Origin: Clostridia bacterium
Lineage (GTDB): Bacteria; Bacillota; Clostridia; UMGS1883
Assembly: GCA_045594665.1 (NCBI GenBank)
Contig: JAZNYX010000062.1
Coordinates: 15,951 to 79,950 of the forward strand
Direction: 5' to 3'
Length of the DNA stretch: 64,000 bases
Shown here: positions 1-64,000 of the stretch, piece by piece
Layout: every line of letters starts with the position of its first letter
Position numbering within the stretch: position 1 is the stretch's first letter
Made by a program: the position numbers and the translations under genes
The notes under the pieces: model-generated
Seen by the model: only the letters and a program-made list of their open reading frames with translations
Told to the model about the DNA's origin: nothing
Database searches by the model: none

Positions 1-30
1 GGATATCCTCCGCGAAGGGAGAGGATATCC
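1..30. repeat. perfect 10-bp inverted repeat hairpin (GGATATCCTC-N10-GAGGATATCC)
   Basis: Read directly: positions 1-10 are the exact reverse complement of 21-30. Confidence 0.6.
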
Positions 31-61
31 CGGCCTCAACGGCTGCTTGTTGTCTCAAAAA

Positions 62-116
62 TTTTAATACCGAAAGCATTTTTCGAACTTTTTCGAAGTC
101 CTTTCCGGTATTAAAA
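62..116. repeat. 15/16-bp inverted repeat enclosing two TTTTTCGAA motifs
   Basis: TTTTAATACCGAAAG (62-76) pairs with CTTTCCGGTATTAAAA (101-116) with one bulge. TTCGAA recurs at 82-87, 92-97, 137-142 and 180-185. Confidence 0.55.
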
Positions 117-200
117 GCATCAATTATACGTATAACTTCGAAGCTCCAACACCTATTATTATAGGGGTTCACGCACTTTTTCGAAGCATCGGAGTAAAAA

Positions 201-899
201 TTAGTATTTACATAAATATAGTTTTGCCAAGTAGAAATTTTTCTGGCTTGACTCCTCAATATGGCAGTTCCCCATATTCTTCATTATATGCCTTTCACAG
301 AGACCTAAGTAGTATTTAGCAACTCTCTTTACTCCTTTAATCCCTTGCTGTTTTATCGTCGTCATTAAAGCATTTATTTCGTTAATACTCTGTTTTGCGT
401 TATACTCATTGCACTTGTATGCAATTCTTGCGGCCTTTATTCTGACATCTCTTTCAGCAAGAGATTCCAAGGGGCTAGTATTGGGTTGGAGAAAAGAATA
501 TATCAAAGCTAATATATCCTCATCCTTGTCAATGCCTTTTGCATATAAAACCTCAAAAGTATTAGCGAGCAGGTCAAGATTGTGCTGCTCCATATACTTG
601 CCGGATGATAGCAACACATTTTTCATTCGGTCGCGATAATCCAACCAGTTTTTATAGGGGAAATGCTTTTGTAGTATGCTACAGTATGCATTCACATATT
701 CTACATCAAATATGCTTTCCTCTAATAGTTTTGTTATAACACTTACGGCACTATCTGCATAATGATTATTCACCATATAGTTTATCGCTTCGAGCATTGT
801 TGTCTTGTCATAACCCTCATTGAGAGCCTCTTTTGCAGCATTGAACATAACGGAATTATGTTTAATACCCTCTAATTCATTGTGTAAATCAACTTTCAT
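201..899 (-). CDS. hypothetical protein, predicted helical (232 aa); last gene of a 3-gene cassette
   Basis: Long ORF with AGGAGG 8 nt upstream of the ATG. The ATG lies 11 nt inside the end of the upstream gene, suggesting translational coupling. No family recognised. Confidence 0.55.
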   Translation of the reverse strand: MKVDLHNELEGIKHNSVMFNAAKEALNEGYDKTTMLEAINYMVNNHYADSAVSVITKLLEESIFDVEYVNAYCSILQKHFPYKNWLDYRDRMKNVLLSSGKYMEQHNLDLLANTFEVLYAKGIDKDEDILALIYSFLQPNTSPLESLAERDVRIKAARIAYKCNEYNAKQSINEINALMTTIKQQGIKGVKRVAKYYLGLCERHIMKNMGNCHIEESSQKNFYLAKLYLCKY

Positions 900-2640
900 C
901 TATTTTTCCTCCTATATCGTTTAAGATGTGTTTTTTCAGGTTATATCCTGTAACACTATTAATTTGCTTGCCGTTAATATAACTATTAATTTTTATTTCA
1001 TGCGTATTAAGGTTGCTTCTATGAGTCCCGATTAAGTCTTGTTCTTTCAGTGCTTTCAATAAAGCTTTTTCGGTAATATTCAATTCAATACCTTCTTCTC
1101 TCAATAGTTTTATGACCTTTTTAAACACGACATCTTTCTTTATGAAGTACTCATCGCTTCGTTCCAGCACATCAAAATCACTGCTGCCCTTTTGAGAGTA
1201 ATCAATTACTCTTAGCCTGTTAGAGTCTTTCAGTTCAAAGAACGCTCTGATAAACAAAGTTACCGGATCTCGCTCAAATTTATTATGCTGCTGGATAATA
1301 TGAGCTAAAAGCTCTTTTTTATAATCAAAATCAAGCTCTATTCCACTAATCGAGAAAAACTCGTTCATATAATCCCACATAACCGACATCCACGCTAACA
1401 TTTCTGGGTATCTACCATGGAGGTGGTGTTCATAAGTAATTTCAGTATATTTTTTTCGTTCATTTTCGACTTTAGTTATAAATTCTTTATCAAAGTCGTT
1501 AATGTTCATAATATACTGAATAAAACAATGAATAAATGAATTATATTTATCAATGTTATCAACCAACTCCGTTAAGACAGTATTGTTAATAGTGTTTTCA
1601 TCAAAATTTAGCATTAACATTCTGGGGAAGGAGGATGATTGCAGCTTAGGATATTCCTCTCCGGTGAAAAGTGCCAGGCCTGTGGTTACAGTTCCGTCTG
1701 GTCGTCCTCCGATAACAATCCCGCCGTTGGAGGTATCGTCTCCGCACAAACGAATAATCCTCTCCATACGTTCATTATTAGCTGTGGAGTTTATTTTAAA
1801 ATCATCCACCAAAGTACACCCATTTGAATTCTTTTTGAATTTTCTGGTAATAAGTGACATCGAGTCAGTAAAGCTACATTCGCAGTCTTTACTCTTAGTT
1901 GGGTTCGCTAGAGGCCTTGCCGTGGATGTCTTTCTCGAGCCAGTTTCCCCGATAATCGTCAGGGAGAACATCGGGGAAAATCGGTATGCTTCATAAAATC
2001 TTAATTTTAGTAAGCTGAGGAAATAGAAGAGCACAATTGAAATTATCGCAAACTTATTGTTGCTTAGGTTTTCTATTATTCTCGATACAAAGATACATAC
2101 ATCCTGACGGTCTACTATGAACATTTCATCATTTTGCTCTGGTATACAACGAATAATAGAATCTTGATCAACAATAAAGTCGCCATGTATGAATTTTGTA
2201 TTGTTTTCAATCCATCCATTTCCTATATAAACTTTTTTTACAGGCACTTCTTTTAAAGCAATATAATAAAGGTCAAAAAACAGTTTCCATATCTCATAGG
2301 TGAACTCGCAAAAAACTTTACCGCCAAAACGTCTCACATAATAGGCACGGCTACAAACTGAAACAGAGGAACGTTTGAATGCAACACTCATCTGTCCATT
2401 ATTATACAGATACAGGGTTTGCTCAGAATATTGGTCATCTTTGGTTACATATACTTTTTCCTCAACTGGAATTAGAAATGTGGAAATTTCAAAAGTTTCC
2501 TCCTCTTCTTCTCCAGACTGCTTGTTTTTCACACGTTTTGTATATAATATACTGATTTCGCCGTCATTTTCTTGAACCTCAAAATTTTCTATTTCATCAA
2601 TTATCCCCAGAAAATTCTGCAAAATTTCTTCAATAGACAT
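889..2640 (-). CDS. P-loop NTPase with deviant Walker A (583 aa), family unassigned
   Basis: Walker-A-like IIGETGSRKTS and Walker-B-like CTLVDDF about 45 aa later. AGGAGG 10 nt upstream of the ATG at 2640; the track ORF start at 2661 is a TTG inside the RBS region. Confidence 0.6.
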   Translation of the reverse strand: MSIEEILQNFLGIIDEIENFEVQENDGEISILYTKRVKNKQSGEEEEETFEISTFLIPVEEKVYVTKDDQYSEQTLYLYNNGQMSVAFKRSSVSVCSRAYYVRRFGGKVFCEFTYEIWKLFFDLYYIALKEVPVKKVYIGNGWIENNTKFIHGDFIVDQDSIIRCIPEQNDEMFIVDRQDVCIFVSRIIENLSNNKFAIISIVLFYFLSLLKLRFYEAYRFSPMFSLTIIGETGSRKTSTARPLANPTKSKDCECSFTDSMSLITRKFKKNSNGCTLVDDFKINSTANNERMERIIRLCGDDTSNGGIVIGGRPDGTVTTGLALFTGEEYPKLQSSSFPRMLMLNFDENTINNTVLTELVDNIDKYNSFIHCFIQYIMNINDFDKEFITKVENERKKYTEITYEHHLHGRYPEMLAWMSVMWDYMNEFFSISGIELDFDYKKELLAHIIQQHNKFERDPVTLFIRAFFELKDSNRLRVIDYSQKGSSDFDVLERSDEYFIKKDVVFKKVIKLLREEGIELNITEKALLKALKEQDLIGTHRSNLNTHEIKINSYINGKQINSVTGYNLKKHILNDIGGKIDES

Positions 2641-2888
2641 TTTTATCTTTCCTCCTTTCAAAAATGCCTGATGTAGATAATTTTTGCCTATGGATCTTTT
2701 AATTTTTCTGAATTATATTTCAAATATTTGAAGTAATAATTCATTATACATACCTCCCAATTCAATTTAGGAAATTGCTGTATTTCCTTCATGGATAATA
2801 TATCATGAGATTCTATAAAAATCCATAGGAGAAAAGAGTACTAAAAAATTCCTACCCGAAACTTAACTGCTTAGGTAGGAATTTTTTG

Positions 2889-3776
2889 CTATTTAATCTT
2901 GTTTTTTGCTCTTTCATATATTTCGTCTGTGGTTGCATGAAACGGATGCTTTGTCATGTTTTTTTGTTTTTTATTTTTGCAGTTTTGATACTCATCGTAA
3001 TCCAGACCAAATTTTTTACATATTCTCTGTTCTTCGTTTGCACGACTTGTTTCAGCAATAGTTTTTATTCCGGGAATATTATTAATTTCCGCATCAACAA
3101 AGCTAAACATACGCTCATCATTGGATAACTCAGTGGCGTGATAACAGAATTCATTAAACCGTTCTTCTGCTACGTTTTCAAATAAAGCAATGCTTTTCTT
3201 TATATTTTGCATTATTTCTTCAAAAAGCCTGATTTTATCACTTTCATAGAGATACTCCCAACATATAGTTTGATCGTCTTCATCAGTCCTATCTAAAACA
3301 AGAATTTTCATATATGTCTTGAATAAATCTAAAAAGTACCTCTCTTCATAGTATTTTCGTAAAATCGGATAACGAATTTTTTTAATTATGTTTTCCTTTA
3401 AGGTTAAAAACTCTTCGTCTTTTACATATGCTTTTACAAAATCAAACAGGTTCTGAAGTTCTTCTATATAATTCAAGTAATCACTATGATCTAAATTTTC
3501 CCCTTTTCTTATTTTTTTAAATAAAGCAGATTGTTCTTTGTCAAGTAATAGCATAATATAATTTTTTTGGGAAACATTTGCTTCAAACTCGTATTTTCCA
3601 CTTTCATTTTTCAAAAAAGAAAGATTATCAAGACCCAAGCAATTACAAGCACTGATAAGCTTCTTGCGCAAATATTTATGTCTCTCTTCAGCTCCCGCAG
3701 TATATTTATGTTCTTTTTTGTCTTCTGCAGTATATTTCTTCTCAGCATATTCATCAAAAATATCATTAAGCGTCAT
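2889..3776 (-). CDS. hypothetical protein (295 aa), first gene of the cassette
   Basis: Long ORF, Lys/Glu-rich and predicted helical. GGGGTGG lies 5 nt upstream of the ATG at 3776, with an alternative GTG at 3785. No family recognised. Confidence 0.5.
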   Translation of the reverse strand: MTLNDIFDEYAEKKYTAEDKKEHKYTAGAEERHKYLRKKLISACNCLGLDNLSFLKNESGKYEFEANVSQKNYIMLLLDKEQSALFKKIRKGENLDHSDYLNYIEELQNLFDFVKAYVKDEEFLTLKENIIKKIRYPILRKYYEERYFLDLFKTYMKILVLDRTDEDDQTICWEYLYESDKIRLFEEIMQNIKKSIALFENVAEERFNEFCYHATELSNDERMFSFVDAEINNIPGIKTIAETSRANEEQRICKKFGLDYDEYQNCKNKKQKNMTKHPFHATTDEIYERAKNKIK

Positions 3777-3889
3777 ATAAACCACCCCTAAAGAATCATA
3801 ATGTGAAACACTTACTAAAGTATATCATAAACAGGACGGTTTATCAATCCCATATGTTTTAAAAACAAAGAATTAATACTTTAACTTAA

Positions 3890-3919
3890 AAGGTGAGCAT
3901 TATTACCAATGCTCACCTT
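3890..3919 (-). terminator. stem-loop downstream of the HEPN gene
   Basis: AAGGTGAGCAT-N8-ATGCTCACCTT, an 11-bp stem 16 nt after the stop at 3935. The U-tract on the minus strand is weak. Confidence 0.45.
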
Positions 3920-3934
3920 CTGAATACATATTAT

Positions 3935-4336
3935 TTAGTTCCATTTTTCTTCCAAATGATTTTCAATTAATGTTAAAATTTTCTTTGCTTTTTCAAACTG
4001 GGTTAATGCATCATTTTTTGACACAACGTAAAAATCATCATAGTCGCTTGCCGTTCTTACTCTGAAAAGCGATGAAATGGAGTCTGAAAACTCTTTATCG
4101 AAAAAGTCTGTTTTTAAATAAAACTCCCTGAATTTTGCAATAATACCGGAATGCTTTTTTGAATCAAATTCATCAAGAATCAATACAGCCCTCATCGAAT
4201 GGAATGCAGCATAGTATGCTCTGTTTGCAGCACCTTTATACTCCCCGGCGGAAAGCAATATTTCAGATTCCTTAAGACAGTCTTTCGCATGTTCGATACG
4301 TGCTTTAGAAAGGTTTATCAAATCTTCGTTATGCAA
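3935..4336 (-). CDS. HEPN domain protein (UPF0332-type), toxin partner of the MNT
   Basis: NRAYYAAFHSMRAVL...KKHSG...RVRTASDYDD is the typical HEPN/UPF0332 pattern. The likely TTG start at 4336 overlaps the MNT stop (TTGCATAA). The track ORF extends to 4417 inside the MNT gene. Confidence 0.75.
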   Translation of the reverse strand: MHNEDLINLSKARIEHAKDCLKESEILLSAGEYKGAANRAYYAAFHSMRAVLILDEFDSKKHSGIIAKFREFYLKTDFFDKEFSDSISSLFRVRTASDYDDFYVVSKNDALTQFEKAKKILTLIENHLEEKWN

Positions 4337-4667
4337 TCTTAACCCCTTCTTTCGCAATATTCTTATAGAACGGGAGTATTTGCGAGTACTTCGTGTAAGT
4401 CTCGTAATCTTTCTCAATTATGGATACCAAAATGCCATAATCAAAAAGAAGTGTGCCACAGATTGAATCAATCTTATCGCGGTAAGCACTTATCTCATCT
4501 GTCGGCAAATTTGCAACTATAAGAATGTCCACATCGGATTCCTCGTCAAAATCGCCCCTTGCATAGGAACCGAACAATATCACATCAGCAAGCTTATCTT
4601 TAAATAAGTCTTTTGAAAAAGAAACAACCTTATCAAGGATTTCCTTGAGCATAGTCTGTGTGCACAT
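4329..4667 (-). CDS. minimal nucleotidyltransferase (MNT, NTP_transf_2), antitoxin partner of the HEPN protein
   Basis: ILFGSYARGDFDEESDVDILIV matches the GS-x-RGD ... DxD Pol-beta-type nucleotidyltransferase signature. It sits directly upstream of and overlaps the HEPN gene. Confidence 0.85.
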   Translation of the reverse strand: MCTQTMLKEILDKVVSFSKDLFKDKLADVILFGSYARGDFDEESDVDILIVANLPTDEISAYRDKIDSICGTLLFDYGILVSIIEKDYETYTKYSQILPFYKNIAKEGVKIA

Positions 4668-4833
4668 ATGACTCCCTCCTTCATTTTTATTATATCCTTT
4701 TACTATAAAAATTGCAATAATAATTTTTCACTTTCCTAAGTTTCACCGTCCTCTTTCTTTGCGTTATAAACTGCTACTATGACCTCAATCAGTGCCACCA
4801 GCACCAGTTTTATGTACTTCATATTCTTGTCAT

Positions 4834-5769
4834 TTATATTTCACCGCCCATATAGTAAATGTATTCTTCAATTTCTTCAGGAGAGAACCCTTTCCCGAGA
4901 AGCTTGTCAATATCATCGGGGGAATACCCCTGATAACAGGCTATTGATTTTAAATCCTCTATGTATTGATTTTTCGAGTAGGTTCTTCCCCATCCGCAGG
5001 AAGAAAATCCAAAATCCCACCAGTTCTTTCCGCTGTAGTAGCTGTATTCAAAGTTCTCTTTGGTAAGTTTTCCGCCATAGCCGATTTTAAGTATCTCACC
5101 TTCACTTATCTTGATTTCCTCATACTCAGCACTTTTAAGTTTCGGAAACAGCGGAGAATCTACAAGGGCTTTGTAGAGTATTTCATCAGTACTGGCATAG
5201 ACATAGAGCTTAAGCTTCGGAAAATGAAGTATTGATACAGGGGAATCACCCTTAACAAGATAGAGATTGTTTCTGTCATCAAGGATTGAAAAGCTGAAGC
5301 TTCCTTCAACCTTTTCTGCCATGTATTTAATACTGTCAAATCCGATTCTTTTCTAACTTTCTATAAGCTGTACCGCTATATATGAATCCGTTTCGACCTT
5401 TGTTTTGGGAAGCTTGTACTTCTTTTTTAATTCATCATCGTTATATAGTACTCCGTTATGTGCAAGGGAAAACCTTGCATTTTTTGTTTTGCCGAAAAAG
5501 GGATGATTGTTATAGTTTCTTTTCTCGCTTCCTTGGGTACTGTGGCGTGTATGACCTATCAGTGCTTTCAGGTTGTCGGAATGCTGAAAATCAATTTTAT
5601 TTGCAGCTTTTGCTTCTTTGATAATTCTGATTATTCCTCCGCTGACAAATGATATCCCCGTTGCATCTGTACCTCTTACGGATGCGTGTTCTGCAAGAGC
5701 ATTAGTAAGGTCAGACAATCCTTTAATGTCCTTATTACTGTAGTTTACAAATCCGAACAAACCGCACAT
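4834..5769 (-). pseudogene. class-II (Ntn) glutamine amidotransferase interrupted by one in-frame TAG
   Basis: The N-terminus MCGLFGF carries the Cys2 nucleophile, followed by HTRHSTQG and HNG motifs. ORFs 5353..5769 and 4834..5322 share a frame and are separated only by TAG at 5353-5355 (..VQLIES*KRIGFDSIKYMAEK..). Confidence 0.7.
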
Positions 5770-6357
5770 TTACATCTCCTCCGTTTCGCTTGATATTTCG
5801 TTTACATACAGTCGTTTCTGCTTAAGGTAGTCTATAAGCTCCGCTTTTTTGGGTAGAATCTTCTGCACAAAGTCACTCCAGGACATATTTTCCATTTCAA
5901 GGTCTGCCATATGAATCGCATGGAAGCATATTTCGTCTACAAGCTGAAGTGTAGCGATAAAGGTCTCGTGGTTGAGTGTTCCCCTGAACAGGCGAAATTC
6001 AATGGTATTGTTGTTTTCAAGGTTAACCGCAACATACCGCCCCATATGTCTGTCCTTGGCTTTCTTGTATGTTTCTTCCGTTGTGGTAGAGATAGTTGCA
6101 TATCTCGCCGCCCATCGGTTAAGATTCTCGATTGTTCTTCTGCTGAACTTAACTATTTCATTCCAATGCTTTTCTACGAAGAAAACAATTCTCCCTATAA
6201 CTGCTTCCTGCTGTTCATATGTTTTACCAAATGCATCTCTGCTTACGTGGATATGTAGCCCACATGTACTTGTCTGGTGTGACCTGTAGCCTAAGCTTAT
6301 GGCCTTATCAAAGACTTCGCTCCAGTTCATCTTATTCAGATGATAGTCAAGACTCAT
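5770..6357 (-). pseudogene. amidoligase-family protein (Amidoligase_2-like), apparently 5-prime truncated
   Basis: A TSTCGLHIHVS motif with following helices resembles the C-terminal half of glutamine-synthetase-like amidoligases. No N-terminal half and only a weak RBS. Its stop abuts the GATase ATG (TAAATG). Confidence 0.5.
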
Positions 6358-6508
6358 ATCCTACTTGTTTTTAAGGTACGATTATGTTATAATCAGCATA
6401 GCATAACAATCATTATGTGTCAATTTACACGCTTTATGTTGGAAAAACAATCATCTTTTTGAAAGTTTGCGTGATTCAAAAAATCAATTTATGAATGAGG
6501 TGCTTTAG

Positions 6509-7219
6509 ATGCCGTTCTATGAAAGAGAAGAAAAAATCCTAAACATGCTTATGCAGAAGAAAGAATACTCGGTAAACGAACTTGCTCAAAGACTTTATAT
6601 CAGTGTCCCTACCATGCGCAGGGATTTAATTAAGCTGGAAAAGAAGGGTAAAGTCATAAGAACACATGGCGGCGTAACTCTTATAAAAAAATCCGCCGAT
6701 TCTAAAATTCCATTTTTTCTTCGCGAATATGAACGAAACAGTGCCAAAGTCCAAATGGCGCAGAAGGCAACTGAATTTATTTCCGACGGTATCACAATTA
6801 TGCTGGACGGCACCACAAGTGCATACAACTTAATTCCGCATCTTTCTGATTTCAAAAATCTGATTGTTATTACAAGCGGTGTAAAAGCCTCTTTCGCACT
6901 GGCTGAAATGGGAATAGATAATATTTGCACCGGAGGCAGAATTCTTGATAAAAGCTTCTCTTATGTTGGTGAAGATACTTGCAGAACAATATCCGCCTAT
7001 AATGCAGACATTGTTTTTTTCTCCTGCAGAGGTGTCTCCGAAGATGGGTGGCTTTCTGATAATTCTCCCGAAGAAAACATTGTTCGCCGTACTATGATAA
7101 ACCGTTCAAAGAAAAAGGTTTTACTATGTGACAGCAGCAAGTTTGGAAAAACCTATCTGAACAATCTTTGTCATATAAGTGAGATTGACGACATTATTTG
7201 TGAAACCCAGCTTCCTTAG
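6509..7219 (+). CDS. DeoR family transcriptional regulator
   Basis: N-terminal HTH (ELAQRLYISVPTMRRDLIKLEKKGKVIRTHGG) plus a DeoR C-terminal sensor domain. Confidence 0.9.
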   Translation: MPFYEREEKILNMLMQKKEYSVNELAQRLYISVPTMRRDLIKLEKKGKVIRTHGGVTLIKKSADSKIPFFLREYERNSAKVQMAQKATEFISDGITIMLDGTTSAYNLIPHLSDFKNLIVITSGVKASFALAEMGIDNICTGGRILDKSFSYVGEDTCRTISAYNADIVFFSCRGVSEDGWLSDNSPEENIVRRTMINRSKKKVLLCDSSKFGKTYLNNLCHISEIDDIICETQLP

Positions 7220-7255
7220 TACATTAAAGATTTACTTAAATAATTTCCGGCTCTT

Positions 7256-7299
7256 GCCTGTAGCACAGCATACTCACCGCTGCTACAGGCATATTTTTT
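7256..7299 (+). terminator. intrinsic terminator between deoR and the oxidoreductase remnant
   Basis: GCCTGTAGCA-N15-TGCTACAGGC followed by ATATTTTTT. Confidence 0.6.
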
Positions 7300-7309
7300 A
7301 ATAAACCTC

Positions 7310-7836
7310 TTATAGATAAGCTCCGTTTTCTTTTAATGTTTCTCTCAATTCATTTATATCAATATCGCGTATTTTGCATTGCGACGTTACAGCTATTGCT
7401 GCGGCTGTTCCCGCTGCCTGCCCCATTCCCATACAAGGTGGCATTACCCTTACAGCTCCTGCTGCGGTCGAATCGGCACTAAGGCATCTGCCCGCAATCA
7501 GAAGCTGCTCTGCTCCTACAGGAACCAAACTGCGGTAAGGTATACCGTAATATTTTCCGCTGATGGGAATATATTCATTGCTCTTTGGTCCGAAACGTCC
7601 GTGAACATCTACTGAATTTGCTGCAAGCAAGATAGCATCATCGGGAACCATTGCCTGCAAAAGATCATCTGCCGTTAATCTATATTCACCCTTTATATGT
7701 CTGCTCTCACGAATTCCTACATAGGATGCAGTTGCCTTGAGCCTTGCATCAGCACAACCGGGAACATACTTTCTGAAGAAATTCATAATTTCATCAGCCT
7801 GTTTTCTTCCCACAATTTCAGCTTTCGTGAGGCTAA
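7310..7836 (-). pseudogene. 3-prime fragment of an FAD-dependent oxidoreductase (FAD_oxidored type), N-terminal FAD-binding part missing
   Basis: LTKAEIVGRKQ..FFRKYVPGC..GIRESRHIKGEY..IPYRSL..GRC..RVMPPCMGMGQAAG is the C-terminal third of this family. Recognisable similarity stops at about 7836, where the Rep-like ORF starts. Confidence 0.7.
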
Positions 7837-8918
7837 TGACTATACATACATTTGAAACGAGTTGCCTGCTTTCCGGAGATGATTACTATTTAATCCAAGA
7901 GAAGCTAAAAAAATCTGACCCATCCAAATGGGCAAAGGAATCAACCGGAATGAGCTACTGGGGACTTTCCAAAGAAGGAATCATAATAAAAATGTTTATA
8001 ACCAAAAACAAAAAGAAAGGCTTCTATGCCTACAATATCATATATAGAATATCCGCCCGACGTGTCATGAATAATCATGATTTTGTCGGGCTTTTTGATA
8101 CAAACGATTATGAAGAACTTGAAGCAAAAGCAAACTCTATCCTTCACAAAAAATGCAAGCTCCTCCCTGCTCTTGAGGAATGTAAAATGAGAAGAATTGA
8201 TTATTGCATTAACGCAGAGCTTGATAGCCAAGAACAGGTTAAGGCGTATATAAAGACAATGAAGCGAGCAAATGTTCCGAATCATCTTAAATTGCTCGAA
8301 GCATATGATAAAAAGTCAAAAAGAACAAAACCTATGAAAGATGCTTTTACAGTATACAACGATAACTATATAGCGGTTTCAATATATAACAAACAGCGAC
8401 AAATGATTAAAGAACAAAAAGAGTCAAACAAAGCTATTTTCCCCGAAGCAGAAATCAAGCAAGCGGAAAACATAGTCCGTATTGAAATACGTTGTATGGA
8501 AGGTAAGGTCAGTGAATTAAAGAAGAAATTCAAATTGAATAGTATTAGCGACTTTATGGAGTCTTCACAGGAAATAGGAGATTATTTATTCAGATATTAT
8601 CTATCAAGGATATATAATGACGGAAGAATCTGCACACTTTCAGAAGCGCTGAAAAGAATTGATATGGGCGAATATCGACCTGAAAACACGAAGCTTTTAA
8701 AAGAATTTATAGAGTATTCCAACCATTTCAGAAGTGCTGCAAAATCAGTCTCTCTGTACAGAGAATGCTCAGGTAAAAAGGAAGTTAATCGTATAATCTG
8801 GATGCTCTCTAATATAGAAACCAACTATGTTACTGCTACAACCGAAGTCGTAAAGTTGTTTGACAACGGATATATTCCTACACCATTTGAGCTGTATGAA
8901 GAGTGGTACATGCTTTAA
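7836..8918 (+). CDS. replication-initiator-like protein (resembles the Rep_trans / phage CRI type), tentative
   Basis: Motif pattern RIDYCINAEL ... FTVYNDNYIAVSIYNK ... IVRIEIRC resembles rolling-circle Rep proteins. ATG at 7836; the track ORF start at 7737 overlaps the oxidoreductase remnant. Confidence 0.45.
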   Translation: MTIHTFETSCLLSGDDYYLIQEKLKKSDPSKWAKESTGMSYWGLSKEGIIIKMFITKNKKKGFYAYNIIYRISARRVMNNHDFVGLFDTNDYEELEAKANSILHKKCKLLPALEECKMRRIDYCINAELDSQEQVKAYIKTMKRANVPNHLKLLEAYDKKSKRTKPMKDAFTVYNDNYIAVSIYNKQRQMIKEQKESNKAIFPEAEIKQAENIVRIEIRCMEGKVSELKKKFKLNSISDFMESSQEIGDYLFRYYLSRIYNDGRICTLSEALKRIDMGEYRPENTKLLKEFIEYSNHFRSAAKSVSLYRECSGKKEVNRIIWMLSNIETNYVTATTEVVKLFDNGYIPTPFELYEEWYML

Positions 8919-8970
8919 AAACATGTTGTCCCAAAGCTCAACTTGACTGGTACAATAAAACGCAGCTGAT

Positions 8971-9066
8971 ACTGCGTATTATAAGAACTTGACAGTAGTT
9001 TTTACTTGCGTATCATCAAATTTCGACAATAATTTTACTTGTGTATTATAAACTTGTGTGTTATAA
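8971..9066 (+). repeat. four iteron-like copies of ACT(T)GYGTRTTATAA
   Basis: Copies at 8971-8985, 9004-9018, 9037-9051 and 9052-9066; the last two are exactly tandem 15-mers. Confidence 0.6.
8989..9016 (+). promoter_or_regulatory. candidate sigma-A promoter TTGACA-N16-TATCAT
   Basis: TTGACA at 8989-8994 and TATCAT at 9011-9016, embedded in the iteron-like repeats upstream of the AAA ATPase. Confidence 0.4.
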
Positions 9067-9092
9067 TGGTTTCAGGAAACGGTGGTGTTATT

Positions 9093-10451
9093 GTGATCTT
9101 AAAGAGAAAAGCATACGATCAACTTTTATCATGGAAAAAAGAAACTAACGGAAAACGTGCAATTCTGGTTGAAGGTGCCAGACGTATCGGTAAATCCACA
9201 ATAGTTGAAGAATTTGCAAAAAATGAATATAAGTCATACATTTTAATTGACTTTGCAAAGGTCTCAAGCACAGTAATTGAGGCTTTTGAAAACCACAAAA
9301 ACAACTTTGATGAGCTTTTTATGATTTTATCTCTCGAATATGGTGTTAAGTTGTTTAAAAGAGAATCCGTAATTATTTTCGATGAAGTTCAGCTTTATCC
9401 TCAGGCAAGACAGCTTATAAAATATCTTGTTGCAGACGGAAGATATGACTATATCGAAACGGGCTCATTAATTTCAATCAAAGAAAATGTTCAGAATATT
9501 CTTATTCCCTCAGAGGAAAGAAAGCTCAAAATGTATCCTCTGGACTTTGAAGAATTCTGCTGGTGTCTAGGAGAAGAAATCTTAGTTGATTATATAAGGA
9601 AGTGCTTTAACGAACGCAGAGCTCTTGAAGAAAAACTTCATGACAAAGCAATGCTTCTTTTTAAGCAGTATATGCTTGTCGGAGGAATGCCCAAAGGTGT
9701 TATTGCCTTTTTAGAAGGAACCAGAGATTTCGACGCTGCTGACCGAGAGAAAAGAGATATTCTGAATCTGTATCGTGACGATATTTTAAAAATAACAGAT
9801 CGTTATCGTTCCAAAGTTTTGGCAATATTTGAACAGCTCCCGGGATTTTTGTCCAAGCATGAAAAACGTGTCGTTTTAAGTAAGATTGCCAAAGGTTCAA
9901 CACTTGATCAATATACTGACACATTTTTCTGGTTGGGAAATTCTATGATATGCAATGAATGCTTCCTCACAAGAGATCCGAATATTGGTCTTGCCTTGAA
10001 TGAAGACAGAAGCTATATCAAGTGCTATATGGGAGATACAGGACTTCTTATAAGTCACGCATTTGATGAAAATTCACTTGCAGATTCTGAATTATATCGA
10101 CAGATAATAAATGGCAAATTATCCATAAACGAAGGAATGCTTTATGAAAACGTCATTGCTCAAATGCTTATTGCAAATGGTCATAAGCTATATTTCTATA
10201 CTCACTACAATGATGAAAAACGCAGAAACGATATTGAAATTGATTTTATTATTTCGAACAACGATAAGCTCAAATACAAAATTTATCCAATCGAAGTCAA
10301 ATCATCAAAAAAATATTCTATTTCCTCTCTCCAGCGGTTTAAGGAAAAATACACTTCACGAATCGGCGAATGTTATGTAATCCATCCTAAAAATTTCAGC
10401 ATGAAAGATGGAATTACTTACCTGCCCGCATATATGGCTATGTGTTTATAA
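9093..10451 (+). CDS. AAA_14 ATPase with a C-terminal DUF4143 (PD-(D/E)xK-like) domain
   Basis: Walker A EGARRIGKST, Walker B IIFDEVQ and a C-terminal EIDFII...YPIEVKSS nuclease-like motif. GTG at 9093 with GGTGG upstream is the likely start; the track start at 9039 lies within the promoter/repeat region. Confidence 0.85.
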   Translation: MILKRKAYDQLLSWKKETNGKRAILVEGARRIGKSTIVEEFAKNEYKSYILIDFAKVSSTVIEAFENHKNNFDELFMILSLEYGVKLFKRESVIIFDEVQLYPQARQLIKYLVADGRYDYIETGSLISIKENVQNILIPSEERKLKMYPLDFEEFCWCLGEEILVDYIRKCFNERRALEEKLHDKAMLLFKQYMLVGGMPKGVIAFLEGTRDFDAADREKRDILNLYRDDILKITDRYRSKVLAIFEQLPGFLSKHEKRVVLSKIAKGSTLDQYTDTFFWLGNSMICNECFLTRDPNIGLALNEDRSYIKCYMGDTGLLISHAFDENSLADSELYRQIINGKLSINEGMLYENVIAQMLIANGHKLYFYTHYNDEKRRNDIEIDFIISNNDKLKYKIYPIEVKSSKKYSISSLQRFKEKYTSRIGECYVIHPKNFSMKDGITYLPAYMAMCL

Positions 10452-10640
10452 ATCCTTTCTAACAACTTTCTAACAAAATGCAAAATTTCATGATTTTCAA
10501 GAAATGGCGTGCACAAAAGAAAAGCAAAGGTAAAAGCATGTAAGTTCCGCTTAATGTAGGCATTTATTCGGGTTTTGTTTGGCAAAAAATAAAACTAAAA
10601 AAAGAGGGCTAAAACCCCAACCATTCCCCTACGAACCAAA

Positions 10641-10673
10641 GGGTCGGGGGTTCGAATCCCTCCAAGCACGCCA
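10641..10673 (+). other. tRNA 3-prime-end fragment (T-arm, acceptor 3-prime strand, CCA) with no 5-prime half
   Basis: GGGGG-TTCGAAT-CCCTC T-arm, then CAAGCAC-G-CCA. The complementary acceptor strand GTGCTTG is absent upstream. Confidence 0.6.
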
Positions 10674-10679
10674 AAAAAG
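10656..10679 (+). repeat. 24-nt direct repeat ATCCCTCCAAGCACGCCAAAAAAG, copy 1
   Basis: Identical to 10864-10887. Confidence 0.8.
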
Positions 10680-10681
10680 CG

Positions 10682-10718
10682 AAAGATACCTACGAAGTGG
10701 GTATCTTTTGCTTTTTTG
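10682..10718 (+). terminator. intrinsic terminator after tRNA-like fragment 1
   Basis: AAAGATACC-N9-GGTATCTTT followed by TTGCTTTTTT. Confidence 0.55.
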
Positions 10719-10863
10719 CTTGAAATAAAAAGGATTCGAACCCTGAGAGGGCAGCGAGCGTTAAGAAAACGATTGATAATCGTTTTTAGCTCGTTGGTGC
10801 GAAGTCCGGTACCGAAATGCGTAGCATTTGGGTGGACAAGCAGGCAAGATGCGTAGCATCTGT

Positions 10864-10887
10864 ATCCCTCCAAGCACGCCAAAAAAG
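10864..10887 (+). repeat. 24-nt direct repeat, copy 2 (acceptor/CCA part only)
   Basis: Identical to 10656-10679. Confidence 0.8.
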
Positions 10888-10926
10888 AACAGGCATCCAC
10901 GTTAGTGGGTGTCTGTTTCTTTTTGC
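10888..10926 (+). terminator. intrinsic terminator after tRNA-like fragment 2
   Basis: AACAGGCATCCAC-GTTA-GTGGGTGTCTGTT (G-U pairs) followed by TCTTTTTGC. The stem sequence differs from that of copy 1. Confidence 0.5.
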
Positions 10927-11256
10927 TTGAAATGAAAGGGATTCGAAGCCCCGACCCGTGGGGAGGGGGAACCGAGCCTGACCGCCGCCTGTGGCAGATG
11001 AAGCGAGGGCGCAGGGTAGCGAAGCGGCGGCGAGGAAGTGAATGACAATCCGGTGAATTGTCAGAGCCGAGCCGTGACCGAACCGCAGTGAGAAGGCAGC
11101 GGTCGACAGATGGCAAGGTGATTTATCACCGCAGGCAGATGTCGGGCACCGCAAACGGGTAGAATCCCGGATTCGAACCCCTTTGCTAAAATGTAACAAA
11201 AACTGCCCCGTCCCCAAACTGTGCGACGTCCCCAAACTGTGAAAAAGCGTGCCATT

Positions 11257-11333
11257 CTGAGCGGAGCCGAAGGCGAAGTGGAAGAATCTCAAAAGTTAAA
11301 TGAGATCCTTGCACTTCGCTAAGCTCTCTCAGG
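11257..11333. repeat. REP-like imperfect palindrome
   Basis: CTGAGCGGAGCCGAAGGCGAAGTGGAAGAATCTC, an 11-nt loop, then GAGATCCTTGCACTTCGCTAAGCTCTCTCAGG. Confidence 0.55.
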
Positions 11334-11359
11334 ATGACACACCCTTTTTTGTTACCTGC

Positions 11360-13642
11360 TTAATTTTTAGTCTTAACTACAATCACTCTGACGATGCCGC
11401 CGCTTGAAAGCGACCTATCGGAATACAGCATAATATTCTGAATATTTTCACTGTTTGTAAGCTCCGATACAGACATGGAGGTGTAATTGTTTGCGTAGGT
11501 TCCTCCGTAGACCTTCACATAGTCGCTTAGTATATAGTTCTTTCCGTTTACACGGATTCTGCTTCCGCTGTAGCCCTCTATCTTTGATGCCGAGCCAACA
11601 TTGGTAAGCCTTTTTGCAATCTGTCCGTCGCTTGTCTGCTGAATTTCCACTGCGCAGCCGCGTTCAAGCTTTACTGCCGTTTCAATTTGTGTGGTCCTAT
11701 CTCCAAGCAAAACTGTATATCTGTTTTTATTGACCTCCGTTACCACGCCGAAATCTGCATCTGTTTTTGTGACATCGGTCACGTAAAGGAATGTGATGTC
11801 CCTGAGTGCACCGCTTGTTTCTGCATGAAGCACCTGGTTTTTGGTAAGACTGTCGGTAATAATGTCACGCAGCTCAATCTTTTTTACAGTTGCACCGCCG
11901 GCAGTATTTTCCACAAGCTCCAGAATTGCACAATTTTCCGAAAGCCAATATTCTCCCAATGAGGGTATTGAGGAATCAAATTCGCCGTAAATATTTGTAT
12001 GCTTTACTACAGTGAGCTTTGCCACATCGTTTTCATATTTAACTTTCATCACATTTCCTATATAGTCACTATAGTCACGGTCTGCTTCGTAGGTAACCTC
12101 GCCTCCGTCGGGAAGGACTACCGTAATATAGTTAGTAGTTTTTCCCAAAGTTTCGGTTTCCTGCGATACTTCCTTATAGCTTTTTGTCAGTACAACCAAG
12201 TCAAGGCTTCCCACCGCCGCAAGATTTACAACATCCACAACTTCGCCGTCTCTGCCAAAGAGCAAGGTTACACGGTCTCCCAGTTCAAATGCACCCTCGG
12301 AGGTATTCATTTTTCCGATTGCCGTTTGAGTGGAGAGAGGATATTCCTTGCCGCCTACTTTTACGCTTGTAACATTTGATTTAAGAGGGTATGCTTCCTC
12401 ATAAGCACCGCTGACTTTGTCGGTGTAGGCATAAAGGGTATTATTACCTGCCATATAATATACGACATCATATGCCTGAATTTCGGAAAGCGATGCGTTT
12501 CGTCCGTCACGCACTACTTTCATTGTGCCGCTGTTTACAATGCTAAAGAAAGAATAAATCTGAGAATAACCCGTGGTAACCGTTCGCGGTCCTGAAAGAG
12601 TGCTTTCCTTTAAATACATTCTTGCAAAGCTTCCGTCATTAGCATAAAGAAGGAGCGCTTCACTGCCTGCCTCAAGCTTTGCCGCACTCTGGGATAGCGT
12701 AGAGGCTTTGCCTTCATAATAAAGGGGAGCGTTCCCCGGGAGGCTTTCAGCCTTTGATGTTCCATTTTCCGTAAAGCCGATTTCCACCCTTCTGCCGTCA
12801 CCGCTTACGGCGGCACTTGAAAGGGTAACGCTTCTTACAGTTTCGTTTTCAGGAACAAATGCGGTTGCCCGCTTTTCGCCATCAAGGTACAATGTGCCTA
12901 ATCTTCCGTAAACCTCGGAGGTAATATTTGAGTTATCGGCAAGCTTATATACTCCGTTCGTTGTTTCGATGTTTCCTATTGCAAGCCCTGCATTAATGCT
13001 GTTGTCACCATAGATTACAACATCCTTTACAGAGGAGGAGCTTAAAAGCGAAAGGGATGAGCCCTCTTTTTTGTCGGCAAGAAGCGTATTATATATTACA
13101 TACGCCGCATTGCCACGTGTGATATTTTCGTATGTTCCGAAGGATATTCCATTGGTAATTCCAAGGGACTGTGCCTTTGTAATATAGCCATCGGGCCACT
13201 TATATGCAACATCCTCGCCCGTATACCCTAAAAGCCTTATGAGAATGGTAAGTGCCTGAGCATAATTAATGGTATCCTCTGCTCCGAAACTGCCGTCGGG
13301 ATAGCCGTTTATTATCTGATGCTCCGCTATGTAATTAATATATCCGCTTGCCCAATGGTCTGTGGGAACATCGCTGAAAATGGCGTTTGCACTGCGTGAG
13401 GCTGCCTGCTGCTCTTCACCCAGCATACATACGGCAATTTTTGCAAACTGACCTCTCGTTAAAGTGTCCTCGGGTCTGAATGTGCCGTCGGGATAGCCGT
13501 TTATTATCCCAAGCTGTACAAGCTGTTTTACGGCATTTCCCACACCCGTGTTGACATTTACATCTTCAAATGCAGCAAATGCTCCGATATTTACAAACAT
13601 CATTAAAGCTGTTATAAGTGCTGTTATTTTTATTTTCATCAT
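11360..13642 (-). CDS. SLH-domain cell-wall-anchored protein (760 aa)
   Basis: Signal peptide, then three SLH repeats (INGYPDGTFRPEDTLTRGQFA; INGYPDGSFGAEDTINYAQA; WPDGYITKAQSLGI..ITRGNAAYV), then about 560 aa not matched to any family by eye. Confidence 0.85.
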   Translation of the reverse strand: MMKIKITALITALMMFVNIGAFAAFEDVNVNTGVGNAVKQLVQLGIINGYPDGTFRPEDTLTRGQFAKIAVCMLGEEQQAASRSANAIFSDVPTDHWASGYINYIAEHQIINGYPDGSFGAEDTINYAQALTILIRLLGYTGEDVAYKWPDGYITKAQSLGITNGISFGTYENITRGNAAYVIYNTLLADKKEGSSLSLLSSSSVKDVVIYGDNSINAGLAIGNIETTNGVYKLADNSNITSEVYGRLGTLYLDGEKRATAFVPENETVRSVTLSSAAVSGDGRRVEIGFTENGTSKAESLPGNAPLYYEGKASTLSQSAAKLEAGSEALLLYANDGSFARMYLKESTLSGPRTVTTGYSQIYSFFSIVNSGTMKVVRDGRNASLSEIQAYDVVYYMAGNNTLYAYTDKVSGAYEEAYPLKSNVTSVKVGGKEYPLSTQTAIGKMNTSEGAFELGDRVTLLFGRDGEVVDVVNLAAVGSLDLVVLTKSYKEVSQETETLGKTTNYITVVLPDGGEVTYEADRDYSDYIGNVMKVKYENDVAKLTVVKHTNIYGEFDSSIPSLGEYWLSENCAILELVENTAGGATVKKIELRDIITDSLTKNQVLHAETSGALRDITFLYVTDVTKTDADFGVVTEVNKNRYTVLLGDRTTQIETAVKLERGCAVEIQQTSDGQIAKRLTNVGSASKIEGYSGSRIRVNGKNYILSDYVKVYGGTYANNYTSMSVSELTNSENIQNIMLYSDRSLSSGGIVRVIVVKTKN

Positions 13643-13657
13643 ACTCGCTCCTTTCGA

Positions 13658-14851
13658 CTATTCAAATCTCAGTGCTTCAATAGGATTAAGCTTTGCAGCC
13701 TTTCTTGCAGGGTAAAGCCCAAAAAATATTCCTATTGCCGCAGAGAAAATGAATGAGCCGAGAATTACTGTTGTCTGCTCCGATAGCGGCACCGTAGGCA
13801 TCCCCATACTTGTGCTGGTAAAATAACTGCCCACGATGCCAAGTCCAATTCCAAGGATACCTCCCAGGCAGCTTACAACTGCCGATTCGATAAGGAACTG
13901 AATGAGGATAGACCCTGTTTTTGCCCCGATTGCCTTTCTGATGCCTATTTCGCGTGTTCTTTCCGTTACCGTTACAAGCATAATATTCATGATGCCTATG
14001 CCGCCTACGATAAGGGAAATTCCTGCAATACCTGCCATGAGCATTGTCATGGAGCTTAGTGCATCGTCCACGGTTTCAATCTGTGCCGCCTGATTTGTAA
14101 CAGTGTAGGAATTTTCCGACTTGAATTTCTGGTACAAAAATGATTCAATTGCCTCTGTTGCCGCAGTCATTGTGTCGGCACTTTTTGCAGAAACTGCAAA
14201 GGAGGTAATGTTCGCATTCCTGATAAGGCGTGTTGCTCTGGAATAAGGGATGATTACCGTATCATCCTCGCCGCCCTGAGAAATATTTGAGGATTTCGCC
14301 GTAAGGATTCCTACCACGGTGAAAAGCTCGTTATTAATTTTTATCTGCTGTCCTATGGGCTCCTGCGTGCCGAAAAGCTCGCTTGCCACATATGCGCCGA
14401 TGACCGCAACGGATTTACGGTTATCCACATCATCAGCGGTAATAAATCTTCCGCTGTCAATACCGCGGTTACGGATTGCTGCGTAATGTTCATTTACTCC
14501 GCTAAGTGAGGTGGATGCGTTACTGCTTCCGTATTTAACGGTTGCGTTGGAGCTTACCACGGGGGTAATATATTTAATGCTGTCCTTATTGTTTTCGACT
14601 ATTTTCTCTATTTCCTCCACGCTGACGCTTCTGGTCATGCCCCAGCCGCCTCGCCTTATGTTTACGTTTATGAGATTTGTTCCCATACTTTCGAGCTGAT
14701 TACGCATGTTGAGGGTGGTCGCCGTTACCATGTTTACAAGAATAATAACTGCCGCAACGCCGATTATTATACCCAGCATAGTCAGGAAGGAACGAACCTT
14801 TGAGCTGAGAATACTGCTGAGTGCCATTTTAAAAGACATAAATAGATTCAT
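13658..14851 (-). CDS. ABC transporter permease, MacB/FtsX type
   Basis: N-terminal TM helix, a large extracytoplasmic domain and a C-terminal FtsX-like 3-TM bundle. Overlaps the ATPase gene by 4 nt. Confidence 0.9.
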   Translation of the reverse strand: MNLFMSFKMALSSILSSKVRSFLTMLGIIIGVAAVIILVNMVTATTLNMRNQLESMGTNLINVNIRRGGWGMTRSVSVEEIEKIVENNKDSIKYITPVVSSNATVKYGSSNASTSLSGVNEHYAAIRNRGIDSGRFITADDVDNRKSVAVIGAYVASELFGTQEPIGQQIKINNELFTVVGILTAKSSNISQGGEDDTVIIPYSRATRLIRNANITSFAVSAKSADTMTAATEAIESFLYQKFKSENSYTVTNQAAQIETVDDALSSMTMLMAGIAGISLIVGGIGIMNIMLVTVTERTREIGIRKAIGAKTGSILIQFLIESAVVSCLGGILGIGLGIVGSYFTSTSMGMPTVPLSEQTTVILGSFIFSAAIGIFFGLYPARKAAKLNPIEALRFE

Positions 14852-15543
14852 TCACATTTCACATCCTCTGTCACTGTAGTGTCGCTGGTAATGACGCCGT
14901 CGGCAATTCTTACCACACGTTCTGCCTGCCTTGCAACGTCGCTGTCATGAGTTATCAGCACAATGGTATTGCCCTCGGCATGAATTTCCTTAAGCATTTT
15001 CATAACCTCAATGCCGCTTTTTGAGTCAAGGTTACCCGTAGGCTCGTCGGCAAGTATGAGCGGCGGTTTGGAGGAAAGGGCACGTGCTATGGCAACCCTC
15101 TGCTGCTGACCGCCCGAAAGCTCCTTCGGCTTATGATGCATACGCTCCTCAAGCCCTACCCGAAAAAGTGCCTCCTCGGCAAGCTCACGCCTGCGTGCTG
15201 AATCAACTCCCCTATATATTAAGGGAAGCTCCACGTTTTCCAGTGCCGTTAATTTACTTAAAAGATTGAAGCCCTGGAATATAAAGCCTATCTTTTCATT
15301 TCGTATGGAGGCAAGCTCATTTTCGCTGAGTGCCTCAACGGATCTTCCATCCAGAAGGTACTCTCCGCTTGTGGCTACGTCAAGGCATCCTATCATGTTC
15401 ATAAGGGTTGATTTTCCGCTTCCCGAAGGTCCTATGATGGAGACAAATTCCTTGGGGCTGACATTAAGGGAGACGCCATTTAATGCACGCACCTCAATGT
15501 CACCTATTTTATAGATTTTGTACATGTCTTTAATTCTTATCAT
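14848..15543 (-). CDS. ABC transporter ATP-binding protein, MacB/LolD type
   Basis: [27 protein letters not shown] and ILADEPTGNLD motifs. Confidence 0.95.
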   Translation of the reverse strand: MIRIKDMYKIYKIGDIEVRALNGVSLNVSPKEFVSIIGPSGSGKSTLMNMIGCLDVATSGEYLLDGRSVEALSENELASIRNEKIGFIFQGFNLLSKLTALENVELPLIYRGVDSARRRELAEEALFRVGLEERMHHKPKELSGGQQQRVAIARALSSKPPLILADEPTGNLDSKSGIEVMKMLKEIHAEGNTIVLITHDSDVARQAERVVRIADGVITSDTTVTEDVKCE

Positions 15544-15547
15544 AGGC

Positions 15548-17791
15548 TTATCTTCCGCCTCCGAAATTACGGTTGTTTCCTCCCATAGATGGCATTCCTC
15601 CCATCATACCTCCGCCGAAGCCGCTCATGCCGCCTCGGTTAGAAGAACCTGTTCTGGAGCCTGACTGTGTTACCTGCACTGTGTTCTTAACAACCTGCCC
15701 ATACTCAACACCGCTTAAAATTTCATAGGTGGTATCTGTTTTTATACCGATTGTTACCTCAACACGCTTTTCTTTTCCGTAGTGTTTTATTTTGAGTTCT
15801 TCCTGATTTTGTCTTTGGAATCCCGATGCATTGTTTGAGTTAAAATTATTTGTTTTTTCGGTTTTCGCTGCGTTGTCCTGGTTTGTTTTCTTCGTTTCGG
15901 CAGTTTTTTCAGCATCTTTGGAAGCTGTGGTTTTTGCCTCTTCACCCTTTTCTTCCTTATCTTCTTTTGAGGTTTGAGTGTTTTCGGAAGATGCTTCCGT
16001 TTTCACATTTTCCCTATTCGTTACAGTGCCTTCCTGTCTGTTCCAATTACCCGTTCCCGCAGGTCTTTCGCCGCTGAAATTTGGTCTTTCTCCGCTGAAG
16101 TTCGGTCTTTCTCCGTTTTGCGGATTTTGATTTTTGGTTTCACTATTACCGCTTTCCTGCTTTTCATTATCGGAGGCTTTATTTTCGGAATCCGTGTTTT
16201 CCTTTTTGTCCTGCAAAATTTCGCTCTGTCCTCTTTCACCAAATCCGCCCTGTATCTGAGGCTCAGGCATGTTTTCTACCTCGCCCACAATTGTGACATA
16301 ATATTTGCCGTCATAATATTCTACTGCTTCAACAGGAAGATAAAGGCTGTTGTAGGATTGCTCAACTATAATCTGTGCACTTACGTTCATTCCCGGCATA
16401 AGCTCTCCGGGCTGGTCAATGGTAACCTCTATGGGATAGTTGGTAACGCCGTTGGAGGAGGTTCCCAGCTTTGACACGGCGGTAATTGTACCTCTCAGTC
16501 TTTGATTTGAAAGTGCGTCCGCCGTTACCGTTACGCTCTGCCCTACCTGAATTTTTGCAATATCAAGCTCATCGGCAGAAATTGTGAATTTCATCTTACT
16601 CATATCCGCAACTACCATAAGGGCAGGGGGATTCTGTCCGCTGATTGTATCGCCTACAAAATAATCCTTTGTAAGGATAACACCGTTTATAGGTGATGTA
16701 ACTATGTATTCGTTAGCTTCTTCCTCTTTATCTTCAAGATTGTTGAGGGCTTCCGTAAGGTTCATCTGTGCTTCCTTAACGTTTTGCTGAGCTGTTCTGA
16801 GCTCGTCGTTAAGGTCACTGTTTTTAAGCACGGCAATAATCTGACCTTCGTCTACCCAGTCGCCGTTTTTAAAGTTTATCTTTGAAACCTCGCCCCTTTG
16901 GTCGGCATTAACCGTCACGGGGTCTGCATATTTCACACTGCCGTAGGAGGCGGAGCTTATATTTCCGCTTTTGCTGTTTACGGTAGCGGTAACATTTACG
17001 TTTTCCTCAACGGTGTACTTATCATCAAGCCTTATTTCCACATAATATACAACCGCACCGCTTGAGAGGGTGTCGGGTGCTGTGTACTTGCGTATTACCC
17101 TACCCGTTGTATTTATCATATATTTGTCAATTGCGATATCCGCACTGTCGCCTACGCTGATATTTTTTATCTGCGCGGAGCTGAACGGAATTGTGGCGGT
17201 CTGCTCCTTAAAATTGGTAATTGTGCAGACTTTTCCCGATGCATCCTCACCTACACGGAGGGACAAATCGCTAATTTTTCCCGAAACGGTAGCCTTAATA
17301 GTGAGATTTGCTATATTTTCACGCACCTTTTCAAGATTGCTCTGCCTGTTTGAAAGGGTGGTTTGTGCCTTTTCCACATTATTCATGGCACTTTCAATTG
17401 CATTTTCTGCTGCAGTCATTTCAAATCGGTAGAGAACATCTCCCTCATTTACACTGTCCCCCTCGTTAAAGAAGGACTCGATAATCTTTCCGTTTACCTC
17501 GGGAACAATTTCACGCTGCTCAATAGGGGACACCGTGCCGCTTCCCGTGATGCTGTTGGTAAGATTTCCACGTCTTACGATTGAGGTGCCGCTTGCCTTT
17601 GCCACGGTAGCCTCGGAAGCACCGTGCCACTTCCATATGCCAATGCCTGCCGCCGCAACCAAAACCGCCAAAACAAGGCACACTGCTCTTTTTGCACCTT
17701 TATTAAGCGTTTTATATTTTGCGAGAGGAACGGCTGCCCATTCTTTCAGTCTAATATATACGTTCTTTAGTACCTTACCGATTTTTTTCAT
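15548..17791 (-). CDS. efflux adaptor (HlyD/MacA-like membrane fusion protein) with a long low-complexity insertion
   Basis: N-terminal TM helix, coiled-coil and barrel-sandwich segments. GGAGG 9 nt upstream of the ATG at 17791. Contains GERPNFS repeats and a Gly/Met-rich tail. Confidence 0.85.
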   Translation of the reverse strand: MKKIGKVLKNVYIRLKEWAAVPLAKYKTLNKGAKRAVCLVLAVLVAAAGIGIWKWHGASEATVAKASGTSIVRRGNLTNSITGSGTVSPIEQREIVPEVNGKIIESFFNEGDSVNEGDVLYRFEMTAAENAIESAMNNVEKAQTTLSNRQSNLEKVRENIANLTIKATVSGKISDLSLRVGEDASGKVCTITNFKEQTATIPFSSAQIKNISVGDSADIAIDKYMINTTGRVIRKYTAPDTLSSGAVVYYVEIRLDDKYTVEENVNVTATVNSKSGNISSASYGSVKYADPVTVNADQRGEVSKINFKNGDWVDEGQIIAVLKNSDLNDELRTAQQNVKEAQMNLTEALNNLEDKEEEANEYIVTSPINGVILTKDYFVGDTISGQNPPALMVVADMSKMKFTISADELDIAKIQVGQSVTVTADALSNQRLRGTITAVSKLGTSSNGVTNYPIEVTIDQPGELMPGMNVSAQIIVEQSYNSLYLPVEAVEYYDGKYYVTIVGEVENMPEPQIQGGFGERGQSEILQDKKENTDSENKASDNEKQESGNSETKNQNPQNGERPNFSGERPNFSGERPAGTGNWNRQEGTVTNRENVKTEASSENTQTSKEDKEEKGEEAKTTASKDAEKTAETKKTNQDNAAKTEKTNNFNSNNASGFQRQNQEELKIKHYGKEKRVEVTIGIKTDTTYEILSGVEYGQVVKNTVQVTQSGSRTGSSNRGGMSGFGGGMMGGMPSMGGNNRNFGGGR

Positions 17792-18007
17792 CTGACAAAC
17801 CTCCATTATAGCATAGATACTGTTTTATGATAGCTCGTATACCTTAAATAAAGCTTAAATAAAACAGACTGCGGCAAAATGATTTTCATTCATACTTTTC
17901 ACAAATGAAAACTGTTGACTAACTCGTCTTAAGTGTGATATAATGTTTAATAATTATGGGGTGGTATACCCTATAAGCCGAAAAGCGGCAGAATGGAGAT
18001 TTTTCTT

Positions 18008-18886
18008 ATGATAAAGAGTATGACAGGCTACGGAAGCGGAAAGGCAGAAATGGGTAATAAAACCTTTACCGTTGAAATCAAAGCGGTTAATTCCAGATAC
18101 AGTGATTTTTCCATCAAAATGCCCAGAGTATATACTTTCCTTGAGGACCCGATTCGTAAGGCGGCACAGGAGAAGATAAACCGAGGCAAGGTGGACATAT
18201 ATGTAAATGTGGAATCAAGCGGTGAGGATGACAGTGTGGTTAAGGTGAACACTGCACTGGCAAAGGAATACCTGGGCGGTCTTCGCACCCTTTCTTCGGA
18301 GCTTCAGATTGCAAGCAACGCCACAGCAGAAACCTTTCTGCGTATTCCCGATATTTTTGTATTAGACAAAGCACCCGAGGACGAGAATTTAATTAAGGAA
18401 ACGGTGCTTAAAGCACTTTCCGAGGCACTTTGCGGATTTGATGCCATGCGTATTGCCGAGGGCGAAAAGCTTGAGAGCGACCTTAAAGAGCACCTTGCTT
18501 TTATAGCGGATGCTACGGCTAAGGTTGAGGAGCGTTCTCCCCAGGTTGTATCGGAGTACCGCCAAAGAATCGAAGAAAGAATGAAGGACATATTGGCAGG
18601 TGCCTCCTACGATGAAACAAGACTTCTTACCGAGGTTGCCATTTTTGCAGATAAGGTAAATGTAAATGAGGAAACCGTTCGCTTAAGAAGCCACGTGGAC
18701 CAGTTTACCGCTATGCTCAGTGGTGGCGGATGCGTGGGACGAAAGATAGACTTTCTGATTCAGGAAATGAATCGTGAAATTAATACAATCGGTTCAAAAT
18801 CCAACGACCTTGACGTGGCACGAATTGTGATTGATGTAAAGGCGGAGATTGAGAAGCTTAGAGAACAAATTCAAAACGTTGAATAA
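18008..18886 (+). CDS. yicC: YicC family stress-induced protein
   Basis: N-terminal MIKSMTGYG and C-terminal FLIQEMNREINTIGSK signatures. Confidence 0.9.
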   Translation: MIKSMTGYGSGKAEMGNKTFTVEIKAVNSRYSDFSIKMPRVYTFLEDPIRKAAQEKINRGKVDIYVNVESSGEDDSVVKVNTALAKEYLGGLRTLSSELQIASNATAETFLRIPDIFVLDKAPEDENLIKETVLKALSEALCGFDAMRIAEGEKLESDLKEHLAFIADATAKVEERSPQVVSEYRQRIEERMKDILAGASYDETRLLTEVAIFADKVNVNEETVRLRSHVDQFTAMLSGGGCVGRKIDFLIQEMNREINTIGSKSNDLDVARIVIDVKAEIEKLREQIQNVE

Positions 18887-18951
18887 AAAAGTGTATAAAA
18901 ACAGCACCTACCTCATAATGCATTATGCATTTTAAAAAAGGATTGTTTAAG

Positions 18952-19218
18952 ATGAAATTAGTTAATATCGGATTCGGAAATTTGGTTTCCGACGAAAGAA
19001 TAGTAAGCATTGTCCTCCCCGAAAGCGCCCCCGTAAAGAGAATCGCACAGGAGGCGAGGGAAAAAGGAATGCTTATTGATGCCACCTACGGCAGAAAGAC
19101 AAAAAGCGTTATCGTAACCGACAGCGAACACGTTATACTTTCCGCACTGCCTCCCGATATAATCGCACAGAGGCACGGAAGCTATGTGGAGTTTGATGAT
19201 GAAGACAGAAAGGAATGA
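18952..19218 (+). CDS. remA: RemA/DUF370 family regulator
   Basis: [11 protein letters not shown]....IV.I..P.SAP.KR.. pattern, in the conserved position between yicC and gmk. Confidence 0.85.
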
Positions 19219-19224
19219 TTACAT

Positions 19225-19842
19225 ATGAAGAAAAAAGGCTTGCTCCTTGTTATCTCCGGTCCCTCCGGCGTAGGCAAGGGCACTGTTTGCAAGGAATATC
19301 TTCGCACACATGATGATTGCGCCCTTTCCGTATCTGCTACCACACGCAGTCCCCGTGAGGGTGAAATTGACGGTGTGAACTACTTTTTTCTGAGTCACGA
19401 GGAATTCAGAAAAAGAATAGATGCAGACGGATTTCTGGAACATGCGGTTTTCTGCGAAAATTATTACGGAACTCCCAAGGATGCCGTTATGGAAATGATA
19501 GAAAGCGGCAAAGATGTAATATTGGAAATCGAGGTTCAGGGAGCGCTTCAGGTTCGTGCTCATTATCCCGAAGCCGTATTTATATTCGTTCTTCCCCCGC
19601 ATCTCGAGGATTTGGAGGCAAGGCTTCGCGGCAGAGGCACGGAGACGGAGGATGTGATTTTAAGCCGTCTTGAAAGAGCCAAGGCAGAATTTAAATATAT
19701 TGAAAAGTACAATTATGTACTTATAAATGACACGGTGGAGAATGCAGCAGCACGCCTTGATGCTATTGTTAAGGCGGAGCACTCTCTCCTTTGCCGAAAC
19801 TACAAATATATAGAAAAAGAATTTTTAAATATAGAAAGGTAA
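19225..19842 (+). CDS. gmk: guanylate kinase
   Basis: GPSGVGKGTV P-loop, SATTR and YYGT motifs. Confidence 0.95.
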   Translation: MKKKGLLLVISGPSGVGKGTVCKEYLRTHDDCALSVSATTRSPREGEIDGVNYFFLSHEEFRKRIDADGFLEHAVFCENYYGTPKDAVMEMIESGKDVILEIEVQGALQVRAHYPEAVFIFVLPPHLEDLEARLRGRGTETEDVILSRLERAKAEFKYIEKYNYVLINDTVENAAARLDAIVKAEHSLLCRNYKYIEKEFLNIER

Positions 19843-19850
19843 TGATAAAT

Positions 19851-20090
19851 ATGTTGTATCCCGAAATTTCAAAACTCATGGAGGGACTTGATTCCCGTTA
19901 CTCACTTGTAATTGTTACTGCGAAGCGTGCCCGTCAGCTCGTTGCCGATTCAGGTAATGACAAGACCGTTTCCCGTGCAATAAACGAAATCGCAAGCGGT
20001 AAAATCAGATGCGTAAAAGGCACGGCGCAGCAGCGTTTTTCAAAAGCGGTTGCCGAATATGAAGCATCCTTGGACACTGAGGAAGAATAA
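19851..20090 (+). CDS. rpoZ: DNA-directed RNA polymerase subunit omega
   Basis: SRYSLVIVTAKRARQL motif, conserved position after gmk, GAAAGG RBS 11 nt upstream. Confidence 0.9.
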   Translation: MLYPEISKLMEGLDSRYSLVIVTAKRARQLVADSGNDKTVSRAINEIASGKIRCVKGTAQQRFSKAVAEYEASLDTEEE

Positions 20091-20092
20091 TC

Positions 20093-22525
20093 ATGATTGC
20101 TCAGGTTTATGTAAATACAAAAAACCTGAATATTGATAAGCCCTTTGACTACCTTGTGCCTGAGGCTATTGAAGATAAAATTGCGGTGGGATGCCGTGTT
20201 AAAGTCCCTTTCGGCACAGGGAACATGCCCAAGGAGGCTTATGTTACCGAGCTTAAGAACGTCAGCAGTTTTGAAGCACTCAAGGAGATTAAATCCTTAA
20301 CCGATGAGCTTCCCGTGCTGACAAAAAGCAGTATCGGTCTATGCTTTTACATGAGGGAAAGATACTTTTGCACCTTTTCCGAAGCGGCACAGCTATGCCT
20401 TCCGCCGGGGACTGATGCAAAATTTGAGGAATGGATTTCGCTTACTCACAAATATTTTGATATGATTTCTTCTGTCAAAGGAATAAAGCAGGAACAGCTT
20501 TTGCGGCTTTTGGAGCAATCGGACGGCAGTGCGGAAATGCAGCAGATTAAAAGTCTTTTGGGCAAAAATGCCAGAGTCAGTGTAAATGCACTTATAAAAA
20601 AGGGCATATGCGAAAAAAGCTTCCGTGATAAACGCCGTGCAAATGAAAAGACAATCCGACTGGCTTTCTACTGCGGTGAGGAGGACATTTCATACTATAT
20701 TGAAAAGCTTGAAAAGAGCGCACCCCGTCAGGCGGCGGTGCTTAGAGTTTTAGGCGAGCTTGGCGAGCTTTCCGTTCCCGATATATTACGTGCTTCAGGC
20801 TCTACACGAAATGCCGTGGAAGCCCTTTACGTAAAGCATTTAATAGATTATCGTGAGGCAGAGGTTCTGCGTAACCCTTTGGAGGGGAAAGCTTCTTCTG
20901 AGCCTTTACCCCTTAAGCTGTCAAAGCTGCAGGAGGAAGCCTCCAAGACTATAACAGAAAGCAAAAGGGGAACTTTTCTCATACACGGTGTTACGGGAAG
21001 CGGTAAAACCGAAGTATATATGAGCATAGTTTCCAGAGCTTTTGAAAAAAACAAGCAAATTATAATTCTTGTACCCGAAATTGCCCTGACCCCACAGATG
21101 ACAAGCCGCTTTTTCAGCCGTTTCGGTAAAAACGTGGCTGTTATTCACAGTGCTCTTTCCTTAGGTGAAAGGCTGGACGAATGGCGGCGAATCCGCCGTG
21201 GCGAGGCAAGGCTTGTTATCGGTGCAAGAAGTGCAATTTTTGCCCCCTGTGATAATTTAGGAGCAATAATAATTGACGAGGAGCATGAGCAATCCTACAA
21301 ATCGGAGTCTTCTCCCCGTTATCATGCCCGTGATATTGCGGCATATCTTGCAAAGGAGCATGATTGTCCGCTTATTTTAGGCAGTGCAACGCCGTCTGTT
21401 GAAAGCTATTATAAAGCAAAATGCGGCGAATATACTTTAATAGAACTTTTGGAAAGATATAATAAACAGCCACTTCCCGAGGTTTTTATTTCCGACATGC
21501 GTCAGGAGCTTAAAGAGGGAAACAAAACCGTTTTAAGCCGATTTTTGGCAAAAGAGATTGCTTCAAACATCAAAAGCGGTGAGCAAACTATTCTGTTTCT
21601 TAACAGGAGGGGATATTCCACGTTTGTTTCCTGCCGTGAATGCGGATATGTATTTTCCTGTCCTAATTGCAGTGTTTCGCTGACGTATCATAAAAACACC
21701 GATTCTCTCACCTGCCATTACTGTGGCTACAGAGAAAAGGTTAAAAGCATTTGCCCGAAATGTCAGGGAAGCCGTGTACGTGATTTTGGGAGAGGTACGC
21801 AGAAAGCACAGGAGCAGATTGAAAGCATCTTCCCCTCTGCAAAAACCCTCAGAATGGATGCGGACACCACGAGCGGAAAACGTGGCCACGAAAAGCTTTT
21901 GGAGCAGTTCGACGGTGAAAAGACCGATATACTCTTAGGTACGCAAATGGTTACAAAGGGACTTGATTTTGAAAATGTGACTCTTGTGGGAGTGCTGGCG
22001 GCAGATGCTTCGCTTAACATTGATGATTTCAGAGCACAGGAGCGTACCTTTAATCTGATAACGCAGGTATGTGGCAGAGCAGGCAGAGGCGAAAAAAAGG
22101 GCAGATGTGTTATTCAGACCTACGAGCCTGAAAATCCCACGCTTCTTTTAGCGGCGTCGCAGGATTACAAGGCATTTTTCGAGGATGAAATTTCCTACAG
22201 ACGGGAGTTTCTTTATCCCCCGTTTTGTGATATTATAAATATAACGGTATCCTCCTCCGACCGGGAGGAGGCGGAAAAGGCAATAGGAAGCATTGCGATG
22301 AAGCTTAGAGTTGCCCTCCGCGGTTATGACAACTGTAAGTTCTACGGTCCTTCGCCTGCCCCCGTAAACAAAATTCAGGGCAGACACAGAATGAGGCTGT
22401 GGCTTAAATGCCGTGCCGATGAGGATTTTATCTGTGAGCTTAGGGTGGCTCTCCACGAAAGTCCGAAAAAACGAAATTCCGATTTATCGGTAATTGCGGA
22501 TATTAATCCGTACAGCATGACGTAA
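20093..22525 (+). CDS. priA: primosomal protein N-prime (replication restart helicase)
   Basis: HGVTGSGKTEVY, IIDEEH, and a Cys-rich zinc module CRECGYVFSCPNC..CHYCG..CPKC. Confidence 0.95.
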   Translation: MIAQVYVNTKNLNIDKPFDYLVPEAIEDKIAVGCRVKVPFGTGNMPKEAYVTELKNVSSFEALKEIKSLTDELPVLTKSSIGLCFYMRERYFCTFSEAAQLCLPPGTDAKFEEWISLTHKYFDMISSVKGIKQEQLLRLLEQSDGSAEMQQIKSLLGKNARVSVNALIKKGICEKSFRDKRRANEKTIRLAFYCGEEDISYYIEKLEKSAPRQAAVLRVLGELGELSVPDILRASGSTRNAVEALYVKHLIDYREAEVLRNPLEGKASSEPLPLKLSKLQEEASKTITESKRGTFLIHGVTGSGKTEVYMSIVSRAFEKNKQIIILVPEIALTPQMTSRFFSRFGKNVAVIHSALSLGERLDEWRRIRRGEARLVIGARSAIFAPCDNLGAIIIDEEHEQSYKSESSPRYHARDIAAYLAKEHDCPLILGSATPSVESYYKAKCGEYTLIELLERYNKQPLPEVFISDMRQELKEGNKTVLSRFLAKEIASNIKSGEQTILFLNRRGYSTFVSCRECGYVFSCPNCSVSLTYHKNTDSLTCHYCGYREKVKSICPKCQGSRVRDFGRGTQKAQEQIESIFPSAKTLRMDADTTSGKRGHEKLLEQFDGEKTDILLGTQMVTKGLDFENVTLVGVLAADASLNIDDFRAQERTFNLITQVCGRAGRGEKKGRCVIQTYEPENPTLLLAASQDYKAFFEDEISYRREFLYPPFCDIINITVSSSDREEAEKAIGSIAMKLRVALRGYDNCKFYGPSPAPVNKIQGRHRMRLWLKCRADEDFICELRVALHESPKKRNSDLSVIADINPYSMT

Positions 22526-22537
22526 GGAGAAATTAAC

Positions 22538-23011
22538 ATGGCGATAAGAAAAATCAGAGAAATTGGCGACCCGTGTCTTAAAAAGAAATGCCGTGAAGTG
22601 GAAAATTTTGACGAAAAGCTTCACACGCTTCTTGACGATATGCAGGAAACTCTCATTCTTTCAAACGGAGTGGGACTTGCCGCACCTCAGGTGGGAATCC
22701 TGCGCAGGGCAGTTGTAATAGATTTAGGCGAGGACGAGGGTATGCTTGAGCTTATAAACCCCGTTATCACCCACACCGAGGGCAGTGTTACCGATACTGA
22801 AGGGTGCCTCAGCGTTCCCGGTAAGGCAGGAACGGTTACAAGACCGCAGAAAGCTACCGTAAAGGCATTTGACAGATACGGAGATGAGTTTGAATTTACG
22901 GGCGAGGACCTTTATGCAAGGTGTATTTGCCACGAGTGTGACCACCTTGACGGCACACTTTATGTTGAAAAGGCCTCCGAGGTATTTGAACTGGAACAAG
23001 ATGAGGAGTAA
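22538..23011 (+). CDS. def: peptide deformylase
   Basis: GVGLAAPQVG, EGCLSVPG and HECDHLDG motifs. Confidence 0.95.
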   Translation: MAIRKIREIGDPCLKKKCREVENFDEKLHTLLDDMQETLILSNGVGLAAPQVGILRRAVVIDLGEDEGMLELINPVITHTEGSVTDTEGCLSVPGKAGTVTRPQKATVKAFDRYGDEFEFTGEDLYARCICHECDHLDGTLYVEKASEVFELEQDEE

Positions 23012-23015
23012 TTCT

Positions 23016-23942
23016 ATGCGTATATTATTTATGGGAACACCCGAATTTGCACAGGTTTCGCTGAAAGCACTTATTGATGACAGGCGGGATGTTATCGGCG
23101 TAATAACTCAGCCCGATAAGCCCAAGGGCAGGGGCTATGAAATGTCAATGCCCGAAGTCAAAATTTTTGCTTTGGAGCAAAACATTCCCGTGTACCAGCC
23201 CGAAACACTTAGGGATGAAGCTATTCTTCCTCTTTTACAGGAGCTTAATCCCGACATTATTGTAGTGGTGGCTTACGGAAAAATACTTCCCGAATATATA
23301 CTTAATTATCCCAAATACGGATGCATCAACATTCACGGGTCGCTTCTTCCCGAGTACCGAGGTGCCGCACCCATACAGAGAGCCGTGATTGACGGCAAAA
23401 AGGTCAGCGGTGTAACAAGTATGTACATGGAAAAAGGGCTTGACACAGGCGATATGCTTATAAAAGCGGAGCTTTCCATAGGAGAAGAAACCACAGCAGG
23501 AGAGTATCATGATGCCCTTGCAGTTTTGGGCGGAGAGGTGCTTCTTAAAACCTTAGACGGTCTGAAAGAGGGAACAATCACCCCCGAAAAACAGGAGGAC
23601 AGTCTTTCCACATATGCCTCTCAGCTTTCAAAAGCGGAGGGAGAAATTGACTGGAATAATACAAACGAACAAATCTACAATAAAGTAAGGGGGCTTAATC
23701 CCTGGCCGAAAGCCTTCAGCTTTATCGGAGGAAAGAGATTTGTGGTTGACTTTGTGTATAAATGCGACGATGAAGGAAATGCAGGCGAGGTTATCTCTGC
23801 CGACTGTGACGGAATCAAGGTTGCCTGCAAAAAGGGCAGTGTCATTATAAAAGAAATTAAGGTAGAAGGCAAAAAGAAAATGTCCGCTGAGGATTATCTC
23901 AGAGGACACAAAATCGAAAAAGGCACAAAATTAGGAGTGTGA
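23016..23942 (+). CDS. fmt: methionyl-tRNA formyltransferase
   Basis: MRILFMGTPEFA N-terminus and HGSLLPEYRGAAPIQ. The track ORF start at 22869 lies inside def. Confidence 0.95.
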   Translation: MRILFMGTPEFAQVSLKALIDDRRDVIGVITQPDKPKGRGYEMSMPEVKIFALEQNIPVYQPETLRDEAILPLLQELNPDIIVVVAYGKILPEYILNYPKYGCINIHGSLLPEYRGAAPIQRAVIDGKKVSGVTSMYMEKGLDTGDMLIKAELSIGEETTAGEYHDALAVLGGEVLLKTLDGLKEGTITPEKQEDSLSTYASQLSKAEGEIDWNNTNEQIYNKVRGLNPWPKAFSFIGGKRFVVDFVYKCDDEGNAGEVISADCDGIKVACKKGSVIIKEIKVEGKKKMSAEDYLRGHKIEKGTKLGV

Positions 23943-23948
23943 TTTTAT

Positions 23949-24653
23949 ATGTTATTTGGATTTGGTTATTATATGGATGCCGGTCTTGTACTGGTACTCA
24001 TTGCAGGTATATTTTCAATGATTGCCTCAATGAGAGTTAATTCCACTTTCAAAAAGTTTTCTTCCATGCACACAGGCAGAAATTTTACGGGCGAGCAGGC
24101 GGCAAGAAGAATCTTAGATTCCAATGGGCTTTACGATGTCCGCATTGAAAGAGTCCGTGGTGAGCTTACTGACCATTACGACCCCAAGGCAAATGTAATC
24201 AGGCTTTCCGACAGCGTACACAGCTCCACATCTGTTGCGGCAGTGGGCGTTGCGGCACACGAAGCAGGTCACGCAGTTCAGCATGCCACAAATTATAAGC
24301 CCATACAGCTTCGTAATTCTATCGTTCCCGTTGCAAATATAGGTTCTATGGCAGGTCCTTACCTTGTTATTTTGGGACTTCTTCTGTCCTACGGACCTCT
24401 TGCCTATGCAGGAATTGCCTTTTTCTCTCTGGCAGTTCTCTTTCAGCTTGTTACTCTTCCCGTGGAGTTTAACGCATCAAGAAGAGCCATTGCCACGCTT
24501 TCCGGCGGCGGTTATCTTGAAAGCGATGAAGTTCCCGCAGTGAAAAAGGTGCTGGGTGCGGCGGCAATGACATACGTTGCGGCAGCGGCTGTTTCCATTA
24601 TGCAGCTACTGAGACTTCTTATGCTGGTTGGCTCCAGAAGGAATGATGACTGA
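23949..24653 (+). CDS. membrane zinc metallopeptidase (Zn_peptidase_2 family)
   Basis: HEAGHAVQH motif with flanking TM helices. Confidence 0.8.
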   Translation: MLFGFGYYMDAGLVLVLIAGIFSMIASMRVNSTFKKFSSMHTGRNFTGEQAARRILDSNGLYDVRIERVRGELTDHYDPKANVIRLSDSVHSSTSVAAVGVAAHEAGHAVQHATNYKPIQLRNSIVPVANIGSMAGPYLVILGLLLSYGPLAYAGIAFFSLAVLFQLVTLPVEFNASRRAIATLSGGGYLESDEVPAVKKVLGAAAMTYVAAAAVSIMQLLRLLMLVGSRRNDD

Positions 24654-25909
24654 TGAGTTCACTTTCAAAGCCCCGTGAGGCGGCACTTAAAGCGTTATAC
24701 CGCTGTGAAAAGGACGGCGCATATCTTAATATTGCACTCCGTGATATATTGGCATCTGCCAATATGGAGCCGAGGGATAGCGCCCTTGCTACCAATATCG
24801 CTTTCGGAGTGATGAAAAACCGTCTTTTTCTGGATAATATTATAGCAAACATATCTTCAATAAAGTTAAAAAAGCTTTCCGTATGGATTATTAATATTTT
24901 AAGAATGGGAATCTTTGAGCTTCGTTTTCTCGACAGAATCCCCGAAAGTGCTACAGTAAACGAATGTGTCCGCCTTGCAAGAAGGTACGGGCACAGTGCC
25001 TCCGGCGGATTTGTAAATGCGGTGCTTCGGAAAGCCGCATCAACGGGGGATTTTCTTCCCGATGACACCGAAAGCGACGAATATATAAGCATAAAATACT
25101 CCATGCCCTTGTGGCTGGTGGATTTATGGAAAAGTCAGGGACACACCATAGAGCTTTTTAAGGCAATGAATGATACTCCCCCGGTAACGGTAAGGCTTAA
25201 CACGCTGAAAGCAAAGGGACTTGGAGAAGCTTTTGAAAAAACGGCTGACTGCGAATTTTCCTACCGTTACACAGGTAGCGGAAGCGTAGAAAACACTGAG
25301 GAATTTAAAGGCGGTGCCATTGCAATTCAGGACAGTGCTTCTCAAAGGGCAATCTCAGCTTTCGGGCTTAAAAAGGGCATGAGAGTGCTTGATTTATGCA
25401 GTGCTCCCGGCGGTAAAAGTGCGTTTATGGCTCAGCTTATGGATAACACGGGAGAAATTATCTCCTGCGACATACATAGCCATAAGCTTGCACTCATTGA
25501 AAATAATCTTAAAAGACTTGGCGTTACAAATGCCCGTGTTATGTTAAACGACGCAACTGTATTTAATCCCGAATTTGACCACTCTTTTGATGCTGTATTG
25601 GCAGATGTTCCCTGTTCTGGTTTGGGAGTAATCCGCAGAAAAAGCGATATTAAATGGACAAAATCGGAATTGGGAAATGATGAACTCGTAAAAATTCAGC
25701 GTGATATTGTTTCCAATGCCGTAAAATATGTGAAGCCGGGCGGAAAGCTCATGTATTCCACCTGTACAATAAATAAAAGCGAAAATGAGGATAATGCAAA
25801 GTGGATTTTGGAAAACTTTCCCGAGTTTTCCCTTGCAGAGCAAAAACAGCTTATGCCCCACACAGACGGCACGGACGGATTTTTCTACGCCGTTTTTGAA
25901 AGGAAGTAA
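24653..25909 (+). CDS. rsmB: 16S rRNA (cytosine967-C5)-methyltransferase
   Basis: NusB-like N-terminus, SAM-binding DLCSAPGGKS, and catalytic DVPCSG and STCT motifs. Confidence 0.9.
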   Translation: MSSLSKPREAALKALYRCEKDGAYLNIALRDILASANMEPRDSALATNIAFGVMKNRLFLDNIIANISSIKLKKLSVWIINILRMGIFELRFLDRIPESATVNECVRLARRYGHSASGGFVNAVLRKAASTGDFLPDDTESDEYISIKYSMPLWLVDLWKSQGHTIELFKAMNDTPPVTVRLNTLKAKGLGEAFEKTADCEFSYRYTGSGSVENTEEFKGGAIAIQDSASQRAISAFGLKKGMRVLDLCSAPGGKSAFMAQLMDNTGEIISCDIHSHKLALIENNLKRLGVTNARVMLNDATVFNPEFDHSFDAVLADVPCSGLGVIRRKSDIKWTKSELGNDELVKIQRDIVSNAVKYVKPGGKLMYSTCTINKSENEDNAKWILENFPEFSLAEQKQLMPHTDGTDGFFYAVFERK

Positions 25910-25914
25910 CAGCC

Positions 25915-26931
25915 TTGAATTTAGGTGATTTGACAAAAGCACAGCTAAAAGAATATATCAAAAGCATCGGTCAAAGCCCCTTTCGTGCAGACCAGATTTA
26001 CAAATGGATTCACGGTGGAATTGAGGCTCCCGATGAAATGACAAATATTCCCCTCACGCTAAGGCAAAGGCTTTGTGAAGAATTTGAAATTTTTCTTCCC
26101 GAGGTACACAAGAAGCTTGAAAGTAGGCTTGACGGGACGGTAAAATATCTGCTTCGCCTTTCCGACGGCAACATTATTGAAACCGTGGTAATGGACTATC
26201 ATCACGGAAAAAGCATCTGCATTTCAAGCCAGGTTGGGTGCAGAATGGGATGCAGTTTTTGTGCTTCCACTCTCCACGGGCTTGTAAGAAATCTTTCTCC
26301 CTTTGAGATAGAAGGGCAGATTTTAAGAGCACAAAAAGACCTTGGCGTGAAAATAAGCAGTGTAGTAATTATGGGAATAGGCGAGCCTCTTGATAATTAC
26401 GACAATATAATTACATTTCTGAAAAACATAAATGATGAATCGGGGGTAGGAATGGGCTACAGGCACATTACCCTTTCTACATGCGGACTTGCAGATAAAA
26501 TCCGCACCCTTGCAGATGAGGAAATCCCCATAAACTTGGCAATTTCCCTCCATGCCCCCACAGACGAAGTGAGGAAGGTGCTGATGCCCGTGGCAAAGGC
26601 GTATTCCCTTGAAAGTCTGATGAGTGCCTGCGACTATTACTTTGATAAAACCCACAGACGCATAACCTTTGAATATGCGCTGGTAAAAGATAAAAACTCC
26701 CATATGGAGGAGGCGCGCACCCTTGCAAAGCTTCTTCGGGGAAGAAACTGCCACGTGAATTTAATTCCCGTAAATCCCGTCAGGGAGCGTGACAACATAC
26801 GCACAAGCGAGAAAGAAACACAGGATTTTAAAAAGGCTCTTGAAAGCCTTGGAATAAATGCAACAGTCCGCAGAGAATTAGGTGCAGATATAAATGCCTC
26901 CTGCGGACAGCTTAGAAACAATGAATTATAA
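25915..26931 (+). CDS. rlmN: 23S rRNA (adenine2503-C2)-methyltransferase, radical SAM
   Basis: Radical-SAM cluster motif CRMGCSFC, plus GMGEP-like MGIGEPLDN. Confidence 0.95.
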   Translation: MNLGDLTKAQLKEYIKSIGQSPFRADQIYKWIHGGIEAPDEMTNIPLTLRQRLCEEFEIFLPEVHKKLESRLDGTVKYLLRLSDGNIIETVVMDYHHGKSICISSQVGCRMGCSFCASTLHGLVRNLSPFEIEGQILRAQKDLGVKISSVVIMGIGEPLDNYDNIITFLKNINDESGVGMGYRHITLSTCGLADKIRTLADEEIPINLAISLHAPTDEVRKVLMPVAKAYSLESLMSACDYYFDKTHRRITFEYALVKDKNSHMEEARTLAKLLRGRNCHVNLIPVNPVRERDNIRTSEKETQDFKKALESLGINATVRRELGADINASCGQLRNNEL

Positions 26932-26954
26932 AACCCTTTTGGGGAGGTGGTAAT

Positions 26955-27686
26955 ATGCAGTTTTATTCACTTAGCGACAGAGGTATGCTTCGTGAAATAA
27001 ACGAAGATTATTTCATATCGGAAAATATAGAGGGCTTTACCGTGCTGATTCTTACCGACGGCATGGGGGGGCACAACGGCGGTGAAACCGCCAGTAAAAT
27101 TGCAGGGGAAATTATTTTTGATTTCCTCTCCGGTAGGCTGAAAGAGGCACTTCTGCCGGGGCAGATTATGCTGATGATGGAGGAGGCTCTCGAAAAGGCC
27201 AACGAATATATTCTTTCGCTTTCCAAAAAGAAGTCGAGTCTTGCAGGAATGGGTACTACTGCCGACGTTTTGGTATTTAAGAAGGATGCGGCTTACATAG
27301 CCCACGTTGGGGACGGAAGAATTTACGTCCTTGGCAAAGACGGAAAGCTTAGTCTTCTTACTAAAGACCATTCCCTGGTTGAATATATGGTTGAAACAGG
27401 GGCCATTACCCGTGAACAAGCGGCAGACCATCCACAGAAAAACGTCATTACAAAAGCTTTGGGGATTTCTCCCGATGTTAATGCCGATGTCTTTCATGTG
27501 AAGGCATCGGAGAAAAGCCGTTTTCTCATGTGCAGTGACGGGCTTACGAATATGCTCAGCGATGAAGCTATTGAAAAGACGCTGTCACGCTCAGAAAGCC
27601 TTGAGGACGGAGTTAAGACGCTGATAAAGCTGGCAAATGAAGCAGGCGGAAGCGACAACATTACAGTTATTTTGGCAGAAATCTGA
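26955..27686 (+). CDS. stp: PP2C-family Ser/Thr phosphatase
   Basis: DGMGGH, GDGR and SDG..N motifs. Sits immediately upstream of the PASTA kinase. Confidence 0.9.
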   Translation: MQFYSLSDRGMLREINEDYFISENIEGFTVLILTDGMGGHNGGETASKIAGEIIFDFLSGRLKEALLPGQIMLMMEEALEKANEYILSLSKKKSSLAGMGTTADVLVFKKDAAYIAHVGDGRIYVLGKDGKLSLLTKDHSLVEYMVETGAITREQAADHPQKNVITKALGISPDVNADVFHVKASEKSRFLMCSDGLTNMLSDEAIEKTLSRSESLEDGVKTLIKLANEAGGSDNITVILAEI

Positions 27687-27724
27687 TAAAAAAGATTTTA
27701 CACCTACTTTACGGAGGAAATATT

Positions 27725-29650
27725 ATGCAATTTAAAGTACTTGGTTCCAGATACGAATTGCTTGAACAAATCGGCATGGGCGGTATGGCAGTCGTATATA
27801 AAGCTATGGATAAAATGCTTAACAGATATGTTGCAGTAAAGGTTCTTCGGGAAGAATTCAAGGAAAACGAAGAATTTATAAGAAGATTTAATGTGGAATC
27901 CCAGGCGGCGGCAAGTCTTTCACATCAGAACATCGTTCAGATTTACGATGTCGGTGAGGAGGACGGCCTTCATTACATAGTAATGGAGCTTTTGGAGGGC
28001 GAAACTCTGAAGCAGTACATCACCTCTAAAGGCGGTAAACTCACCGTCAGGGAGGCTACCAATTTCTCAATGCAGATATGCAGAGCATTGGAGCATGCCC
28101 ACTCAAAGCACGTTGTTCACAGGGATATTAAGCCCCAGAATATTATCATTACGGAAAGCGGAAAGCTTAAGGTTGCCGATTTCGGCATAGCGAGAGCCGC
28201 AAATAATTCCACTATGGTAAATGCAGGGAAAAACGCAATCGGAAGTGCACATTATCTCTCCCCCGAACAGGCAAGGGGCGGTTATACTGACCTTAGAAGC
28301 GACATTTATTCCCTGGGCGTGGTTATGTATGAAATGTTCACGGGTACTCTTCCCTTTGACGGAGAAGAAAGCATCAGCGTAGTTCTTCAGCATTTGCAGG
28401 AGGAGGCAACTCTTCCCTGCGAAGTAAATCCCGAACTTCCTGCAGGAATTGAGGCAATCATTGTACGCTGTATGAAAAAGGAACAGCGTCTTAGGTATAA
28501 TAATGCAACAGAGATTCTTCAGGACCTTGTGAAGGTATACCAAAACCCCTCAATTGCAATTTCACACCTTAATGCATACGACAGCGAGGGCATGGAGGAT
28601 ATTCCCAAACGCAGTCCCATACAAAAAAGGCGTGCTTCGGGGAAGGGTGGAAAAAACCGTAAAAGGACAGCAGGCAGAGGTCTTATGATAACAATTATTA
28701 TAGGCCTTGCCGCAGTAATAGCCCTTATGGTTTTGGGGATAAAGCTGCTTTTCCCACAGAGTGAGGAGGTTAAAATCCCCAACGTGGTGGGCATGAAGTA
28801 TGATGATGCACTACTTGCCGTAAGCGACGCCTCTACGGACAGCGTGGAATTTACATTGGTACAAAGCAGTGAAAAATGCTCCGACGAGCCTAAGGGGACG
28901 ATTATAAGTCAGGACCCCGAAGGAAACTTTAATGTGAAAAAATCCAGAGAAATCAAGGTTGTGGTCAGCAAAGGACCCGAAGCACTTGTTCTGGCGAGCT
29001 ATAAAAACAAGCACTATAAGAGCGTAAAGGAAAAGCTTGAGGACAAAGGACTTAAGGTAACCATTGAGGAGGAGGATAACGAAGATTATGACGAGGGAAT
29101 AATCTTTAAGCAGTTCCCCTCCGACGGAAAGACCATGGCAGAGGGCGAAGAGGTTATCCTCTATGTTTCCAAGGGTGCACAGCAAAAAATTGTCCCCGAT
29201 TTAGTGGGAAAAACCCGTGCAGAAGCACTTCTTGCCATTGAGGAAAAAGGACTTAAGGTAGGCTCTGTAAAGGAAGCCTCCAGTGAAAAATATCCCAAGG
29301 GACAGGTTTTCAAGCAAAGCATAGAAGCATATGAAACCGTTCCTGCAGGAACACAGATTGACCTTTATATTTCAACGGGAGAAAAGGCAGAAGCTGATGA
29401 CGAAACCGACAAGCCTCCCGTAAAACCCGATAAAACCCCAAAACCCAAGACTGTTTCCTTGAAGCTTACAAGCCTTCCCAAGGAAAAGCCCGTTACGGTC
29501 AAGCTGGTTTGTGACGGTGTTCCTATCTACGAAAGCGATATTACAACATCTACAGGCACACAGACCATTTCTTTCCAGATAGAAAAGACCTCCAGTCTCC
29601 TGATATATTATGACGGAGTTTATATCCGTCAGGAAGAGGTAAAATATTGA
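27725..29650 (+). CDS. prkC: Ser/Thr protein kinase with extracellular PASTA repeats
   Basis: Hanks kinase motifs (VAVK, HRDIKPQN, DFGIA, SPEQ), a TM helix and three PASTA-like repeats. Confidence 0.95.
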   Translation: MQFKVLGSRYELLEQIGMGGMAVVYKAMDKMLNRYVAVKVLREEFKENEEFIRRFNVESQAAASLSHQNIVQIYDVGEEDGLHYIVMELLEGETLKQYITSKGGKLTVREATNFSMQICRALEHAHSKHVVHRDIKPQNIIITESGKLKVADFGIARAANNSTMVNAGKNAIGSAHYLSPEQARGGYTDLRSDIYSLGVVMYEMFTGTLPFDGEESISVVLQHLQEEATLPCEVNPELPAGIEAIIVRCMKKEQRLRYNNATEILQDLVKVYQNPSIAISHLNAYDSEGMEDIPKRSPIQKRRASGKGGKNRKRTAGRGLMITIIIGLAAVIALMVLGIKLLFPQSEEVKIPNVVGMKYDDALLAVSDASTDSVEFTLVQSSEKCSDEPKGTIISQDPEGNFNVKKSREIKVVVSKGPEALVLASYKNKHYKSVKEKLEDKGLKVTIEEEDNEDYDEGIIFKQFPSDGKTMAEGEEVILYVSKGAQQKIVPDLVGKTRAEALLAIEEKGLKVGSVKEASSEKYPKGQVFKQSIEAYETVPAGTQIDLYISTGEKAEADDETDKPPVKPDKTPKPKTVSLKLTSLPKEKPVTVKLVCDGVPIYESDITTSTGTQTISFQIEKTSSLLIYYDGVYIRQEEVKY

Positions 29651-30534
29651 CAGATACAAAACTTTGCGGAACAATTATAAAAGGAATAGGCGGATTCTAC
29701 TACGTCAAAACAGAAAATGAAGTAATCGAGTGCCACGCACGGGGAAAATTCAGAAAGGATGAGCTTTCGCCCATTGTGGGCGACAAGGTTGAGATTTCCC
29801 TTAACGACGACCACACGGGACACATTGTGAAAATTTTTCCAAGAAAGAATTTTCTCATAAGACCGGGGGTTGCCAATGTAGATATACTACTGCTGGTTTC
29901 TGCGGCGAAATCCCCCCTTCCCGATTTTTCACTTCTCGACAAGCTTTTGGTGATTGCGGAGAGCAAGAATATCAAAGCCGTAATATGTCTTAACAAAACG
30001 GACCTTGCGGGCAGTGATGAGGCAGAGCAGTTTATATCCGTATACCAAAGAGCAAACTATCCCTGCATTTGTGCCAGTGCCAAAACAGGCGAGGGAGTAG
30101 ATGAAATCCGTGAGATAATAAAGGGAAAAACCGTTGCTTTTGCAGGGCTTTCGGGAGTAGGAAAATCCAGCCTGCTTAAAAGAATTACGGGGATAGACCT
30201 TAAAACAGGCGATGTAAGCAAGATTCAGAGGGGTAAGCACACCACACGCCATGTGGAGCTTATTTCTGCCTCCGACACCCTTGTATTTGATACTCCGGGA
30301 TTTTCAAGGCTTGATGCCGATGAGCTGAGAGCTACCGACCTGTGGCAGTATTTTCCCGAAATTTCCTCCCTGCACGGTGAATGTAGGTTTCGTACCTGTA
30401 ACCATATCGGAGAGAAAGGGTGTTGTGTAAAGGAAGCCGTAGACGGTGGAAGCATCGCACCAAGCAGATATGAAAATTATGTGGCTCTTTTTAACAAGCT
30501 TAAAGAAATAAAGGACTGGCAGAGAAAGGATTGA
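29647..30534 (+). CDS. rsgA: ribosome small-subunit-dependent GTPase A
   Basis: Circularly permuted GTPase (NKTDL then GLSGVGKSSL) with a C-terminal zinc motif CRFRTCNHIGEKGC. Confidence 0.9.
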   Translation: MTDTKLCGTIIKGIGGFYYVKTENEVIECHARGKFRKDELSPIVGDKVEISLNDDHTGHIVKIFPRKNFLIRPGVANVDILLLVSAAKSPLPDFSLLDKLLVIAESKNIKAVICLNKTDLAGSDEAEQFISVYQRANYPCICASAKTGEGVDEIREIIKGKTVAFAGLSGVGKSSLLKRITGIDLKTGDVSKIQRGKHTTRHVELISASDTLVFDTPGFSRLDADELRATDLWQYFPEISSLHGECRFRTCNHIGEKGCCVKEAVDGGSIAPSRYENYVALFNKLKEIKDWQRKD

Positions 30535-30539
30535 TACTG

Positions 30540-31202
30540 ATGATTAAAATAGCACCTTCGCTCCTTGCATCCGATTTCGGTGCACTTCGAAACGACGTTA
30601 TCGCTATAGAAAAAGCAGGTGCCGACTGGGCACATATTGACATTATGGACGGACATTTTGTCCCCAATCTGTCAATGGGACCTGATATTGTAAAGGCTAT
30701 CAGGAAGGACAGCGGTCTCTTTTTCGACTGCCACCTTATGGTAACTAACCCTAAAATGTTTGTAGAGCCTTTTGTAAAGGCAGGGGCAGAGCTTATTACT
30801 TTCCACGCTGAATGTGTTGAGGATATGGACTCGCTTATCGACTACATTCATTCATTCGGAGTAAAAGCGGCAGTCGCAATCAAGCCTGCCACAAGCGAGG
30901 AGGTTCTTTTCCCCGTTCTGCACAAGCTTGACATGGTGCTTGTAATGAGCGTTGTACCGGGCTTTGGCGGACAGAAGTTTATGAGCGAAGTCCTTGACAA
31001 GGTAAGAAATATCCGTTCTCACGAGCATGGAAAGGATATTGATATTCAGATGGACGGCGGAATAAATGCAGAAACTGCCGCACTTGCTGCCGAGGCAGGG
31101 GTAAATGTGCTGGTGGCAGGAAGTGCAGTATTTGCAAAAAAGCCCTACAGCGAAACAATTGCACTCATCCGCAAAAATGCCGAGGAAAAATATAATGGCT
31201 AA
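30540..31202 (+). CDS. rpe: ribulose-phosphate 3-epimerase
   Basis: IAPSLLASDF, HIDIMDGHFVPN and PGFGGQKF motifs. Confidence 0.95.
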   Translation: MIKIAPSLLASDFGALRNDVIAIEKAGADWAHIDIMDGHFVPNLSMGPDIVKAIRKDSGLFFDCHLMVTNPKMFVEPFVKAGAELITFHAECVEDMDSLIDYIHSFGVKAAVAIKPATSEEVLFPVLHKLDMVLVMSVVPGFGGQKFMSEVLDKVRNIRSHEHGKDIDIQMDGGINAETAALAAEAGVNVLVAGSAVFAKKPYSETIALIRKNAEEKYNG

Positions 31203-31722
31203 CAAAAAGGCAGCCCTTCGGAAAGAGCTTTTAGCTCTCAGGAGGGTTGCCTCTTGTGTAAATTTAGAAATAGATTCCCTTTACAAATACGAGGAATTTA
31301 TGAAATCAAGGGCGGTTTTCTGCTACGTTTCAGCCAAAGGAGAAGTGGGAACGCACGCCTTAATTAAAGAGCTTTTAAAAGAAAAAGAAGTGGTCGTTCC
31401 TTATTGCACCGATAAAGAGGGCAATATGATTTGCGTAAAAATAAATTCCTTTGACGAGCTGAAAGAAGGCTTTTTCGGTATATTGGAGCCTGAAAAGCCT
31501 GTGGAATTTCCGAAAGAAAAAGTTGATTTTGCCATAGTTCCGGGGATTGCCTTTGACTGCGAGGGCTACCGCCTCGGCTACGGAAAGGGGTACTATGACC
31601 GCTTTTTAAGCGATATTACTCCCTATAAATTAGGCGTGTGTTCAAAGGAATTTTATCTTGAAAGCGTTCCTCACGATGAATATGATGTAAAAATGGATGA
31701 TGTATTGGTGTTGGGAAAGTAG
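31195..31722 (+). CDS. 5-formyltetrahydrofolate cyclo-ligase
   Basis: VPGIAFDCEGYRLGYGKGYYDRFL motif. ATG at 31195 overlaps the rpe end by 8 nt. Confidence 0.85.
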   Translation: MANKKAALRKELLALRRVASCVNLEIDSLYKYEEFMKSRAVFCYVSAKGEVGTHALIKELLKEKEVVVPYCTDKEGNMICVKINSFDELKEGFFGILEPEKPVEFPKEKVDFAIVPGIAFDCEGYRLGYGKGYYDRFLSDITPYKLGVCSKEFYLESVPHDEYDVKMDDVLVLGK

Positions 31723-31728
31723 TACTGA

Positions 31729-31752
31729 GCGAAGCAAAAAAACCTCGGATTA
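31729..31752. repeat. direct repeat copy 1 (terminator arm GCGAAGCAAAAAAACCTCGGATTA)
   Basis: Matches 32381-32407 apart from a 3-nt indel (AAT). Flanks four-helix cassette 1. Confidence 0.75.
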
Positions 31753-31780
31753 TGAGTTGTACTCTAAAGGACAGTAAGAA

Positions 31781-31802
31781 GGGGCTGTAGCGGTACAGCC
31801 CC
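31781..31802 (-). terminator. stem-loop after four-helix-bundle gene 1
   Basis: GGGGCTGTA-N4-TACAGCCCC, 8 nt downstream of the stop. The U-tract is weak. Confidence 0.45.
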
Positions 31803-31809
31803 TCAAGTG

Positions 31810-32166
31810 TTATTTGGATTTAACTGTTTTTAGTGATGAGATCAGCATTCTGCGAATGGCACCACATTCATTTTGTGTCTTCTTATATTTATCTTCTTTG
31901 ATACAATCTGTTTCAAAAAGCAATTCTAACCAATATTCTGTTTCATAACATTCTTTTTGTGCTATCTCAAGTTTTGATATAAAATCATTTTTGCTTTGGG
32001 CATATTGTGCTTCGTGAATATTCGCACCTATAGAAGTAGCGGAACGAAGTAATTGATTTGCTAAAACAGCCTCCTTATGACTTGCTTTAATTTCTCGGCA
32101 CAGAAAAATTACATCTTTAGCAAATTGTTTTGATTTATCTCTTAAAACGCTGTCTGCCACTTGCAT
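31810..32166 (-). CDS. four-helix-bundle protein (23S rRNA intervening-sequence protein family)
   Basis: LLRSATSIGANIHEAQYAQSKNDFISKLEIAQKECYETEYWLELL is the family signature. ATG at 32166 has AGAGGTG upstream; the track start at 32253 runs into the repeat array. Confidence 0.85.
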   Translation of the reverse strand: MQVADSVLRDKSKQFAKDVIFLCREIKASHKEAVLANQLLRSATSIGANIHEAQYAQSKNDFISKLEIAQKECYETEYWLELLFETDCIKEDKYKKTQNECGAIRRMLISSLKTVKSK

Positions 32167-32179
32167 CACCTCTATAAAT

Positions 32180-32208
32180 ATTATACTGCAATACCGGCAG
32201 TTTTTCAA
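32180..32208 (-). promoter_or_regulatory. candidate promoter TTGAAA-N17-TATAAT for four-helix gene 1
   Basis: Minus-strand TTGAAA (32208-32203) and TATAAT (32185-32180). Same hexamers as the paralogue promoter at 51152-51179, with N17 here versus N16 there. Confidence 0.5.
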
Positions 32209-32216
32209 GTGATATT

Positions 32217-32370
32217 CTGTACTCCGTACAGAGTGGTATTTTTGATGAATCAAAAGTGGTATTAAAACCTACGGTTTTAGTGGTATTTTATTCGCCCATA
32301 AACTGCCGCAGGCAATACCACTTGCACAGCAAATACCACTGCGAAGCAATACCACTCGCCTTACAGGCGA
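32217..32370 (-). repeat. motif/hairpin array: 3 x GTGGTATT then 3 x AATACCAC, with palindromic mini-hairpins as most spacers
   Basis: GTGGTATT at 32233, 32256, 32280 and AATACCAC at 32314, 32332, 32348. Mini-palindromes: CTGTAC-TCC-GTACAG, TTTGAT-GA-ATCAAA, AAAACC-TAC-GGTTTT, TGCC-GCA-GGCA, TTGC-ACA-GCAA, TGC-GAA-GCA, TCGCC-TTACA-GGCGA. The central 26-nt spacer is only partly palindromic. Confidence 0.8.
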
Positions 32371-32375
32371 ATAAA

Positions 32376-32433
32376 ACTTAGCGAAGCAATAAAAAAACCT
32401 CGGATTAACCGAGGTTTTTTATTGCTTCGCTAA
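32376..32433. terminator. 27-bp perfect hairpin; the right arm is the last 27 nt of the TSCPD gene region
   Basis: CTTAGCGAAGCAATAAAAAAACCTCGG-ATTA-ACCGAGGTTTTTTATTGCTTCGCTAAG. The left arm plus loop form direct repeat copy 2 (32381-32407). Confidence 0.7.
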
Positions 32434-32662
32434 GTGCCCTTGCAACCTGATCGGGACAGCTGGTGCCTCTGCCGTTACAGTCGATACCTTTCATCCTTTC
32501 GATTGCGTCCTGAGCCTTCATTCCTTTAAGGAGCATGGCAATTCCGCTTGTATTGCCGCTGCAGCCCCCTACAATTCTTATATCGTTTATCGTCCCGTCG
32601 GGGGCAAGGTCAATAACGGTTTTCCTTGAACAAACCCCTCGGTTTATGTGTTCGCTTATCAT
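32405..32662 (-). CDS. TSCPD-domain protein (TIGR03905-like)
   Basis: 85 aa with GGCSGNTSGIAMLLKGM and GTSCPDQ motifs. Confidence 0.75.
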   Translation of the reverse strand: MISEHINRGVCSRKTVIDLAPDGTINDIRIVGGCSGNTSGIAMLLKGMKAQDAIERMKGIDCNGRGTSCPDQVARALSEAIKNLG

Positions 32663-32664
32663 AA

Positions 32665-33039
32665 TTATTTCTTCGCTTTCTTTATTTCCTCTACTTCGTT
32701 TTCAATGCCGTCCACGTAAATATTTACAATTACGTTTTCGATTCCTGCGTATTCCTCAACTGCATTTTTTACTACCTTCTGAATTTCGGGAGCAATTTCA
32801 TTAATCTTTATACCGAATTTCACGGTTACATGTACATCAATGATTGTGCCTTCTTCCGTAACCTCTACCTTAACACCCTTAGAAGGAGCTTTTTTTCCCA
32901 AAAGGTCACCGATTGCAATAGCGGGGCCAAGACCTGCCACACCCTCAATCTCACGTGCGGCAATAGCACTGATACGCATTATAACCTCGGGAGAAATTTT
33001 TATATTGCCATTTTCTGTGACTACCATATTTTCAGCCAT
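32665..33039 (-). CDS. Asp23/Gls24 family envelope stress protein
   Basis: ISPEVIMRISAIAAREIEGVAG pattern, about 124 aa. Confidence 0.9.
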   Translation of the reverse strand: MAENMVVTENGNIKISPEVIMRISAIAAREIEGVAGLGPAIAIGDLLGKKAPSKGVKVEVTEEGTIIDVHVTVKFGIKINEIAPEIQKVVKNAVEEYAGIENVIVNIYVDGIENEVEEIKKAKK

Positions 33040-33108
33040 AAATAATCCTTCCTTTCATACGTGGTATCCTTATTTTATCACTATTGTAAAAAATAATCAA
33101 GTCTTTTC

Positions 33109-33621
33109 CTAATTCATTTCCATGATTTTAATTTTTTCCTGGACTATTCCGCTTTGCTCCGTGACAACCTCGGAAATAACTGCGGCGGCAGTACTGTCCA
33201 GAACCTGTGTTTTTACCACGACGTTTGCCATATCGTTATTTATGTAGCAGACTGCATCTTCAAAGCCCTTTACCCGAAGAATATTTTCTATGGCACTTTC
33301 CGTTTCGGTGTTCTGTGCAAGCCGAAGAACACCCTGCTGGGCGTTTGCCTTTGCCGCCTCGTCTGCGTTTTCATTCATTATTATTGAATTAAAGGTTTCT
33401 ATGCTTCGGCTTCGTCCCGCTTCACGGTCTATTCTCGCTCTGGCGAAAAAATCCTCGCTGCTTTCATTGATGCTGTCGGAATCCACAAGCTGTGCCTCTC
33501 CCATATAACCGCCCGAGGTTTCGCTTACGGGATTCTTCCCTGCATTAAGATACCCTGCTGTTCCTATCACAATAGCCAAAGCCGCAACTACAAGCTGTTT
33601 TTTCTTAACAACCATCATCAT
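33109..33621 (-). CDS. spoIIIAH: stage III sporulation protein AH
   Basis: N-terminal TM helix plus a SpoIIIAH-like C-terminus. Last gene of the spoIIIA operon. Confidence 0.75.
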   Translation of the reverse strand: MMMVVKKKQLVVAALAIVIGTAGYLNAGKNPVSETSGGYMGEAQLVDSDSINESSEDFFARARIDREAGRSRSIETFNSIIMNENADEAAKANAQQGVLRLAQNTETESAIENILRVKGFEDAVCYINNDMANVVVKTQVLDSTAAAVISEVVTEQSGIVQEKIKIMEMN

Positions 33622-33624
33622 TTT

Positions 33625-34053
33625 TTACACAATCCTTTCAAGCACTTCAATTTTGTGGGCATCCACTCCCAAAGCGGCCTTTGTCGCGCGGATAATTTTT
33701 TCACGCACTGCCGCATCTTTGCCTCCCTCGGCAACTACCAGCACTCCGTCTATAACGGTTTTATACTCCTTGTCAGAGGAGGAAAACACGCTTTGCTCCT
33801 TTTTTGGAGTCATCTCACTTTGGCAAAGCATTACACTGACTTCTCCCACGCCGTCAATTTCCGAAAGAATCTGCCTGAGATTTTCCTCTGCGGCATTTTC
33901 GCTTGCCGCATGGGGCAATGCTTTATTATCCGTATCGCTGTGTAAAAAACCGTTTCCGCCTGCAAGCATTAGTATTCCCACTGCTAATACTATATATATT
34001 AATGCACTTGCCTTTTTATCCCCGAAAATTTTGTCAATTTTTTTCATATACAA
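33625..34053 (-). CDS. spoIIIAG: stage III sporulation protein AG
   Basis: TM helix and a C-terminal VLVVAEGGKDAAVREKI..ALGVDAHKIEV motif, in the expected operon position. Confidence 0.75.
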   Translation of the reverse strand: MYMKKIDKIFGDKKASALIYIVLAVGILMLAGGNGFLHSDTDNKALPHAASENAAEENLRQILSEIDGVGEVSVMLCQSEMTPKKEQSVFSSSDKEYKTVIDGVLVVAEGGKDAAVREKIIRATKAALGVDAHKIEVLERIV

Positions 34054-34477
34054 TACTTATCCTTTCTCTGGGAAAATTGAGTTCGTTTACAATATAGGTG
34101 ATTGCACGGCTTTCATCGCCGCGAATATACAGCGTTACCTTTTTAATATTTCCCTCTATGTCGGTTTCTACCTGTGCCTTTGAGGAATGTACAAAATTTT
34201 CCTCAATCAGCCTCCGTAGATTTTCCCTGTGGTTTTCCATAACCTGCTGACGGTACCTTTCCTCCGCCTCCTCCATTCTCTTTTCATCAAAGGTATATGC
34301 AGGCGAGGAAAAGGAAAACTCCGATACGTTTTTCGGAACAATGGCTATTGCCGCAGTTATCAGCATGAAGCCCATTGCCAGCGAGGCAAACTTTTTTATG
34401 CCTCCTTCGGGAATTAACATGTTTGAAAGGGCAATCATCATCATTATTGTCCCTAAATTTTTCATATACTCACGCAT
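34034..34477 (-). CDS. spoIIIAF: stage III sporulation protein AF
   Basis: Two N-terminal TM helices, expected size and operon position. Confidence 0.7.
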   Translation of the reverse strand: MREYMKNLGTIMMMIALSNMLIPEGGIKKFASLAMGFMLITAAIAIVPKNVSEFSFSSPAYTFDEKRMEEAEERYRQQVMENHRENLRRLIEENFVHSSKAQVETDIEGNIKKVTLYIRGDESRAITYIVNELNFPRERISIVYEKN

Positions 34478-34489
34478 AATTTTGCTCTC

Positions 34490-35521
34490 CTACAAAATAG
34501 AAGCTATTGCTATTATCATAATCGTTCCCATACATGCTATGGAGGAAAACAGCATATCGATGCATTCCCCCAGTTTTTTCAGCACTCCCGTAATCCGTTT
34601 TTCGCTTATGGGGGCAGTAAATGCCGCTGTCAGCCTGAGCGACAGGGAAAGTGCCCATAATTTAAGCAGAGGCAGTGCAAATATGCCGAAAAGGAGGATT
34701 ACGCCCCCCAGTCCCACTGCATTTTTAAGAAGCATTGCACTTCCTGCCACAGAGCTCATTGCCTCCGAAATAGAGCCGCCTACAACGGGGACAGAGGCAC
34801 TTATGGCAAATTTCACCCCTCTTGCGGCAAGATTGTCAAAGCTTGCCGCGGCAAAGGAGCTTATCCCTAAAATTCCTGCAAATAATGACATGGAAAAGGA
34901 AAGCAATGTTTTATGCACCTTTGAAAACAGTCCTGCAAATTCCTCCAATGCTTCATTTCCCGTGACCGAGCACAAGAGACTGCAAACGGCTCGCAGTAGC
35001 ACAAGGGGCGTAATTATATTTCTAATCAGGCTTCCTGCAGCACTGCATATAAAAAATATGACGGGGTGGGAAAGCGTTGCCGCAAGAGGCTCTCCCCCCG
35101 ACACGCACAAAAGTGACATTGACGGAAGGATACTGTGTACAAGCAGGGTAATATCTTTAAGGGTCTCGCTTACAAAGCTTCCTGCATTTTCAAATATTGT
35201 TGCGGCAACGGTTGCTATATAAACAAAGATTGCAAAGCCTGTCGCCTCGCTTAAGGAATTTTTTCCGAAGCTTCGGTGAAGATTATTTATAAAAGAGCAT
35301 AGAAGAATCAAGGCGGCAATGCCTCCCACTAACGAAAAAGCCGTTTTAAGCTCTCCGAAAAACAGTCCTGTGAGGGTATTTATTAATCCCCCTGATTTAA
35401 GAGAGAACTTTCCGTCCGCAATGTCCGTTACTATTTCTTCAAAGCTTAAATCACCGAAAATCTTTTCAATATTTTCCGTCCCTGAAGGAGTGAGGGTGGG
35501 GGTTGGTATGTTTTTTGTCAT
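34490..35521 (-). CDS. spoIIIAE: stage III sporulation protein AE
   Basis: Polytopic membrane protein in the expected position. Confidence 0.85.
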   Translation of the reverse strand: MTKNIPTPTLTPSGTENIEKIFGDLSFEEIVTDIADGKFSLKSGGLINTLTGLFFGELKTAFSLVGGIAALILLCSFINNLHRSFGKNSLSEATGFAIFVYIATVAATIFENAGSFVSETLKDITLLVHSILPSMSLLCVSGGEPLAATLSHPVIFFICSAAGSLIRNIITPLVLLRAVCSLLCSVTGNEALEEFAGLFSKVHKTLLSFSMSLFAGILGISSFAAASFDNLAARGVKFAISASVPVVGGSISEAMSSVAGSAMLLKNAVGLGGVILLFGIFALPLLKLWALSLSLRLTAAFTAPISEKRITGVLKKLGECIDMLFSSIACMGTIMIIAIASIL

Positions 35522-35904
35522 GTCAGTATTTCCATAATCTTAAAAAATGCCTCCTTTGCTATAGGGAGAGTAACGGCGGCAATTGCGATCTTTCCTGCGC
35601 CCAATACCCTTGCACCCATTGCCTTTTCCCCATTTTCCTCGCAAAGCTCTCTTCCTATCTGGGTAATATACGCAATTCCCGTAATTTTAAGAATGGGCTT
35701 TATGTATCTTTCCCCCATGGAACTGTAGGCTGCAAGCTCTTTTACCGCATCTACAATTTTTATTGCATAGGGTATAACTGCCGCCATGATAACAATAGCC
35801 GCCGCAATTGAAACCATATGTCCCGTTTCGCTTTTTATTCCTTTGACAATCAGTGCCAGAAGCGACATACATATTGCCGCTCCCACAATCTGGGTTATAT
35901 TCAT
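35518..35904 (-). CDS. spoIIIAD: stage III sporulation protein AD
   Basis: 128-aa membrane protein, 4-nt overlaps with its neighbours, characteristic sequence. Confidence 0.85.
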   Translation of the reverse strand: MNITQIVGAAICMSLLALIVKGIKSETGHMVSIAAAIVIMAAVIPYAIKIVDAVKELAAYSSMGERYIKPILKITGIAYITQIGRELCEENGEKAMGARVLGAGKIAIAAVTLPIAKEAFFKIMEILT

Positions 35905-36095
35905 AGCTCAAACACCGTCTTTACAGTTTCAAAAAGCTGTGCAATTTTTGTTACAAGCATCATCAGAACTATTACAAGCCCTGCTATGGTTATCATAAGA
36001 GCCTGTTCATCTCTGCCGCTTTTGGAAAGGAGTATATTCATAACGGCAACAATAATGCCTATCCCTGCAATTTGAAAAATCAACTGAACTTCCAT
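35901..36095 (-). CDS. spoIIIAC: stage III sporulation protein AC
   Basis: 64-aa two-TM protein (IAGIGIIVAVMNILLSKSGRDEQA). Confidence 0.85.
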   Translation of the reverse strand: MEVQLIFQIAGIGIIVAVMNILLSKSGRDEQALMITIAGLVIVLMMLVTKIAQLFETVKTVFEL

Positions 36096-36108
36096 AAAAT
36101 TCTCCTTA

Positions 36109-36588
36109 TTATATCATAAGCAATACTACTGCCGCCGCGGTAAGGATACTCCCTTTTATGAAAAGAGTGCCTTTTGTTTTAAGCTCCTTTTGTGCATGGT
36201 CAACACACCTGTCCATTTCCGATATAAACATCTCCACGTTGGCAAGCTGTCCCTTGCAGTCCTCTGCCCCAAGCCCCTCGGCAAATCTTTGTATACACTC
36301 CCTGTCCCTCTCATTTAAATGTCGACTCCCACGACAAGCCTCTTTCACTGCCTCCATGGGGAGCTGACCTTTTCGGATATATGATGCGGCAATTTCAAAA
36401 AACTCTCCCGAAGACAGGAAAGCTTCATAAAGAGGCATACACATACACCTTAGGTTATCACGGATTTTTATGCCTCCGTCCCTTACCCCCGACAACACCC
36501 TTTTACGCTTATACAGCTCCTGGTATTTGCTCATTCCCATATATGTTGCACAAAGAAAAATTAAAGCACTTCCGATTAATTTAAGCAC
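36109..36588 (-). CDS. spoIIIAB: stage III sporulation protein AB
   Basis: Terminal TM helices, a soluble helical core, and the expected operon position. Confidence 0.8.
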   Translation of the reverse strand: MLKLIGSALIFLCATYMGMSKYQELYKRKRVLSGVRDGGIKIRDNLRCMCMPLYEAFLSSGEFFEIAASYIRKGQLPMEAVKEACRGSRHLNERDRECIQRFAEGLGAEDCKGQLANVEMFISEMDRCVDHAQKELKTKGTLFIKGSILTAAAVVLLMI

Positions 36589-37456
36589 GTCTTATCACCC
36601 TGCCGTCCGTTATGATTTTTTCCACTGTCCCCGGTCCTTTTCGTCCGCTTAATATTATAATTCTTTCAAAAATGTCCCTGTCGGCATATTGCTGGGAGCC
36701 TCCGTCACTGTAGCCGTGGGCTGTGGTTATAATTTTTGCTCCGCAGTTTACAAGACTGCGTATAGCATCGCCCTCACTGCGGCTTCCCGTCTCATCCGTA
36801 ATAATAACCTCAGGTGCCATGGTTCTGAGCATCATTAAAATTCCCTCCGCCTTGGGAACGCAGTCCATAACGCAGGTGTATTTTCCCACGTCATAGGAGG
36901 GGATGCCCTTTTTACACGCGGCAATTTCGCTTCTTTCATCTGCAATGCAGACCTTGTGGTTTTCTCCGAGCCGCCGTGCAATGTCCCGAAGCAATGTGGT
37001 CTTTCCGCACCCGGGAGGGGATATTATAAGCGTATTGTAAAGCCGTCCGTTACACTCAAGGTACTCCATAACCTCATTTGCCGCTCCCTTAACTTCCTTT
37101 GCCACACGGATGCAGATGGCGGAAATATCAGTAAGGTGAGTAACCTTTCCATTCTCTGTTACGCACCTGCCGCACACCCCCACCCGATGGCCTCCCGAAA
37201 GGGTGAGAAATCCCTGCACAAGGCTTGTCTGCATGGCATACATACTGCCCCGGCACATAGACCCTATAATTTTGTCAAGAGCTTCTTTAGTGATATGAAC
37301 TCCTGTGTCCATAAGCCTTCCGCTTTTTATTACCGCCGCATTTTTGTCTGCACAAAGGCGTATTTCCTGCATGTCCTTTGTCCCCATAATAAGCAATGTT
37401 TCCGTAAGGTTTACGGGGAAGTGCTGTGTAAATGCGTTTACGTACATAAGCTTCAT
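36581..37456 (-). CDS. spoIIIAA: stage III sporulation protein AA (secretion-type ATPase)
   Basis: ISPPGCGKTTLLRDIAR Walker A and IITDE Walker B. First gene of the operon. Confidence 0.9.
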   Translation of the reverse strand: MKLMYVNAFTQHFPVNLTETLLIMGTKDMQEIRLCADKNAAVIKSGRLMDTGVHITKEALDKIIGSMCRGSMYAMQTSLVQGFLTLSGGHRVGVCGRCVTENGKVTHLTDISAICIRVAKEVKGAANEVMEYLECNGRLYNTLIISPPGCGKTTLLRDIARRLGENHKVCIADERSEIAACKKGIPSYDVGKYTCVMDCVPKAEGILMMLRTMAPEVIITDETGSRSEGDAIRSLVNCGAKIITTAHGYSDGGSQQYADRDIFERIIILSGRKGPGTVEKIITDGRVIRRA

Positions 37457-37590
37457 CCTTTCGTTAGTTCAGTATATGGCGGTTAAAGGACAAAAATTAC
37501 CCCCATTAAAAAGATTTAAAAAATTAGCAAAAAACGTTATTGTATATTTTTGATATATTTGATAAAATAGAAGCATGTTTTATTTAAGGG

Positions 37591-38337
37591 ATGATTTATA
37601 TGCCGGGTATGGGCACAATAGTAAATATTATTTTGGTAACGGTTGGCTCGCTTTTGGGCCTGCTTCTTAAAAAAGCAATTCCCGAAAGACTGAAAATCAG
37701 CCTTACACAGGCTCTGGCTCTTGCCACAATGACAATCGGGCTGACGGGAATAATTACCGCCTGCTGCAGTGTTGGCGAAAAAGGAGCTTTAAAAAGCGAT
37801 TACATAATTCTAATGGTGCTGTCATTGGCTTTGGGGACACTAATCGGGGAGCTTATAAATATTGAAAAAAAGCTTGATGATATGGGAAGCTTCTTTCAGA
37901 AAAAATTCTCCCAGGACTCCTCCTCTACCTTTGCCGAGGGGTTTATTACGGCATCTTTGGTGTTTTGCGTAGGCTCGATGGCAATATTAGGCTCGCTTAA
38001 CGACGGAATCCTTCACGATCCCACAATTCTTATTACCAAAAGCCTTCTGGATATGATTATGGCAATGGTCTTTGCCTCGACCTTGGGAATAGGGGTAATG
38101 TTCTCAATAATTACAATTGCACTTTATCAGGGTCTGATAACGCTGTGTGCTTCATTTCTTGCACCGCTACTTACCGAGGCGGTTATTGCACAAATGTCCT
38201 TTGTGGGAAGTATACTTATCATGGGAATAGGCTTTAACTTCCTGTATAAGCCAAAGCTTAAGCTTGCAAACATGCTTCCGTCTATGTTTATTCCCCTTAT
38301 TTATTATTTGATTTTGCAATTAATGGAGGTACTTTAA
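37591..38337 (+). CDS. DUF554 family membrane protein
   Basis: MGTIVNIILVTVGSLLG N-terminus typical of DUF554 (YdfK/YqgA-like). Polytopic. Confidence 0.75.
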   Translation: MIYMPGMGTIVNIILVTVGSLLGLLLKKAIPERLKISLTQALALATMTIGLTGIITACCSVGEKGALKSDYIILMVLSLALGTLIGELINIEKKLDDMGSFFQKKFSQDSSSTFAEGFITASLVFCVGSMAILGSLNDGILHDPTILITKSLLDMIMAMVFASTLGIGVMFSIITIALYQGLITLCASFLAPLLTEAVIAQMSFVGSILIMGIGFNFLYKPKLKLANMLPSMFIPLIYYLILQLMEVL

Positions 38338-38338
38338 T

Positions 38339-39835
38339 ATGAATAGATGCGGCGGTGTATTAATGCACATTTCCTCTCTTCCCGGTCCTTTTGCCATAGG
38401 AACGCTGGGAAAGGGTGCAAGGGATTTTATAGATTTTCTGTCCTCCTGCAATTTCGGGGCGTGGCAGGTTCTGCCCTGCGGTCCTTGCGATGACTACAAT
38501 TCCCCCTACAGCGGAAAGAGTGCTTTTGCAGGGAATATTTATTTTATTGACCCCGAAATACTTATGGAGAAAAAGCTTTTAACCAAAAGCGATGTGGAGG
38601 AATGTAAATCCCCCGACATATATGTAACTGACTACGAGTTTTTAAAAAATTCCAGGGAGAAAATTTTCCGCAGAGCCTATTTACGCCTTTCCGATGAAAT
38701 GAAAGGCGAAATTGCAGATTTTTGCAGTAAAAATCCGTGGGTGGAAAATTACGCTCTTTTCTGTGCTCTTAAAGAAAAAAATGCACTCCTCCCCTGGTAT
38801 GAGTGGGAGGACACACTTAAGCTCCGCAATAAAGATGCTTTGGAAAAGGCAAAGGCGGAGCTTTCCGAGGATATTTCTTTCTACGAATTTTTGCAATGCG
38901 AGTTCTTTTCCCAGTGGGACAGCATGAAAAAGTACGCAGGCGAAAAGGGAATCTCCATTATCGGAGATATGCCCATTTACCTCTCCCACGACAGTGCCGA
39001 CGTGTGGGCAAATCCCAAGTTTTTCTCATTGGACGAGGATATGAACCTGAAAAGATGTGCAGGCGTTCCCCCCGATTACTTCTGCGAGGACGGGCAAAAA
39101 TGGGGCAACCCCCTCTACAACTGGGACAGTCTTAAGGAGGCAGGCTACAACCTGTGGATAGACCGTCTTGGATGCGCCCTTAAAATGTATGACGCCGTAA
39201 GAATTGACCACTTCCGTGCATTTTCCGCCTACTGGTCAATCCCTGCCGAAGAAAAGGCTACAGAGGGTAGATGGGAAAAAGGCCCCGGAATTGAATTTTT
39301 TAACAAGCTTAAAGAAAAATATCCCCATGCAAATATTATTGCCGAGGATTTGGGCGACATTGATGACGATGTGAGAAATCTGGTGAAAGAAACAGGCTTT
39401 CCCGGAATGGGCGTAATGCAGTTTGCATTTATTACAGATGATGACACGGTGCATCTCCCCCATAATTATACTAAAAACACTGTAGGCTATACGGGAACTC
39501 ACGATAACAATACCCTGCTGGGCTGGCTATGGGAATCCGATGAAGGCAGCCGCAGATATGCTATGGAATATTGCGATTTTCACGGCGACTGGGGACAGGG
39601 CGGCTTTCACAGCGGAGCTATAAGAAGCGTGATAAGAACGCTGTGGAGAAGCGGAGCAATTCTTACGATAGTCCCGATTCAGGATTTATGCGGCTTTGGC
39701 TCCGATACCTGCATGAACCACCCCGGAGTGGCAGAGGGGAACTGGTGCTTCAGAATTACCGAGGAGGCTCTGGCATCAGTTGATAAGGAATTTTACAGAA
39801 ATCTCAACGGACTTTATAAAAGAGGAAAAATGTAA
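38339..39835 (+). CDS. malQ: 4-alpha-glucanotransferase (amylomaltase, GH77)
   Basis: GVLMHISSLPG, RIDHFR, EDLG and YTGTHDN motifs. Confidence 0.9.
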   Translation: MNRCGGVLMHISSLPGPFAIGTLGKGARDFIDFLSSCNFGAWQVLPCGPCDDYNSPYSGKSAFAGNIYFIDPEILMEKKLLTKSDVEECKSPDIYVTDYEFLKNSREKIFRRAYLRLSDEMKGEIADFCSKNPWVENYALFCALKEKNALLPWYEWEDTLKLRNKDALEKAKAELSEDISFYEFLQCEFFSQWDSMKKYAGEKGISIIGDMPIYLSHDSADVWANPKFFSLDEDMNLKRCAGVPPDYFCEDGQKWGNPLYNWDSLKEAGYNLWIDRLGCALKMYDAVRIDHFRAFSAYWSIPAEEKATEGRWEKGPGIEFFNKLKEKYPHANIIAEDLGDIDDDVRNLVKETGFPGMGVMQFAFITDDDTVHLPHNYTKNTVGYTGTHDNNTLLGWLWESDEGSRRYAMEYCDFHGDWGQGGFHSGAIRSVIRTLWRSGAILTIVPIQDLCGFGSDTCMNHPGVAEGNWCFRITEEALASVDKEFYRNLNGLYKRGKM

Positions 39836-39907
39836 AATTTCCTCTTGACTTTACCACGCTAAAGTGGTAATATGATAATGCATTAAATAAAAAAGGAGAT
39901 TTTTACT

Positions 39908-40732
39908 ATGAAAAAATTACTTGCAATTGTACTTACGCTTATGCTTGCAGTTACGATGTTTGCAGGCTGCGGCACAGAAAAGGCAAACAACACAGCAAAC
40001 GAAAAGGACACCCTTGTTTGCGGCGTTACCATTTTTGAAAAGATGAATGAACAGGAAGCAGACGGCACATGGACAGGTTTTGAAACCGAGTTTGCTCAGG
40101 AAGTCGGAAAAATCATCGGTATGGATGTTGACTTCCAGGTTATTGACTGGTCTCAGAAATACAACGAGCTTAATTCAGGTGCAATCGACTGCGTATGGAA
40201 CGGCTTCACAGCTAACTCCTCCGACGAGGTAAACGGCGTAAGCGTAAAGCGTTCAGACCTTGTTGATTTCTCATACGGTTACATGCTTAATCAGCAGTGT
40301 GTGGTAACAAAGGCAGAAAATGCTTCTAAAATCACTTCCGAAGCTGACCTTAAAGGAAAGACAGCTTGCGTAGAAGGCGGCAGTGCAGGTGCATCCTATG
40401 CTTCTACTGTTACAGATGCTGACAAGATTTTCTCTACAACAGCACAGATCAATGCTTTTTCCGAAGTTAAGTCAGGTGCAGTTGATTTTGCAGTTGTTGA
40501 TATTATCCTTGCAAAGAACATCTGCGGTAATGGCGACTATAAGGACCTTGCTATTGCAGAAGCTATAGAGCTTGACAGCGAAATCTACGCTGTAGGCTTC
40601 AAGAAGGGAAGCGACCTTACTTCTAAGGTAAACGAAGCTATCAAAACACTTTCCGAAAACGGCAAGCTTATGGAAATTGCCGAAAAGTACGGCTTCGAAA
40701 ACTCAATTCAGGTATCAGAGAACATCGACTAA
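39908..40732 (+). CDS. amino-acid ABC transporter substrate-binding lipoprotein
   Basis: Lipobox MFAGC plus a family-3 SBP fold pattern. Followed by its permease and ATPase. Confidence 0.85.
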   Translation: MKKLLAIVLTLMLAVTMFAGCGTEKANNTANEKDTLVCGVTIFEKMNEQEADGTWTGFETEFAQEVGKIIGMDVDFQVIDWSQKYNELNSGAIDCVWNGFTANSSDEVNGVSVKRSDLVDFSYGYMLNQQCVVTKAENASKITSEADLKGKTACVEGGSAGASYASTVTDADKIFSTTAQINAFSEVKSGAVDFAVVDIILAKNICGNGDYKDLAIAEAIELDSEIYAVGFKKGSDLTSKVNEAIKTLSENGKLMEIAEKYGFENSIQVSENID

Positions 40733-40757
40733 TCTATAGATAAAGGAAAAAGTAATA

Positions 40758-41402
40758 ATGGAATTTTGGAACGTTACTTTAAGTTTACTTGCCGGTCTTG
40801 AAAACACCTGCTTAATCTTTGCGCTAACACTCGTGTTAGCGCTTCCTTTAGGTTTGATAATTTCATTCGGCTCAATGGCAAAATTTAAGCCCTTGGCTTA
40901 TCTTATCAGAACTTTTGTGTGGATAATCCGCGGTGTTCCGCTGATGCTTCAGATCATTATATTGTTCTATGTACCGGGCTTTGTTTTGGGGCAGCCGATA
41001 TTTACACGCTTTTCTTCGGTTGTAGCGGCTTTTGTGATTAACTACGCCTGCTACTTTTCCGAAATTTACAGAGGCGGTATCGAAAGCATTCCCAAAGGGC
41101 AGTATGAGGCAGGTCAGGTTCTCGGTATGACCAAGACGCAGGTATTCTTTAAAATAATACTTATGCAGGTAGTAAAGCGTATACTTGCACCTATGTCAAA
41201 CGAGGTTATAACTCTCGTTAAGGATACGGCTCTTGCCCGTACGATTATGATAGTGGAGCTTATTCAGGCAGCACAGAACTTTGCAGGCTACGGTCTGATG
41301 TGGCCGCTTTTCTACACGGCTGTTTTCTACCTTGCGTTTGTAGGAATTCTCACGCTTCTGTTTGCTTATTTAGAAAAGAAGCTTGACTATTACAGATGGT
41401 GA
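40758..41402 (+). CDS. amino-acid ABC transporter permease
   Basis: HisM/GlnP-type polytopic protein with an EAA-like loop (YEAGQVLGMTKTQVFFKIILMQ). Confidence 0.9.
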   Translation: MEFWNVTLSLLAGLENTCLIFALTLVLALPLGLIISFGSMAKFKPLAYLIRTFVWIIRGVPLMLQIIILFYVPGFVLGQPIFTRFSSVVAAFVINYACYFSEIYRGGIESIPKGQYEAGQVLGMTKTQVFFKIILMQVVKRILAPMSNEVITLVKDTALARTIMIVELIQAAQNFAGYGLMWPLFYTAVFYLAFVGILTLLFAYLEKKLDYYRW

Positions 41403-41412
41403 GGTGACAGAC

Positions 41413-42198
41413 ATGAGTATGCTTGAAGTAAAAAATATAACAAAAAGCTTCGGAAAGGTTGAAGTATTAAAGGATGTCAGCTTTTCCCTTGAGCAGGGGC
41501 AGGTAATGAGTATTCTCGGCTCTTCCGGCAGCGGTAAGACAACACTTCTTCGCTGTATAAATTTCCTTGAAGATGCTGATAACGGACAGATTTTTGTGGA
41601 CGGTGAATGTATTTTTGACGGCAGTGCAGAAAAAAAGCTGACCGCAAAGGAGATAAGGGCAAATCAGCTTCATTTCGGGCTGGTGTTCCAGTCGTTCAAT
41701 CTGTTCCCCCAGTATACGGCTCTTGAAAATGTAACCCTTGCTCCAAAGCTATTGGCAAAGGAACGCCCCGATTATAAAGAAAAGAAAAAGGAAATTCATG
41801 CCGAAATAGAAGAAAAGGCAAAGGCGCTTTTAGAACGTGTAGGTCTTTCCGACAGAGCAAACCACTACCCTTGTCAGCTTTCGGGCGGACAGCAGCAGCG
41901 TGTTTCCATTGCACGTGCGTTGGCACTTAACCCCAAGGTTTTGTTCTTTGATGAGCCTACAAGTGCCCTTGACCCCGAGCTTACGGGTGAAATTCTCAGA
42001 GTTATCCGTGACCTTGCCCAAAAGGATGTAACAATGGTTATCGTAACCCACGAAATAGAATTTGCAAGAGGCGTTTCAGACCGCATTATATTTATGGCTG
42101 ACGGCGTTGTGCTTGAGGATGGAACTCCCGAAGAAGTTCTCGATAAACCGAAAAATGAGAAAACACGCCATTTCCTTAACAAATTAATTGAAAATTAA
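41413..42198 (+). CDS. amino-acid ABC transporter ATP-binding protein
   Basis: [26 protein letters not shown] and LFFDEPTSALD motifs. Confidence 0.95.
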   Translation: MSMLEVKNITKSFGKVEVLKDVSFSLEQGQVMSILGSSGSGKTTLLRCINFLEDADNGQIFVDGECIFDGSAEKKLTAKEIRANQLHFGLVFQSFNLFPQYTALENVTLAPKLLAKERPDYKEKKKEIHAEIEEKAKALLERVGLSDRANHYPCQLSGGQQQRVSIARALALNPKVLFFDEPTSALDPELTGEILRVIRDLAQKDVTMVIVTHEIEFARGVSDRIIFMADGVVLEDGTPEEVLDKPKNEKTRHFLNKLIEN

Positions 42199-42203
42199 AG
42201 GAA

Positions 42204-42485
42204 TTGATGAATATGACAAAACCCAATGACTTTAAAGAATTATATAACGCAATACTTTCTCTTGAAAGCGAGGAGGAGTGCAGATTATTTTTCGAAGATA
42301 TCTGCACAATGAAAGAGCTTGAAACCATGTCGCAAAGGCTTGAGGTGGCAAAGATGCTTTTGGAGGGAAAAACCTTCAACGAAATTGTAAGTGCTACGGG
42401 AGCATCAACCACAACAATTTCACGCGTGAACCGTTGCCTTAATTATGGCGACGGAGGATATAGGGCGGTAATTGAGAAAATGTAA
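42204..42485 (+). CDS. yerC: YerC/YecD family TrpR-like protein
   Basis: ELETMSQRLEVAKML..G.....I...TGASTTTISRV motif. Confidence 0.8.
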   Translation: MMNMTKPNDFKELYNAILSLESEEECRLFFEDICTMKELETMSQRLEVAKMLLEGKTFNEIVSATGASTTTISRVNRCLNYGDGGYRAVIEKM

Positions 42486-42496
42486 AATTCATAATT

Positions 42497-42545
42497 AAGA
42501 GGGAAGAAAAAAGTCAATCTTTTTTCTTCCCTCTTTTCCGTTTTT
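42497..42545 (+). terminator. intrinsic terminator after yerC
   Basis: AAGAGGGAAGAAAAAAG-TCAA-TCTTTTTTCTTCCCTCTT followed by a T-rich run. Confidence 0.7.
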
Positions 42546-42556
42546 CAGCCAAATAA

Positions 42557-42662
42557 GGAGCGACAAGAATTGGTGCAGAACGGACAAACGGAACCCCGAA
42601 GGGGCTTGCCCGAAGCTGTATGTGTATACAGCGAGCGGTGACGGTTGTTCGTAGTATAGGGC
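42557..42662 (+). repeat. structured dispersed repeat, copy A (~106 nt)
   Basis: The 43-nt core at 42573-42615 equals the reverse complement of 61237-61279 with 1 mismatch. Flanks are also related. The internal hairpin at 42616-42631 differs from copy B but stays palindromic. Confidence 0.8.
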
Positions 42663-42790
42663 ATATCATAAAATAAAATTTGCAACTGCAAATTTTCACC
42701 TATTGCAATACACCAAAGTTCAAAACTGCATACGGCTTATTAATCTTTACTTGCCCTATACGTTCTGTGCCGGTTATCGTCGCTCCCAAG

Positions 42791-43459
42791 TTAATTACAA
42801 AATACGTGCTCACCGATTGTACATATAACTTCTCTCGTTCTTATCCACTGATTTGTAGCCGTTCTGGGATTATAATAATATATTGCTCCCCCCGTAGGGT
42901 CCCAGCCGTTTAGTGCATCACGTGCGGCACGATGGCTGCTTGCATACATTTCTGCATTTATCTGCCCGTCATCTACGGCGGTAAAAGCACCCTTCTGATA
43001 TACCACTCCCGAAATGGAATTGGGAAAAGAGGGATGATCCACTCTGTTTAATACTACCGCACCTACGGCTACCTGCCCTTCGTACGGCTCGCCCCTTGCC
43101 TCTCCGTTAATTACTCGTGCGAGGAGTTCAATATTTGCCTCATTGGGGGAAGAAGATGAAGCACCTCCCCCCGAAGATGAGGAAGAATAGATACCCATTG
43201 CATTAAGGGTTTTTGTGCCTGCAACTCCGTCAACGGTTAATCCGTTTTTCTTTTGGAAGCTACGGACTGCACTTTCGGTCTGCCATCCGTAGACTCCGTC
43301 CACACTTCCGTTGTAATATCCCCAGTTTTTAAGCTTCGTCTGAATTTTGCGGACTTCTTCACCGCGGGAACCGTTTTTTGATACGGCAAGCACGTTGAGG
43401 CATACGGCAAAAAGCAAAATCACCGCAGAAGCTATGGCATATATACGTTTTTTCGGCAT
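42791..43459 (-). CDS. sleB: SleB-like spore cortex-lytic cell wall hydrolase with a PG-binding domain
   Basis: N-terminal anchor, PG_binding_1 (GEEVRKIQTKLKNWGYY.G.VDGVYG..T..AV..FQ) and Hydrolase_2 (LLARVINGEARGEPYEGQVAVGAVVLNRV). Confidence 0.85.
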   Translation of the reverse strand: MPKKRIYAIASAVILLFAVCLNVLAVSKNGSRGEEVRKIQTKLKNWGYYNGSVDGVYGWQTESAVRSFQKKNGLTVDGVAGTKTLNAMGIYSSSSSGGGASSSSPNEANIELLARVINGEARGEPYEGQVAVGAVVLNRVDHPSFPNSISGVVYQKGAFTAVDDGQINAEMYASSHRAARDALNGWDPTGGAIYYYNPRTATNQWIRTREVICTIGEHVFCN

Positions 43460-43616
43460 ATGACGCCTCCCTTTCTAAGTATTACTAATTTCATTTTTGA
43501 CAAAGAGGCGTTTTTTATTCAGTATTTGTGCTTTTTTTGGAATTTCACCCTTTTAAAGCTAAAAAACTGTAGACATATATTTTTTTCTGTGATAAAATAT
43601 TATGGATAATGGATAG

Positions 43617-43799
43617 GTGGGTGGTTTTTTGAGCATTAAGGGAATAATTTTTTTAATCGTGGCACTCGGGGGATTGATTTTGAACTTTTCTTCTTCCAAG
43701 GTTTCCGAAAAAACGAATATTTCCGAGCTTAGAATAAAGCTCACTGCACTTGCCGTAGTTTTTATATCGGCAATACTTCTTTTTATCTTTGGTAAATAA
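43617..43799 (+). CDS. possible small two-TM membrane protein (60 aa)
   Basis: ORF with two hydrophobic segments upstream of valS. No strong RBS seen. Confidence 0.3.
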   Translation: MGGFLSIKGIIFLIVALGGLILNFSSSKVSEKTNISELRIKLTALAVVFISAILLFIFGK

Positions 43800-43820
43800 A
43801 TCTGAAAGGATGGATATATA

Positions 43821-46442
43821 TTGAAAAACCTGGAAAAAACCTATAATCCGTCAGAAATTGAAGACAAGCTTTATAAAAAATGGATTGACGGCGGATATTT
43901 CCACGCAGAGCCTGACAGCAAAAAGGAGCCTTACACAATTGTAATTCCTCCGCCCAATGTTACGGGTCAGCTTCATATGGGACATGCTCTTGACGAGACT
44001 CTTCAGGACGTTTTAATCCGTTACAAGAGAATGCAGGGCTACAGTGCCCTTTGGGTTCCCGGAACAGACCATGCAGGTATTGCAACACAGATTAAGGTTG
44101 AGGAAAGTCTCCGTGTAAACGAAGGTCTTACCCGTTACGATTTGGGAAGAGAAAAATTCCTTGAAAGAGTATGGGACTGGAAGAATAAATTCGGTGACCG
44201 TATCATCAATCAGCTCAAGAAGCTCGGTTGCTCATGTGACTGGGAAAGAGAACGCTTCACAATGGATGAGGGATGCTCTAAGGCTGTAAGAGAGGTTTTC
44301 GTAAACCTCTACGAAAAAGGTCTTATCTACAAGGGTAACAAGATTATTAACTGGTGTCCCAGTTGTGCTACGGCACTTTCCGATGCCGAGGTAGAATATA
44401 CCGAGCAGCCCGGTCATTTCTGGCATATCCGTTATAAGATGAGCGATTCCGATCGCTACATCGAAATTGCTACCACCCGTCCCGAAACACTTCTGGGCGA
44501 TACTGCAATCGCAGTTCATCCCGAAGACGAAAGATATGCGGATTTGGTTGGAAAAACCTGTATTCTTCCTCTTGTTGGAAGAGAAATCCCCATTGTTGCC
44601 GACGAGTATGTTGAAAAGGATTTCGGAACAGGTGCGGTTAAGATTACCCCTGCTCACGACCCCAATGACTTTGAGGTGGGATTAAGGCATAATCTTCCCA
44701 TTATCAACGTGATGAATGACGATGCTTCCATCAACGCACAGGGCGGTAAGTATGAGGGCATGGATCGCTACGAAGCACGCAAACAGATTGTAAAAGACCT
44801 TGAGGAATGCGGTGCTCTTATAAAGATTGAAGATTACACTCATAACGTTGGTACATGCTACCGCTGCTCTACTACGGTTGAGCCGCTTACAAGCGACCAG
44901 TGGTTTGTTAAAATGAAGCCCTTGGCAGAAGAAGCTCTCCGAGTAGTTCGTGACGGTGAGGTGCAGTTCGTTCCCGAACGATTCACAAAAACATACACCA
45001 ACTGGATGGAAAATGTACATGACTGGTGTATTTCCCGTCAGCTCTGGTGGGGACACAGAATCCCTGCTTTCTACTGCGACAAGTGCGGTGAAATGATTGT
45101 CAGCAAGACTGACCTTGACACATGTCCCAAGTGCGGCGGTGCTATGCGTCAGGAAGAAGACGTTCTTGACACATGGTTCTCATCGGCACTGTGGCCTTTC
45201 TCAACACTCGGGTGGCCCGATGAAACTCCTGAGCTTAAATACTACTATCCCACAAGCACCCTTGTTACGGGATATGACATTATTTTCTTCTGGGTTGCAA
45301 GAATGATATTCAGCGGATGCGAGCATATGAAAAAGCCCCCGTTCCGCCACGTATTCATTCACGGTATTGTACGTGACAGCCAGGGAAGAAAGATGAGTAA
45401 ATCCTTGGGTAACGGTATCGACCCCTTGGAGGTTATTGATAAATACGGTGCAGATGCACTTCGTTTCACCCTTGCTACAGGTAACGCACCCGGAAACGAC
45501 ATGCGTTTCTATTGGGAAAGAGTTGAATCAAGCAGAAACTTTGCAAATAAGATCTGGAATGCGGCAAGATTCGTTCTGATGAACCTTGAAGTAGAAGAAT
45601 GTACTCTTCCCAAAGCTCCTCAGATTGAGGATAAGTGGATTATTTCACGCTACAACAGCGTTGTTAAATCCGTTACCGAAAATCTTGACAAGTTTGAGCT
45701 TGGCGTAGCACTGGGCAATCTTTACGACTTTGTTTGGGACGAATTCTGCGATTGGTATATTGAGCTTGTAAAGCCCCGCCTTTACGGAGAAAATACCGAG
45801 AGCAAGCTTGATGCACAAAGAACGCTTTGCTACGTGCTGAGCGGTGTTCTGAAGCTTCTTCATCCCTTTATGCCTTTCATTACGGAAGAAATATTCTGTG
45901 CGCTTCCCACAGGCGAGGAAACAATTATGACTTCTCAGTGGCCTCTTTATACAGAAATGCTTTCCTTCCCCGAAGAAGAAAAGAAGATGGCTGTTATATG
46001 CGATGCAATAAAGAGTGTGCGTAATATCAGAACGGAAATGAATGTTCCTCCGTCAAGAAGGGCAAGCATGATTATCGTAACAGATAATACTGAGCTTTTT
46101 GAAAGCGGCACATTGTTCTATGAAAAGCTTGCAGGTGCAAAGGATGTTGTTATAACATCTACAGAGGAAAACGTTCCCGAAGGTAGCGTAAGCGTAATCG
46201 TTGAGGGTGCAAAGATATTTATGCCCATGGATGAGCTTATTGACACCGAAAAGGAAAAAGAGCGTCTTACGAAGGAAAAAGAACGCCTGGAAGCTGAAAT
46301 TGACAGAGTGGAAAAGAAGCTTGCAAATAAGGGCTTCGTTGAAAAAGCCCCTGCCAAATTAATTGAAGAAGAAAAGGCAAAGGGCGTTAAGTATAAGGAA
46401 ATGTATGAGAAAGTAATAGAATCATTGAGCAAATTAAATTAA
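43821..46442 (+). CDS. valS: valine--tRNA ligase
   Basis: [13 protein letters not shown] (HIGH), KMSKS and a C-terminal coiled coil. TTG start with AAAGGA upstream. Confidence 0.97.
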
Positions 46443-46470
46443 TTTGCTCAATGATTCCAAATGCCAATAA

Positions 46471-46514
46471 AAAACGCGGTGTGAAAAAGTCAAACTTTTT
46501 CACACCGCGTTTTT
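46471..46514. terminator. bidirectional intrinsic terminator between valS and a convergent membrane gene
   Basis: AAAACGCGGTGTGAAAAAG-TCAA-ACTTTTTCACACCGCGTTTT. Confidence 0.75.
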
Positions 46515-46521
46515 ATACGCT

Positions 46522-47556
46522 TTATCTTTTTTGCAGACTGGGTATATGCCGTCTTAAAATAGGCTTACGTGACATTCTGAAAGCCTTAGAGCGATATTCA
46601 ACACGGAATTCAAATTCCTTTCTTTTATATCTGCGGCATAAAAGTCCTGAAAGGAGCAAAATAACTGCAATAAATAAATGTACAAGTGCCGAAGAATAAA
46701 TCTGGGACAATTTCTCTATGTAGTCAACTCCCGAAAGATATTCAATGCTGAATATCTGCATGGGCATTGCAAAGAGATAAATGTATTTTTGAAGTCCCGA
46801 AATCGAAAGCCAAATAAGAGAGCATGCCGCAAAAATTCCGTAGGAGGCTATGCTTATCAGGCAATAATCCGAGAATTTGTTGAAAACGGAGTAGAATATA
46901 CGCTGCACTCTGAAAAGCAAAATGAGAAATGCTCCGAAAGAGATTATCATACAAAGAAACATTACCGCAGGCATGTGACTCGCGGACACAATGTTGTCTA
47001 AAATCAAGCTCTTAATTAAAATAATCGGCAAAGAACAGCAAATAGAAATTGCACCGAACATAAGTGCTCGCTTTGTTATTTCATCGGCAATAATGGGGAA
47101 TCGTGAAAAACGGCACAGTTCCACCGCAGAAAGAAAAGCGGAGAATAAAACTGCGAAAAGCACGCAGGAAACACGCAGCGTCTGTGTATCATACACAAAG
47201 GCTCTGAAAAGCGCGAAAAGAACAATTCCTACAAAAGCACCAAACAAAAGCTTTGAAAAGAAAACCTTGTATATATACGACGGAACAACCAAAATTTTCT
47301 TTTGCTCTGTCGGAACTGTGCGGAAAGTTTTCTTTTTTATCTTTGACGGATTTTCTTTGTCATGGAAGAACACGTTTACATAGTGACGGGGCTTTTTCAG
47401 AACAAAAGAATGAATTAGGGCAATAGGAAACAGCAGCACGCTGTATACATACCATTTTGAAAAGCTCCGCTCTCTTTTTGCCGCAACCATTGCAGGTAAG
47501 AAAGCCGCCAAGAAAACACATAAAGATGAATATACAAAATAATATCTCAGTGACAT
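46522..47556 (-). CDS. hypothetical polytopic membrane protein (344 aa)
   Basis: Long ORF with many hydrophobic helices and a basic C-terminal tail. No family recognised. Confidence 0.6.
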   Translation of the reverse strand: MSLRYYFVYSSLCVFLAAFLPAMVAAKRERSFSKWYVYSVLLFPIALIHSFVLKKPRHYVNVFFHDKENPSKIKKKTFRTVPTEQKKILVVPSYIYKVFFSKLLFGAFVGIVLFALFRAFVYDTQTLRVSCVLFAVLFSAFLSAVELCRFSRFPIIADEITKRALMFGAISICCSLPIILIKSLILDNIVSASHMPAVMFLCMIISFGAFLILLFRVQRIFYSVFNKFSDYCLISIASYGIFAACSLIWLSISGLQKYIYLFAMPMQIFSIEYLSGVDYIEKLSQIYSSALVHLFIAVILLLSGLLCRRYKRKEFEFRVEYRSKAFRMSRKPILRRHIPSLQKR

Positions 47557-47608
47557 AAACGCATCACTTCCTTAGTTTAAAGTAAAGGTGTTGGACGTAT
47601 AAGCTTTA

Positions 47609-49045
47609 TTAATAAGCTCTGCCCCAGTAAACCATTTTCTTTGCTTCCTTACCGCAGCATACGCACTTTGAACCCAAATTTTCCTGCTCAAAGGGCATAC
47701 AGCGTGCAGTAGCACCGGTGTCTTCTTTAATTTTGTTTTCGCACGCCTCGTCACCGCACCACATTGATTTTACAAAGCCGGGCCTCTTTTCAACGATTTC
47801 TTTAAAGCTATCGTAATCCTCTGCGGTATAGGTATGCTCGTTACGGTGCTCTAAAGCCTTGGTAAAGAGGTTATTCTGAATATCCTCCAAAAGTGCGGCT
47901 ACAGTCTCGGCAATATTGTCAAGAGAAGCCGCTATCTTCTCTCCCGTGTCACGTCTTACAAGTACACAAGAGTTATTTTCAATATCCTTGGGACCGATTT
48001 CAAGTCTTACGGGAATACCTTTCATCTCGTACTCGGCAAACTTCCAGCCGGGTGTCTTATCTGAAAGGTCAATATCTGCACGGAGCGTCTTTTTAAGAGT
48101 ATCGCAAAGCTCACTTGCCTTTTCTTTAACGCCCTCTTTATGCATTGCAATGGGAACAATCATTACCTGCTTGGGAGCAATGCGAGGCGGAAGAACAAGA
48201 CCGCTGTTATCGCCGTGCACCATAATTATAGCACCGATAAGACGGGTGGTAACGCCCCATGAGGTCTGGAACACGTGCTGAAGCTTATTATCCTTGTCGG
48301 AGTACTGAATTCCGAAAGCCTTTGCAAAACCGTCACCAAAGTTATGGCTGGTACCTGACTGGAGAGCTTTACCGTCGTGCATCAAGCTTTCGATTGTATA
48401 TGTGGCAACTGCACCTGCAAATTTTTCCTTGTCGGTCTTTCTTCCCTTAACCACAGGAATTGCAAGGTACTGCTCACAGAAATCGGCATACACGTTGAGC
48501 ATACGGATAGTTTCCTCCTGTGCTTCCTCTGCCGTAGCGTGAGCTGTATGCCCCTCCTGCCACAAAAATTCCATACTGCGGAGGAAAGGACGGGTGGTTT
48601 TCTCCCATCTTACAACGCTGCACCACTGGTTATAAAGCTTGGGCAGGTCACGGTGGGACTGAATTATATTCTTATAATGCTCGCAGAAAAGAGTTTCGCT
48701 GGTGGGGCGAACGCACATTCTTTCCTGAAGCTTTTCATTTCCTCCGTGAGTAACCCATGCAACCTCGGGAGCAAAGCCCTCAACATGGTCTTTTTCCTTT
48801 TCAAGAAGGCTTTCGGGAATGAACATAGGCATATACACATTTTCATGCCCTAATTCCTTAAACTTACTGTCAAGCACGTGCTGAATATTTTCCCAAAGTG
48901 CGTACGCATAGGGACGGAATACACAACAGCCCTTGATAGATGTATATTCGATGAGGTCTGCCTTTTTTACAATGTCGGTATACCAACGGGCGAAGTCCTC
49001 ATCCATTGATGTGATTTCTTCTACTAACTTTTTTTCTTTGCTCAT
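47609..49045 (-). CDS. proS: proline--tRNA ligase (archaeal/eukaryote-like type)
   Basis: [14 protein letters not shown]...[10 protein letters not shown]-terminus, class-II motifs and a C-terminal zinc-type CGDEAC..CVCCG. Confidence 0.95.
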
Positions 49046-49183
49046 GGTCGTAATCCCCTTAGAAATATATTATATATCTATTTTATTCTATCAAAACTCA
49101 CAGAATTTGTCAATTGTTATTAGCTCCTTGATTGACAAAAATCCTATTATATTATAAAATAGATAAAAAGGGGGTAGAATACA

Positions 49184-49675
49184 ATGGAAAGAAGAGACAA
49201 ACATAACTATTATCTTGATATAGCAACTACCGTATTAGAGCGTGGCACATGCCTTCGCAGAAACTATGGCTCCATCATCGTAAAGAACGATGAAATTATT
49301 TCAACAGGCTACACGGGCGCACCCCGAGGCAGAAAGAACTGTATGGATTTAGGTGTATGCCGCCGTGAGCAGCTTCAGGTTCCCAGAGGGGAGCGTTATG
49401 AGCTTTGCAGAAGCGTACATAGCGAGGCAAATGCTATTATCAGTGCATCACGCCGCGATATGATAGGGGCTACGCTTTATCTTGCAGGCAAGGATATGAA
49501 AACAGGCGAGCTTGTGCCTGATGCAACGAGCTGTGCCATGTGCAAACGCCACATTATAAATGCAGGTATTGCAAAGGTTGTGGTACGCCGTGATGAAAAT
49601 TCCTATGAGGTAATTGACGTAGAAAAAGACTGGATTGAAAATGATGATAGCCTTGGGGATAAGTTAGGATATTAA
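49184..49675 (+). CDS. dCMP deaminase / ComEB family
   Basis: HSEANAI and SCAMC zinc-binding motifs. Confidence 0.9.
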   Translation: MERRDKHNYYLDIATTVLERGTCLRRNYGSIIVKNDEIISTGYTGAPRGRKNCMDLGVCRREQLQVPRGERYELCRSVHSEANAIISASRRDMIGATLYLAGKDMKTGELVPDATSCAMCKRHIINAGIAKVVVRRDENSYEVIDVEKDWIENDDSLGDKLGY

Positions 49676-49747
49676 GCGAATGTGATAAAGCAGCACCGAC
49701 CGCTACTTTCTCCCATTCTTGGGAAGTGCAAAAAAGGGGAATAGAGA

Positions 49748-50674
49748 ATGATATATAAACAAATAACCGAGCTTGTGGGCAGAACTCCGCTTCTGGAGCT
49801 TTGCAATTATGAAAAGGACAATAAGCTTGAGGCAAAAATAATTGCCAAGCTTGAATGTATGAATCCTGCCGGTAGTGCAAAAGACCGTATCGCCGTAAAA
49901 ATGATTGAGGAAGCCGAGAAAAAAGGGATTCTTGCAGAGGGCAGTGTAATTATTGAGCCAACCAGCGGAAACACGGGGATAGGACTTGCATCTGCAGCAG
50001 CGGCAAAGGGGTATACGGTTATCCTCACAATGCCCGATACTATGAGTGTTGAAAGAAGAAAGCTCCTTAGTGCATACGGTGCCGAAATTGTACTGACCGA
50101 GGGAAAAAAAGGAATGAACGGTGCAGTAGAAAAGGCGGAGGAATTGGCTGAAAAATATGAGGGAAGCTTTATTCCCGGGCAATTTATAAACCCCGACAAT
50201 CCACAGGCACATTATGAAACTACAGGCCCCGAAATCTGGCAGGACTGCGACGGAAGCATTGACATTTTCGTGGCAGGCATCGGCACGGGCGGCACCATCA
50301 GCGGTACGGGCAGGTATCTGAAAGAGAAGAACCCATATATTAAAATAATCGGCGTAGAGCCTTCGGATTCTCCCCTTATTACAAAAGGAGTAAGCGGAAG
50401 CCATAAAATTCAGGGAATAGGTGCAAATTTCATTCCCGAAATTTTTGATGAAGCCATCTGCGATGAGGTTATCACGGTCGGTCATGAGGACGCATATGTG
50501 GCAGGGAGAGCCATGGCAACAAGGGAAGGCGTCTTGGTGGGAATTTCCTCGGGCGCGGCACTTCACGCGGCGAAGCTTATTGCCGAAAGGCCTGAAAACA
50601 AAGGAAAGACTATTGTGGTGCTTCTTCCCGACAGCGGCGAAAGGTATCTTTCCACGGAAATGTTTGCAAAGTAA
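49748..50674 (+). CDS. cysK: cysteine synthase A (O-acetylserine sulfhydrylase)
   Basis: NPAGSAKDR PLP-lysine motif, TSGNTG and GIGTGGTISG. Confidence 0.95.
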   Translation: MIYKQITELVGRTPLLELCNYEKDNKLEAKIIAKLECMNPAGSAKDRIAVKMIEEAEKKGILAEGSVIIEPTSGNTGIGLASAAAAKGYTVILTMPDTMSVERRKLLSAYGAEIVLTEGKKGMNGAVEKAEELAEKYEGSFIPGQFINPDNPQAHYETTGPEIWQDCDGSIDIFVAGIGTGGTISGTGRYLKEKNPYIKIIGVEPSDSPLITKGVSGSHKIQGIGANFIPEIFDEAICDEVITVGHEDAYVAGRAMATREGVLVGISSGAALHAAKLIAERPENKGKTIVVLLPDSGERYLSTEMFAK

Positions 50675-50716
50675 ATATAAAAACACAAAAAAATTTAAAT
50701 TTTTTAAAAAAAGTTG

Positions 50717-50745
50717 TTGACAATCTCGTGACCGTATGTTATTAT
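50717..50745 (+). promoter_or_regulatory. candidate promoter TTGACA-N17-TATTAT for the tRNA pair
   Basis: TTGACA at 50717-50722 and TATTAT at 50740-50745, about 35 nt upstream of tRNA-Thr. Confidence 0.5.
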
Positions 50746-50780
50746 AATATGCGTGTCACGGGTTGTGACGAATTGAATAT

Positions 50781-50856
50781 GCTGGTGTAGCTCAATTGGC
50801 AGAGCAGCTGATTTGTAATCAGCAGGTTGCGGGTTCGAGTCCCATCACCAGCTCCA
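50781..50856 (+). tRNA. tRNA-Thr (anticodon UGU)
   Basis: Acceptor GCTGGTG/CACCAGC, D arm GCTC-AATTGGCA-GAGC, anticodon stem GCTGA/TCAGC with loop TTTGTAA, TTCGAGT T-loop, encoded CCA. Confidence 0.9.
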
Positions 50857-50941
50857 GGGAGAGTTCCCGAGCGGCCAAAGGGGGCAGACTGTAAATCTGT
50901 TGTCACTGACTTCGGTGGTTCGAATCCACCCTCTCCCACCA
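50857..50941 (+). tRNA. tRNA-Tyr (anticodon GUA), long variable arm
   Basis: Acceptor GGGAGAG/CTCTCCC, anticodon loop CTGTAAA, long variable arm, T arm GGTGG-TTCGAAT-CCACC, encoded CCA. Confidence 0.9.
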
Positions 50942-50979
50942 GCAAAAAGAGCAATCACAAAAGTGATTGCTCTTTTTGC
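50942..50979 (+). terminator. intrinsic terminator after tRNA-Tyr
   Basis: AAAAGAGCAATCAC-AAAA-GTGATTGCTCTTTT. Confidence 0.75.
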
Positions 50980-50983
50980 AACT

Positions 50984-51150
50984 AAATCCGTCTTGCGACG
51001 GAAGAAATCCACCAGTGGTGGATGAAATCTGCTTCGCAGATGAAATCGCCTTCGGCGGATAAAAAGACGGATTTAATTTCATCCGAGCAGAGCAAGGATT
51101 TCATCCAAACTTGTTTGGATTTCATCGTGAACAAAGTGAACGATTTCATT
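50984..51150 (+). repeat. motif/hairpin array: 3 x GA(W)GAAATC then 4 x GATTTCAT, with mini-hairpin spacers
   Basis: Forward copies at 51001, 51021, 51039; inverted copies at 51070 (degenerate), 51097, 51118, 51142. Spacers: TCCGTC-TTGC-GACGGA, ATCCACC-AGT-GGTGGAT, ATCTGC-TTC-GCAGAT, CGCC-TTC-GGCG, ATCCAAAC-TT-GTTTGGAT. Confidence 0.8.
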
Positions 51151-51151
51151 A

Positions 51152-51179
51152 TTGAAATATTTTGTATTTATGATATAAT
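51152..51179 (+). promoter_or_regulatory. candidate promoter TTGAAA-N16-(TG)ATATAAT for four-helix gene 2
   Basis: TTGAAA at 51152-51157, TG at 51171-51172, TATAAT at 51174-51179. Confidence 0.5.
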
Positions 51180-51197
51180 ACAGTTGAGGTGCTATAT

Positions 51198-51548
51198 ATG
51201 AAAGAAAATAAATTAGCGGAGATTTCTATGGATTTTGCCGTGGAAATACTAAAAATGTGTGATAATATAAAAGGGCATTATTCTATTACTAACCAATTAG
51301 AACGAAGCGCAACAAGTATCGGTGCCAATATCAGAGAAGCAAAGTATGCACATAGTAAACCTGATTTCATATCAAAGCTTCAAATATCATTAAAAGAATG
51401 CTATGAAACGGAATATTGGCTTGAACTTATGCACAGAGCAGAAATATTACCTGATGTTTCATCACTTATGCATAACTGTGGAGTCATCCGCAAATTGCTC
51501 ATCTCCTCCATCAACACCGCCAAGCAGAACTCCGACAAATCAAAATAA
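51198..51548 (+). CDS. four-helix-bundle protein (23S rRNA intervening-sequence protein family), paralogue of 31810..32166
   Basis: QLERSATSIGANIREAKYAHSKPDFISKLQISLKECYETEYWLELM. ATG at 51198 with GAGGTG upstream. Confidence 0.85.
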   Translation: MKENKLAEISMDFAVEILKMCDNIKGHYSITNQLERSATSIGANIREAKYAHSKPDFISKLQISLKECYETEYWLELMHRAEILPDVSSLMHNCGVIRKLLISSINTAKQNSDKSK

Positions 51549-51560
51549 CTATTCCACTAC

Positions 51561-51597
51561 AAAACCGCACGGAAATACCCTTCCGTGCGGTCTTTTC
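51561..51597. terminator. bidirectional terminator between four-helix gene 2 and potD
   Basis: CCGCACGGAA-N6-TTCCGTGCGG flanked by A-rich and T-rich runs. Confidence 0.7.
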
Positions 51598-51614
51598 AAT
51601 ACACCTATTACTTT

Positions 51615-53054
51615 TTATCTTCTCATTCTTTTTCTTTTCCTCAGTCTTCGCTTTATGCTTCTTGTCACCATCAAAACAAGCAAAATCCCAAGCACTGCCA
51701 TCATAACATAGGAAAATGCGGTGATATTATTGCTTTTTACCTGTGACCACATTTCCAGCACTGCCTGATTCCTGTCCCCGAAATCCTCCATGATTCCGCA
51801 CCTTGCAACCTCGTCCATAGAGGGATATTGGGTAGTAAGCTGTCTGCCTATGGTATTTGTGCGGATAACCGCTTTGCCGTCTTTTGAATATTTATCCTCG
51901 GAAAGCGTACCCTCGAAGAAATAACTAAGGTCGTATTCATGCTTTCCGTCCTCGTCCTCGTAGTTTTCACGGACAAGCTCGAAAACCTCATCACCTGCAA
52001 TTACGCTTGTATAGCCTATATAATCCATATTCATCACAGCAATTTCGGGTCTGCATAAAAAATCCACAAAGTCCTGTGCCAATTCCACATTTGCACCCTT
52101 GGGCATTACCCAGCCGTCAAACCATATTGTGCTTCCCTCCTTGGGAATTACAAATGCCAGATACTTGTCATCCTCTTCCTCGGCTAAATCCATTGCGTAT
52201 ACTGCATCGCCGCTCCAGGCAAGATTTGCATCTATTTTTCCCGATACAATATCGGTTTTTCCCGAATCTACCTCGAAGCCGTATATATTTTCTTTCATCT
52301 CGGAGAGAGCCTTGCCGACTTTTTCAATGTTTTCATCGGCAACATCATTTGCCGCCGCGTGGACGGTTTTTCTCAGCTCCTCGGCTGAAATTTCACCGTT
52401 TTTATACTGCTCCACACAATTTGTTAATTCCTCTTTATGTACATAAAGCGAGCCTACCACATATGCATCACGGGAAACGTCCTTGCAGGTCATGCGATTT
52501 TTATATCTCGTGTCCCAGAAAAAGTCCCATGTGGAAACATCCTCAAGAGGAATATTTTCGGGGTTGTACAAAAAGCCTACCGTTCCCCACATATAACCCA
52601 CGGCGTAATCCGTCCAGCCGTTTTTTTCAAACAATTCCCGTATATAGGGGGAAACATTCTTTGTGTAGTTCTTCATTTTTGAAATGTCGAACTTTTCCAC
52701 GGAAATATTTTCCTCACCGCCGTTTTTTGAAGCGGCAATCATTTTCTGAATGACATAGTCCGACGGGCATACCAAATCATATGCCGTTTTTCCCGTACGC
52801 AGGGTGTTGAGCATTGTTTCATTTGTTTCAAAGGTGTCATACTGCACCTTTACCTTTTTGCCTGTGCGTTTTTGATAATCCTTCTCCCACAGCTCAATTA
52901 CTGAATCGCTGATTTTGGTGCCGTCGTCGTCTTTTCCTTCGTTGATATAGTCCTGCCAGTTGTAAACACGCAAAATCTCGGTCTTTGCATACGCCGAGGG
53001 AAGATATCCGAAGCACAGAAGCAAGCATAATATTAATGCACTTAGTTTTTTCAT
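51615..53054 (-). CDS. potD: spermidine/putrescine ABC substrate-binding protein with an extra C-terminal TM anchor
   Basis: Signal peptide, PotD/PotF-like SBP core (YNWQDYI..) and a C-terminal hydrophobic helix plus RRLRKRKRMRR tail. Confidence 0.85.
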   Translation of the reverse strand: MKKLSALILCLLLCFGYLPSAYAKTEILRVYNWQDYINEGKDDDGTKISDSVIELWEKDYQKRTGKKVKVQYDTFETNETMLNTLRTGKTAYDLVCPSDYVIQKMIAASKNGGEENISVEKFDISKMKNYTKNVSPYIRELFEKNGWTDYAVGYMWGTVGFLYNPENIPLEDVSTWDFFWDTRYKNRMTCKDVSRDAYVVGSLYVHKEELTNCVEQYKNGEISAEELRKTVHAAANDVADENIEKVGKALSEMKENIYGFEVDSGKTDIVSGKIDANLAWSGDAVYAMDLAEEEDDKYLAFVIPKEGSTIWFDGWVMPKGANVELAQDFVDFLCRPEIAVMNMDYIGYTSVIAGDEVFELVRENYEDEDGKHEYDLSYFFEGTLSEDKYSKDGKAVIRTNTIGRQLTTQYPSMDEVARCGIMEDFGDRNQAVLEMWSQVKSNNITAFSYVMMAVLGILLVLMVTRSIKRRLRKRKRMRR

Positions 53055-53857
53055 TTATTTTCCTTCTCCCCGGATTTAATATTAACAATAATGAGTATAG
53101 CCAAAGCAATCAGCGTTATCACGGTTGTCAGCGCACGAAGGGACGGCGGAAGCGTTCCTCTCTTACTGGTTACGCCGTAAACATAGGTGCTGAGTGTCTG
53201 ATAGGCTGTATTTCGTGTAAATGCCGTTATAATATAGTCGTCAAGACTAAGAGTTATTGAAAGTATAAATCCCGAAAATACTCCGGGCAAAATTTCCGGC
53301 ACAATAACTGACCACAGTGCCTTTTTGGGCGTTGCACCCAAATCCAGTGCCGCCTCATATATGTTGGAATCCATCTGCATCAGCTTCGGCCTTACCGATA
53401 GCACCACGAAAGGAATCGTCAGCACTACGTGACCGATAAGTAGTGTGGTAAAATTAAATGCCGCACCGATTGATACAAAAAGTATTGTAAGTGAAAGCGC
53501 TGTTACAATTTCAGCATTCATAACGGGAATGTTGCTGATACCCTCCATGACTGCTTTTGCCTTGCGTTTGCTGTAGAAAATACCTATTGCACCCAATGTT
53601 CCGAGCAAAGTAGAAACTATTGCCGAGGAAATTGCCACCGCAAAAGTATTTTTAAAAGCCTGCATTATTTCGCTGTCACGGAAAAGCGATTCATACAAAC
53701 GAAAAGTAAATCCGTTCCAATTTCCGATAATCTTAGTGTCGGTGAAGCTGTAGACAATAAGAAGGAGAATCGGTGCGTACATTATCAAAAGAAGTATGTA
53801 CACGTAAAACCGACATAAAAATGCCGTAAGAGAAAATTTCTGCTTACCCATTACCAC
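53051..53857 (-). CDS. potC: spermidine/putrescine ABC permease
   Basis: Six-TM BPD_transp_1 permease with the EAA loop EAALDLGATPKKALWSVIVP. Confidence 0.9.
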   Translation of the reverse strand: MVMGKQKFSLTAFLCRFYVYILLLIMYAPILLLIVYSFTDTKIIGNWNGFTFRLYESLFRDSEIMQAFKNTFAVAISSAIVSTLLGTLGAIGIFYSKRKAKAVMEGISNIPVMNAEIVTALSLTILFVSIGAAFNFTTLLIGHVVLTIPFVVLSVRPKLMQMDSNIYEAALDLGATPKKALWSVIVPEILPGVFSGFILSITLSLDDYIITAFTRNTAYQTLSTYVYGVTSKRGTLPPSLRALTTVITLIALAILIIVNIKSGEKENK

Positions 53858-54651
53858 AGCCCCCCTCTCGAATTTTCCTGAGGCTCAGAATCGGCACAGA
53901 AAGAGCCTATCGCTATAATAGCCAGCATAATAAGTGCCACAAGGCTTCCTATGTGCCACAAGCCCTGGTCAAAATAAAGCTGAATACTGTTACCTATAAG
54001 AGAAATCTTTCTCTCTCCCATAACGTCGCTTATTACATAACTGCTCATAGTGGGCATAAATACCATTGTTGCCGCAGATACAACGCCCGGCATGGTCATG
54101 GGGAGAATTGTTTTAAAGAAGGTCTGCACCTTATTTGCACCTAAGTCATAGGAAGCTTCGATAAGGCTTTTATCCATCTTTGTCATCGTAGTATAAAGGG
54201 GCAGAATAACAAAGGGCAGATAGTTATACACCATACCAATCATGGTGGCAAGGTATGGGTATTCGCCGCCCGATATACCTATTGCAAACAGCAAATCTCT
54301 CGTTGCCGCAGTCCTGAGAACGAAATTAATCCACATAGGCATCACGAAAAGAAGTACCGTTGCGGCGGAAAATCCAAATTCTTTTTTTGCCAGAATAAAT
54401 GCCGCGGGATAACCCAGCACAAGGCATATTGCCGTGTTTAAAAACCCGATAAATATGCTGAACATAAGCGTATTTATGTTATGTCCTCCCGAAAAAAACG
54501 CACGGAAGTTATCAAGTGTTATTCTTCCGCTCTCATCCGTAAAGGCGTATGCAATAATCAGCATCAGCGGAATAACTACAAAAAGAATCATAAACACAGC
54601 GTAGGGAACGGCAAGAAATTTTCTGGAAAAAATACTTTTATTTTTTCGCAT
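53851..54651 (-). CDS. potB: spermidine/putrescine ABC permease
   Basis: EAA loop [20 protein letters not shown], in the expected operon position. Confidence 0.9.
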
Positions 54652-56125
54652 ATTTCTTTGCCTCCCCTTTAAGCTTAAGCTTTATTTTTTCACTCTTTAC
54701 GCTAAGACCCACAAGGTCGTTTTCATCATAGGTGTATTCCGTGTCAAGGACAAAATCCTCATCCTGCGGTGTGCGGATTGTAAGCTGATAATGGTCACCC
54801 TTGTATATGATGGACACAATTTCGCCTGTAACAGTTCCGCTTTGCTCGTCGTCTAAGATATCAATATCCTTAAGCCCGATTTCCGCCCGTACATCTGCAT
54901 CGGTGAAGTCGTAGCGTACTCCGTCGGGGCCTACCACATAGCCTTCCTCGTCTACGGTAGAACCTGGAACAAGAGAGGTTATGTCACATTCAAAGGCACT
55001 TTCGGAAATAACCACGCGGTTATTCTTATCAATGTAAGCATCATTATAAATGTTTGCCGTAAGCTCTTTTTTCATGATATGTATTCCGTCAGGTTCAATG
55101 TCAAAGCCGTAGGTTTTATCAATTTCAAGATTGCGTGTATCTACAATTACAAGCTCGTTTCTGCCAACCATCATAATATATTCATAGTGAATACCCTTGA
55201 AAATCTTGCTGACAATCTTTCCCTTTGCCATTCCCTGATCTTCACCTGTAATATGAACATCCTCTGGGCGGATTACAACGTCAACCTTTTCATTCTTCGG
55301 AAATTCATCCACGCAGTCAAAAACATGGTTTATAAACCTTACCTTTTTGTCGCCTGTCATTGTGGCACTGTAAATATTGCTTTCACCGATAAAGTTTGCA
55401 ACAAAGGCATTACTCGGTTCGTTATAAATGTCCTCAGGTGTGCCTATCTGCTGAATCATGCCGTCCTTCATTACAACCACTGTATCTGAAAGAGTAAGTG
55501 CCTCCTCCTGATCGTGAGTTACGTAAATAAAGGTGATGCCAAGCTTCTTATGCATTTCCTTAAGCTCAAGCTGCATATCCTTACGCATCTTAAGGTCAAG
55601 AGCACCGAGCGGCTCATCAAGAAGAAGAATTTCAGGCTCGTTTACAATAGCTCTGGCAATGGCAATTCTCTGCTGCTGACCGCCCGAAAGGGTGGAAATA
55701 TCACGGTTTTCATATTCCTCCAGGTCAACGATTTTGAGAGCGTTCTTCACCTTTTTATCTATTTCTGCATTAGTGAGCTTACGCATTTTAGCTCCGTCTG
55801 CTACCCTTTTCAGCTTAAGCCCGAAAGCCACATTTTCGTACACGTCCATATGGGGGAAAAGTGCATATTTCTGAAACACGGTGTTTACAGGACGTTTATA
55901 AGGCGGCAGGTCGGTAATATTCTCCCCGTTTAAAAGAATTTCTCCCCCGGTAGGAAGCTCGAAGCCTGCGATCATTCGGAGGGTAGTGGTCTTTCCGCAG
56001 CCGCTGGGGCCGAGAAAAGTTATAAATTCACCTTTTTTTACATAGAGGTTAAAATCCTCCACGGCATAGGTCTGCCCAAAATGCTTTGACACATTTTTAA
56101 GTTCAATAATTACGTTCTTTTCCAT
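54638..56125 (-). CDS. potA: spermidine/putrescine ABC ATPase with an extended C-terminus
   Basis: [23 protein letters not shown] and [11 protein letters not shown] motifs. ATG at 56125 with AGAGGTG upstream; the track start at 56254 lies in the structured leader. Confidence 0.93.
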
Positions 56126-56144
56126 TTGTAACACCTCTGTCTGT

Positions 56145-56418
56145 AGCCGAAACGAAGTAATCCAAACTCGATTTTTAGAGGTGGATTTCCGCTTCCGCTG
56201 TGTTAAAATACTCGGAAATACACAAAGTATTTCCTGCGTTTTTGCCTTGCGCAACCAAAAATCCGCTCTCTAAAAATTCATAGACCTAAAACGGATGAAA
56301 TTTTGTGCAGGTTTTGGTGCGAAGGATGCAGCAAAGCTTTGCGCCTTGCAAAGACGACAAGCCGAAAAATGCCGAAATTTCGCCGTTTCAGGCGGGTTCG
56401 GATTATTTTGTTTCGGCT
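56145..56418. repeat. ~275-nt element bounded by 23/24-nt imperfect inverted repeats, with nested internal IRs
   Basis: AGCCGAAACGAAGTAATCCAAAC (56145-56167) against the reverse complement of GGTTCGGATTATTTTGTTTCGGCT (56395-56418): 3 differences, all purine transitions. Inner IR 56172-56188/56259-56276; hairpin GGAAATAC-ACAAA-GTATTTCC. Confidence 0.7.
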
Positions 56419-56924
56419 AAAGTAAAACGCAAGCTGTAATTACACAACTTGCGTTAAAAATCCTCAAAAAACGACAATCCGCCTTAAAAAACGGAAAATC
56501 GGGACGTCGGGCATACAGAGTCTATATAGCAATAATACTTTTACTACTCTTATTGACCATTTCACAAGTTTGCGTAATACGCTTCGGTTATAACTTATAA
56601 AACTGAGCTTCTAACTCAATCAATAATGGCGGAAATCCGCCAATCGGCAGTGGACCCGGCTGTCCGTATGGCCTTGACTTCATTTTGAAGTGGTCCTAAA
56701 ATATTTGCTTTGAAGACTCCGATTGAAATTCTTTGAATTTTCCCATCGTCTTAACCTGCTTTTTTTATTATACTACCTATAGGTAGGGGTATGTCAAGTC
56801 TTTTTTGAATTTTTAGCACGTTTTTTTGCGTCATTTTTAATTTTTCTATTGCCTTTTTTTGCGAAAACGTATAAAATTATATAATAGCGGTGTATGCCGT
56901 TTTTAAGGAAGGAATTGATTGATA

Positions 56925-58220
56925 ATGTTACACACAAATTTAGATATTAACGAAAAGGGGCATCTTACCTTTGCAGGGGTGGACACGGTAGAGCTTGCGA
57001 AGGAGTATAAAACCCCTCTGTATGTGCTTGATGAACAGCGTGTTCGGGAAAAGTGCAGAATATATATTGATGCTATGAAAAAATATTTCGGCGAGGAAAG
57101 TATTCCTCTCTATGCAAGTAAGGCACTCAGCTTTAAAGAAATATACAAAATTGTAAATGATGAGGGAATGAGTATTGACGTTGTTTCGGGCGGAGAGCTT
57201 TATACTGCAAAGGAAGCGGGCTTCCCCATGGAAAAGGTATACTTCCACGGAAACAACAAGACCGATGAGGAAATTGCTTTTGCAATGGACTGCGGTCTCG
57301 GATGCTTTATGACGGATTGCCGTGAGGAGCTTCAGGCAATAAGCCGCATTGCAGGGGAAAAGGGAATTACCCAAAAAATAATTATGCGTCTTACCCCCGG
57401 AATTGATACCCACACCTATGAGGCAGTACGCACCGGTCAGGTGGATTCAAAATTCGGCGTTCCCATTGAAACAGGGCAGGCGATTGAACTGGTAGAATTC
57501 GCCCTTTTGCTTCCCAATATTGAGCTTATGGGATTCCACTGCCACGTAGGAAGCCAGGTGTTTGACGGGCAATCCTTCTGTGACAGTGCAGATATTATGA
57601 TAGATTTCATCGTGCTTGTAAAGGAAAAGCTCGGTTACGAGGCAAAGGTTCTGAATTTAGGCGGCGGTTACGGTGTACGCTATGTTGAGGAGGACCCTGT
57701 TTTAGACATAGGCGAGAGTATAAAGGAAGTAAGCGAGCATATTAAAAAGAAGTGTGCCGAGGCAAAAATCGCTATGCCCAAAATTATGATGGAGCCGGGA
57801 AGAAGCATCGTTGCCGATGCGGGAATTACCCTCTATAGCGTGGGAAACGTGAGGACAATTAAAGGTTATAAGAGCTATGTTGCCGTAGACGGCGGTATGT
57901 CGGATAACCCCAGATTTGCCCTTTATGGAAGTCTTTACAGTGTGCTTGTGGCAAATAAGGCAAACGAAAAAGCAGACTTTAAGTGTGACGTGGTAGGAAA
58001 ATGCTGTGAAAGCGGAGACGTTATTGCAGAGCATATTAATCTGCCCCATTGCGAAAAAGGCGATTATATAGCCGTATTGACAACGGGGGCATATAATTAC
58101 TCCATGGCATCAAATTACAACAGAATCCCCCCTCCCCCCATTGTTATTTTAAAGGACGGAAAGAGCCGTATCGGCGTTAAGAGGGAAACCTATGCAGACC
58201 TTGTAAAAAATGATATTTAA
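56925..58220 (+). CDS. lysA: diaminopimelate decarboxylase
   Basis: PLP-dependent Orn/DAP/Arg decarboxylase pattern (YASKA, GGGYG, CESGD). ATG at 56925. Confidence 0.95.
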   Translation: MLHTNLDINEKGHLTFAGVDTVELAKEYKTPLYVLDEQRVREKCRIYIDAMKKYFGEESIPLYASKALSFKEIYKIVNDEGMSIDVVSGGELYTAKEAGFPMEKVYFHGNNKTDEEIAFAMDCGLGCFMTDCREELQAISRIAGEKGITQKIIMRLTPGIDTHTYEAVRTGQVDSKFGVPIETGQAIELVEFALLLPNIELMGFHCHVGSQVFDGQSFCDSADIMIDFIVLVKEKLGYEAKVLNLGGGYGVRYVEEDPVLDIGESIKEVSEHIKKKCAEAKIAMPKIMMEPGRSIVADAGITLYSVGNVRTIKGYKSYVAVDGGMSDNPRFALYGSLYSVLVANKANEKADFKCDVVGKCCESGDVIAEHINLPHCEKGDYIAVLTTGAYNYSMASNYNRIPPPPIVILKDGKSRIGVKRETYADLVKNDI

Positions 58221-58232
58221 GGAGAATAAGCC

Positions 58233-58925
58233 ATGGTAATTAAGATTGCCGGGATTGTTATCGATGTAAAAAATAAATATAACTATTTTAACGAATTCGC
58301 CAAAGAATTCGAATATGACGGCAAGGCGGATTTTACCGTGGAAGTTCCCGAGGAGGTTATGGCAAAAGTCGTGCAGGAAAATCCCGATTTTCCCGACGGT
58401 TACTTAGAGAGTCTGGAAATATACAGAATTATTTGCCGAAAAATCCTTGATTACGACGCAATGCTGATGCATTGTGCCGCCGTAGCCGTAGACGGGGAGG
58501 CATATCTCTTCACGGCATTAAGCGGCACGGGGAAAACAACCCATATTAATCTTTGGCGTGAAAAATTCGGCGACAGATTTGTTGTAGTAAACGGAGATAA
58601 ACCCATTTTGAGGCAGCGCGGTGACAAATTCTTTGTCTGCGGAACTCCGTGGAGAGGAAAGGAAAATTACGGGCATAATATTGTTGCCCCAATTAAGGCT
58701 ATTTGCATACTGCAAAGGGGCGAAAAAAACGAAATAAGGAAAATCCCTCCCCATGAGGCTATTTCAACCGTTTTGACACAGACCCTGCGTACAGATGACA
58801 TGAATGAAATGGAAAAGGTGCTTTCCCTTACGGACAAGCTTTTAGGCAAAGTCCCGTTTTACGTGCTTTCCTGCAATATGGAAAAGGAAGCGGCCGATGT
58901 GTCTTATAACGGAATGCAATATTAG
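58233..58925 (+). CDS. HPr-kinase-like P-loop protein (HprK C-terminal domain-like), function unknown
   Basis: LMHCAAVAVDGEAYLFTALSGTGKTTH resembles the HprK-related kinase core (H-x-A/S...G-x-SG-x-GKT/S). Confidence 0.5.
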   Translation: MVIKIAGIVIDVKNKYNYFNEFAKEFEYDGKADFTVEVPEEVMAKVVQENPDFPDGYLESLEIYRIICRKILDYDAMLMHCAAVAVDGEAYLFTALSGTGKTTHINLWREKFGDRFVVVNGDKPILRQRGDKFFVCGTPWRGKENYGHNIVAPIKAICILQRGEKNEIRKIPPHEAISTVLTQTLRTDDMNEMEKVLSLTDKLLGKVPFYVLSCNMEKEAADVSYNGMQY

Positions 58926-58933
58926 GTGATTTT

Positions 58934-59155
58934 ATGAAATTATTCAACAAAAGAAAATTTAAAGAGTCCGATTGTTGCCGCTACTGCAAGCACCTTGCCG
59001 TAAACGGTGAGGATTATTCGTGCAAATACGCAAAAGGCGAATTTAAGCTTGGCGGAATATGCAAAAAATATATTTTTAACCCTTTCGCCCCCCGTACTCC
59101 CAGAGTTCGCACGCTGGATACGACTATGTTTGACCCCCTTGATTTTAAAATTTAA
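58934..59155 (+). CDS. small Cys-rich basic protein (73 aa)
   Basis: ORF 8 nt after the previous stop. Cys pattern CC-x2-C ... C ... C. No family recognised. Confidence 0.4.
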   Translation: MKLFNKRKFKESDCCRYCKHLAVNGEDYSCKYAKGEFKLGGICKKYIFNPFAPRTPRVRTLDTTMFDPLDFKI

Positions 59156-59165
59156 GGAGAAAAAT

Positions 59166-59627
59166 ATGAAACCCGATAAAATTGAAAGCTTTAAAATAGA
59201 CCATAACAAACTTAATCCCGGAATTTACGTATCACGTACCGACGGGGATATTACCACATACGACCTTCGCACGCGAAAGCCCAACATGGGAAATTATATG
59301 GATAATGCCACCATGCACAGCACAGAGCATATGATAGCTACCTATATCAGAAGCTCCTCCTTGGCAAAGGATATTATATATTTTGGCCCCATGGGATGCC
59401 AGACGGGGTTTTATCTTCTTGTCAGGAATGCGGACAACGAAGAAGTTCTTTCAGTTTTGAAAGAAACCCTCAAGAAAGTAATTGACCACGAGGGAGAGGT
59501 TTTCGGTGCCAGTGCTATTGAGTGCGGAAATTACAAAAATTTGGATATAACTCTTGCAAAAGAGGAATGCAGAAAATATCTTGAGGTGTTAAACGGGTAT
59601 ACCCCCGATTTTAAGTATGAGGAGTAA
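59166..59627 (+). CDS. luxS: S-ribosylhomocysteine lyase
   Basis: HSTEHM metal motif and GPMGCQTGFY. ATG at 59166. Confidence 0.95.
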   Translation: MKPDKIESFKIDHNKLNPGIYVSRTDGDITTYDLRTRKPNMGNYMDNATMHSTEHMIATYIRSSSLAKDIIYFGPMGCQTGFYLLVRNADNEEVLSVLKETLKKVIDHEGEVFGASAIECGNYKNLDITLAKEECRKYLEVLNGYTPDFKYEE

Positions 59628-59632
59628 CAACA

Positions 59633-60310
59633 ATGATTGGTATTATCGGAGCAATGGATATTGAAATTGAGCGCATTAACGCTCAAATGACAGATAAAAA
59701 AGAGGAAACCGTCAGCGGTGCATTATATACCATAGGAAAAATCGGTAGCACCGAGGTTGTAACAGCAATTTGCGGAATCGGGAAGGTTTTTGCCGCCATT
59801 TGCGCCCAGACCATGATTATAAAATACGGTGCCGATGCAATTATAAATACAGGCGTTGCAGGAACACTCACCGATAAAGTGGGGATTATGGGAATTGTGG
59901 TTGCAAGCGGCCTTGTTCAGCACGATATGGATACTACATATTTCGGGGATCCCAAGGGTATGATTTCGGGAATAAACGTTGTGGAATTCAAAGCAGATGA
60001 AGAGCTTTCACAAAAGGTCTGCAAAAATATCAAGGGCGATTATATCCGCGGAACAATTGCCTCCGGCGATGCGTTTATTGCCGACGAAGATAAGAAAAAA
60101 GAAATTGCACAAACCTTTAACGCTGTTGCCTGCGAAATGGAGGGCGGTGCAATTGCGCATGTCTGCCATGTAAACAACACCCCCGTGTGTGTGGTAAGAA
60201 GCATTTCCGACGGGGCAAACGGAGATAAGGAAATGAGCTATGAGGAGTTCCGCGAAGAAGCAGCGGCAAAATCAGCACAGATAATAATTGATACAATTAA
60301 AAATATATAA
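59633..60310 (+). CDS. mtnN: 5-prime-methylthioadenosine/S-adenosylhomocysteine nucleosidase
   Basis: MIGIIGAM.IE N-terminus, CEMEGGAIAHV and RSISD motifs. Confidence 0.95.
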   Translation: MIGIIGAMDIEIERINAQMTDKKEETVSGALYTIGKIGSTEVVTAICGIGKVFAAICAQTMIIKYGADAIINTGVAGTLTDKVGIMGIVVASGLVQHDMDTTYFGDPKGMISGINVVEFKADEELSQKVCKNIKGDYIRGTIASGDAFIADEDKKKEIAQTFNAVACEMEGGAIAHVCHVNNTPVCVVRSISDGANGDKEMSYEEFREEAAAKSAQIIIDTIKNI

Positions 60311-60325
60311 AAGGAAGGTAAAAAA

Positions 60326-61063
60326 ATGAAAAGTGTAGTACTGGCAGCAGGTTACGCAACAAGACTCTATCCCCTTACGGAAAATTTTCCCAAGCCTCTT
60401 TTGGAGGTGGCAGGAAAAAGTATTCTCGATTGGCTTCTTAGTGATATTGACTCAATCGAAGGAATTGATGAGCACATCATTATTTCCAATCACAAGTATT
60501 ACGAGCATTTCGAAAATTGGAAAAAGACGTGCAAGCTTAAAAACCCTGTTACAATCATTGATGACGGCTCAATTTCCAATGAAACAAGACTTGGTGCAGT
60601 AAAGGATATTCAGTTTGCAATTGATACCCTCGGCCTTGATGACGACCTTTTAATCGTTGCAGGGGACAATATGCTTGACTTTTCCTTTAAGTCGTTTGTA
60701 GATTTGTTCCACGAAAAAAATGCAGCAGTGGTTATGTGCAACTATGAGGAGGATGTAAACACTCTTCGCAGATGCGGAGTAATGGTTCCCGACAGTGATT
60801 TCAGGGTTGTTTCCATGGAAGAAAAGCCACAGGATCCCAAGAGCAACTGGTGTGTAGGACCTTTTTACATCTACAAGAAAGATGAGCTTCATCTTATAAA
60901 GCAGGGTATTGAGGACGGCTGCGGAACGGATGCTCCCGGAAGCTTCGTATGCTACCTGTGCGAAAAAACTGATGTATATGCCCTTAAGATACCCGGCAAG
61001 CGTTACGATATAGGAACGCTGGAAAGTTATGAAGAAGTAAAAAAAGTTTTCGAAAACAGATGA
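60326..61063 (+). CDS. sugar-phosphate nucleotidyltransferase (NTP_transferase family)
   Basis: VVLAAGYATRLYPLTENFPKPLL N-terminal signature. Confidence 0.8.
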   Translation: MKSVVLAAGYATRLYPLTENFPKPLLEVAGKSILDWLLSDIDSIEGIDEHIIISNHKYYEHFENWKKTCKLKNPVTIIDDGSISNETRLGAVKDIQFAIDTLGLDDDLLIVAGDNMLDFSFKSFVDLFHEKNAAVVMCNYEEDVNTLRRCGVMVPDSDFRVVSMEEKPQDPKSNWCVGPFYIYKKDELHLIKQGIEDGCGTDAPGSFVCYLCEKTDVYALKIPGKRYDIGTLESYEEVKKVFENR

Positions 61064-61151
61064 GGGCTATGATAAAATGCACAGACCGCAAAAAGGCAAC
61101 TGAAATATAAAATATATACAGTGCAAAAATATAGAATAATATATTATTGTT

Positions 61152-61186
61152 GAACAATCGTATAACTACGATTGTTCTTCTTTTTT
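61152..61186 (+). terminator. intrinsic terminator after the nucleotidyltransferase
   Basis: GAACAATCGTA-TAAC-TACGATTGTTC followed by TTCTTTTTT. Confidence 0.75.
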
Positions 61187-61295
61187 ATGCCTTTTTGCTA
61201 CGAACAAACTTCACCTCTCGACGTACCCACGTCCGCCTTCGGGCAAGCCCCTTCGGGGTTCAGTTTGTCCGTTCTGCACTATTTTCTCTTCGCCC
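61186..61295 (-). repeat. structured dispersed repeat, copy B (inverted relative to copy A)
   Basis: The reverse complement aligns to 42557-42662. The core at 61237-61279 differs by 1 nt. The variable hairpin GACGT-ACCC-ACGTC (61220-61233) replaces CTGTAT-GTGT-ATACAG. Confidence 0.8.
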
Positions 61296-61296
61296 T

Positions 61297-61332
61297 AAAA
61301 CAACAAAACGGCTGTGACAAAAGGCACAGCCG
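61297..61332 (-). terminator. intrinsic terminator after murF
   Basis: Minus strand: CGGCTGTG-N8-CACAGCCG followed by TTTTGTTGTTTT. Confidence 0.65.
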
Positions 61333-61367
61333 TAAAAAAGAGCCATATAAACAGCTTTTTCAAGTAT

Positions 61368-62729
61368 TCATCTGTTTAATGCTTCCACAATTTTCGGAAA
61401 ATCCATGAAGTGCGATGCCTTTATTAAAATTGCATCGCCTTCTTTAAGTATGTTTTCCGCTTCAAGAAGAAATTCCTCCTTTGTGGCAAACCACATTGCA
61501 TTTCCTCCCTGAGAAATGCATCCTGCGTATATTTCCTTTGAAAGCTCGCCTATTGCAACAAGAAGCCCCACTTTGCTTTTTGCAGCGTATTCGCCCACGC
61601 TTTTGTGAAGGTATCTTTCCTCTGTTCCAAGTTCACCCATATCACCGAAAATTGCCACGCTTCTCGGGTATCCGTCACTCTTTACAAGAAGGTCAATGCC
61701 GCTCATCATAGACTGGGGCGCCGCATTATAGCAGTCATCAATTAACGTATACTTCTTTGCACGGATTACATTTACTCTGCCGCTGATTGATTTTGCCTTT
61801 TCAATGCCCGCTTCTATCTGACTGTGAGTAAGTCCGAGCCAGCTTCCTGCTGCCATTGCCGCCATTGCCGCAAAGAGGACGTGCCTGCCGGGTACATTTA
61901 TATGGCAATTATATTTTTCCCCGAAAACCCATGCTTCAAAATCCGTTCCGTCAAAGCCGTGTTCATAAAGCGACTCTATATAAATATCATTATTGGAATT
62001 AAATCCGTAGTCACAGCGGTTGGGTCTGTCTAAGGTTTTAAGCAAATCGTCGTCGCCGTTTAATATGCACCTTGATGTTGCACTCATATATTCAAAAATT
62101 TCGCTTTTTGCTTTCAAAATATTCTCTCTCGAACCAAGGTTTTCTATGTGCGATATGCCGATGTTTGTCATTATACACATTGTGGGTCGTGCAATTGATG
62201 AGAGCACACGCATTTCATCAAAATGATTCATTCCCATTTCCACAACGGCAACCTGTGTGTCGGGCTTGATTGACATAATTGTAAGGGGAAGCCCCAATCC
62301 ATTATTGAAATTACCTTCTGTTTTGATAACCTTGTACTTCTCTTCAAGCACAGAGGCAACAATTTCCTTGGTGGTGGTTTTTCCCACGCTTCCCGTGATG
62401 CCTATAACCGTGATATTAAGCTTTTTGCGATACGCCGCGGCAATATCCTGAAGTGCCTTAACAGGGTCATTCACTATAACGCAGGGATAGCCCTCATAAG
62501 GTCTGTCGGAAACGATACATAATGCACCGTTTTCCACTGCGGAGGGAATATAGTTATAGCCGTCTGTTTTTTCACCCTTTATTGCAACAAAGAGGCTTCC
62601 GGGCACACTTTTGCGGCTGTCGATTACGGTAGTGGTAATCTTTTCATCAAGAAGTGAGCAGTCCCCCGTAAAGCTTCCGTTTGCCGCCTGCATTATTTCA
62701 CGTATGGTAAAATCAATTTTTGAGGTCAT
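61368..62729 (-). CDS. murF: UDP-N-acetylmuramoyl-tripeptide--D-alanyl-D-alanine ligase
   Basis: ITGSVGKTTTKE P-loop and Mur ligase middle and C-terminal domains. Confidence 0.95.
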   Translation of the reverse strand: MTSKIDFTIREIMQAANGSFTGDCSLLDEKITTTVIDSRKSVPGSLFVAIKGEKTDGYNYIPSAVENGALCIVSDRPYEGYPCVIVNDPVKALQDIAAAYRKKLNITVIGITGSVGKTTTKEIVASVLEEKYKVIKTEGNFNNGLGLPLTIMSIKPDTQVAVVEMGMNHFDEMRVLSSIARPTMCIMTNIGISHIENLGSRENILKAKSEIFEYMSATSRCILNGDDDLLKTLDRPNRCDYGFNSNNDIYIESLYEHGFDGTDFEAWVFGEKYNCHINVPGRHVLFAAMAAMAAGSWLGLTHSQIEAGIEKAKSISGRVNVIRAKKYTLIDDCYNAAPQSMMSGIDLLVKSDGYPRSVAIFGDMGELGTEERYLHKSVGEYAAKSKVGLLVAIGELSKEIYAGCISQGGNAMWFATKEEFLLEAENILKEGDAILIKASHFMDFPKIVEALNR

Positions 62730-62752
62730 AAATTCACACCCTTTTATCCGTG

Positions 62753-63781
62753 TTATTTAAGTCCAAGCTTGATAATTTTTTCACATAGCTCGTTATAGCC
62801 TATTCCCACTGCCGCTGCTTCTTGAGGAAGAAGGCTTGTAGGAGTCATACCGGGAAGGGAATTTGCCTCCAGGCAATAAATATCATCGTTTTCATCCAAA
62901 AGAAAATCCATTCTGGCATATCCCGAAAGTCCCAGTGCCTTAAATGCCATAAGTGCGGCACTTTGCATTTTGTCTGACTGCTCCGAGGTAATTTCTGCAG
63001 GGCATATTTCGAGGGTCAAATCAGCCTGATACTTATTTTTATAATCGTAAAAGCCTTCCTTGGGAATAATCTCGATAGCAGGAAGCGCTGTCTCTCCCAG
63101 AACACCTACGGAAAATTCCCTGCCCTTTACAAATTCCTCTATAAGAATTTCATCCTCGAACTTAAAGGCGTCTTCAAGGGCTTTGTTAAAAGCTTCCTCG
63201 TTATCTGCAATATAAACACCGATACTGCTTCCTCCGCAACAAGGCTTTACCACAACTTTTTTTCCGCCAAACTCCTTAAAATCTGCCTTTTCACCCTTTT
63301 TAACCATTTTTCCGTTTGGGGTGGGTATGCCAAAGGATTTGAAAATCTGCTTGGTAAGATTTTTATGCATGCTTACTGCACAGCCTAAATATCCGCTTCC
63401 CGTGTATTTAATACCCAAAAGGTCAAATGCCGCCTGAAGCCGTCCGTTTTCGCCGTTTTCACCATGCAATGCCATAAATACTATATCGGCATAGGAACAA
63501 AGCTCAAGGATATTTTCCCCGAAAAAGACCTCGGAATTTCCTCTTGCTTTTTTTATTGCTTCTATATCGGGAACAACCTCACTTACGCCTTCTATCTTTG
63601 CAGGCTTGGTGGCATTTTTAAATTCTTCCTCCACACCGCAATTCAGCTTATATCCCATAAAAACATCCGCTAAAATAACATGATGTCCGTTTGCTATAAG
63701 GGCGTTCTGCACCTTTGCCCCTGTTGTAAGAGACACATTTCTTTCGGTGCTAAGACCGCCTGATAATACAACTATATTCAT
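62753..63781 (-). CDS. ddl: D-alanine--D-alanine ligase
   Basis: ATP-grasp pattern: MNIVVLSGGLSTERNVSL, HGENGENG, EANSLPGMT. ATG at 63781 with AGAGGGG upstream. Confidence 0.95.
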   Translation of the reverse strand: MNIVVLSGGLSTERNVSLTTGAKVQNALIANGHHVILADVFMGYKLNCGVEEEFKNATKPAKIEGVSEVVPDIEAIKKARGNSEVFFGENILELCSYADIVFMALHGENGENGRLQAAFDLLGIKYTGSGYLGCAVSMHKNLTKQIFKSFGIPTPNGKMVKKGEKADFKEFGGKKVVVKPCCGGSSIGVYIADNEEAFNKALEDAFKFEDEILIEEFVKGREFSVGVLGETALPAIEIIPKEGFYDYKNKYQADLTLEICPAEITSEQSDKMQSAALMAFKALGLSGYARMDFLLDENDDIYCLEANSLPGMTPTSLLPQEAAAVGIGYNELCEKIIKLGLK

Positions 63782-63822
63782 AAAGACCCCTCTTTGCATA
63801 AGGGAGCAAATCCCTGTACGCC

Positions 63823-64000
63823 TTACTTATTATTTAAAATAAATATTGCACGCTCTTTCACGCCTAAAATTTCATTTGCAACGCTTAGAATATCCTCTGC
63901 TGTAACAGAGAGTACCGCCTTTAAAATTTCTTCATCTGTCCTTACTCTGCCTGTAAGAAGAAGTGATTTTCCGTTTTCTGCCATATGGCTCCCGGCACTT
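63823..64000 (-). CDS. 3-prime end of a CDS running off the window; C-terminus resembles an M16 (pitrilysin) family peptidase
   Basis: Translates to ..LLLTGRVRTDEEILKAVLSVTAEDILSVANEILGVKERAIFILNNK*. Only 58 aa are visible. Confidence 0.4.
   Translation of the reverse strand, partial: SAGSHMAENGKSLLLTGRVRTDEEILKAVLSVTAEDILSVANEILGVKERAIFILNNK

What the first reader, a model, noticed from the sequence alone, without database searches (positions are those of the whole stretch)
201..3785. Orphan three-gene cassette built around a deviant P-loop NTPase: candidate novel defence or element-maintenance module
Three co-directional minus-strand genes encode proteins of 295, 583 and 232 aa, and only the middle one has a feature I can name. 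That protein has a Walker-A-like IIGETGSRKTS, with Arg where the canonical second Gly sits, and a CTLVDDF Walker B about 45 aa downstream. Roughly 230 aa on the N-terminal side and roughly 250 aa on the C-terminal side match no family I recognise. The last two genes are translationally coupled: they overlap by 11 nt and the AGGAGG lies inside the upstream gene. The cassette is in an AT-richer block, directly beside a HEPN-MNT toxin-antitoxin pair and a decayed amidoligase/GATase module. That neighbourhood is typical of defence islands and degraded mobile elements. The NTPase could be an SF3/DUF927-like element helicase or the ATPase of an uncharacterised multi-gene immune system.
Basis: partly seen in the sequence, partly recalled or inferred. 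Interest (0 to 1): 0.7.

Follow-up and report, generated by a model that had tools for sequence, protein, structure and literature searches.

The report
Mobile-element replication helicase with unknown partner
The "deviant P-loop NTPase" is a divergent relative of the replication-initiator helicases of staphylococcal SCCmec and SaPI islands; it sits with a conserved but uncharacterised partner protein inside a partly decayed genomic island inserted at a tRNA-Arg gene of an uncultured gut Clostridia bacterium, so it is an element-replication module and not a new immune system.

Summary
The three ORFs, the motifs, the 11-nt overlap and the neighbourhood are all as described. The 583-aa protein is not an orphan. 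A profile search finds 891 relatives, 18 of 60 sampled hit Pfam DUF927, and longer relatives carry fused primase domains. A confident AlphaFold model (pLDDT 90) matches the SaPIbov1 Rep helicase (8tch, E=3e-14) and SCCmec Cch (5dgk, E=3e-13) over its full length. The non-Gly Walker A residue is a family trait.

In nine lineages (helicase identity down to ~31%) the helicase is followed by an overlapping homologue of the 232-aa protein. Where enough contig was recovered, a recombinase follows: Xis plus a tyrosine integrase, or a large serine recombinase. DUF960 lies upstream in three lineages. A CTTCGA[AG] repeat cluster next to the pair looks like an iteron origin.

The 295-aa gene is a separate transcription unit flanked by terminators. 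It recurs upstream of the helicase in one deep lineage, and other genes replace it elsewhere. A 45-nt tRNA-Arg 3' fragment at 10629-10673 marks the far end of the island, which is damaged (truncated amidoligase, nonsense mutation in the GATase).

Verdict: a new variant of a known kind of replication module, with two uncharacterised protein families. There is no evidence for defence.

The parts
1..200 (-). Non-coding region downstream of g3. It is the candidate replication origin or cis site. It holds CTTCGAA at 92-98, 136-143 (palindromic) and 180-186; TTTTTCGAA three times (79, 89, 177); an inverted repeat at 62-75/103-116; and a hairpin at 1-10/21-30. In relatives it leads into the xis-like gene.
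   Evidence: Four of the window's eight CTTCGAA copies lie here. CTTCGA[AG] gives 14 hits in 1182 nt of the equivalent intergenic DNA of 7 lineages, against 14 in 41,331 nt elsewhere. The region is colinear with L001/L002/L007 up to the window edge, 45 nt before their HTH_17 gene.
201..899 (-). g3: a 232-aa conserved partner of the helicase. It is translationally coupled to the helicase, and its family is uncharacterised.
   Evidence: Full-length homologues (23-37% identity) overlap the helicase stop in all nine lineages. No hit in Pfam, PHROGs, PDB sequences, plasmids or phages. dN/dS is 0.17-0.22.
889..2640 (-). g2: a 583-aa DUF927-type (Cch / SaPIbov1 Rep-like) AAA+ replication-initiator helicase. 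The model shows an N-terminal beta-rich domain (~1-175), an ATPase core (~196-350; K237, D279/D280, E328, S336, R340), a helical domain (~353-472; R410), and a C-terminal helix-helix-beta-hairpin domain (~478-576).
2641..2842 (-). Leader and promoter region of the helicase operon. It holds a conserved extended -10-like TGATATATT (2797-2805), an 18-codon mini-ORF with its own GGGAGG (2688-2744), and a highly conserved ~60 nt ahead of the helicase ATG.
   Evidence: Read from the sequence and from the alignment of five loci. The promoter assignment is an inference.
2843..2887 (-). Intrinsic terminator after g1. It separates g1 from the helicase operon.
   Evidence: dG -21.8 kcal/mol, z -6.0, followed by a U-run. 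The stem is kept by a compensatory change in L009. Analogous terminators follow the upstream gene in L016 and L017.
2889..3776 (-). g1: a 295-aa protein of unknown family. It is monocistronic and is one of several alternative occupants of the slot upstream of the helicase.
   Evidence: Only 2 close relatives among 5.8 billion proteins. A 27%-identical full-length homologue sits at the same position in L016. A promoter-like TTGATA-17-TATACT lies at 3819-3847. dN/dS is 0.25.
3890..4667 (-). MNT-HEPN toxin-antitoxin pair with its own terminator (3890-3919). It is island cargo.
   Evidence: It is 99-100% identical to the pair in L005.
4834..6357 (-). Decayed GATase (nonsense codon at 5353-5355) and 5'-truncated amidoligase. 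Homology to intact islands ends at 6358.
7737..10451 (+). Far arm of the island. It holds a Phage_CRI-like HUH Rep/relaxase-type gene (7737-8918) and an AAA_14-DUF4143 ATPase (9039-10451; PADLOC PDC-S01).
   Evidence: The 393-aa protein is 43% identical to the 349-aa gene at the equivalent position in L001 and L005.
10629..10673 (+). A 45-nt 3' fragment of tRNA-Arg(ACG), from the anticodon loop to the CCA. It is the distal attachment-site junction and so the end of the island.
   Evidence: It is identical to the 3' part of the intact tRNA-Arg that lies beyond the integrase in L001. ARAGORN calls no tRNA here. It coincides with the GC step.

Best explanation
Window 1 to about 10,630 is one arm of a genomic island integrated into the 3' end of a tRNA-Arg(ACG) gene of an uncultured gut Clostridia bacterium. 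The finding is the island's replication module.

g2 encodes a divergent DUF927-family AAA+ helicase of the SCCmec Cch / SaPIbov1 Rep type. By analogy with those proteins, after excision it would bind short repeats next to its own operon through its C-terminal winged-helix-like domain. It would then assemble as a ring, melt the origin and unwind DNA 3'->5', so that the excised circle is copied.

g3 is translationally coupled to g2, which would favour co-production of the two proteins. It is an obligate accessory factor of this helicase clade. Its role is unknown; a loader, regulator or origin-recognition role is a guess.

g1 is a separately transcribed accessory gene of unknown function. It occupies a replaceable slot upstream of the helicase.

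Shown here: homology, fold, conserved catalytic residues, gene linkage, transcription-unit structure, the motif cluster and the att fragment.
Inferred: helicase activity, origin function of the repeats, the role of g3, and the presence of xis/int just beyond the left edge of the window.
For: Family size: a profile search finds 891 relatives at E<=1e-3.

Family identity:
- A 47%-identical homologue passes Pfam DUF927 (29.0 bits against a cut-off of 22.6).
- 18 of 60 relatives hit DUF927. Others carry Prim-Pol (6), DnaG zinc-ribbon (2), PriCT_1 (2) or Toprim domains.

Fold: the AF2 model has pLDDT 90.3 and pTM 0.79.
- Foldseek against PDB gives 8tch SaPIbov1 Rep at E=3e-14 and 5dgk Cch at E=2.8e-13, over 588-606 aligned columns. 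The next hits (MPXV E5, SaPI5 PriRep, D5) are near 1e-4.
- BFVD returns DUF927 and Toprim-fused proteins.

Catalytic residues: K237, D279, D280, E328, S336, R340 and R410 are invariant in 60 sequences.

Context:
- helicase, overlapping partner, Xis, tyrosine integrase in L001-L004, L007 and L015-L017;
- a large serine recombinase instead in L005 and in a C. butyricum megaplasmid;
- DUF960 upstream in L001, L005 and L011-L013.

Partner: homologous in all nine lineages and diverging in step with the helicase.

Motif: the cluster is about 35-fold enriched beside the pair. It is retained in elements with serine recombinases.

Island end: tRNA-Arg fragment.

Literature:
- Cch is a DUF927 protein related to SaPIbov1 Rep (PMC7581432).
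- SaPI Reps are self-loading helicases whose iterons lie immediately downstream of rep (PMC9371898).
- SCC-like islands with DUF927 helicases occur across Bacillota (PMC10061031).
Against: - The window protein itself gives no Pfam DUF927 hit, and the family profile does not reach Cch or Rep by sequence. Membership rests on transitive homology and a predicted fold.
- TM-scores are moderate (0.44-0.56).
- No primase or ssDNA-binding protein is recognisable in these islands.
- The partner lies downstream of the helicase and has no counterpart in SCC or SaPI.
- The motif was defined after looking at the data.
- xis, int and the intact tRNA are outside the window and could not be retrieved.
- This copy of the island is damaged, so the module may no longer be used here.
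Confidence: 0.8

Rival explanations
1. The helicase does not act as a self-loading theta-type initiator. Instead it is the dedicated unwinding helicase for rolling-circle replication or mobilisation started by the island's Phage_CRI-like HUH protein (o393 and its 349-aa relatives). The arrangement would resemble ICE relaxases, which need a helicase. The CTTCGA repeats would then be loading or regulatory sites and not an origin.
For: - A Phage_CRI-like gene sits at the far arm of the window island (22.0 bits against a cut-off of 21.7) and of L001 and L005. PHROG 702 'replication protein' gives a weak match.
- No primase is recognisable in these islands. Rolling-circle leading-strand synthesis would tolerate that.
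Against: - The closest solved relatives (SaPIbov1 Rep, Cch) are initiator-helicases with C-terminal origin-binding domains (PMC9371898).
- The short contigs L015-L017 show helicase, partner, xis and int without a visible HUH gene, though they are truncated.
- The Rep-like gene and the helicase are far apart and diverge at different rates between the window and L005 (43% against 85% identity).
Confidence: 0.15
2. The helicase-partner pair, with or without g1, is an uncharacterised anti-phage or anti-plasmid defence system carried as cargo.
For: - The neighbourhood contains defence-type cargo. In the window: MNT-HEPN and an AAA_14-DUF4143 ATPase (PDC-S01, 5e-107). In L001: SIR2 and Schlafen/AlbA genes.
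- g1 and g3 have no known family.
- SaPI-type islands are known to interfere with phages.
Against: - No PADLOC hit for g1, g2 or g3.
- The fold and the family are those of replicative initiator helicases.
- Relatives are fused to primases.
- The pair sits at a fixed core position next to xis/int or a serine recombinase in all contigs long enough to show it. It does not sit in the variable cargo slots.
Confidence: 0.04
3. In this genome the module is an inert relic. The island is decaying and no longer excises or replicates, so the genes have no current function.
For: - The amidoligase is truncated at 6358 and DUF960 is lost.
- The GATase carries a nonsense codon.
- A DeoR gene and an oxidoreductase fragment occupy the breakpoint.
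- The far arm is only 43% related to that of L005, which suggests a mosaic or a fusion of tandem islands.
Against: - g1, g2 and g3 are full length with every invariant residue intact.
- Across relatives they evolve under purifying selection.
- The putative origin region and one att junction are intact.
- This rival concerns present activity, not identity, so it is compatible with the main explanation.
Confidence: 0.2

Closest known systems
SaPIbov1 Rep (PDB 8tch), the replication-initiator helicase of a Staphylococcus aureus pathogenicity island
   Same: - Best structural match over the full length (E=3e-14, 588 aligned columns).
- Encoded on an integrative island next to xis and int.
- Short repeats lie next to the helicase operon, as SaPI iterons do (PMC9371898).
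   Different: - About 12% sequence identity, and no sequence-profile hit.
- No pri gene upstream.
- A 232-aa partner gene is coupled downstream.
- No packaging genes or Stl-type genes are recognisable.
- The host is a gut Clostridia bacterium and the island sits at tRNA-Arg.
SCCmec Cch (PDB 5dgk), the DUF927 MCM-like helicase of staphylococcal cassette chromosomes
   Same: - Full-length fold match (E=2.8e-13).
- Family link to DUF927.
- Co-occurs with DUF960 and with recombinases, including large serine recombinases in L005 and C. butyricum (PMC12540322, PMC10061031).
   Different: - No upstream LP1413 (cch-associated) gene, no DUF950 and no DUF1643.
- The gene order differs.
- Most relatives use a tyrosine integrase and a tRNA site rather than Ccr recombinases at rlmH.
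- A conserved downstream partner is present.
Phage and plasmid primase-helicase fusions (Prim-Pol, or DnaG/Toprim, joined to DUF927)
   Same: The ~450-residue helicase module is homologous to the C-terminal part of these 650-1070-aa proteins.
   Different: The window protein has no primase domain. Its N-terminal ~175 residues form a beta-rich domain, as in the stand-alone Cch/Rep proteins.

Membership tests
DUF927 / Cch-SaPIbov1 Rep initiator helicases | Full-length fold like the solved members (N-terminal domain, AAA+ core, C-terminal DNA-binding domain) | tested here: met
   The AF2 model has pLDDT 90.3. Foldseek gives 8tch at E=3e-14 and 5dgk at E=2.8e-13, probability 1.0, 588-606 aligned columns, TM 0.44-0.56.
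DUF927 / Cch-SaPIbov1 Rep initiator helicases | Sequence-profile match to Pfam PF06048 | tested here: inconclusive
   The window protein gives no hit at E<=1. Its 47%-identical homologue P0005 scores 29.0 bits against a cut-off of 22.6. 18 of 60 relatives hit at E<=1e-3. The link is therefore transitive, not direct.
DUF927 / Cch-SaPIbov1 Rep initiator helicases | Intact ATPase motifs (Walker A Lys, Walker B acidic pair, conserved Arg residues) | tested here: met
   K237, D279, D280, E328, S336, R340 and R410 are invariant in 60 sequences. A non-Gly residue at position 236 is usual in the family.
DUF927 / Cch-SaPIbov1 Rep initiator helicases | Encoded on a mobile element beside its recombination genes, with relatives fused to or adjacent to primases | tested here: met
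DUF927 / Cch-SaPIbov1 Rep initiator helicases | Iteron-type origin next to the helicase gene | tested here: inconclusive
   A CTTCGA[AG] cluster lies beside the pair in 6 of 7 independent lineages (7 counting the relocated pair in L005) and is about 35-fold enriched. The motif was chosen after seeing the data, and binding is untested.
DUF927 / Cch-SaPIbov1 Rep initiator helicases | Hexameric ring, ATP-dependent 3'->5' unwinding, origin binding | not testable with these tools
   Biochemistry is required.
Staphylococcal cassette chromosome (SCC) elements | Ccr-type large serine recombinase(s) and insertion at rlmH | tested here: not met
   The window flank is colinear with tyrosine-integrase islands. 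The att fragment is from tRNA-Arg. Only L005 and the C. butyricum locus carry a serine recombinase.
Staphylococcal cassette chromosome (SCC) elements | Core DUF set (LP1413, DUF950, DUF960, DUF1643) around the helicase | tested here: not met
   DUF960 is present in relatives but is lost from the window island. The other three were not found in any locus.
SaPI / phage-inducible chromosomal islands | pri-rep-ori module together with a master repressor and packaging (terS or capsid-remodelling) genes | tested here: not met
   A Rep-like helicase and a candidate origin are present. No primase, terS or capsid-related family appears in the window island or in L001/L005.
Known or candidate anti-phage defence systems (PADLOC-DB 2.0) | Profile match of any of the three proteins | tested here: not met
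   g2 and g3 of the pair, and g1, give no credible hit. g2 and g1 have none, and g3 has only a 14.6-bit CARF-model hit.
STAND NTPases (nSTAND3) | Match above the gathering score that extends beyond the P-loop | tested here: not met
   21.9 bits against a cut-off of 27.2. Only 55 residues around the Walker A motif align.

The most novel reading that the evidence does not exclude
This helicase clade may depend on a previously undescribed, obligatory second subunit: the 232-aa partner, which is always translationally coupled downstream. That would make it a two-protein initiator, unlike the self-loading single-protein Cch and SaPI Reps. The partner could load or gate the helicase, recognise the origin, or substitute for the missing primase or SSB. 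The g1 family may be a lineage-specific regulator of this module.
Probability: 0.3. Interest if true: 0.5.

Novelty: new variant of a known kind. Interest (0 to 1): 0.3.

Why it matters
The practical result is a correct label. It removes a false lead for defence-system discovery. It also shows that SCC/SaPI-type replicative islands, with DUF927-type helicases and DUF960, extend into uncultured gut Clostridia, where they use tRNA-targeting tyrosine integrases as well as serine recombinases.

The open part is modest but real. Two protein families have no detectable relatives outside these islands. One of them is strictly coupled to the helicase, and a candidate iteron origin lies beside the pair. 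These give a concrete, testable model for how such islands replicate without a recognisable primase or SSB.

Tried and rejected
1. Direct library scans (Pfam, PHROGs, PADLOC, NCBIfam) of the three proteins gave nothing usable. The weak nSTAND3 hit covers the P-loop only, and the weak DUF960 hit to the g2 N-terminus (E=0.06) was judged to be chance.
2. The first AF2 model, from a 6-row alignment, was unusable (pLDDT 54). It was replaced by a model from a 60-row alignment.
3. Sequence-profile searches of PDB with the helicase family found only generic P-loop matches. Only the fold comparison reached Cch and Rep.
4. Scans for the close family in GTDB genomes, IMG/VR and JGI metagenomes found nothing. 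The phage collection had no hit, and plasmids gave only a 28% match in C. butyricum.
5. The partner g3 had no hit in Pfam, PHROGs, PDB sequences, plasmids or phages.
6. For g1, a weak CBL-B four-helix-bundle match (E=0.007) weakened to 0.065 when the divergent homologue was added, so it was rejected as spurious. g1 has no plasmid or phage relatives.
7. I first concluded that g1 was a one-off cargo gene. I withdrew that conclusion after finding its homologue upstream of the helicase in L016.
8. I tried to fetch the window's own contig to see xis, int and the tRNA. It is not on record.
9. The CTTCGAA motif is not enriched over the whole window (8 observed, 11.3 expected). Only its local clustering is significant.
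10. The simple terminator scan missed both strong hairpins because of its loop-size rule. They were confirmed by folding.
11. Rfam found nothing in 1-14,000.
12. The Cch structure paper (PMC5052118) is not held in the library.

Full report
**1. The observation**

The three minus-strand ORFs are present as described.
- g1 is 2889-3776, 295 aa from the ATG.
- g2 is 889-2640, 583 aa from the ATG behind GAAAGGAGG.
- g3 is 201-899, 232 aa.

g2 carries IIGETGSRKTS (residues 229-239) and CTLVDDF (275-281). g2 and g3 overlap by 11 nt, with AGGAGG inside g2. The block is AT-rich: GC is 0.29-0.41 up to about 10.5 kb and 0.42-0.50 beyond.

It abuts an MNT-HEPN pair and a damaged amidoligase/GATase pair. 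None of the three proteins gives a confident hit in Pfam, PHROGs, PADLOC or NCBIfam. Pairwise dN/dS against diverged relatives is 0.10-0.26 for all three, so they are real genes.

**2. What the 583-aa protein is**

The word-indexed search found only five relatives. The most distant, P0005 (47% identity over the full length), passes Pfam's DUF927 gathering score at 29.0 bits against 22.6.

An exhaustive profile search found 891 representatives at E<=1e-3 and 361 at E<=1e-10. Many are 650-1070 aa long and match through their C-terminal ~450 residues. Of 60 sampled members, 18 hit DUF927. The N-terminal extensions are Prim-Pol (6 members), DnaG zinc-ribbon (2), PriCT_1 (2) and Toprim domains.

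With this 60-row alignment, AlphaFold2 gave a confident model (pLDDT 90.3, pTM 0.79). A 6-row alignment had failed (pLDDT 54). Foldseek against PDB places two proteins far ahead of everything else, both aligned over the full length:
- the SaPIbov1 replication-initiator helicase (8tch, E=3e-14);
- SCCmec Cch (5dgk, E=2.8e-13).

The next matches (MPXV E5, SaPI5 PriRep, vaccinia D5) are near 1e-4. The viral structure library returns DUF927 proteins, a 'ring shaped helicase' and Toprim fusions.

The literature places these proteins together:
- Cch contains DUF927 and is related to SaPIbov1 Rep (PMC7581432).
- DUF927 modules replace MCM, DnaB or RepA next to mobile-element primases (PMC5862659).

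The 'deviant' Walker A is a family trait. Position 236 is Arg in 19, Gly in 12, and mostly F/L/M/Y in the other 29 of the 60. K237, D279, D280, E328, S336, R340 and R410 are invariant.

There is a caveat. The window protein does not itself hit DUF927, and the family profile does not reach Cch or Rep by sequence. Membership therefore rests on transitive homology plus a predicted fold.

**3. Genomic context**

Every contig that carries a relative and is long enough to show it has the same core.
- The helicase comes first, then an overlapping 232-249-aa gene.
- Next comes a small Xis-like gene (HTH_17 or Tn916-Xis) and a tyrosine integrase (L001-L004, L007, L015-L017).
- In L005 two small genes and a large serine recombinase take the place of xis and int. 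A C. butyricum megaplasmid has DUF960, then hypothetical genes, then a helicase homologue, then small ORFs, then a serine recombinase.
- DUF960 lies upstream, either directly (L011-L013) or separated by an amidoligase-GATase pair and a variable slot (L001, L005).

DUF927, DUF960 and a recombinase together are the signature of SCC cores (PMC12540322). SCC-like islands with DUF927 helicases have been described across Bacillota (PMC10061031).

Window 1-215 is colinear with the intergenic DNA that leads into xis and int in L001, L002 and L007. The window ends 45 nt before their xis start.

At the other end, window 10629-10673 is identical to the 3' 45 nt (anticodon loop to CCA) of the intact tRNA-Arg(ACG) that lies beyond the integrase and its cargo in L001. 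ARAGORN finds no tRNA there, and the orientation is the one expected for the distal junction. The island therefore spans from before position 1 to about 10.63 kb, which matches the GC step.

The host is an uncultured gut Clostridia lineage. Its ValRS is 98% identical to that of MAG SGB_1304. No GTDB representative genome, including the MAG that shares that 98%-identical ValRS, gave a close helicase homologue. That fits an accessory element, with the caveat that MAGs are incomplete.

**4. The partner, g3**

The gene downstream of the helicase is homologous to g3 in all nine lineages examined. Its identity to g3 falls in step with that of the helicase:

| Locus | Partner identity to g3 | Helicase identity to g2 |
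|---|---|---|
| L008 | 37% | 47% |
| L012 | 30% | 37% |
| L014 | 29.5% | 35% |
| L015 | 29% | 34% |
| L017 | 27% | 31% |
| L016 | 23% | 32% |

It always overlaps the helicase stop codon, by 8-52 nt. The profile of the family matches nothing in Pfam, PHROGs, PDB sequences, plasmids or phages. It is never fused to a helicase in the proteins held. It is absent from the 28%-identical C. butyricum locus.

Neither SCC nor SaPI has a counterpart. LP1413 is a short protein (about 100 aa; cf. the 291-nt cch-associated gene in PMC12540322) encoded upstream of cch, and SaPI pri is upstream of rep. The conserved unit is therefore a two-gene module. The second protein is an uncharacterised, clade-specific accessory factor.

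**5. g1**

g1 has only two close relatives among 5.8 billion proteins. Both lie directly upstream of a helicase homologue (L005, L009). A 27%-identical full-length homologue occupies the same position in L016, where the helicase is only 32% identical. So g1 is not a random insertion.

The slot is replaceable, however:
- L001-L004 and L007 have an unrelated 480-522-aa gene on the opposite strand.
- L017 and L015 have a 384-aa family.
- L011-L013 have DUF960 directly upstream.

g1 has its own promoter-like site. It is bracketed by strong terminators: after HEPN (dG -21.2, z -7.0) and after g1 (dG -21.8, z -6.0). The g1 terminator stem is kept by a compensatory change in L009. L016 and L017 also have a terminator between the upstream gene and the helicase.

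So the helicase-partner pair is always its own operon.

**6. A candidate origin**

SaPI iterons lie immediately downstream of rep, on both sides of an AT-rich centre, and are bound by the C-terminal winged-helix domain (PMC9371898). The putative Cch2 origin lies between cch2 and ccrC (PMC7581432).

In the window, the 200 nt after g3 contain four of the window's eight CTTCGAA copies. They also hold three TTTTTCGAA repeats, AT-rich spacers and inverted repeats.

Across seven independent lineages, CTTCGA[AG] occurs 14 times in 1182 nt of the intergenic DNA after the partner gene, against 14 times in 41,331 nt elsewhere (expected 0.40; Poisson P=2e-17). Further copies lie in the 3' end of the partner gene.

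The cluster is present in L012, where the next gene is not xis. In the serine-recombinase island L005, the only two copies in 16.5 kb lie together just after the recombinase gene. That argues against tyrosine-integrase arm sites and favours a cis element that belongs to the helicase-partner module.

Two caveats apply. The motif was chosen after inspection, and palindromic copies count twice. L015 has no copy; by eye its spacer instead carries GTCGA-type repeats, which was not tested.

**7. State of this copy**

Homology to L005 (about 91% DNA identity over 213-6358) stops in the middle of the amidoligase gene at 6358. DUF960 and the amidoligase N-terminal half are missing. The GATase carries one CAG->TAG change. 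A DeoR gene and an oxidoreductase fragment follow the breakpoint.

The far arm encodes a Phage_CRI-like protein only 43% identical to its L001 and L005 counterparts, and a DUF4143 ATPase. The island is thus a mosaic or a partly decayed copy. The replication module itself is intact.

**8. Mechanism and rivals**

Best supported is an island replication module. A DUF927-type initiator-helicase would bind the adjacent repeats, self-assemble and unwind, helped by a coupled accessory protein. Identity confidence is about 0.8. The origin assignment and the role of the partner are inferences.

Rivals:
- The helicase serves rolling-circle replication started by the HUH Rep-like protein (0.15).
- The module is a defence system (0.04). 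Against this: no PADLOC hits, a replicative-helicase fold, primase fusions in relatives, and a fixed core position.
- The module is an inert relic in this genome (0.2). This is compatible with the main identity.

**9. Novelty**

The helicase is a divergent member of a known family. The island belongs to a known class of SCC/SaPI-like replicative islands of Bacillota.

New here are the strictly coupled partner family, the g1 family, the candidate iteron, and the occurrence in uncultured gut Clostridia at a tRNA-Arg site. I rate it a new variant of a known kind, with interest 0.3.

Noticed in passing
window 10658-10673 and 10866-10881; non-coding stretch ~10680-11360: The tRNA-Arg 3' end (CCCTCCAAGCACGCCA) occurs twice, 208 nt apart. 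Each copy is followed by a similar hairpin, a T-run and GCTTGAAAT..GGATTCGAA. A GC-rich stretch of about 700 nt with no convincing gene follows. This may be the scar of successive integrations at the same tRNA site, or a tRNA-like repeat array.
   Followed up: partly
window 9039-10451 (+): A 470-aa AAA_14 + DUF4143 ATPase matches the PADLOC candidate defence family PDC-S01 (E=5e-107). It lies at the distal end of the island, next to the att fragment.
   Followed up: partly
window 7737-8918 (+); L001 980-2029; L005 4127-5176: A Phage_CRI-like (HUH rolling-circle Rep or relaxase-type) protein sits at the far arm of the islands. The window copy is only 43% identical to those of L001 and L005, although the helicase arm is 85-90% identical. 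That suggests a mosaic origin.
   Followed up: partly
window 2688-2744 (-); L001 ~6690-6720: An 18-codon mini-ORF (MNYYFKYLKYNSEKLKDP) with its own GGGAGG lies in the helicase leader. It is conserved in L005, L006 and L009. L001 and L007 have a different 10-codon mini-ORF (MCTYCNATGSG) at the same place. It may be a regulatory leader peptide.
   Followed up: partly
window 6358-7813: At the breakpoint where island homology ends there is a DeoR-family regulator (6509-7219, +) and the C-terminal fragment of an FAD-dependent oxidoreductase-like gene (7310-7813, -). These look like captured or rearranged host DNA inside the island.
   Followed up: no
L001 10864-16433: Between the integrase and the intact tRNA-Arg, L001 carries an 851-aa SIR2_2 protein and a 383-aa Schlafen/AlbA_2 protein. 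L004 has a 594-aa SIR2_2 protein at the same place. This is a defence-cargo hotspot at the integrase-proximal end of the island.
   Followed up: no
L001 5009-6451 (-); L007 129-1697 (-): An orphan 480-522-aa gene (74% identity between the two copies) is transcribed divergently from the helicase operon and replaces g1. It has no Pfam or PADLOC match. The divergent arrangement recalls the repressor/activator switches of SaPI-type islands.
   Followed up: partly
L001 60-746 (-); L005 3193-3891 (-): A 228-232-aa trypsin-like peptidase matches the PADLOC candidate PDC-S45 (E=4e-24). It follows the Rep-like gene and a small HTH_17 gene at the far arm of the islands.
   Followed up: no
L011 9042-9823: In L011 the partner gene is split into two ORFs (89 aa and 177 aa). 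In L012 and L013, which carry the identical helicase, it is intact. This is either a frameshift or an assembly error.
   Followed up: no
window 3935-4417 / 4329-4667 (-): The longest HEPN ORF (TTG start, 160 aa) overlaps the MNT gene by 89 nt. The identical L005 gene is called as 133 aa with an 8-nt overlap, so the shorter, translationally coupled start is more likely.
   Followed up: no

What the first reader, a model, noticed from the sequence alone, without database searches (positions are those of the whole stretch)
32217..32370. Unusual repeat grammar: constant octamer alternating with variable mini-hairpins, three forward then three inverted
Read on the plus strand the array is hairpin-GTGGTATT-hairpin-GTGGTATT-hairpin-GTGGTATT, then a central ~26-nt spacer that ends in a hairpin, then AATACCAC-hairpin-AATACCAC-hairpin-AATACCAC-hairpin. 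Seven short palindromes of unrelated sequence occur (stems 3-6 bp, loops 2-5 nt), and only the central spacer is not fully palindromic. The second cassette at 50984-51150 has the same grammar with a different motif (GATGAAATC / GATTTCATC). So the architecture is conserved while both the motif and the hairpin sequences differ. The forward and inverted motif sets could pair to form a multi-branched RNA or DNA cruciform, or could be arrayed binding sites for a dimeric protein. That protein could be the adjacent four-helix-bundle product. This matches no CRISPR, attC, REP or riboswitch pattern I know.
Basis: seen in the sequence. Interest (0 to 1): 0.7.

Follow-up and report, generated by a model that had tools for sequence, protein, structure and literature searches.

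The report
Heptad-hairpin arrays of a mobile cassette
The odd repeat is real: one half of it is the already catalogued but function-less 'Gut-1 RNA' motif, and the whole array is the signature non-coding module of a small mobile gene cassette that inserts at transcription terminators in gut Clostridia and often carries an Avd-like four-helix-bundle gene; what the module does is still inferred, not shown.

Summary
Two places in the window (32209-32376 and 50979-51151) carry a 7-9-nt motif alternating with unrelated mini-hairpins, several copies forward and then several inverted; shuffled sequence gives none. It is not pattern-less: each forward half is the Rfam family Gut-1 (RF01706, function unknown). 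New here: (1) every four-helix-bundle (4HB, PF05635) gene of this subfamily that could be checked (75 of 76 species) has such an array. (2) The hairpins and a long-range helix covary strongly. (3) The motif differs between 4HB clades but is uniform within an array. (4) The array plus gene is an insertion. Syntenic empty sites show a 624-bp insert at a terminator hairpin, with about 30 bp of target duplicated. (5) Sampled from the array side, only about 35% of arrays carry 4HB; the rest are gene-less or carry other small genes. (6) 4HB genes in Cyanobacteria, Spirochaetes, Bacteroidota and Chloroflexota are also flanked by forward and inverted 7-nt repeats. Best reading (inference, about 0.4): the arrays are cassette-specific heptad recognition and pairing units displayed on a folded single strand, probably bound by the cognate pentameric 4HB protein. 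Rivals are a purely structural, intervening-sequence (IVS)-like RNA stem and DNA-level mobility sites.

The parts
32376..32404 (-). Upstream copy of the duplicated target: the 3' arm plus T-run of the TSCPD/MTHFS bidirectional terminator. With 32409-32435 it rebuilds a complete terminator for the TSCPD gene.
   Evidence: Direct repeat with 31724-31751. Present once in the syntenic empty site L229.
32304..32376 (-). Cassette 1, forward (F) half. On the gene-sense strand it reads GTTTTAT(F0)-H1-GTGGTAT-H2-GTGGTAT-H3-GTGGTAT-Hc. This is a Gut-1-like half array.
   Evidence: Rfam Gut-1 hit 32310-32379(-), 41.9 bits. Hairpins covary in 41 relatives.
32286..32296 (-). Centre segment GGCGAATAAAA (gene-sense strand). 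It pairs with TTTTATTCGCC at 32366-32376 (helix P0) and competes with local hairpin H1.
   Evidence: RNAalifold chooses P0. There are CG/AU/UA swaps and G.U pairs, 98.7% of cells are paired, and equivalent helices with unrelated sequence occur in other clades.
32209..32286 (-). Cassette 1, inverted (R) half: ATACCAC x3 plus ATATCAC, separated by three longer AT-rich hairpins.
   Evidence: On the gene-sense strand the R-half loops of related arrays are mostly of G(N)NA type.
32180..32208 (-). Sigma-70-type promoter TTGAAA-17-TATAAT of the 4HB gene. Its -35 abuts the last R motif.
   Evidence: 11/12 match. Conserved in most relatives.
31810..32166 (-). Four-helix-bundle protein gene (PF05635 / TIGR02436). 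The probable start is the GTG at 32160.
31752..31809 (-). Cassette tail: its own terminator hairpin (31781-31802), then the right-end motif ACTGTCCTTTAGAGTAC that is shared with related elements.
31724..31751 (-). Downstream copy of the duplicated terminator 3' arm, next to the MTHFS stop codon.
50942..50979 (+). Terminator hairpin of the tRNA pair, immediately upstream of cassette 2.
50979..51057 (+). Cassette 2, forward half: motif (G)ATGAAATC with hairpins at 50987-51002, 51009-21, 51029-39 and 51047-57. A bona fide Gut-1 match.
   Evidence: Rfam Gut-1 hit 50979-51051(+), 57.4 bits against a gathering score of 50.
51064..51075 (+). Centre segment AAGACGGATTTA. It pairs with TAAATCCGTCTT at 50983-50994 (the P0 equivalent) and competes with hairpin 50987-51002.
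   Evidence: Read. Same architecture as cassette 1 with unrelated sequence.
51070..51151 (+). Cassette 2, inverted half: GATTTCAT(C) x4. One clean hairpin (51105-18) and two degenerate ones.
   Evidence: Weak Gut-1 hit on the - strand, 51071-51151, 30.1 bits.
51152..51179 (+). Promoter TTGAAA-16-TATAAT (with TG) of the second 4HB gene.
51198..51548 (+). Second four-helix-bundle gene, 50% identical to the first.

Best explanation
SHOWN. Each array is the conserved non-coding module of a small insertion cassette that is common in gut Clostridia. Read in the direction of the cargo gene, the module has three parts. First come 4-5 copies of a cassette-specific 7-nt unit, each followed by a short hairpin; this is the Rfam Gut-1 motif. 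Then comes a centre segment that pairs back to the start of the array. Then come 4-5 copies of the same module in inverted orientation, usually ending against the -35 of the cargo promoter. The cargo is most often a PF05635 four-helix-bundle (4HB, Avd-like) gene. The cassette lands at intrinsic-terminator hairpins.

INFERRED MECHANISM. The functional form is a folded single strand, most simply RNA made by read-through or operon transcription. When the spacer hairpins are extruded, the heptads sit side by side. This makes the array topologically equivalent to the contiguous tandem heptads that flank 4HB genes in other phyla. This row of identical heptads is the recognition surface for an oligomeric partner. 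The best candidate is the cognate pentameric 4HB protein, acting in cis or in trans on gene-less copies. The inverted set either offers the same sites on the other strand or pairs with the forward set, and so competes with the protein. The likely consequence is autoregulation or handling of the cassette RNA. A role in propagating the cassette is possible but less supported.
For: Grammar is non-random: 2 places in 64 kb, 0 in shuffles.
Known family: Gut-1 at 57.4 and 41.9 bits here, and 51-78 bits in related loci.
Association from the gene side: 65 of 76 related 4HB loci from different species have at least 3 spaced copies in both orientations and 75 of 76 have at least 2, against 0 of 76 in shuffles.
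Structure under selection: 97.3% of cells are paired. 24 of 37 pairs have double compensatory changes, against 12.6 in shuffles (0 of 500 reach it) and 7-11 in slid controls. The covariation score is 0.344 against at most 0.072.
Long-range helix P0: present with unrelated sequences in all clades.
Motif and protein: the motif is homogeneous within an array and differs between protein clades. GTnnTAT, (G/A)TGAAAT, GTGAAGT, GCTAAAT and ATGAATTG were seen. Two orthogonal pairs coexist in this window.
No fixed pairing register: motif variants correlate array-wide, not by mirror position. This fits a common reader better than fixed F:R pairs.
Transcription in some variants: the array lies directly before the RBS (L045, L046, L080) or flanks the ORF (L054, L058, L071), so there it is transcribed with the gene.
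Family-wide hallmark: 11 of 11 distant PF05635 genes examined have forward and inverted 7-nt repeats of unrelated sequence around the gene. They come from Nostoc, Aulosira, Planktothrix, Euhalothece, Treponema, Bernardetia, Chondrinema, Chlorohelix and Monoglobus.
Oligomeric partner is plausible: relatives are pentamers (2RLD has 5 chains; Xcc0516 is built of 'five four-helix bundles', and PF05635 is homologous to Avd). Avd binds nucleic acid; that last point is my own knowledge of Alayyoubi et al. 2013 and was not re-checked here.
Against: There is no direct evidence that any PF05635 protein binds a specific sequence.
The motif-clade correlation could simply reflect linkage, with array and gene inherited together.
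Sampled from the array side, only 22 of 62 informative arrays are followed by 4HB. The rest are gene-less (about 360 nt) or carry DMP19-like or MazG-like genes, so 4HB would have to act in trans.
In most copies the array lies upstream of the cargo promoter and behind a terminator-like hairpin. No promoter for the array was found on either strand, so transcription depends on read-through.
Loop types and wobble counts show that the two halves are true inverted copies of one oriented module. A single sense RNA does not obviously require that.
Confidence: 0.4

Rival explanations
1. Purely structural, IVS-like RNA. The forward and inverted heptads are the two arms of a stem. With the side hairpins extruded this stem is a quasi-continuous 21-36-bp duplex. 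It loops the cassette out of host transcripts, is cut by RNase III or insulates transcription in both directions, and so makes the insertion harmless. No specific protein reads the heptads.
For: F/R complementarity is the one feature shared by all phyla, while the motif sequence is free. In L054, L058 and L071, and in cyanobacteria, the two arms flank the ORF exactly as in an intervening sequence. In relatives the element ends are complementary and extend a split host terminator stem. The module is strand-symmetric, as expected for something transcribed from both sides between convergent genes. PF05635 ORFs are known from RNase III-excised rRNA IVSs.
Against: A stem does not need identical 7-nt repeats or cassette-specific motifs. 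No register-specific covariation between F and R copies was found. Helices of 7-9 bp interrupted by four-way junctions are poor RNase III substrates (established knowledge). In cassette 1 the MFE fold is only partly of this type.
Confidence: 0.27
2. DNA-level mobility signals. The arrays are subterminal binding sites or single-strand signals. A transposase or recombinase encoded elsewhere (for example a hairpin-targeting IS1182-type enzyme) or the replication machinery uses them to move the cassette. The 4HB gene is only the commonest passenger.
For: The unit is mobile. The empty sites L229-L232 compare with a 624-bp insert plus a 28-32-bp duplication of the terminator arm in this window. Other flanking duplications of 25-75 nt were found. 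Host terminators are split by the element: an exact inverted repeat of at least 12 nt in 21 of 90 elements against 1.8% in mismatched-flank controls, and of at least 14 nt in 15 of 90 against 0.2%. Relatives have 15-17-nt terminal inverted repeats. Gene-less MITE-like copies and cargo swaps exist. The inverted-module symmetry resembles transposon ends. IS1272 gives a precedent for targeting terminator hairpins.
Against: The arrays are internal and lie on one side only; the true ends are separate inverted repeats. Compensatory changes that keep hairpins of arbitrary sequence are not expected for dsDNA binding sites. No transposase was found in or next to any element. Cassette 1 lacks the left terminal repeat yet keeps a perfect array.
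Confidence: 0.2
3. RNA antagonist of the protein: a sponge, or a type III antitoxin-like RNA. The heptad array RNA sequesters the 4HB oligomer, as CsrB does for CsrA or ToxI for ToxN, giving an addictive, mobile, specificity-diversifying pair.
For: Constant motif plus variable hairpins is the grammar of protein-sponge RNAs. Cognate motif/protein classes and orthogonal pairs occur in one genome. Orphan arrays without the gene are frequent, like orphan antitoxins.
Against: PADLOC and PHROGs give no hit. No toxicity or nuclease motif is known for PF05635. The repeats are 7 nt, not the 34-45-nt processed units of type III systems. The array has no promoter of its own.
Confidence: 0.08

Closest known systems
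Gut-1 RNA motif (Rfam RF01706; Weinberg et al. 2010, PMC2864571)
   Same: Three hairpins separated by four copies of a GUGAAAU-type heptamer, from gut Clostridia-type sequences. The cassette 2 forward half passes the family threshold, and many related loci do too.
   Different: Gut-1 was described only as an orphan non-coding RNA 'found only in human gut metagenome'. The inverted second half, the long-range helix, the variable motif, the 4HB link and the mobility were not described there.
23S rRNA intervening sequences that carry a PF05635 ORF
   Same: The same protein family. In relatives the element sits between the two arms of a host RNA hairpin, and its own complementary ends extend that stem. 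In some relatives the ORF lies between the two repeat arms.
   Different: The host hairpin here is an intrinsic terminator, not rRNA helix 25 or 45. In this window both arms lie upstream of the gene. RNase III excision was not tested. It was not checked whether rRNA IVSs contain heptad repeats.
Avd of diversity-generating retroelements
   Same: A homologous pentameric four-helix bundle that works on a structured RNA next to its own gene.
   Different: There is no reverse transcriptase, template repeat or variable repeat nearby. NF033474 (Avd) scores 17.5 bits against a cut-off of 80.
Hairpin-targeting IS1182-family elements (IS1272 / TnSha1) and MITEs
   Same: Insertion into terminator hairpins with little primary-sequence specificity. 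Terminal inverted repeats, gene-less short copies and passenger genes are also shared.
   Different: IS1272 deletes part of the hairpin and makes no duplication, whereas here 25-47 nt of the target hairpin are duplicated. No transposase was identified.
Multivalent protein-binding RNAs (TRAP sites in the trp leader, CsrB/RsmZ, ToxI)
   Same: A short constant motif repeated between variable spacers or hairpins, read by a ring or oligomer.
   Different: A partner protein is not demonstrated here, and those systems have no inverted second set of motifs.
Heptad operators of the omega repressor (inc18 plasmids) and cyanobacterial STRR heptanucleotide repeats
   Same: 7-bp units in direct and inverted orientation next to promoters. 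The clade-2 and Bernardetia units (TATCACT, AATCACT) even fit the WATCACW consensus, which I recall from memory.
   Different: Omega is a ribbon-helix-helix dimer that binds contiguous heptads on dsDNA. Here the units are separated by hairpins, and the units of other taxa are unrelated in sequence. The resemblance is probably coincidental.

Membership tests
Rfam RF01706 Gut-1 RNA | Covariance-model score at or above the gathering score (50 bits) | tested here: met
   Cassette 2 forward half scores 57.4 bits. Cassette 1 forward half scores only 41.9 bits, but its close relatives reach 51-78 bits.
Rfam RF01706 Gut-1 RNA | Three hairpins supported by covariation, separated by a repeated heptamer | tested here: met
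   24 of 37 pairs have compensatory changes, and 0 of 500 shuffles reach this.
Rfam RF01706 Gut-1 RNA | Expressed as a free-standing non-coding RNA on the annotated strand | not testable with these tools
   No expression data are available. No promoter was found for either strand. Loop and wobble polarity do not single out one strand.
PF05635-encoding intervening sequence (IVS) | Encodes a 23S_rRNA_IVP / TIGR02436 protein | tested here: met
   E = 2.7e-28 and 2.1e-23. TIGR02436 scores 112 and 97 bits.
PF05635-encoding intervening sequence (IVS) | Sits in the loop of a host RNA hairpin, with complementary ends that extend the stem | tested here: inconclusive
   Met in many relatives. In cassette 1 the insertion is at the terminator hairpin, but the 3' arm is duplicated and the left terminal repeat is missing. 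Cassette 2 follows an intact terminator.
PF05635-encoding intervening sequence (IVS) | Located in a 23S (or 16S) rRNA gene and excised by RNase III | tested here: not met
   No rRNA is present in the window. The flanks are protein and tRNA genes. Excision is not testable.
CRISPR array | Direct repeats of about 23-50 nt with unique spacers, usually with cas genes | tested here: not met
   The repeats are 7-9 nt in both orientations and the 'spacers' are palindromes. No CRISPR family reached threshold.
Integron attC / REP-BIME | attC: a single imperfect hairpin with R''/L''-L'/R' boxes and an integrase. REP: a hairpin of conserved sequence, with a RAYT gene. | tested here: not met
   Here there are multiple hairpins of unrelated sequence with a constant flank. 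No integrase or RAYT lies in the 5-kb flanks listed.
Type III toxin-antitoxin (ToxIN-like) | Tandem direct repeats of 34-45 nt, a terminator, then an endoribonuclease toxin | tested here: not met
   Different repeat type. The protein is PF05635, and PADLOC gives no hit.
MITE-like non-autonomous transposon | Terminal inverted repeats, target-site duplication, no transposase, multiple copies in different contexts | tested here: inconclusive
   Relatives have 15-17-nt terminal repeats. Duplications are present but of variable length, 25-75 nt. Many different contexts were seen. Cassette 1 lacks the left repeat. The mobilising enzyme is unknown.

The most novel reading that the evidence does not exclude
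PF05635 four-helix-bundle genes and their cassette-specific 7-nt repeat arrays form one phylum-spanning class of insertion cassettes. These are the same kind of element as the classical rRNA intervening sequences. In this reading the pentameric protein reads its own heptads on a folded single strand. This mediates either entry of the cassette into hairpin loops (terminators, rRNA helices, operon spacers), possibly with a reverse transcriptase as Avd does, or harmless excision of the cassette from host transcripts. Gene-less arrays would then be non-autonomous copies served in trans.
Probability: 0.15. Interest if true: 0.85.

Novelty: new variant of a known kind. Interest (0 to 1): 0.62.

Why it matters
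Gut-1 has been an orphan motif since 2010. PF05635 ('23S rRNA intervening sequence protein') is a very large family with solved structures and no known function outside DGR Avd. More than 8000 close relatives were found of this one gene alone. This analysis ties the two together, shows that the unit is a mobile insertion aimed at terminator hairpins, and shows that forward and inverted heptad arrays accompany the gene in at least five phyla. That turns two unexplained objects into one testable system: does the pentamer read its own heptads, and is that what makes intervening-sequence-type elements move or stay harmless? It also flags a common, unannotated source of structural variation at gene ends in gut Clostridia genomes.

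Tried and rejected
1. Fixed mirror pairing of forward copy i with inverted copy j. The variable middle positions of GTnnTAT / ATAnnAC correlate array-wide (F2 and F3 with R1-R3), not by register. Rejected as specific evidence for a branched F:R fold.
2. My first reading of the forward-half loops as UUCG tetraloops, which would have indicated a sense RNA, was wrong. They are C-UUC-G triloops, which is d(GCGAAGC) on the other strand. On the gene-sense strand the forward loops are T(N)NC and the inverted loops G(N)NA, so the two halves are inverted copies of one module and no strand can be called.
3. A promoter for the array on either strand, or a divergent promoter at the 4HB promoter: none by consensus scan. 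A possible TTGCCT-18/20-TAAAAT at the centre has poor spacing and was not pursued.
4. Phage origin: 1 real array among 19 viral-contig pattern hits, the rest chance matches. PHROGs and PADLOC gave no hit.
5. Other Rfam families in the rest of the element: none.
6. Exact-protein look-ups for an empty site gave a rearranged locus (L108) and nothing for MTHFS. Homologue look-ups succeeded.
7. Upstream-neighbour orientation from crude ORF calls (46 co-oriented, 23 opposite) is unreliable and is not used.
8. Literature searches for 'Gut-1 RNA', TIGR02436, 4HB plus heptanucleotide/STRR, and terminator-loop insertion elements found no prior description of the association.
9. The one-mismatch heptamer count against shuffled flanks is too noisy for the short cyanobacterial arrays. 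The exact tandem arrays are cited from the sequences instead.

Full report
OBSERVATION. Both cassettes exist as described. Cassette 1 belongs to a gene on the minus strand. Read in the direction of that gene, it runs as follows: GTTTTAT (F0), hairpin H1 (TCGCC-TGTAA-GGCGA), GTGGTAT, H2, GTGGTAT, H3, GTGGTAT, Hc (TGCC-TGC-GGCA), GTTTATGG, GGCGAATAAAA. Then come ATACCAC and a hairpin three times, then ATATCAC, and immediately TTGAAA-17-TATAAT, an RBS and the ORF. Cassette 2 on the plus strand has the same order with (G)ATGAAATC and GATTTCAT. A k-mer scan for at least 3 forward and then at least 3 inverted copies finds only these two places in 64 kb, and none in 50 Markov shuffles. There is a degenerate extra copy at each outer edge. 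There is also an 11-12-nt segment at the centre that is complementary to the very start of the array: TTTTATTCGCC with GGCGAATAAAA in cassette 1, and TAAATCCGTCTT with AAGACGGATTTA in cassette 2. This long-range pairing competes with the first local hairpin.

IT IS A KNOWN MOTIF, IN PART. Rfam's Gut-1 (RF01706) hits the forward half of cassette 2 at 57.4 bits (gathering score 50) and that of cassette 1 at 41.9 bits. The inverted half of cassette 2 scores 30.1 bits on the other strand. Related loci score 51-78 bits. Weinberg et al. [quoted passage not shown] Their Stockholm file shows, in the unmodelled flanks, the conserved centre and the inverted AUAUCAC copies. So the full architecture was present in their data but was not described.

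NEIGHBOURS AND DISTRIBUTION. Both adjacent genes are PF05635 / TIGR02436 four-helix-bundle (4HB) proteins, 50% identical to each other. The closest solved structure is 2RLD, with five chains. The family is homologous to DGR Avd, and Xcc0516 is a pentamer of four-helix bundles. Outside DGRs the family is called functionally uncharacterised. Near-identical proteins sit in unrelated gene contexts, always with the same roughly 215-nt array-plus-promoter leader. A scan of one genome per species gave 80 loci from Acutalibacteraceae, Oscillospiraceae, Christensenellaceae and others. Of the 76 with enough upstream sequence, 65 have at least 3 properly spaced copies in both orientations and 75 have at least 2. 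Shuffled flanks never exceed 1.

THE MOTIF FOLLOWS THE PROTEIN CLADE. GTnnTAT goes with the cassette 1 clade. (G/A)TGAAAT goes with the cassette 2 clade. Other clades have GTGAAGT, GCTAAAT or ATGAATTG.

STRUCTURE. In 41 arrays of the cassette 1 clade, 97.3% of cells in the consensus structure are paired. 24 of 37 pairs show changes on both sides, against 12.6 in shuffles (0 of 500 reach the observed value) and 7-11 when partners are slid. The covariation score is 0.344 against at most 0.072. RNAalifold prefers the long-range helix P0 to local hairpin H1. P0 shows CG, AU and UA swaps, and it exists with unrelated sequence in every clade examined (W2, L060, L074, L080).

STRAND. The strand cannot be called. 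On the gene-sense strand the forward-half loops are T(N)NC (TTC 131, TAC 42, TGC 22, TTAC, TTGC, TTTC). The inverted-half loops are G(N)NA (GCAA 36, GTAA 31, GAA 30, and others). The other clades show the same pattern. Wobble and mismatch counts lean the same way, but the numbers are small. The two halves are therefore inverted copies of one oriented module, and the array looks the same from either strand.

F:R PAIRING. The variable middle positions of the heptad correlate across the whole array rather than by mirror position. I found no evidence for a fixed F:R pairing register.

IT IS A MOBILE INSERTION. Four genomes with 86-94% identical TSCPD protein have the same synteny as the window (SpoIIIA genes, Asp23 and TSCPD, convergent with MTHFS, Rpe and RsgA). 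In them only a bidirectional terminator lies between TSCPD and MTHFS. Against the closest empty site (L229), the window carries 624 extra bases (31752-32375). The 3' arm plus T-run of the terminator is present on both sides (32376-32404 and 31724-31751). Other loci show flanking duplications of 25 nt (L044), 44-47 nt covering whole terminators (L060, L074, L075), and an exact 75-nt duplication of the forward half array (L080). In many relatives the element lies between the two arms of a host terminator. An exact inverted repeat of at least 12 nt joins the left flank to a site just past the right end in 21 of 90 elements, against 1.8% with mismatched flanks. For at least 14 nt the figures are 15 of 90 against 0.2%. 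These elements have 15-17-nt terminal inverted repeats. The left one forms a hairpin plus T-run that would replace the disrupted terminator. Cassette 1 keeps the right-end motif but lacks the left terminal repeat. Targeting of terminator hairpins has a precedent in IS1272, although that element deletes rather than duplicates target sequence. No transposase was seen in any element.

ARRAYS WITHOUT THE 4HB GENE. A metagenome scan for the centre plus two inverted copies gave 78 true arrays. Of the 62 informative distinct ones, 22 (35%) are followed by a 4HB gene. The others are gene-less, with the host terminator arm about 140 nt after the last motif, so the whole element is about 360 nt. Or they carry other small genes such as DMP19-like (PF14300) or MazG-like genes. 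Only one real array turned up among the viral-contig hits.

THE WIDER FAMILY. In three Clostridial loci that I first took to be 'forward-only', the inverted half lies just downstream of the 4HB stop codon, so the two halves flank the ORF (L054, L058, L071). PF05635 genes on plasmids of other phyla show the same principle without spacer hairpins. Nostoc has (AATTCGC)x4, the gene, then (GCGAATT)x4. Nostoc and Aulosira also have (AAAATTC)x4, the gene, then (GAATTTT)x4-5. Bernardetia has (TTAGTGA)x16 upstream and TCACTAA copies downstream. Treponema has about 40 GTGAAAG-like units, then (CTCTCCG)x8, the gene, then x12. Euhalothece has (TCACTGG)x12 after the gene. Planktothrix, Chondrinema, Chlorohelix and Monoglobus behave similarly. 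All 11 examined fit the pattern. Several of these genes sit inside operons: hsdS-4HB-hsdR, drmD-4HB-MmeI, and between the adaptor and permease genes of an RND pump. I found no paper describing this association.

HOW IT PROBABLY WORKS (INFERENCE). The common denominator across phyla is a cassette-specific 7-nt unit, repeated several times, in both orientations, next to a 4HB gene. In a folded single strand the Clostridial spacer hairpins bring successive heptads together at their bases. The hairpin-spaced array is then equivalent to the contiguous tandem heptads of cyanobacteria. This equivalence does not hold for B-form dsDNA, where the spacings are irregular (16-26 bp). Identical repeats, motif classes that differ between clades, and two orthogonal pairs in one genome are what one expects of a recognition element read by an oligomer. 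The obvious candidate is the pentameric, Avd-like product of the cassette.

I rate this reading at about 0.4. The main alternative (about 0.27) is that the heptads are only the arms of an intervening-sequence-type stem that loops out, insulates or processes the cassette RNA. A DNA-level role in mobility (about 0.2) and a sponge- or antitoxin-like RNA (about 0.08) remain open. Against the protein-reader model: most arrays lack the gene, the motif-clade correlation may be mere linkage, and no promoter for the array was found.

VERDICT. This is a real, non-random and strongly conserved feature. Half of it is an already catalogued orphan RNA motif. Its full architecture, its tie to PF05635 genes, its mobility and the family-wide heptad principle appear to be undescribed. 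Function is inferred only.

Noticed in passing
window 31724-31751 and 32376-32404; loci L229-L232: The cassette 1 insertion duplicated about 30 bp, namely the descending arm plus T-run of the TSCPD/MTHFS bidirectional terminator. The upstream gene therefore keeps a full terminator. Empty sites in four related genomes carry the arm once.
   Followed up: yes
L080:2815-3430: The entire forward half array (about 75 nt) is repeated exactly on both sides of [centre + inverted half + 4HB gene]. The order is geneA-TAA-F-(centre-R-4HB-TAA)-F-RBS-geneB, with no internal promoter, so the array is part of an operon transcript there.
   Followed up: partly
L012, L019, L021, L023, L025, L027, L029, L031, L032, L037 (first ~60 nt after the 4HB stop); L114, L206: A conserved two-hairpin element (GGGTTTGGGCTTAGCCC...GCATTTGTACATACAAATGCGATGCTGGTTC) follows the 4HB stop codon in one sub-clade. 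In L114 and L206 it follows the cassette promoter directly, as if the ORF had been removed precisely. No Rfam family matches it.
   Followed up: partly
L034, L035, L038, L040, L041, L043, L026 (directly after the 4HB gene): A conserved 86-aa double zinc-ribbon-like ORF (MNGYGFKCEHLFY...HYCPNCGNKL) is translationally coupled downstream of the 4HB gene in one sub-clade. It has only weak Pfam zinc-ribbon hits.
   Followed up: partly
L116, L117, L135, L162, L198; L143: The same array plus promoter drives other small cargo genes instead of 4HB: a DMP19-like protein (PF14300, E = 3e-12) and a MazG-like pyrophosphohydrolase.
   Followed up: partly
L115, L136, L147, L158, L159, L171, L172, L177, L222: Gene-less copies of about 360 nt: left hairpin, array, and a tail of about 140 nt with its own terminator-like hairpin. 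They end in ...ACTGTCCTTAGGAAAC and sit between the two arms of different host terminators.
   Followed up: partly
L239, L241, L242, L243 (plasmids of Planktothrix, Monoglobus, Chlorohelix, Chondrinema): PF05635 genes with their heptad arrays sit between genes of defence or transport operons: drmD-4HB-MmeI, hsdS-4HB-hsdR, helicase-4HB-methylase, and RND adaptor-4HB-RND permease.
   Followed up: partly
L060:3390-3560: Downstream of one cassette lies a second copy of the tRNA terminator, followed by a truncated array of the other motif class (ATGAAATC type) without a gene. This suggests repeated insertions at the same terminator.
   Followed up: no
window 56644-56696 (-): Rfam SpF59_sRNA (ldcC RNA, RF02440) match at 71.6 bits (gathering score 37.2). 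It is unrelated to the finding.
   Followed up: no
L108:500-620: A contig encoding an identical TSCPD protein has a shorter terminator and a different downstream gene. This locus is therefore rearranged between close relatives.
   Followed up: no
window 32405-32435: The last 27 nt of the TSCPD coding sequence form the 5' arm of the long terminator stem, so the stop codon lies in the loop. In L229 the convergent MTHFS ORF instead runs into the 3' arm.
   Followed up: no
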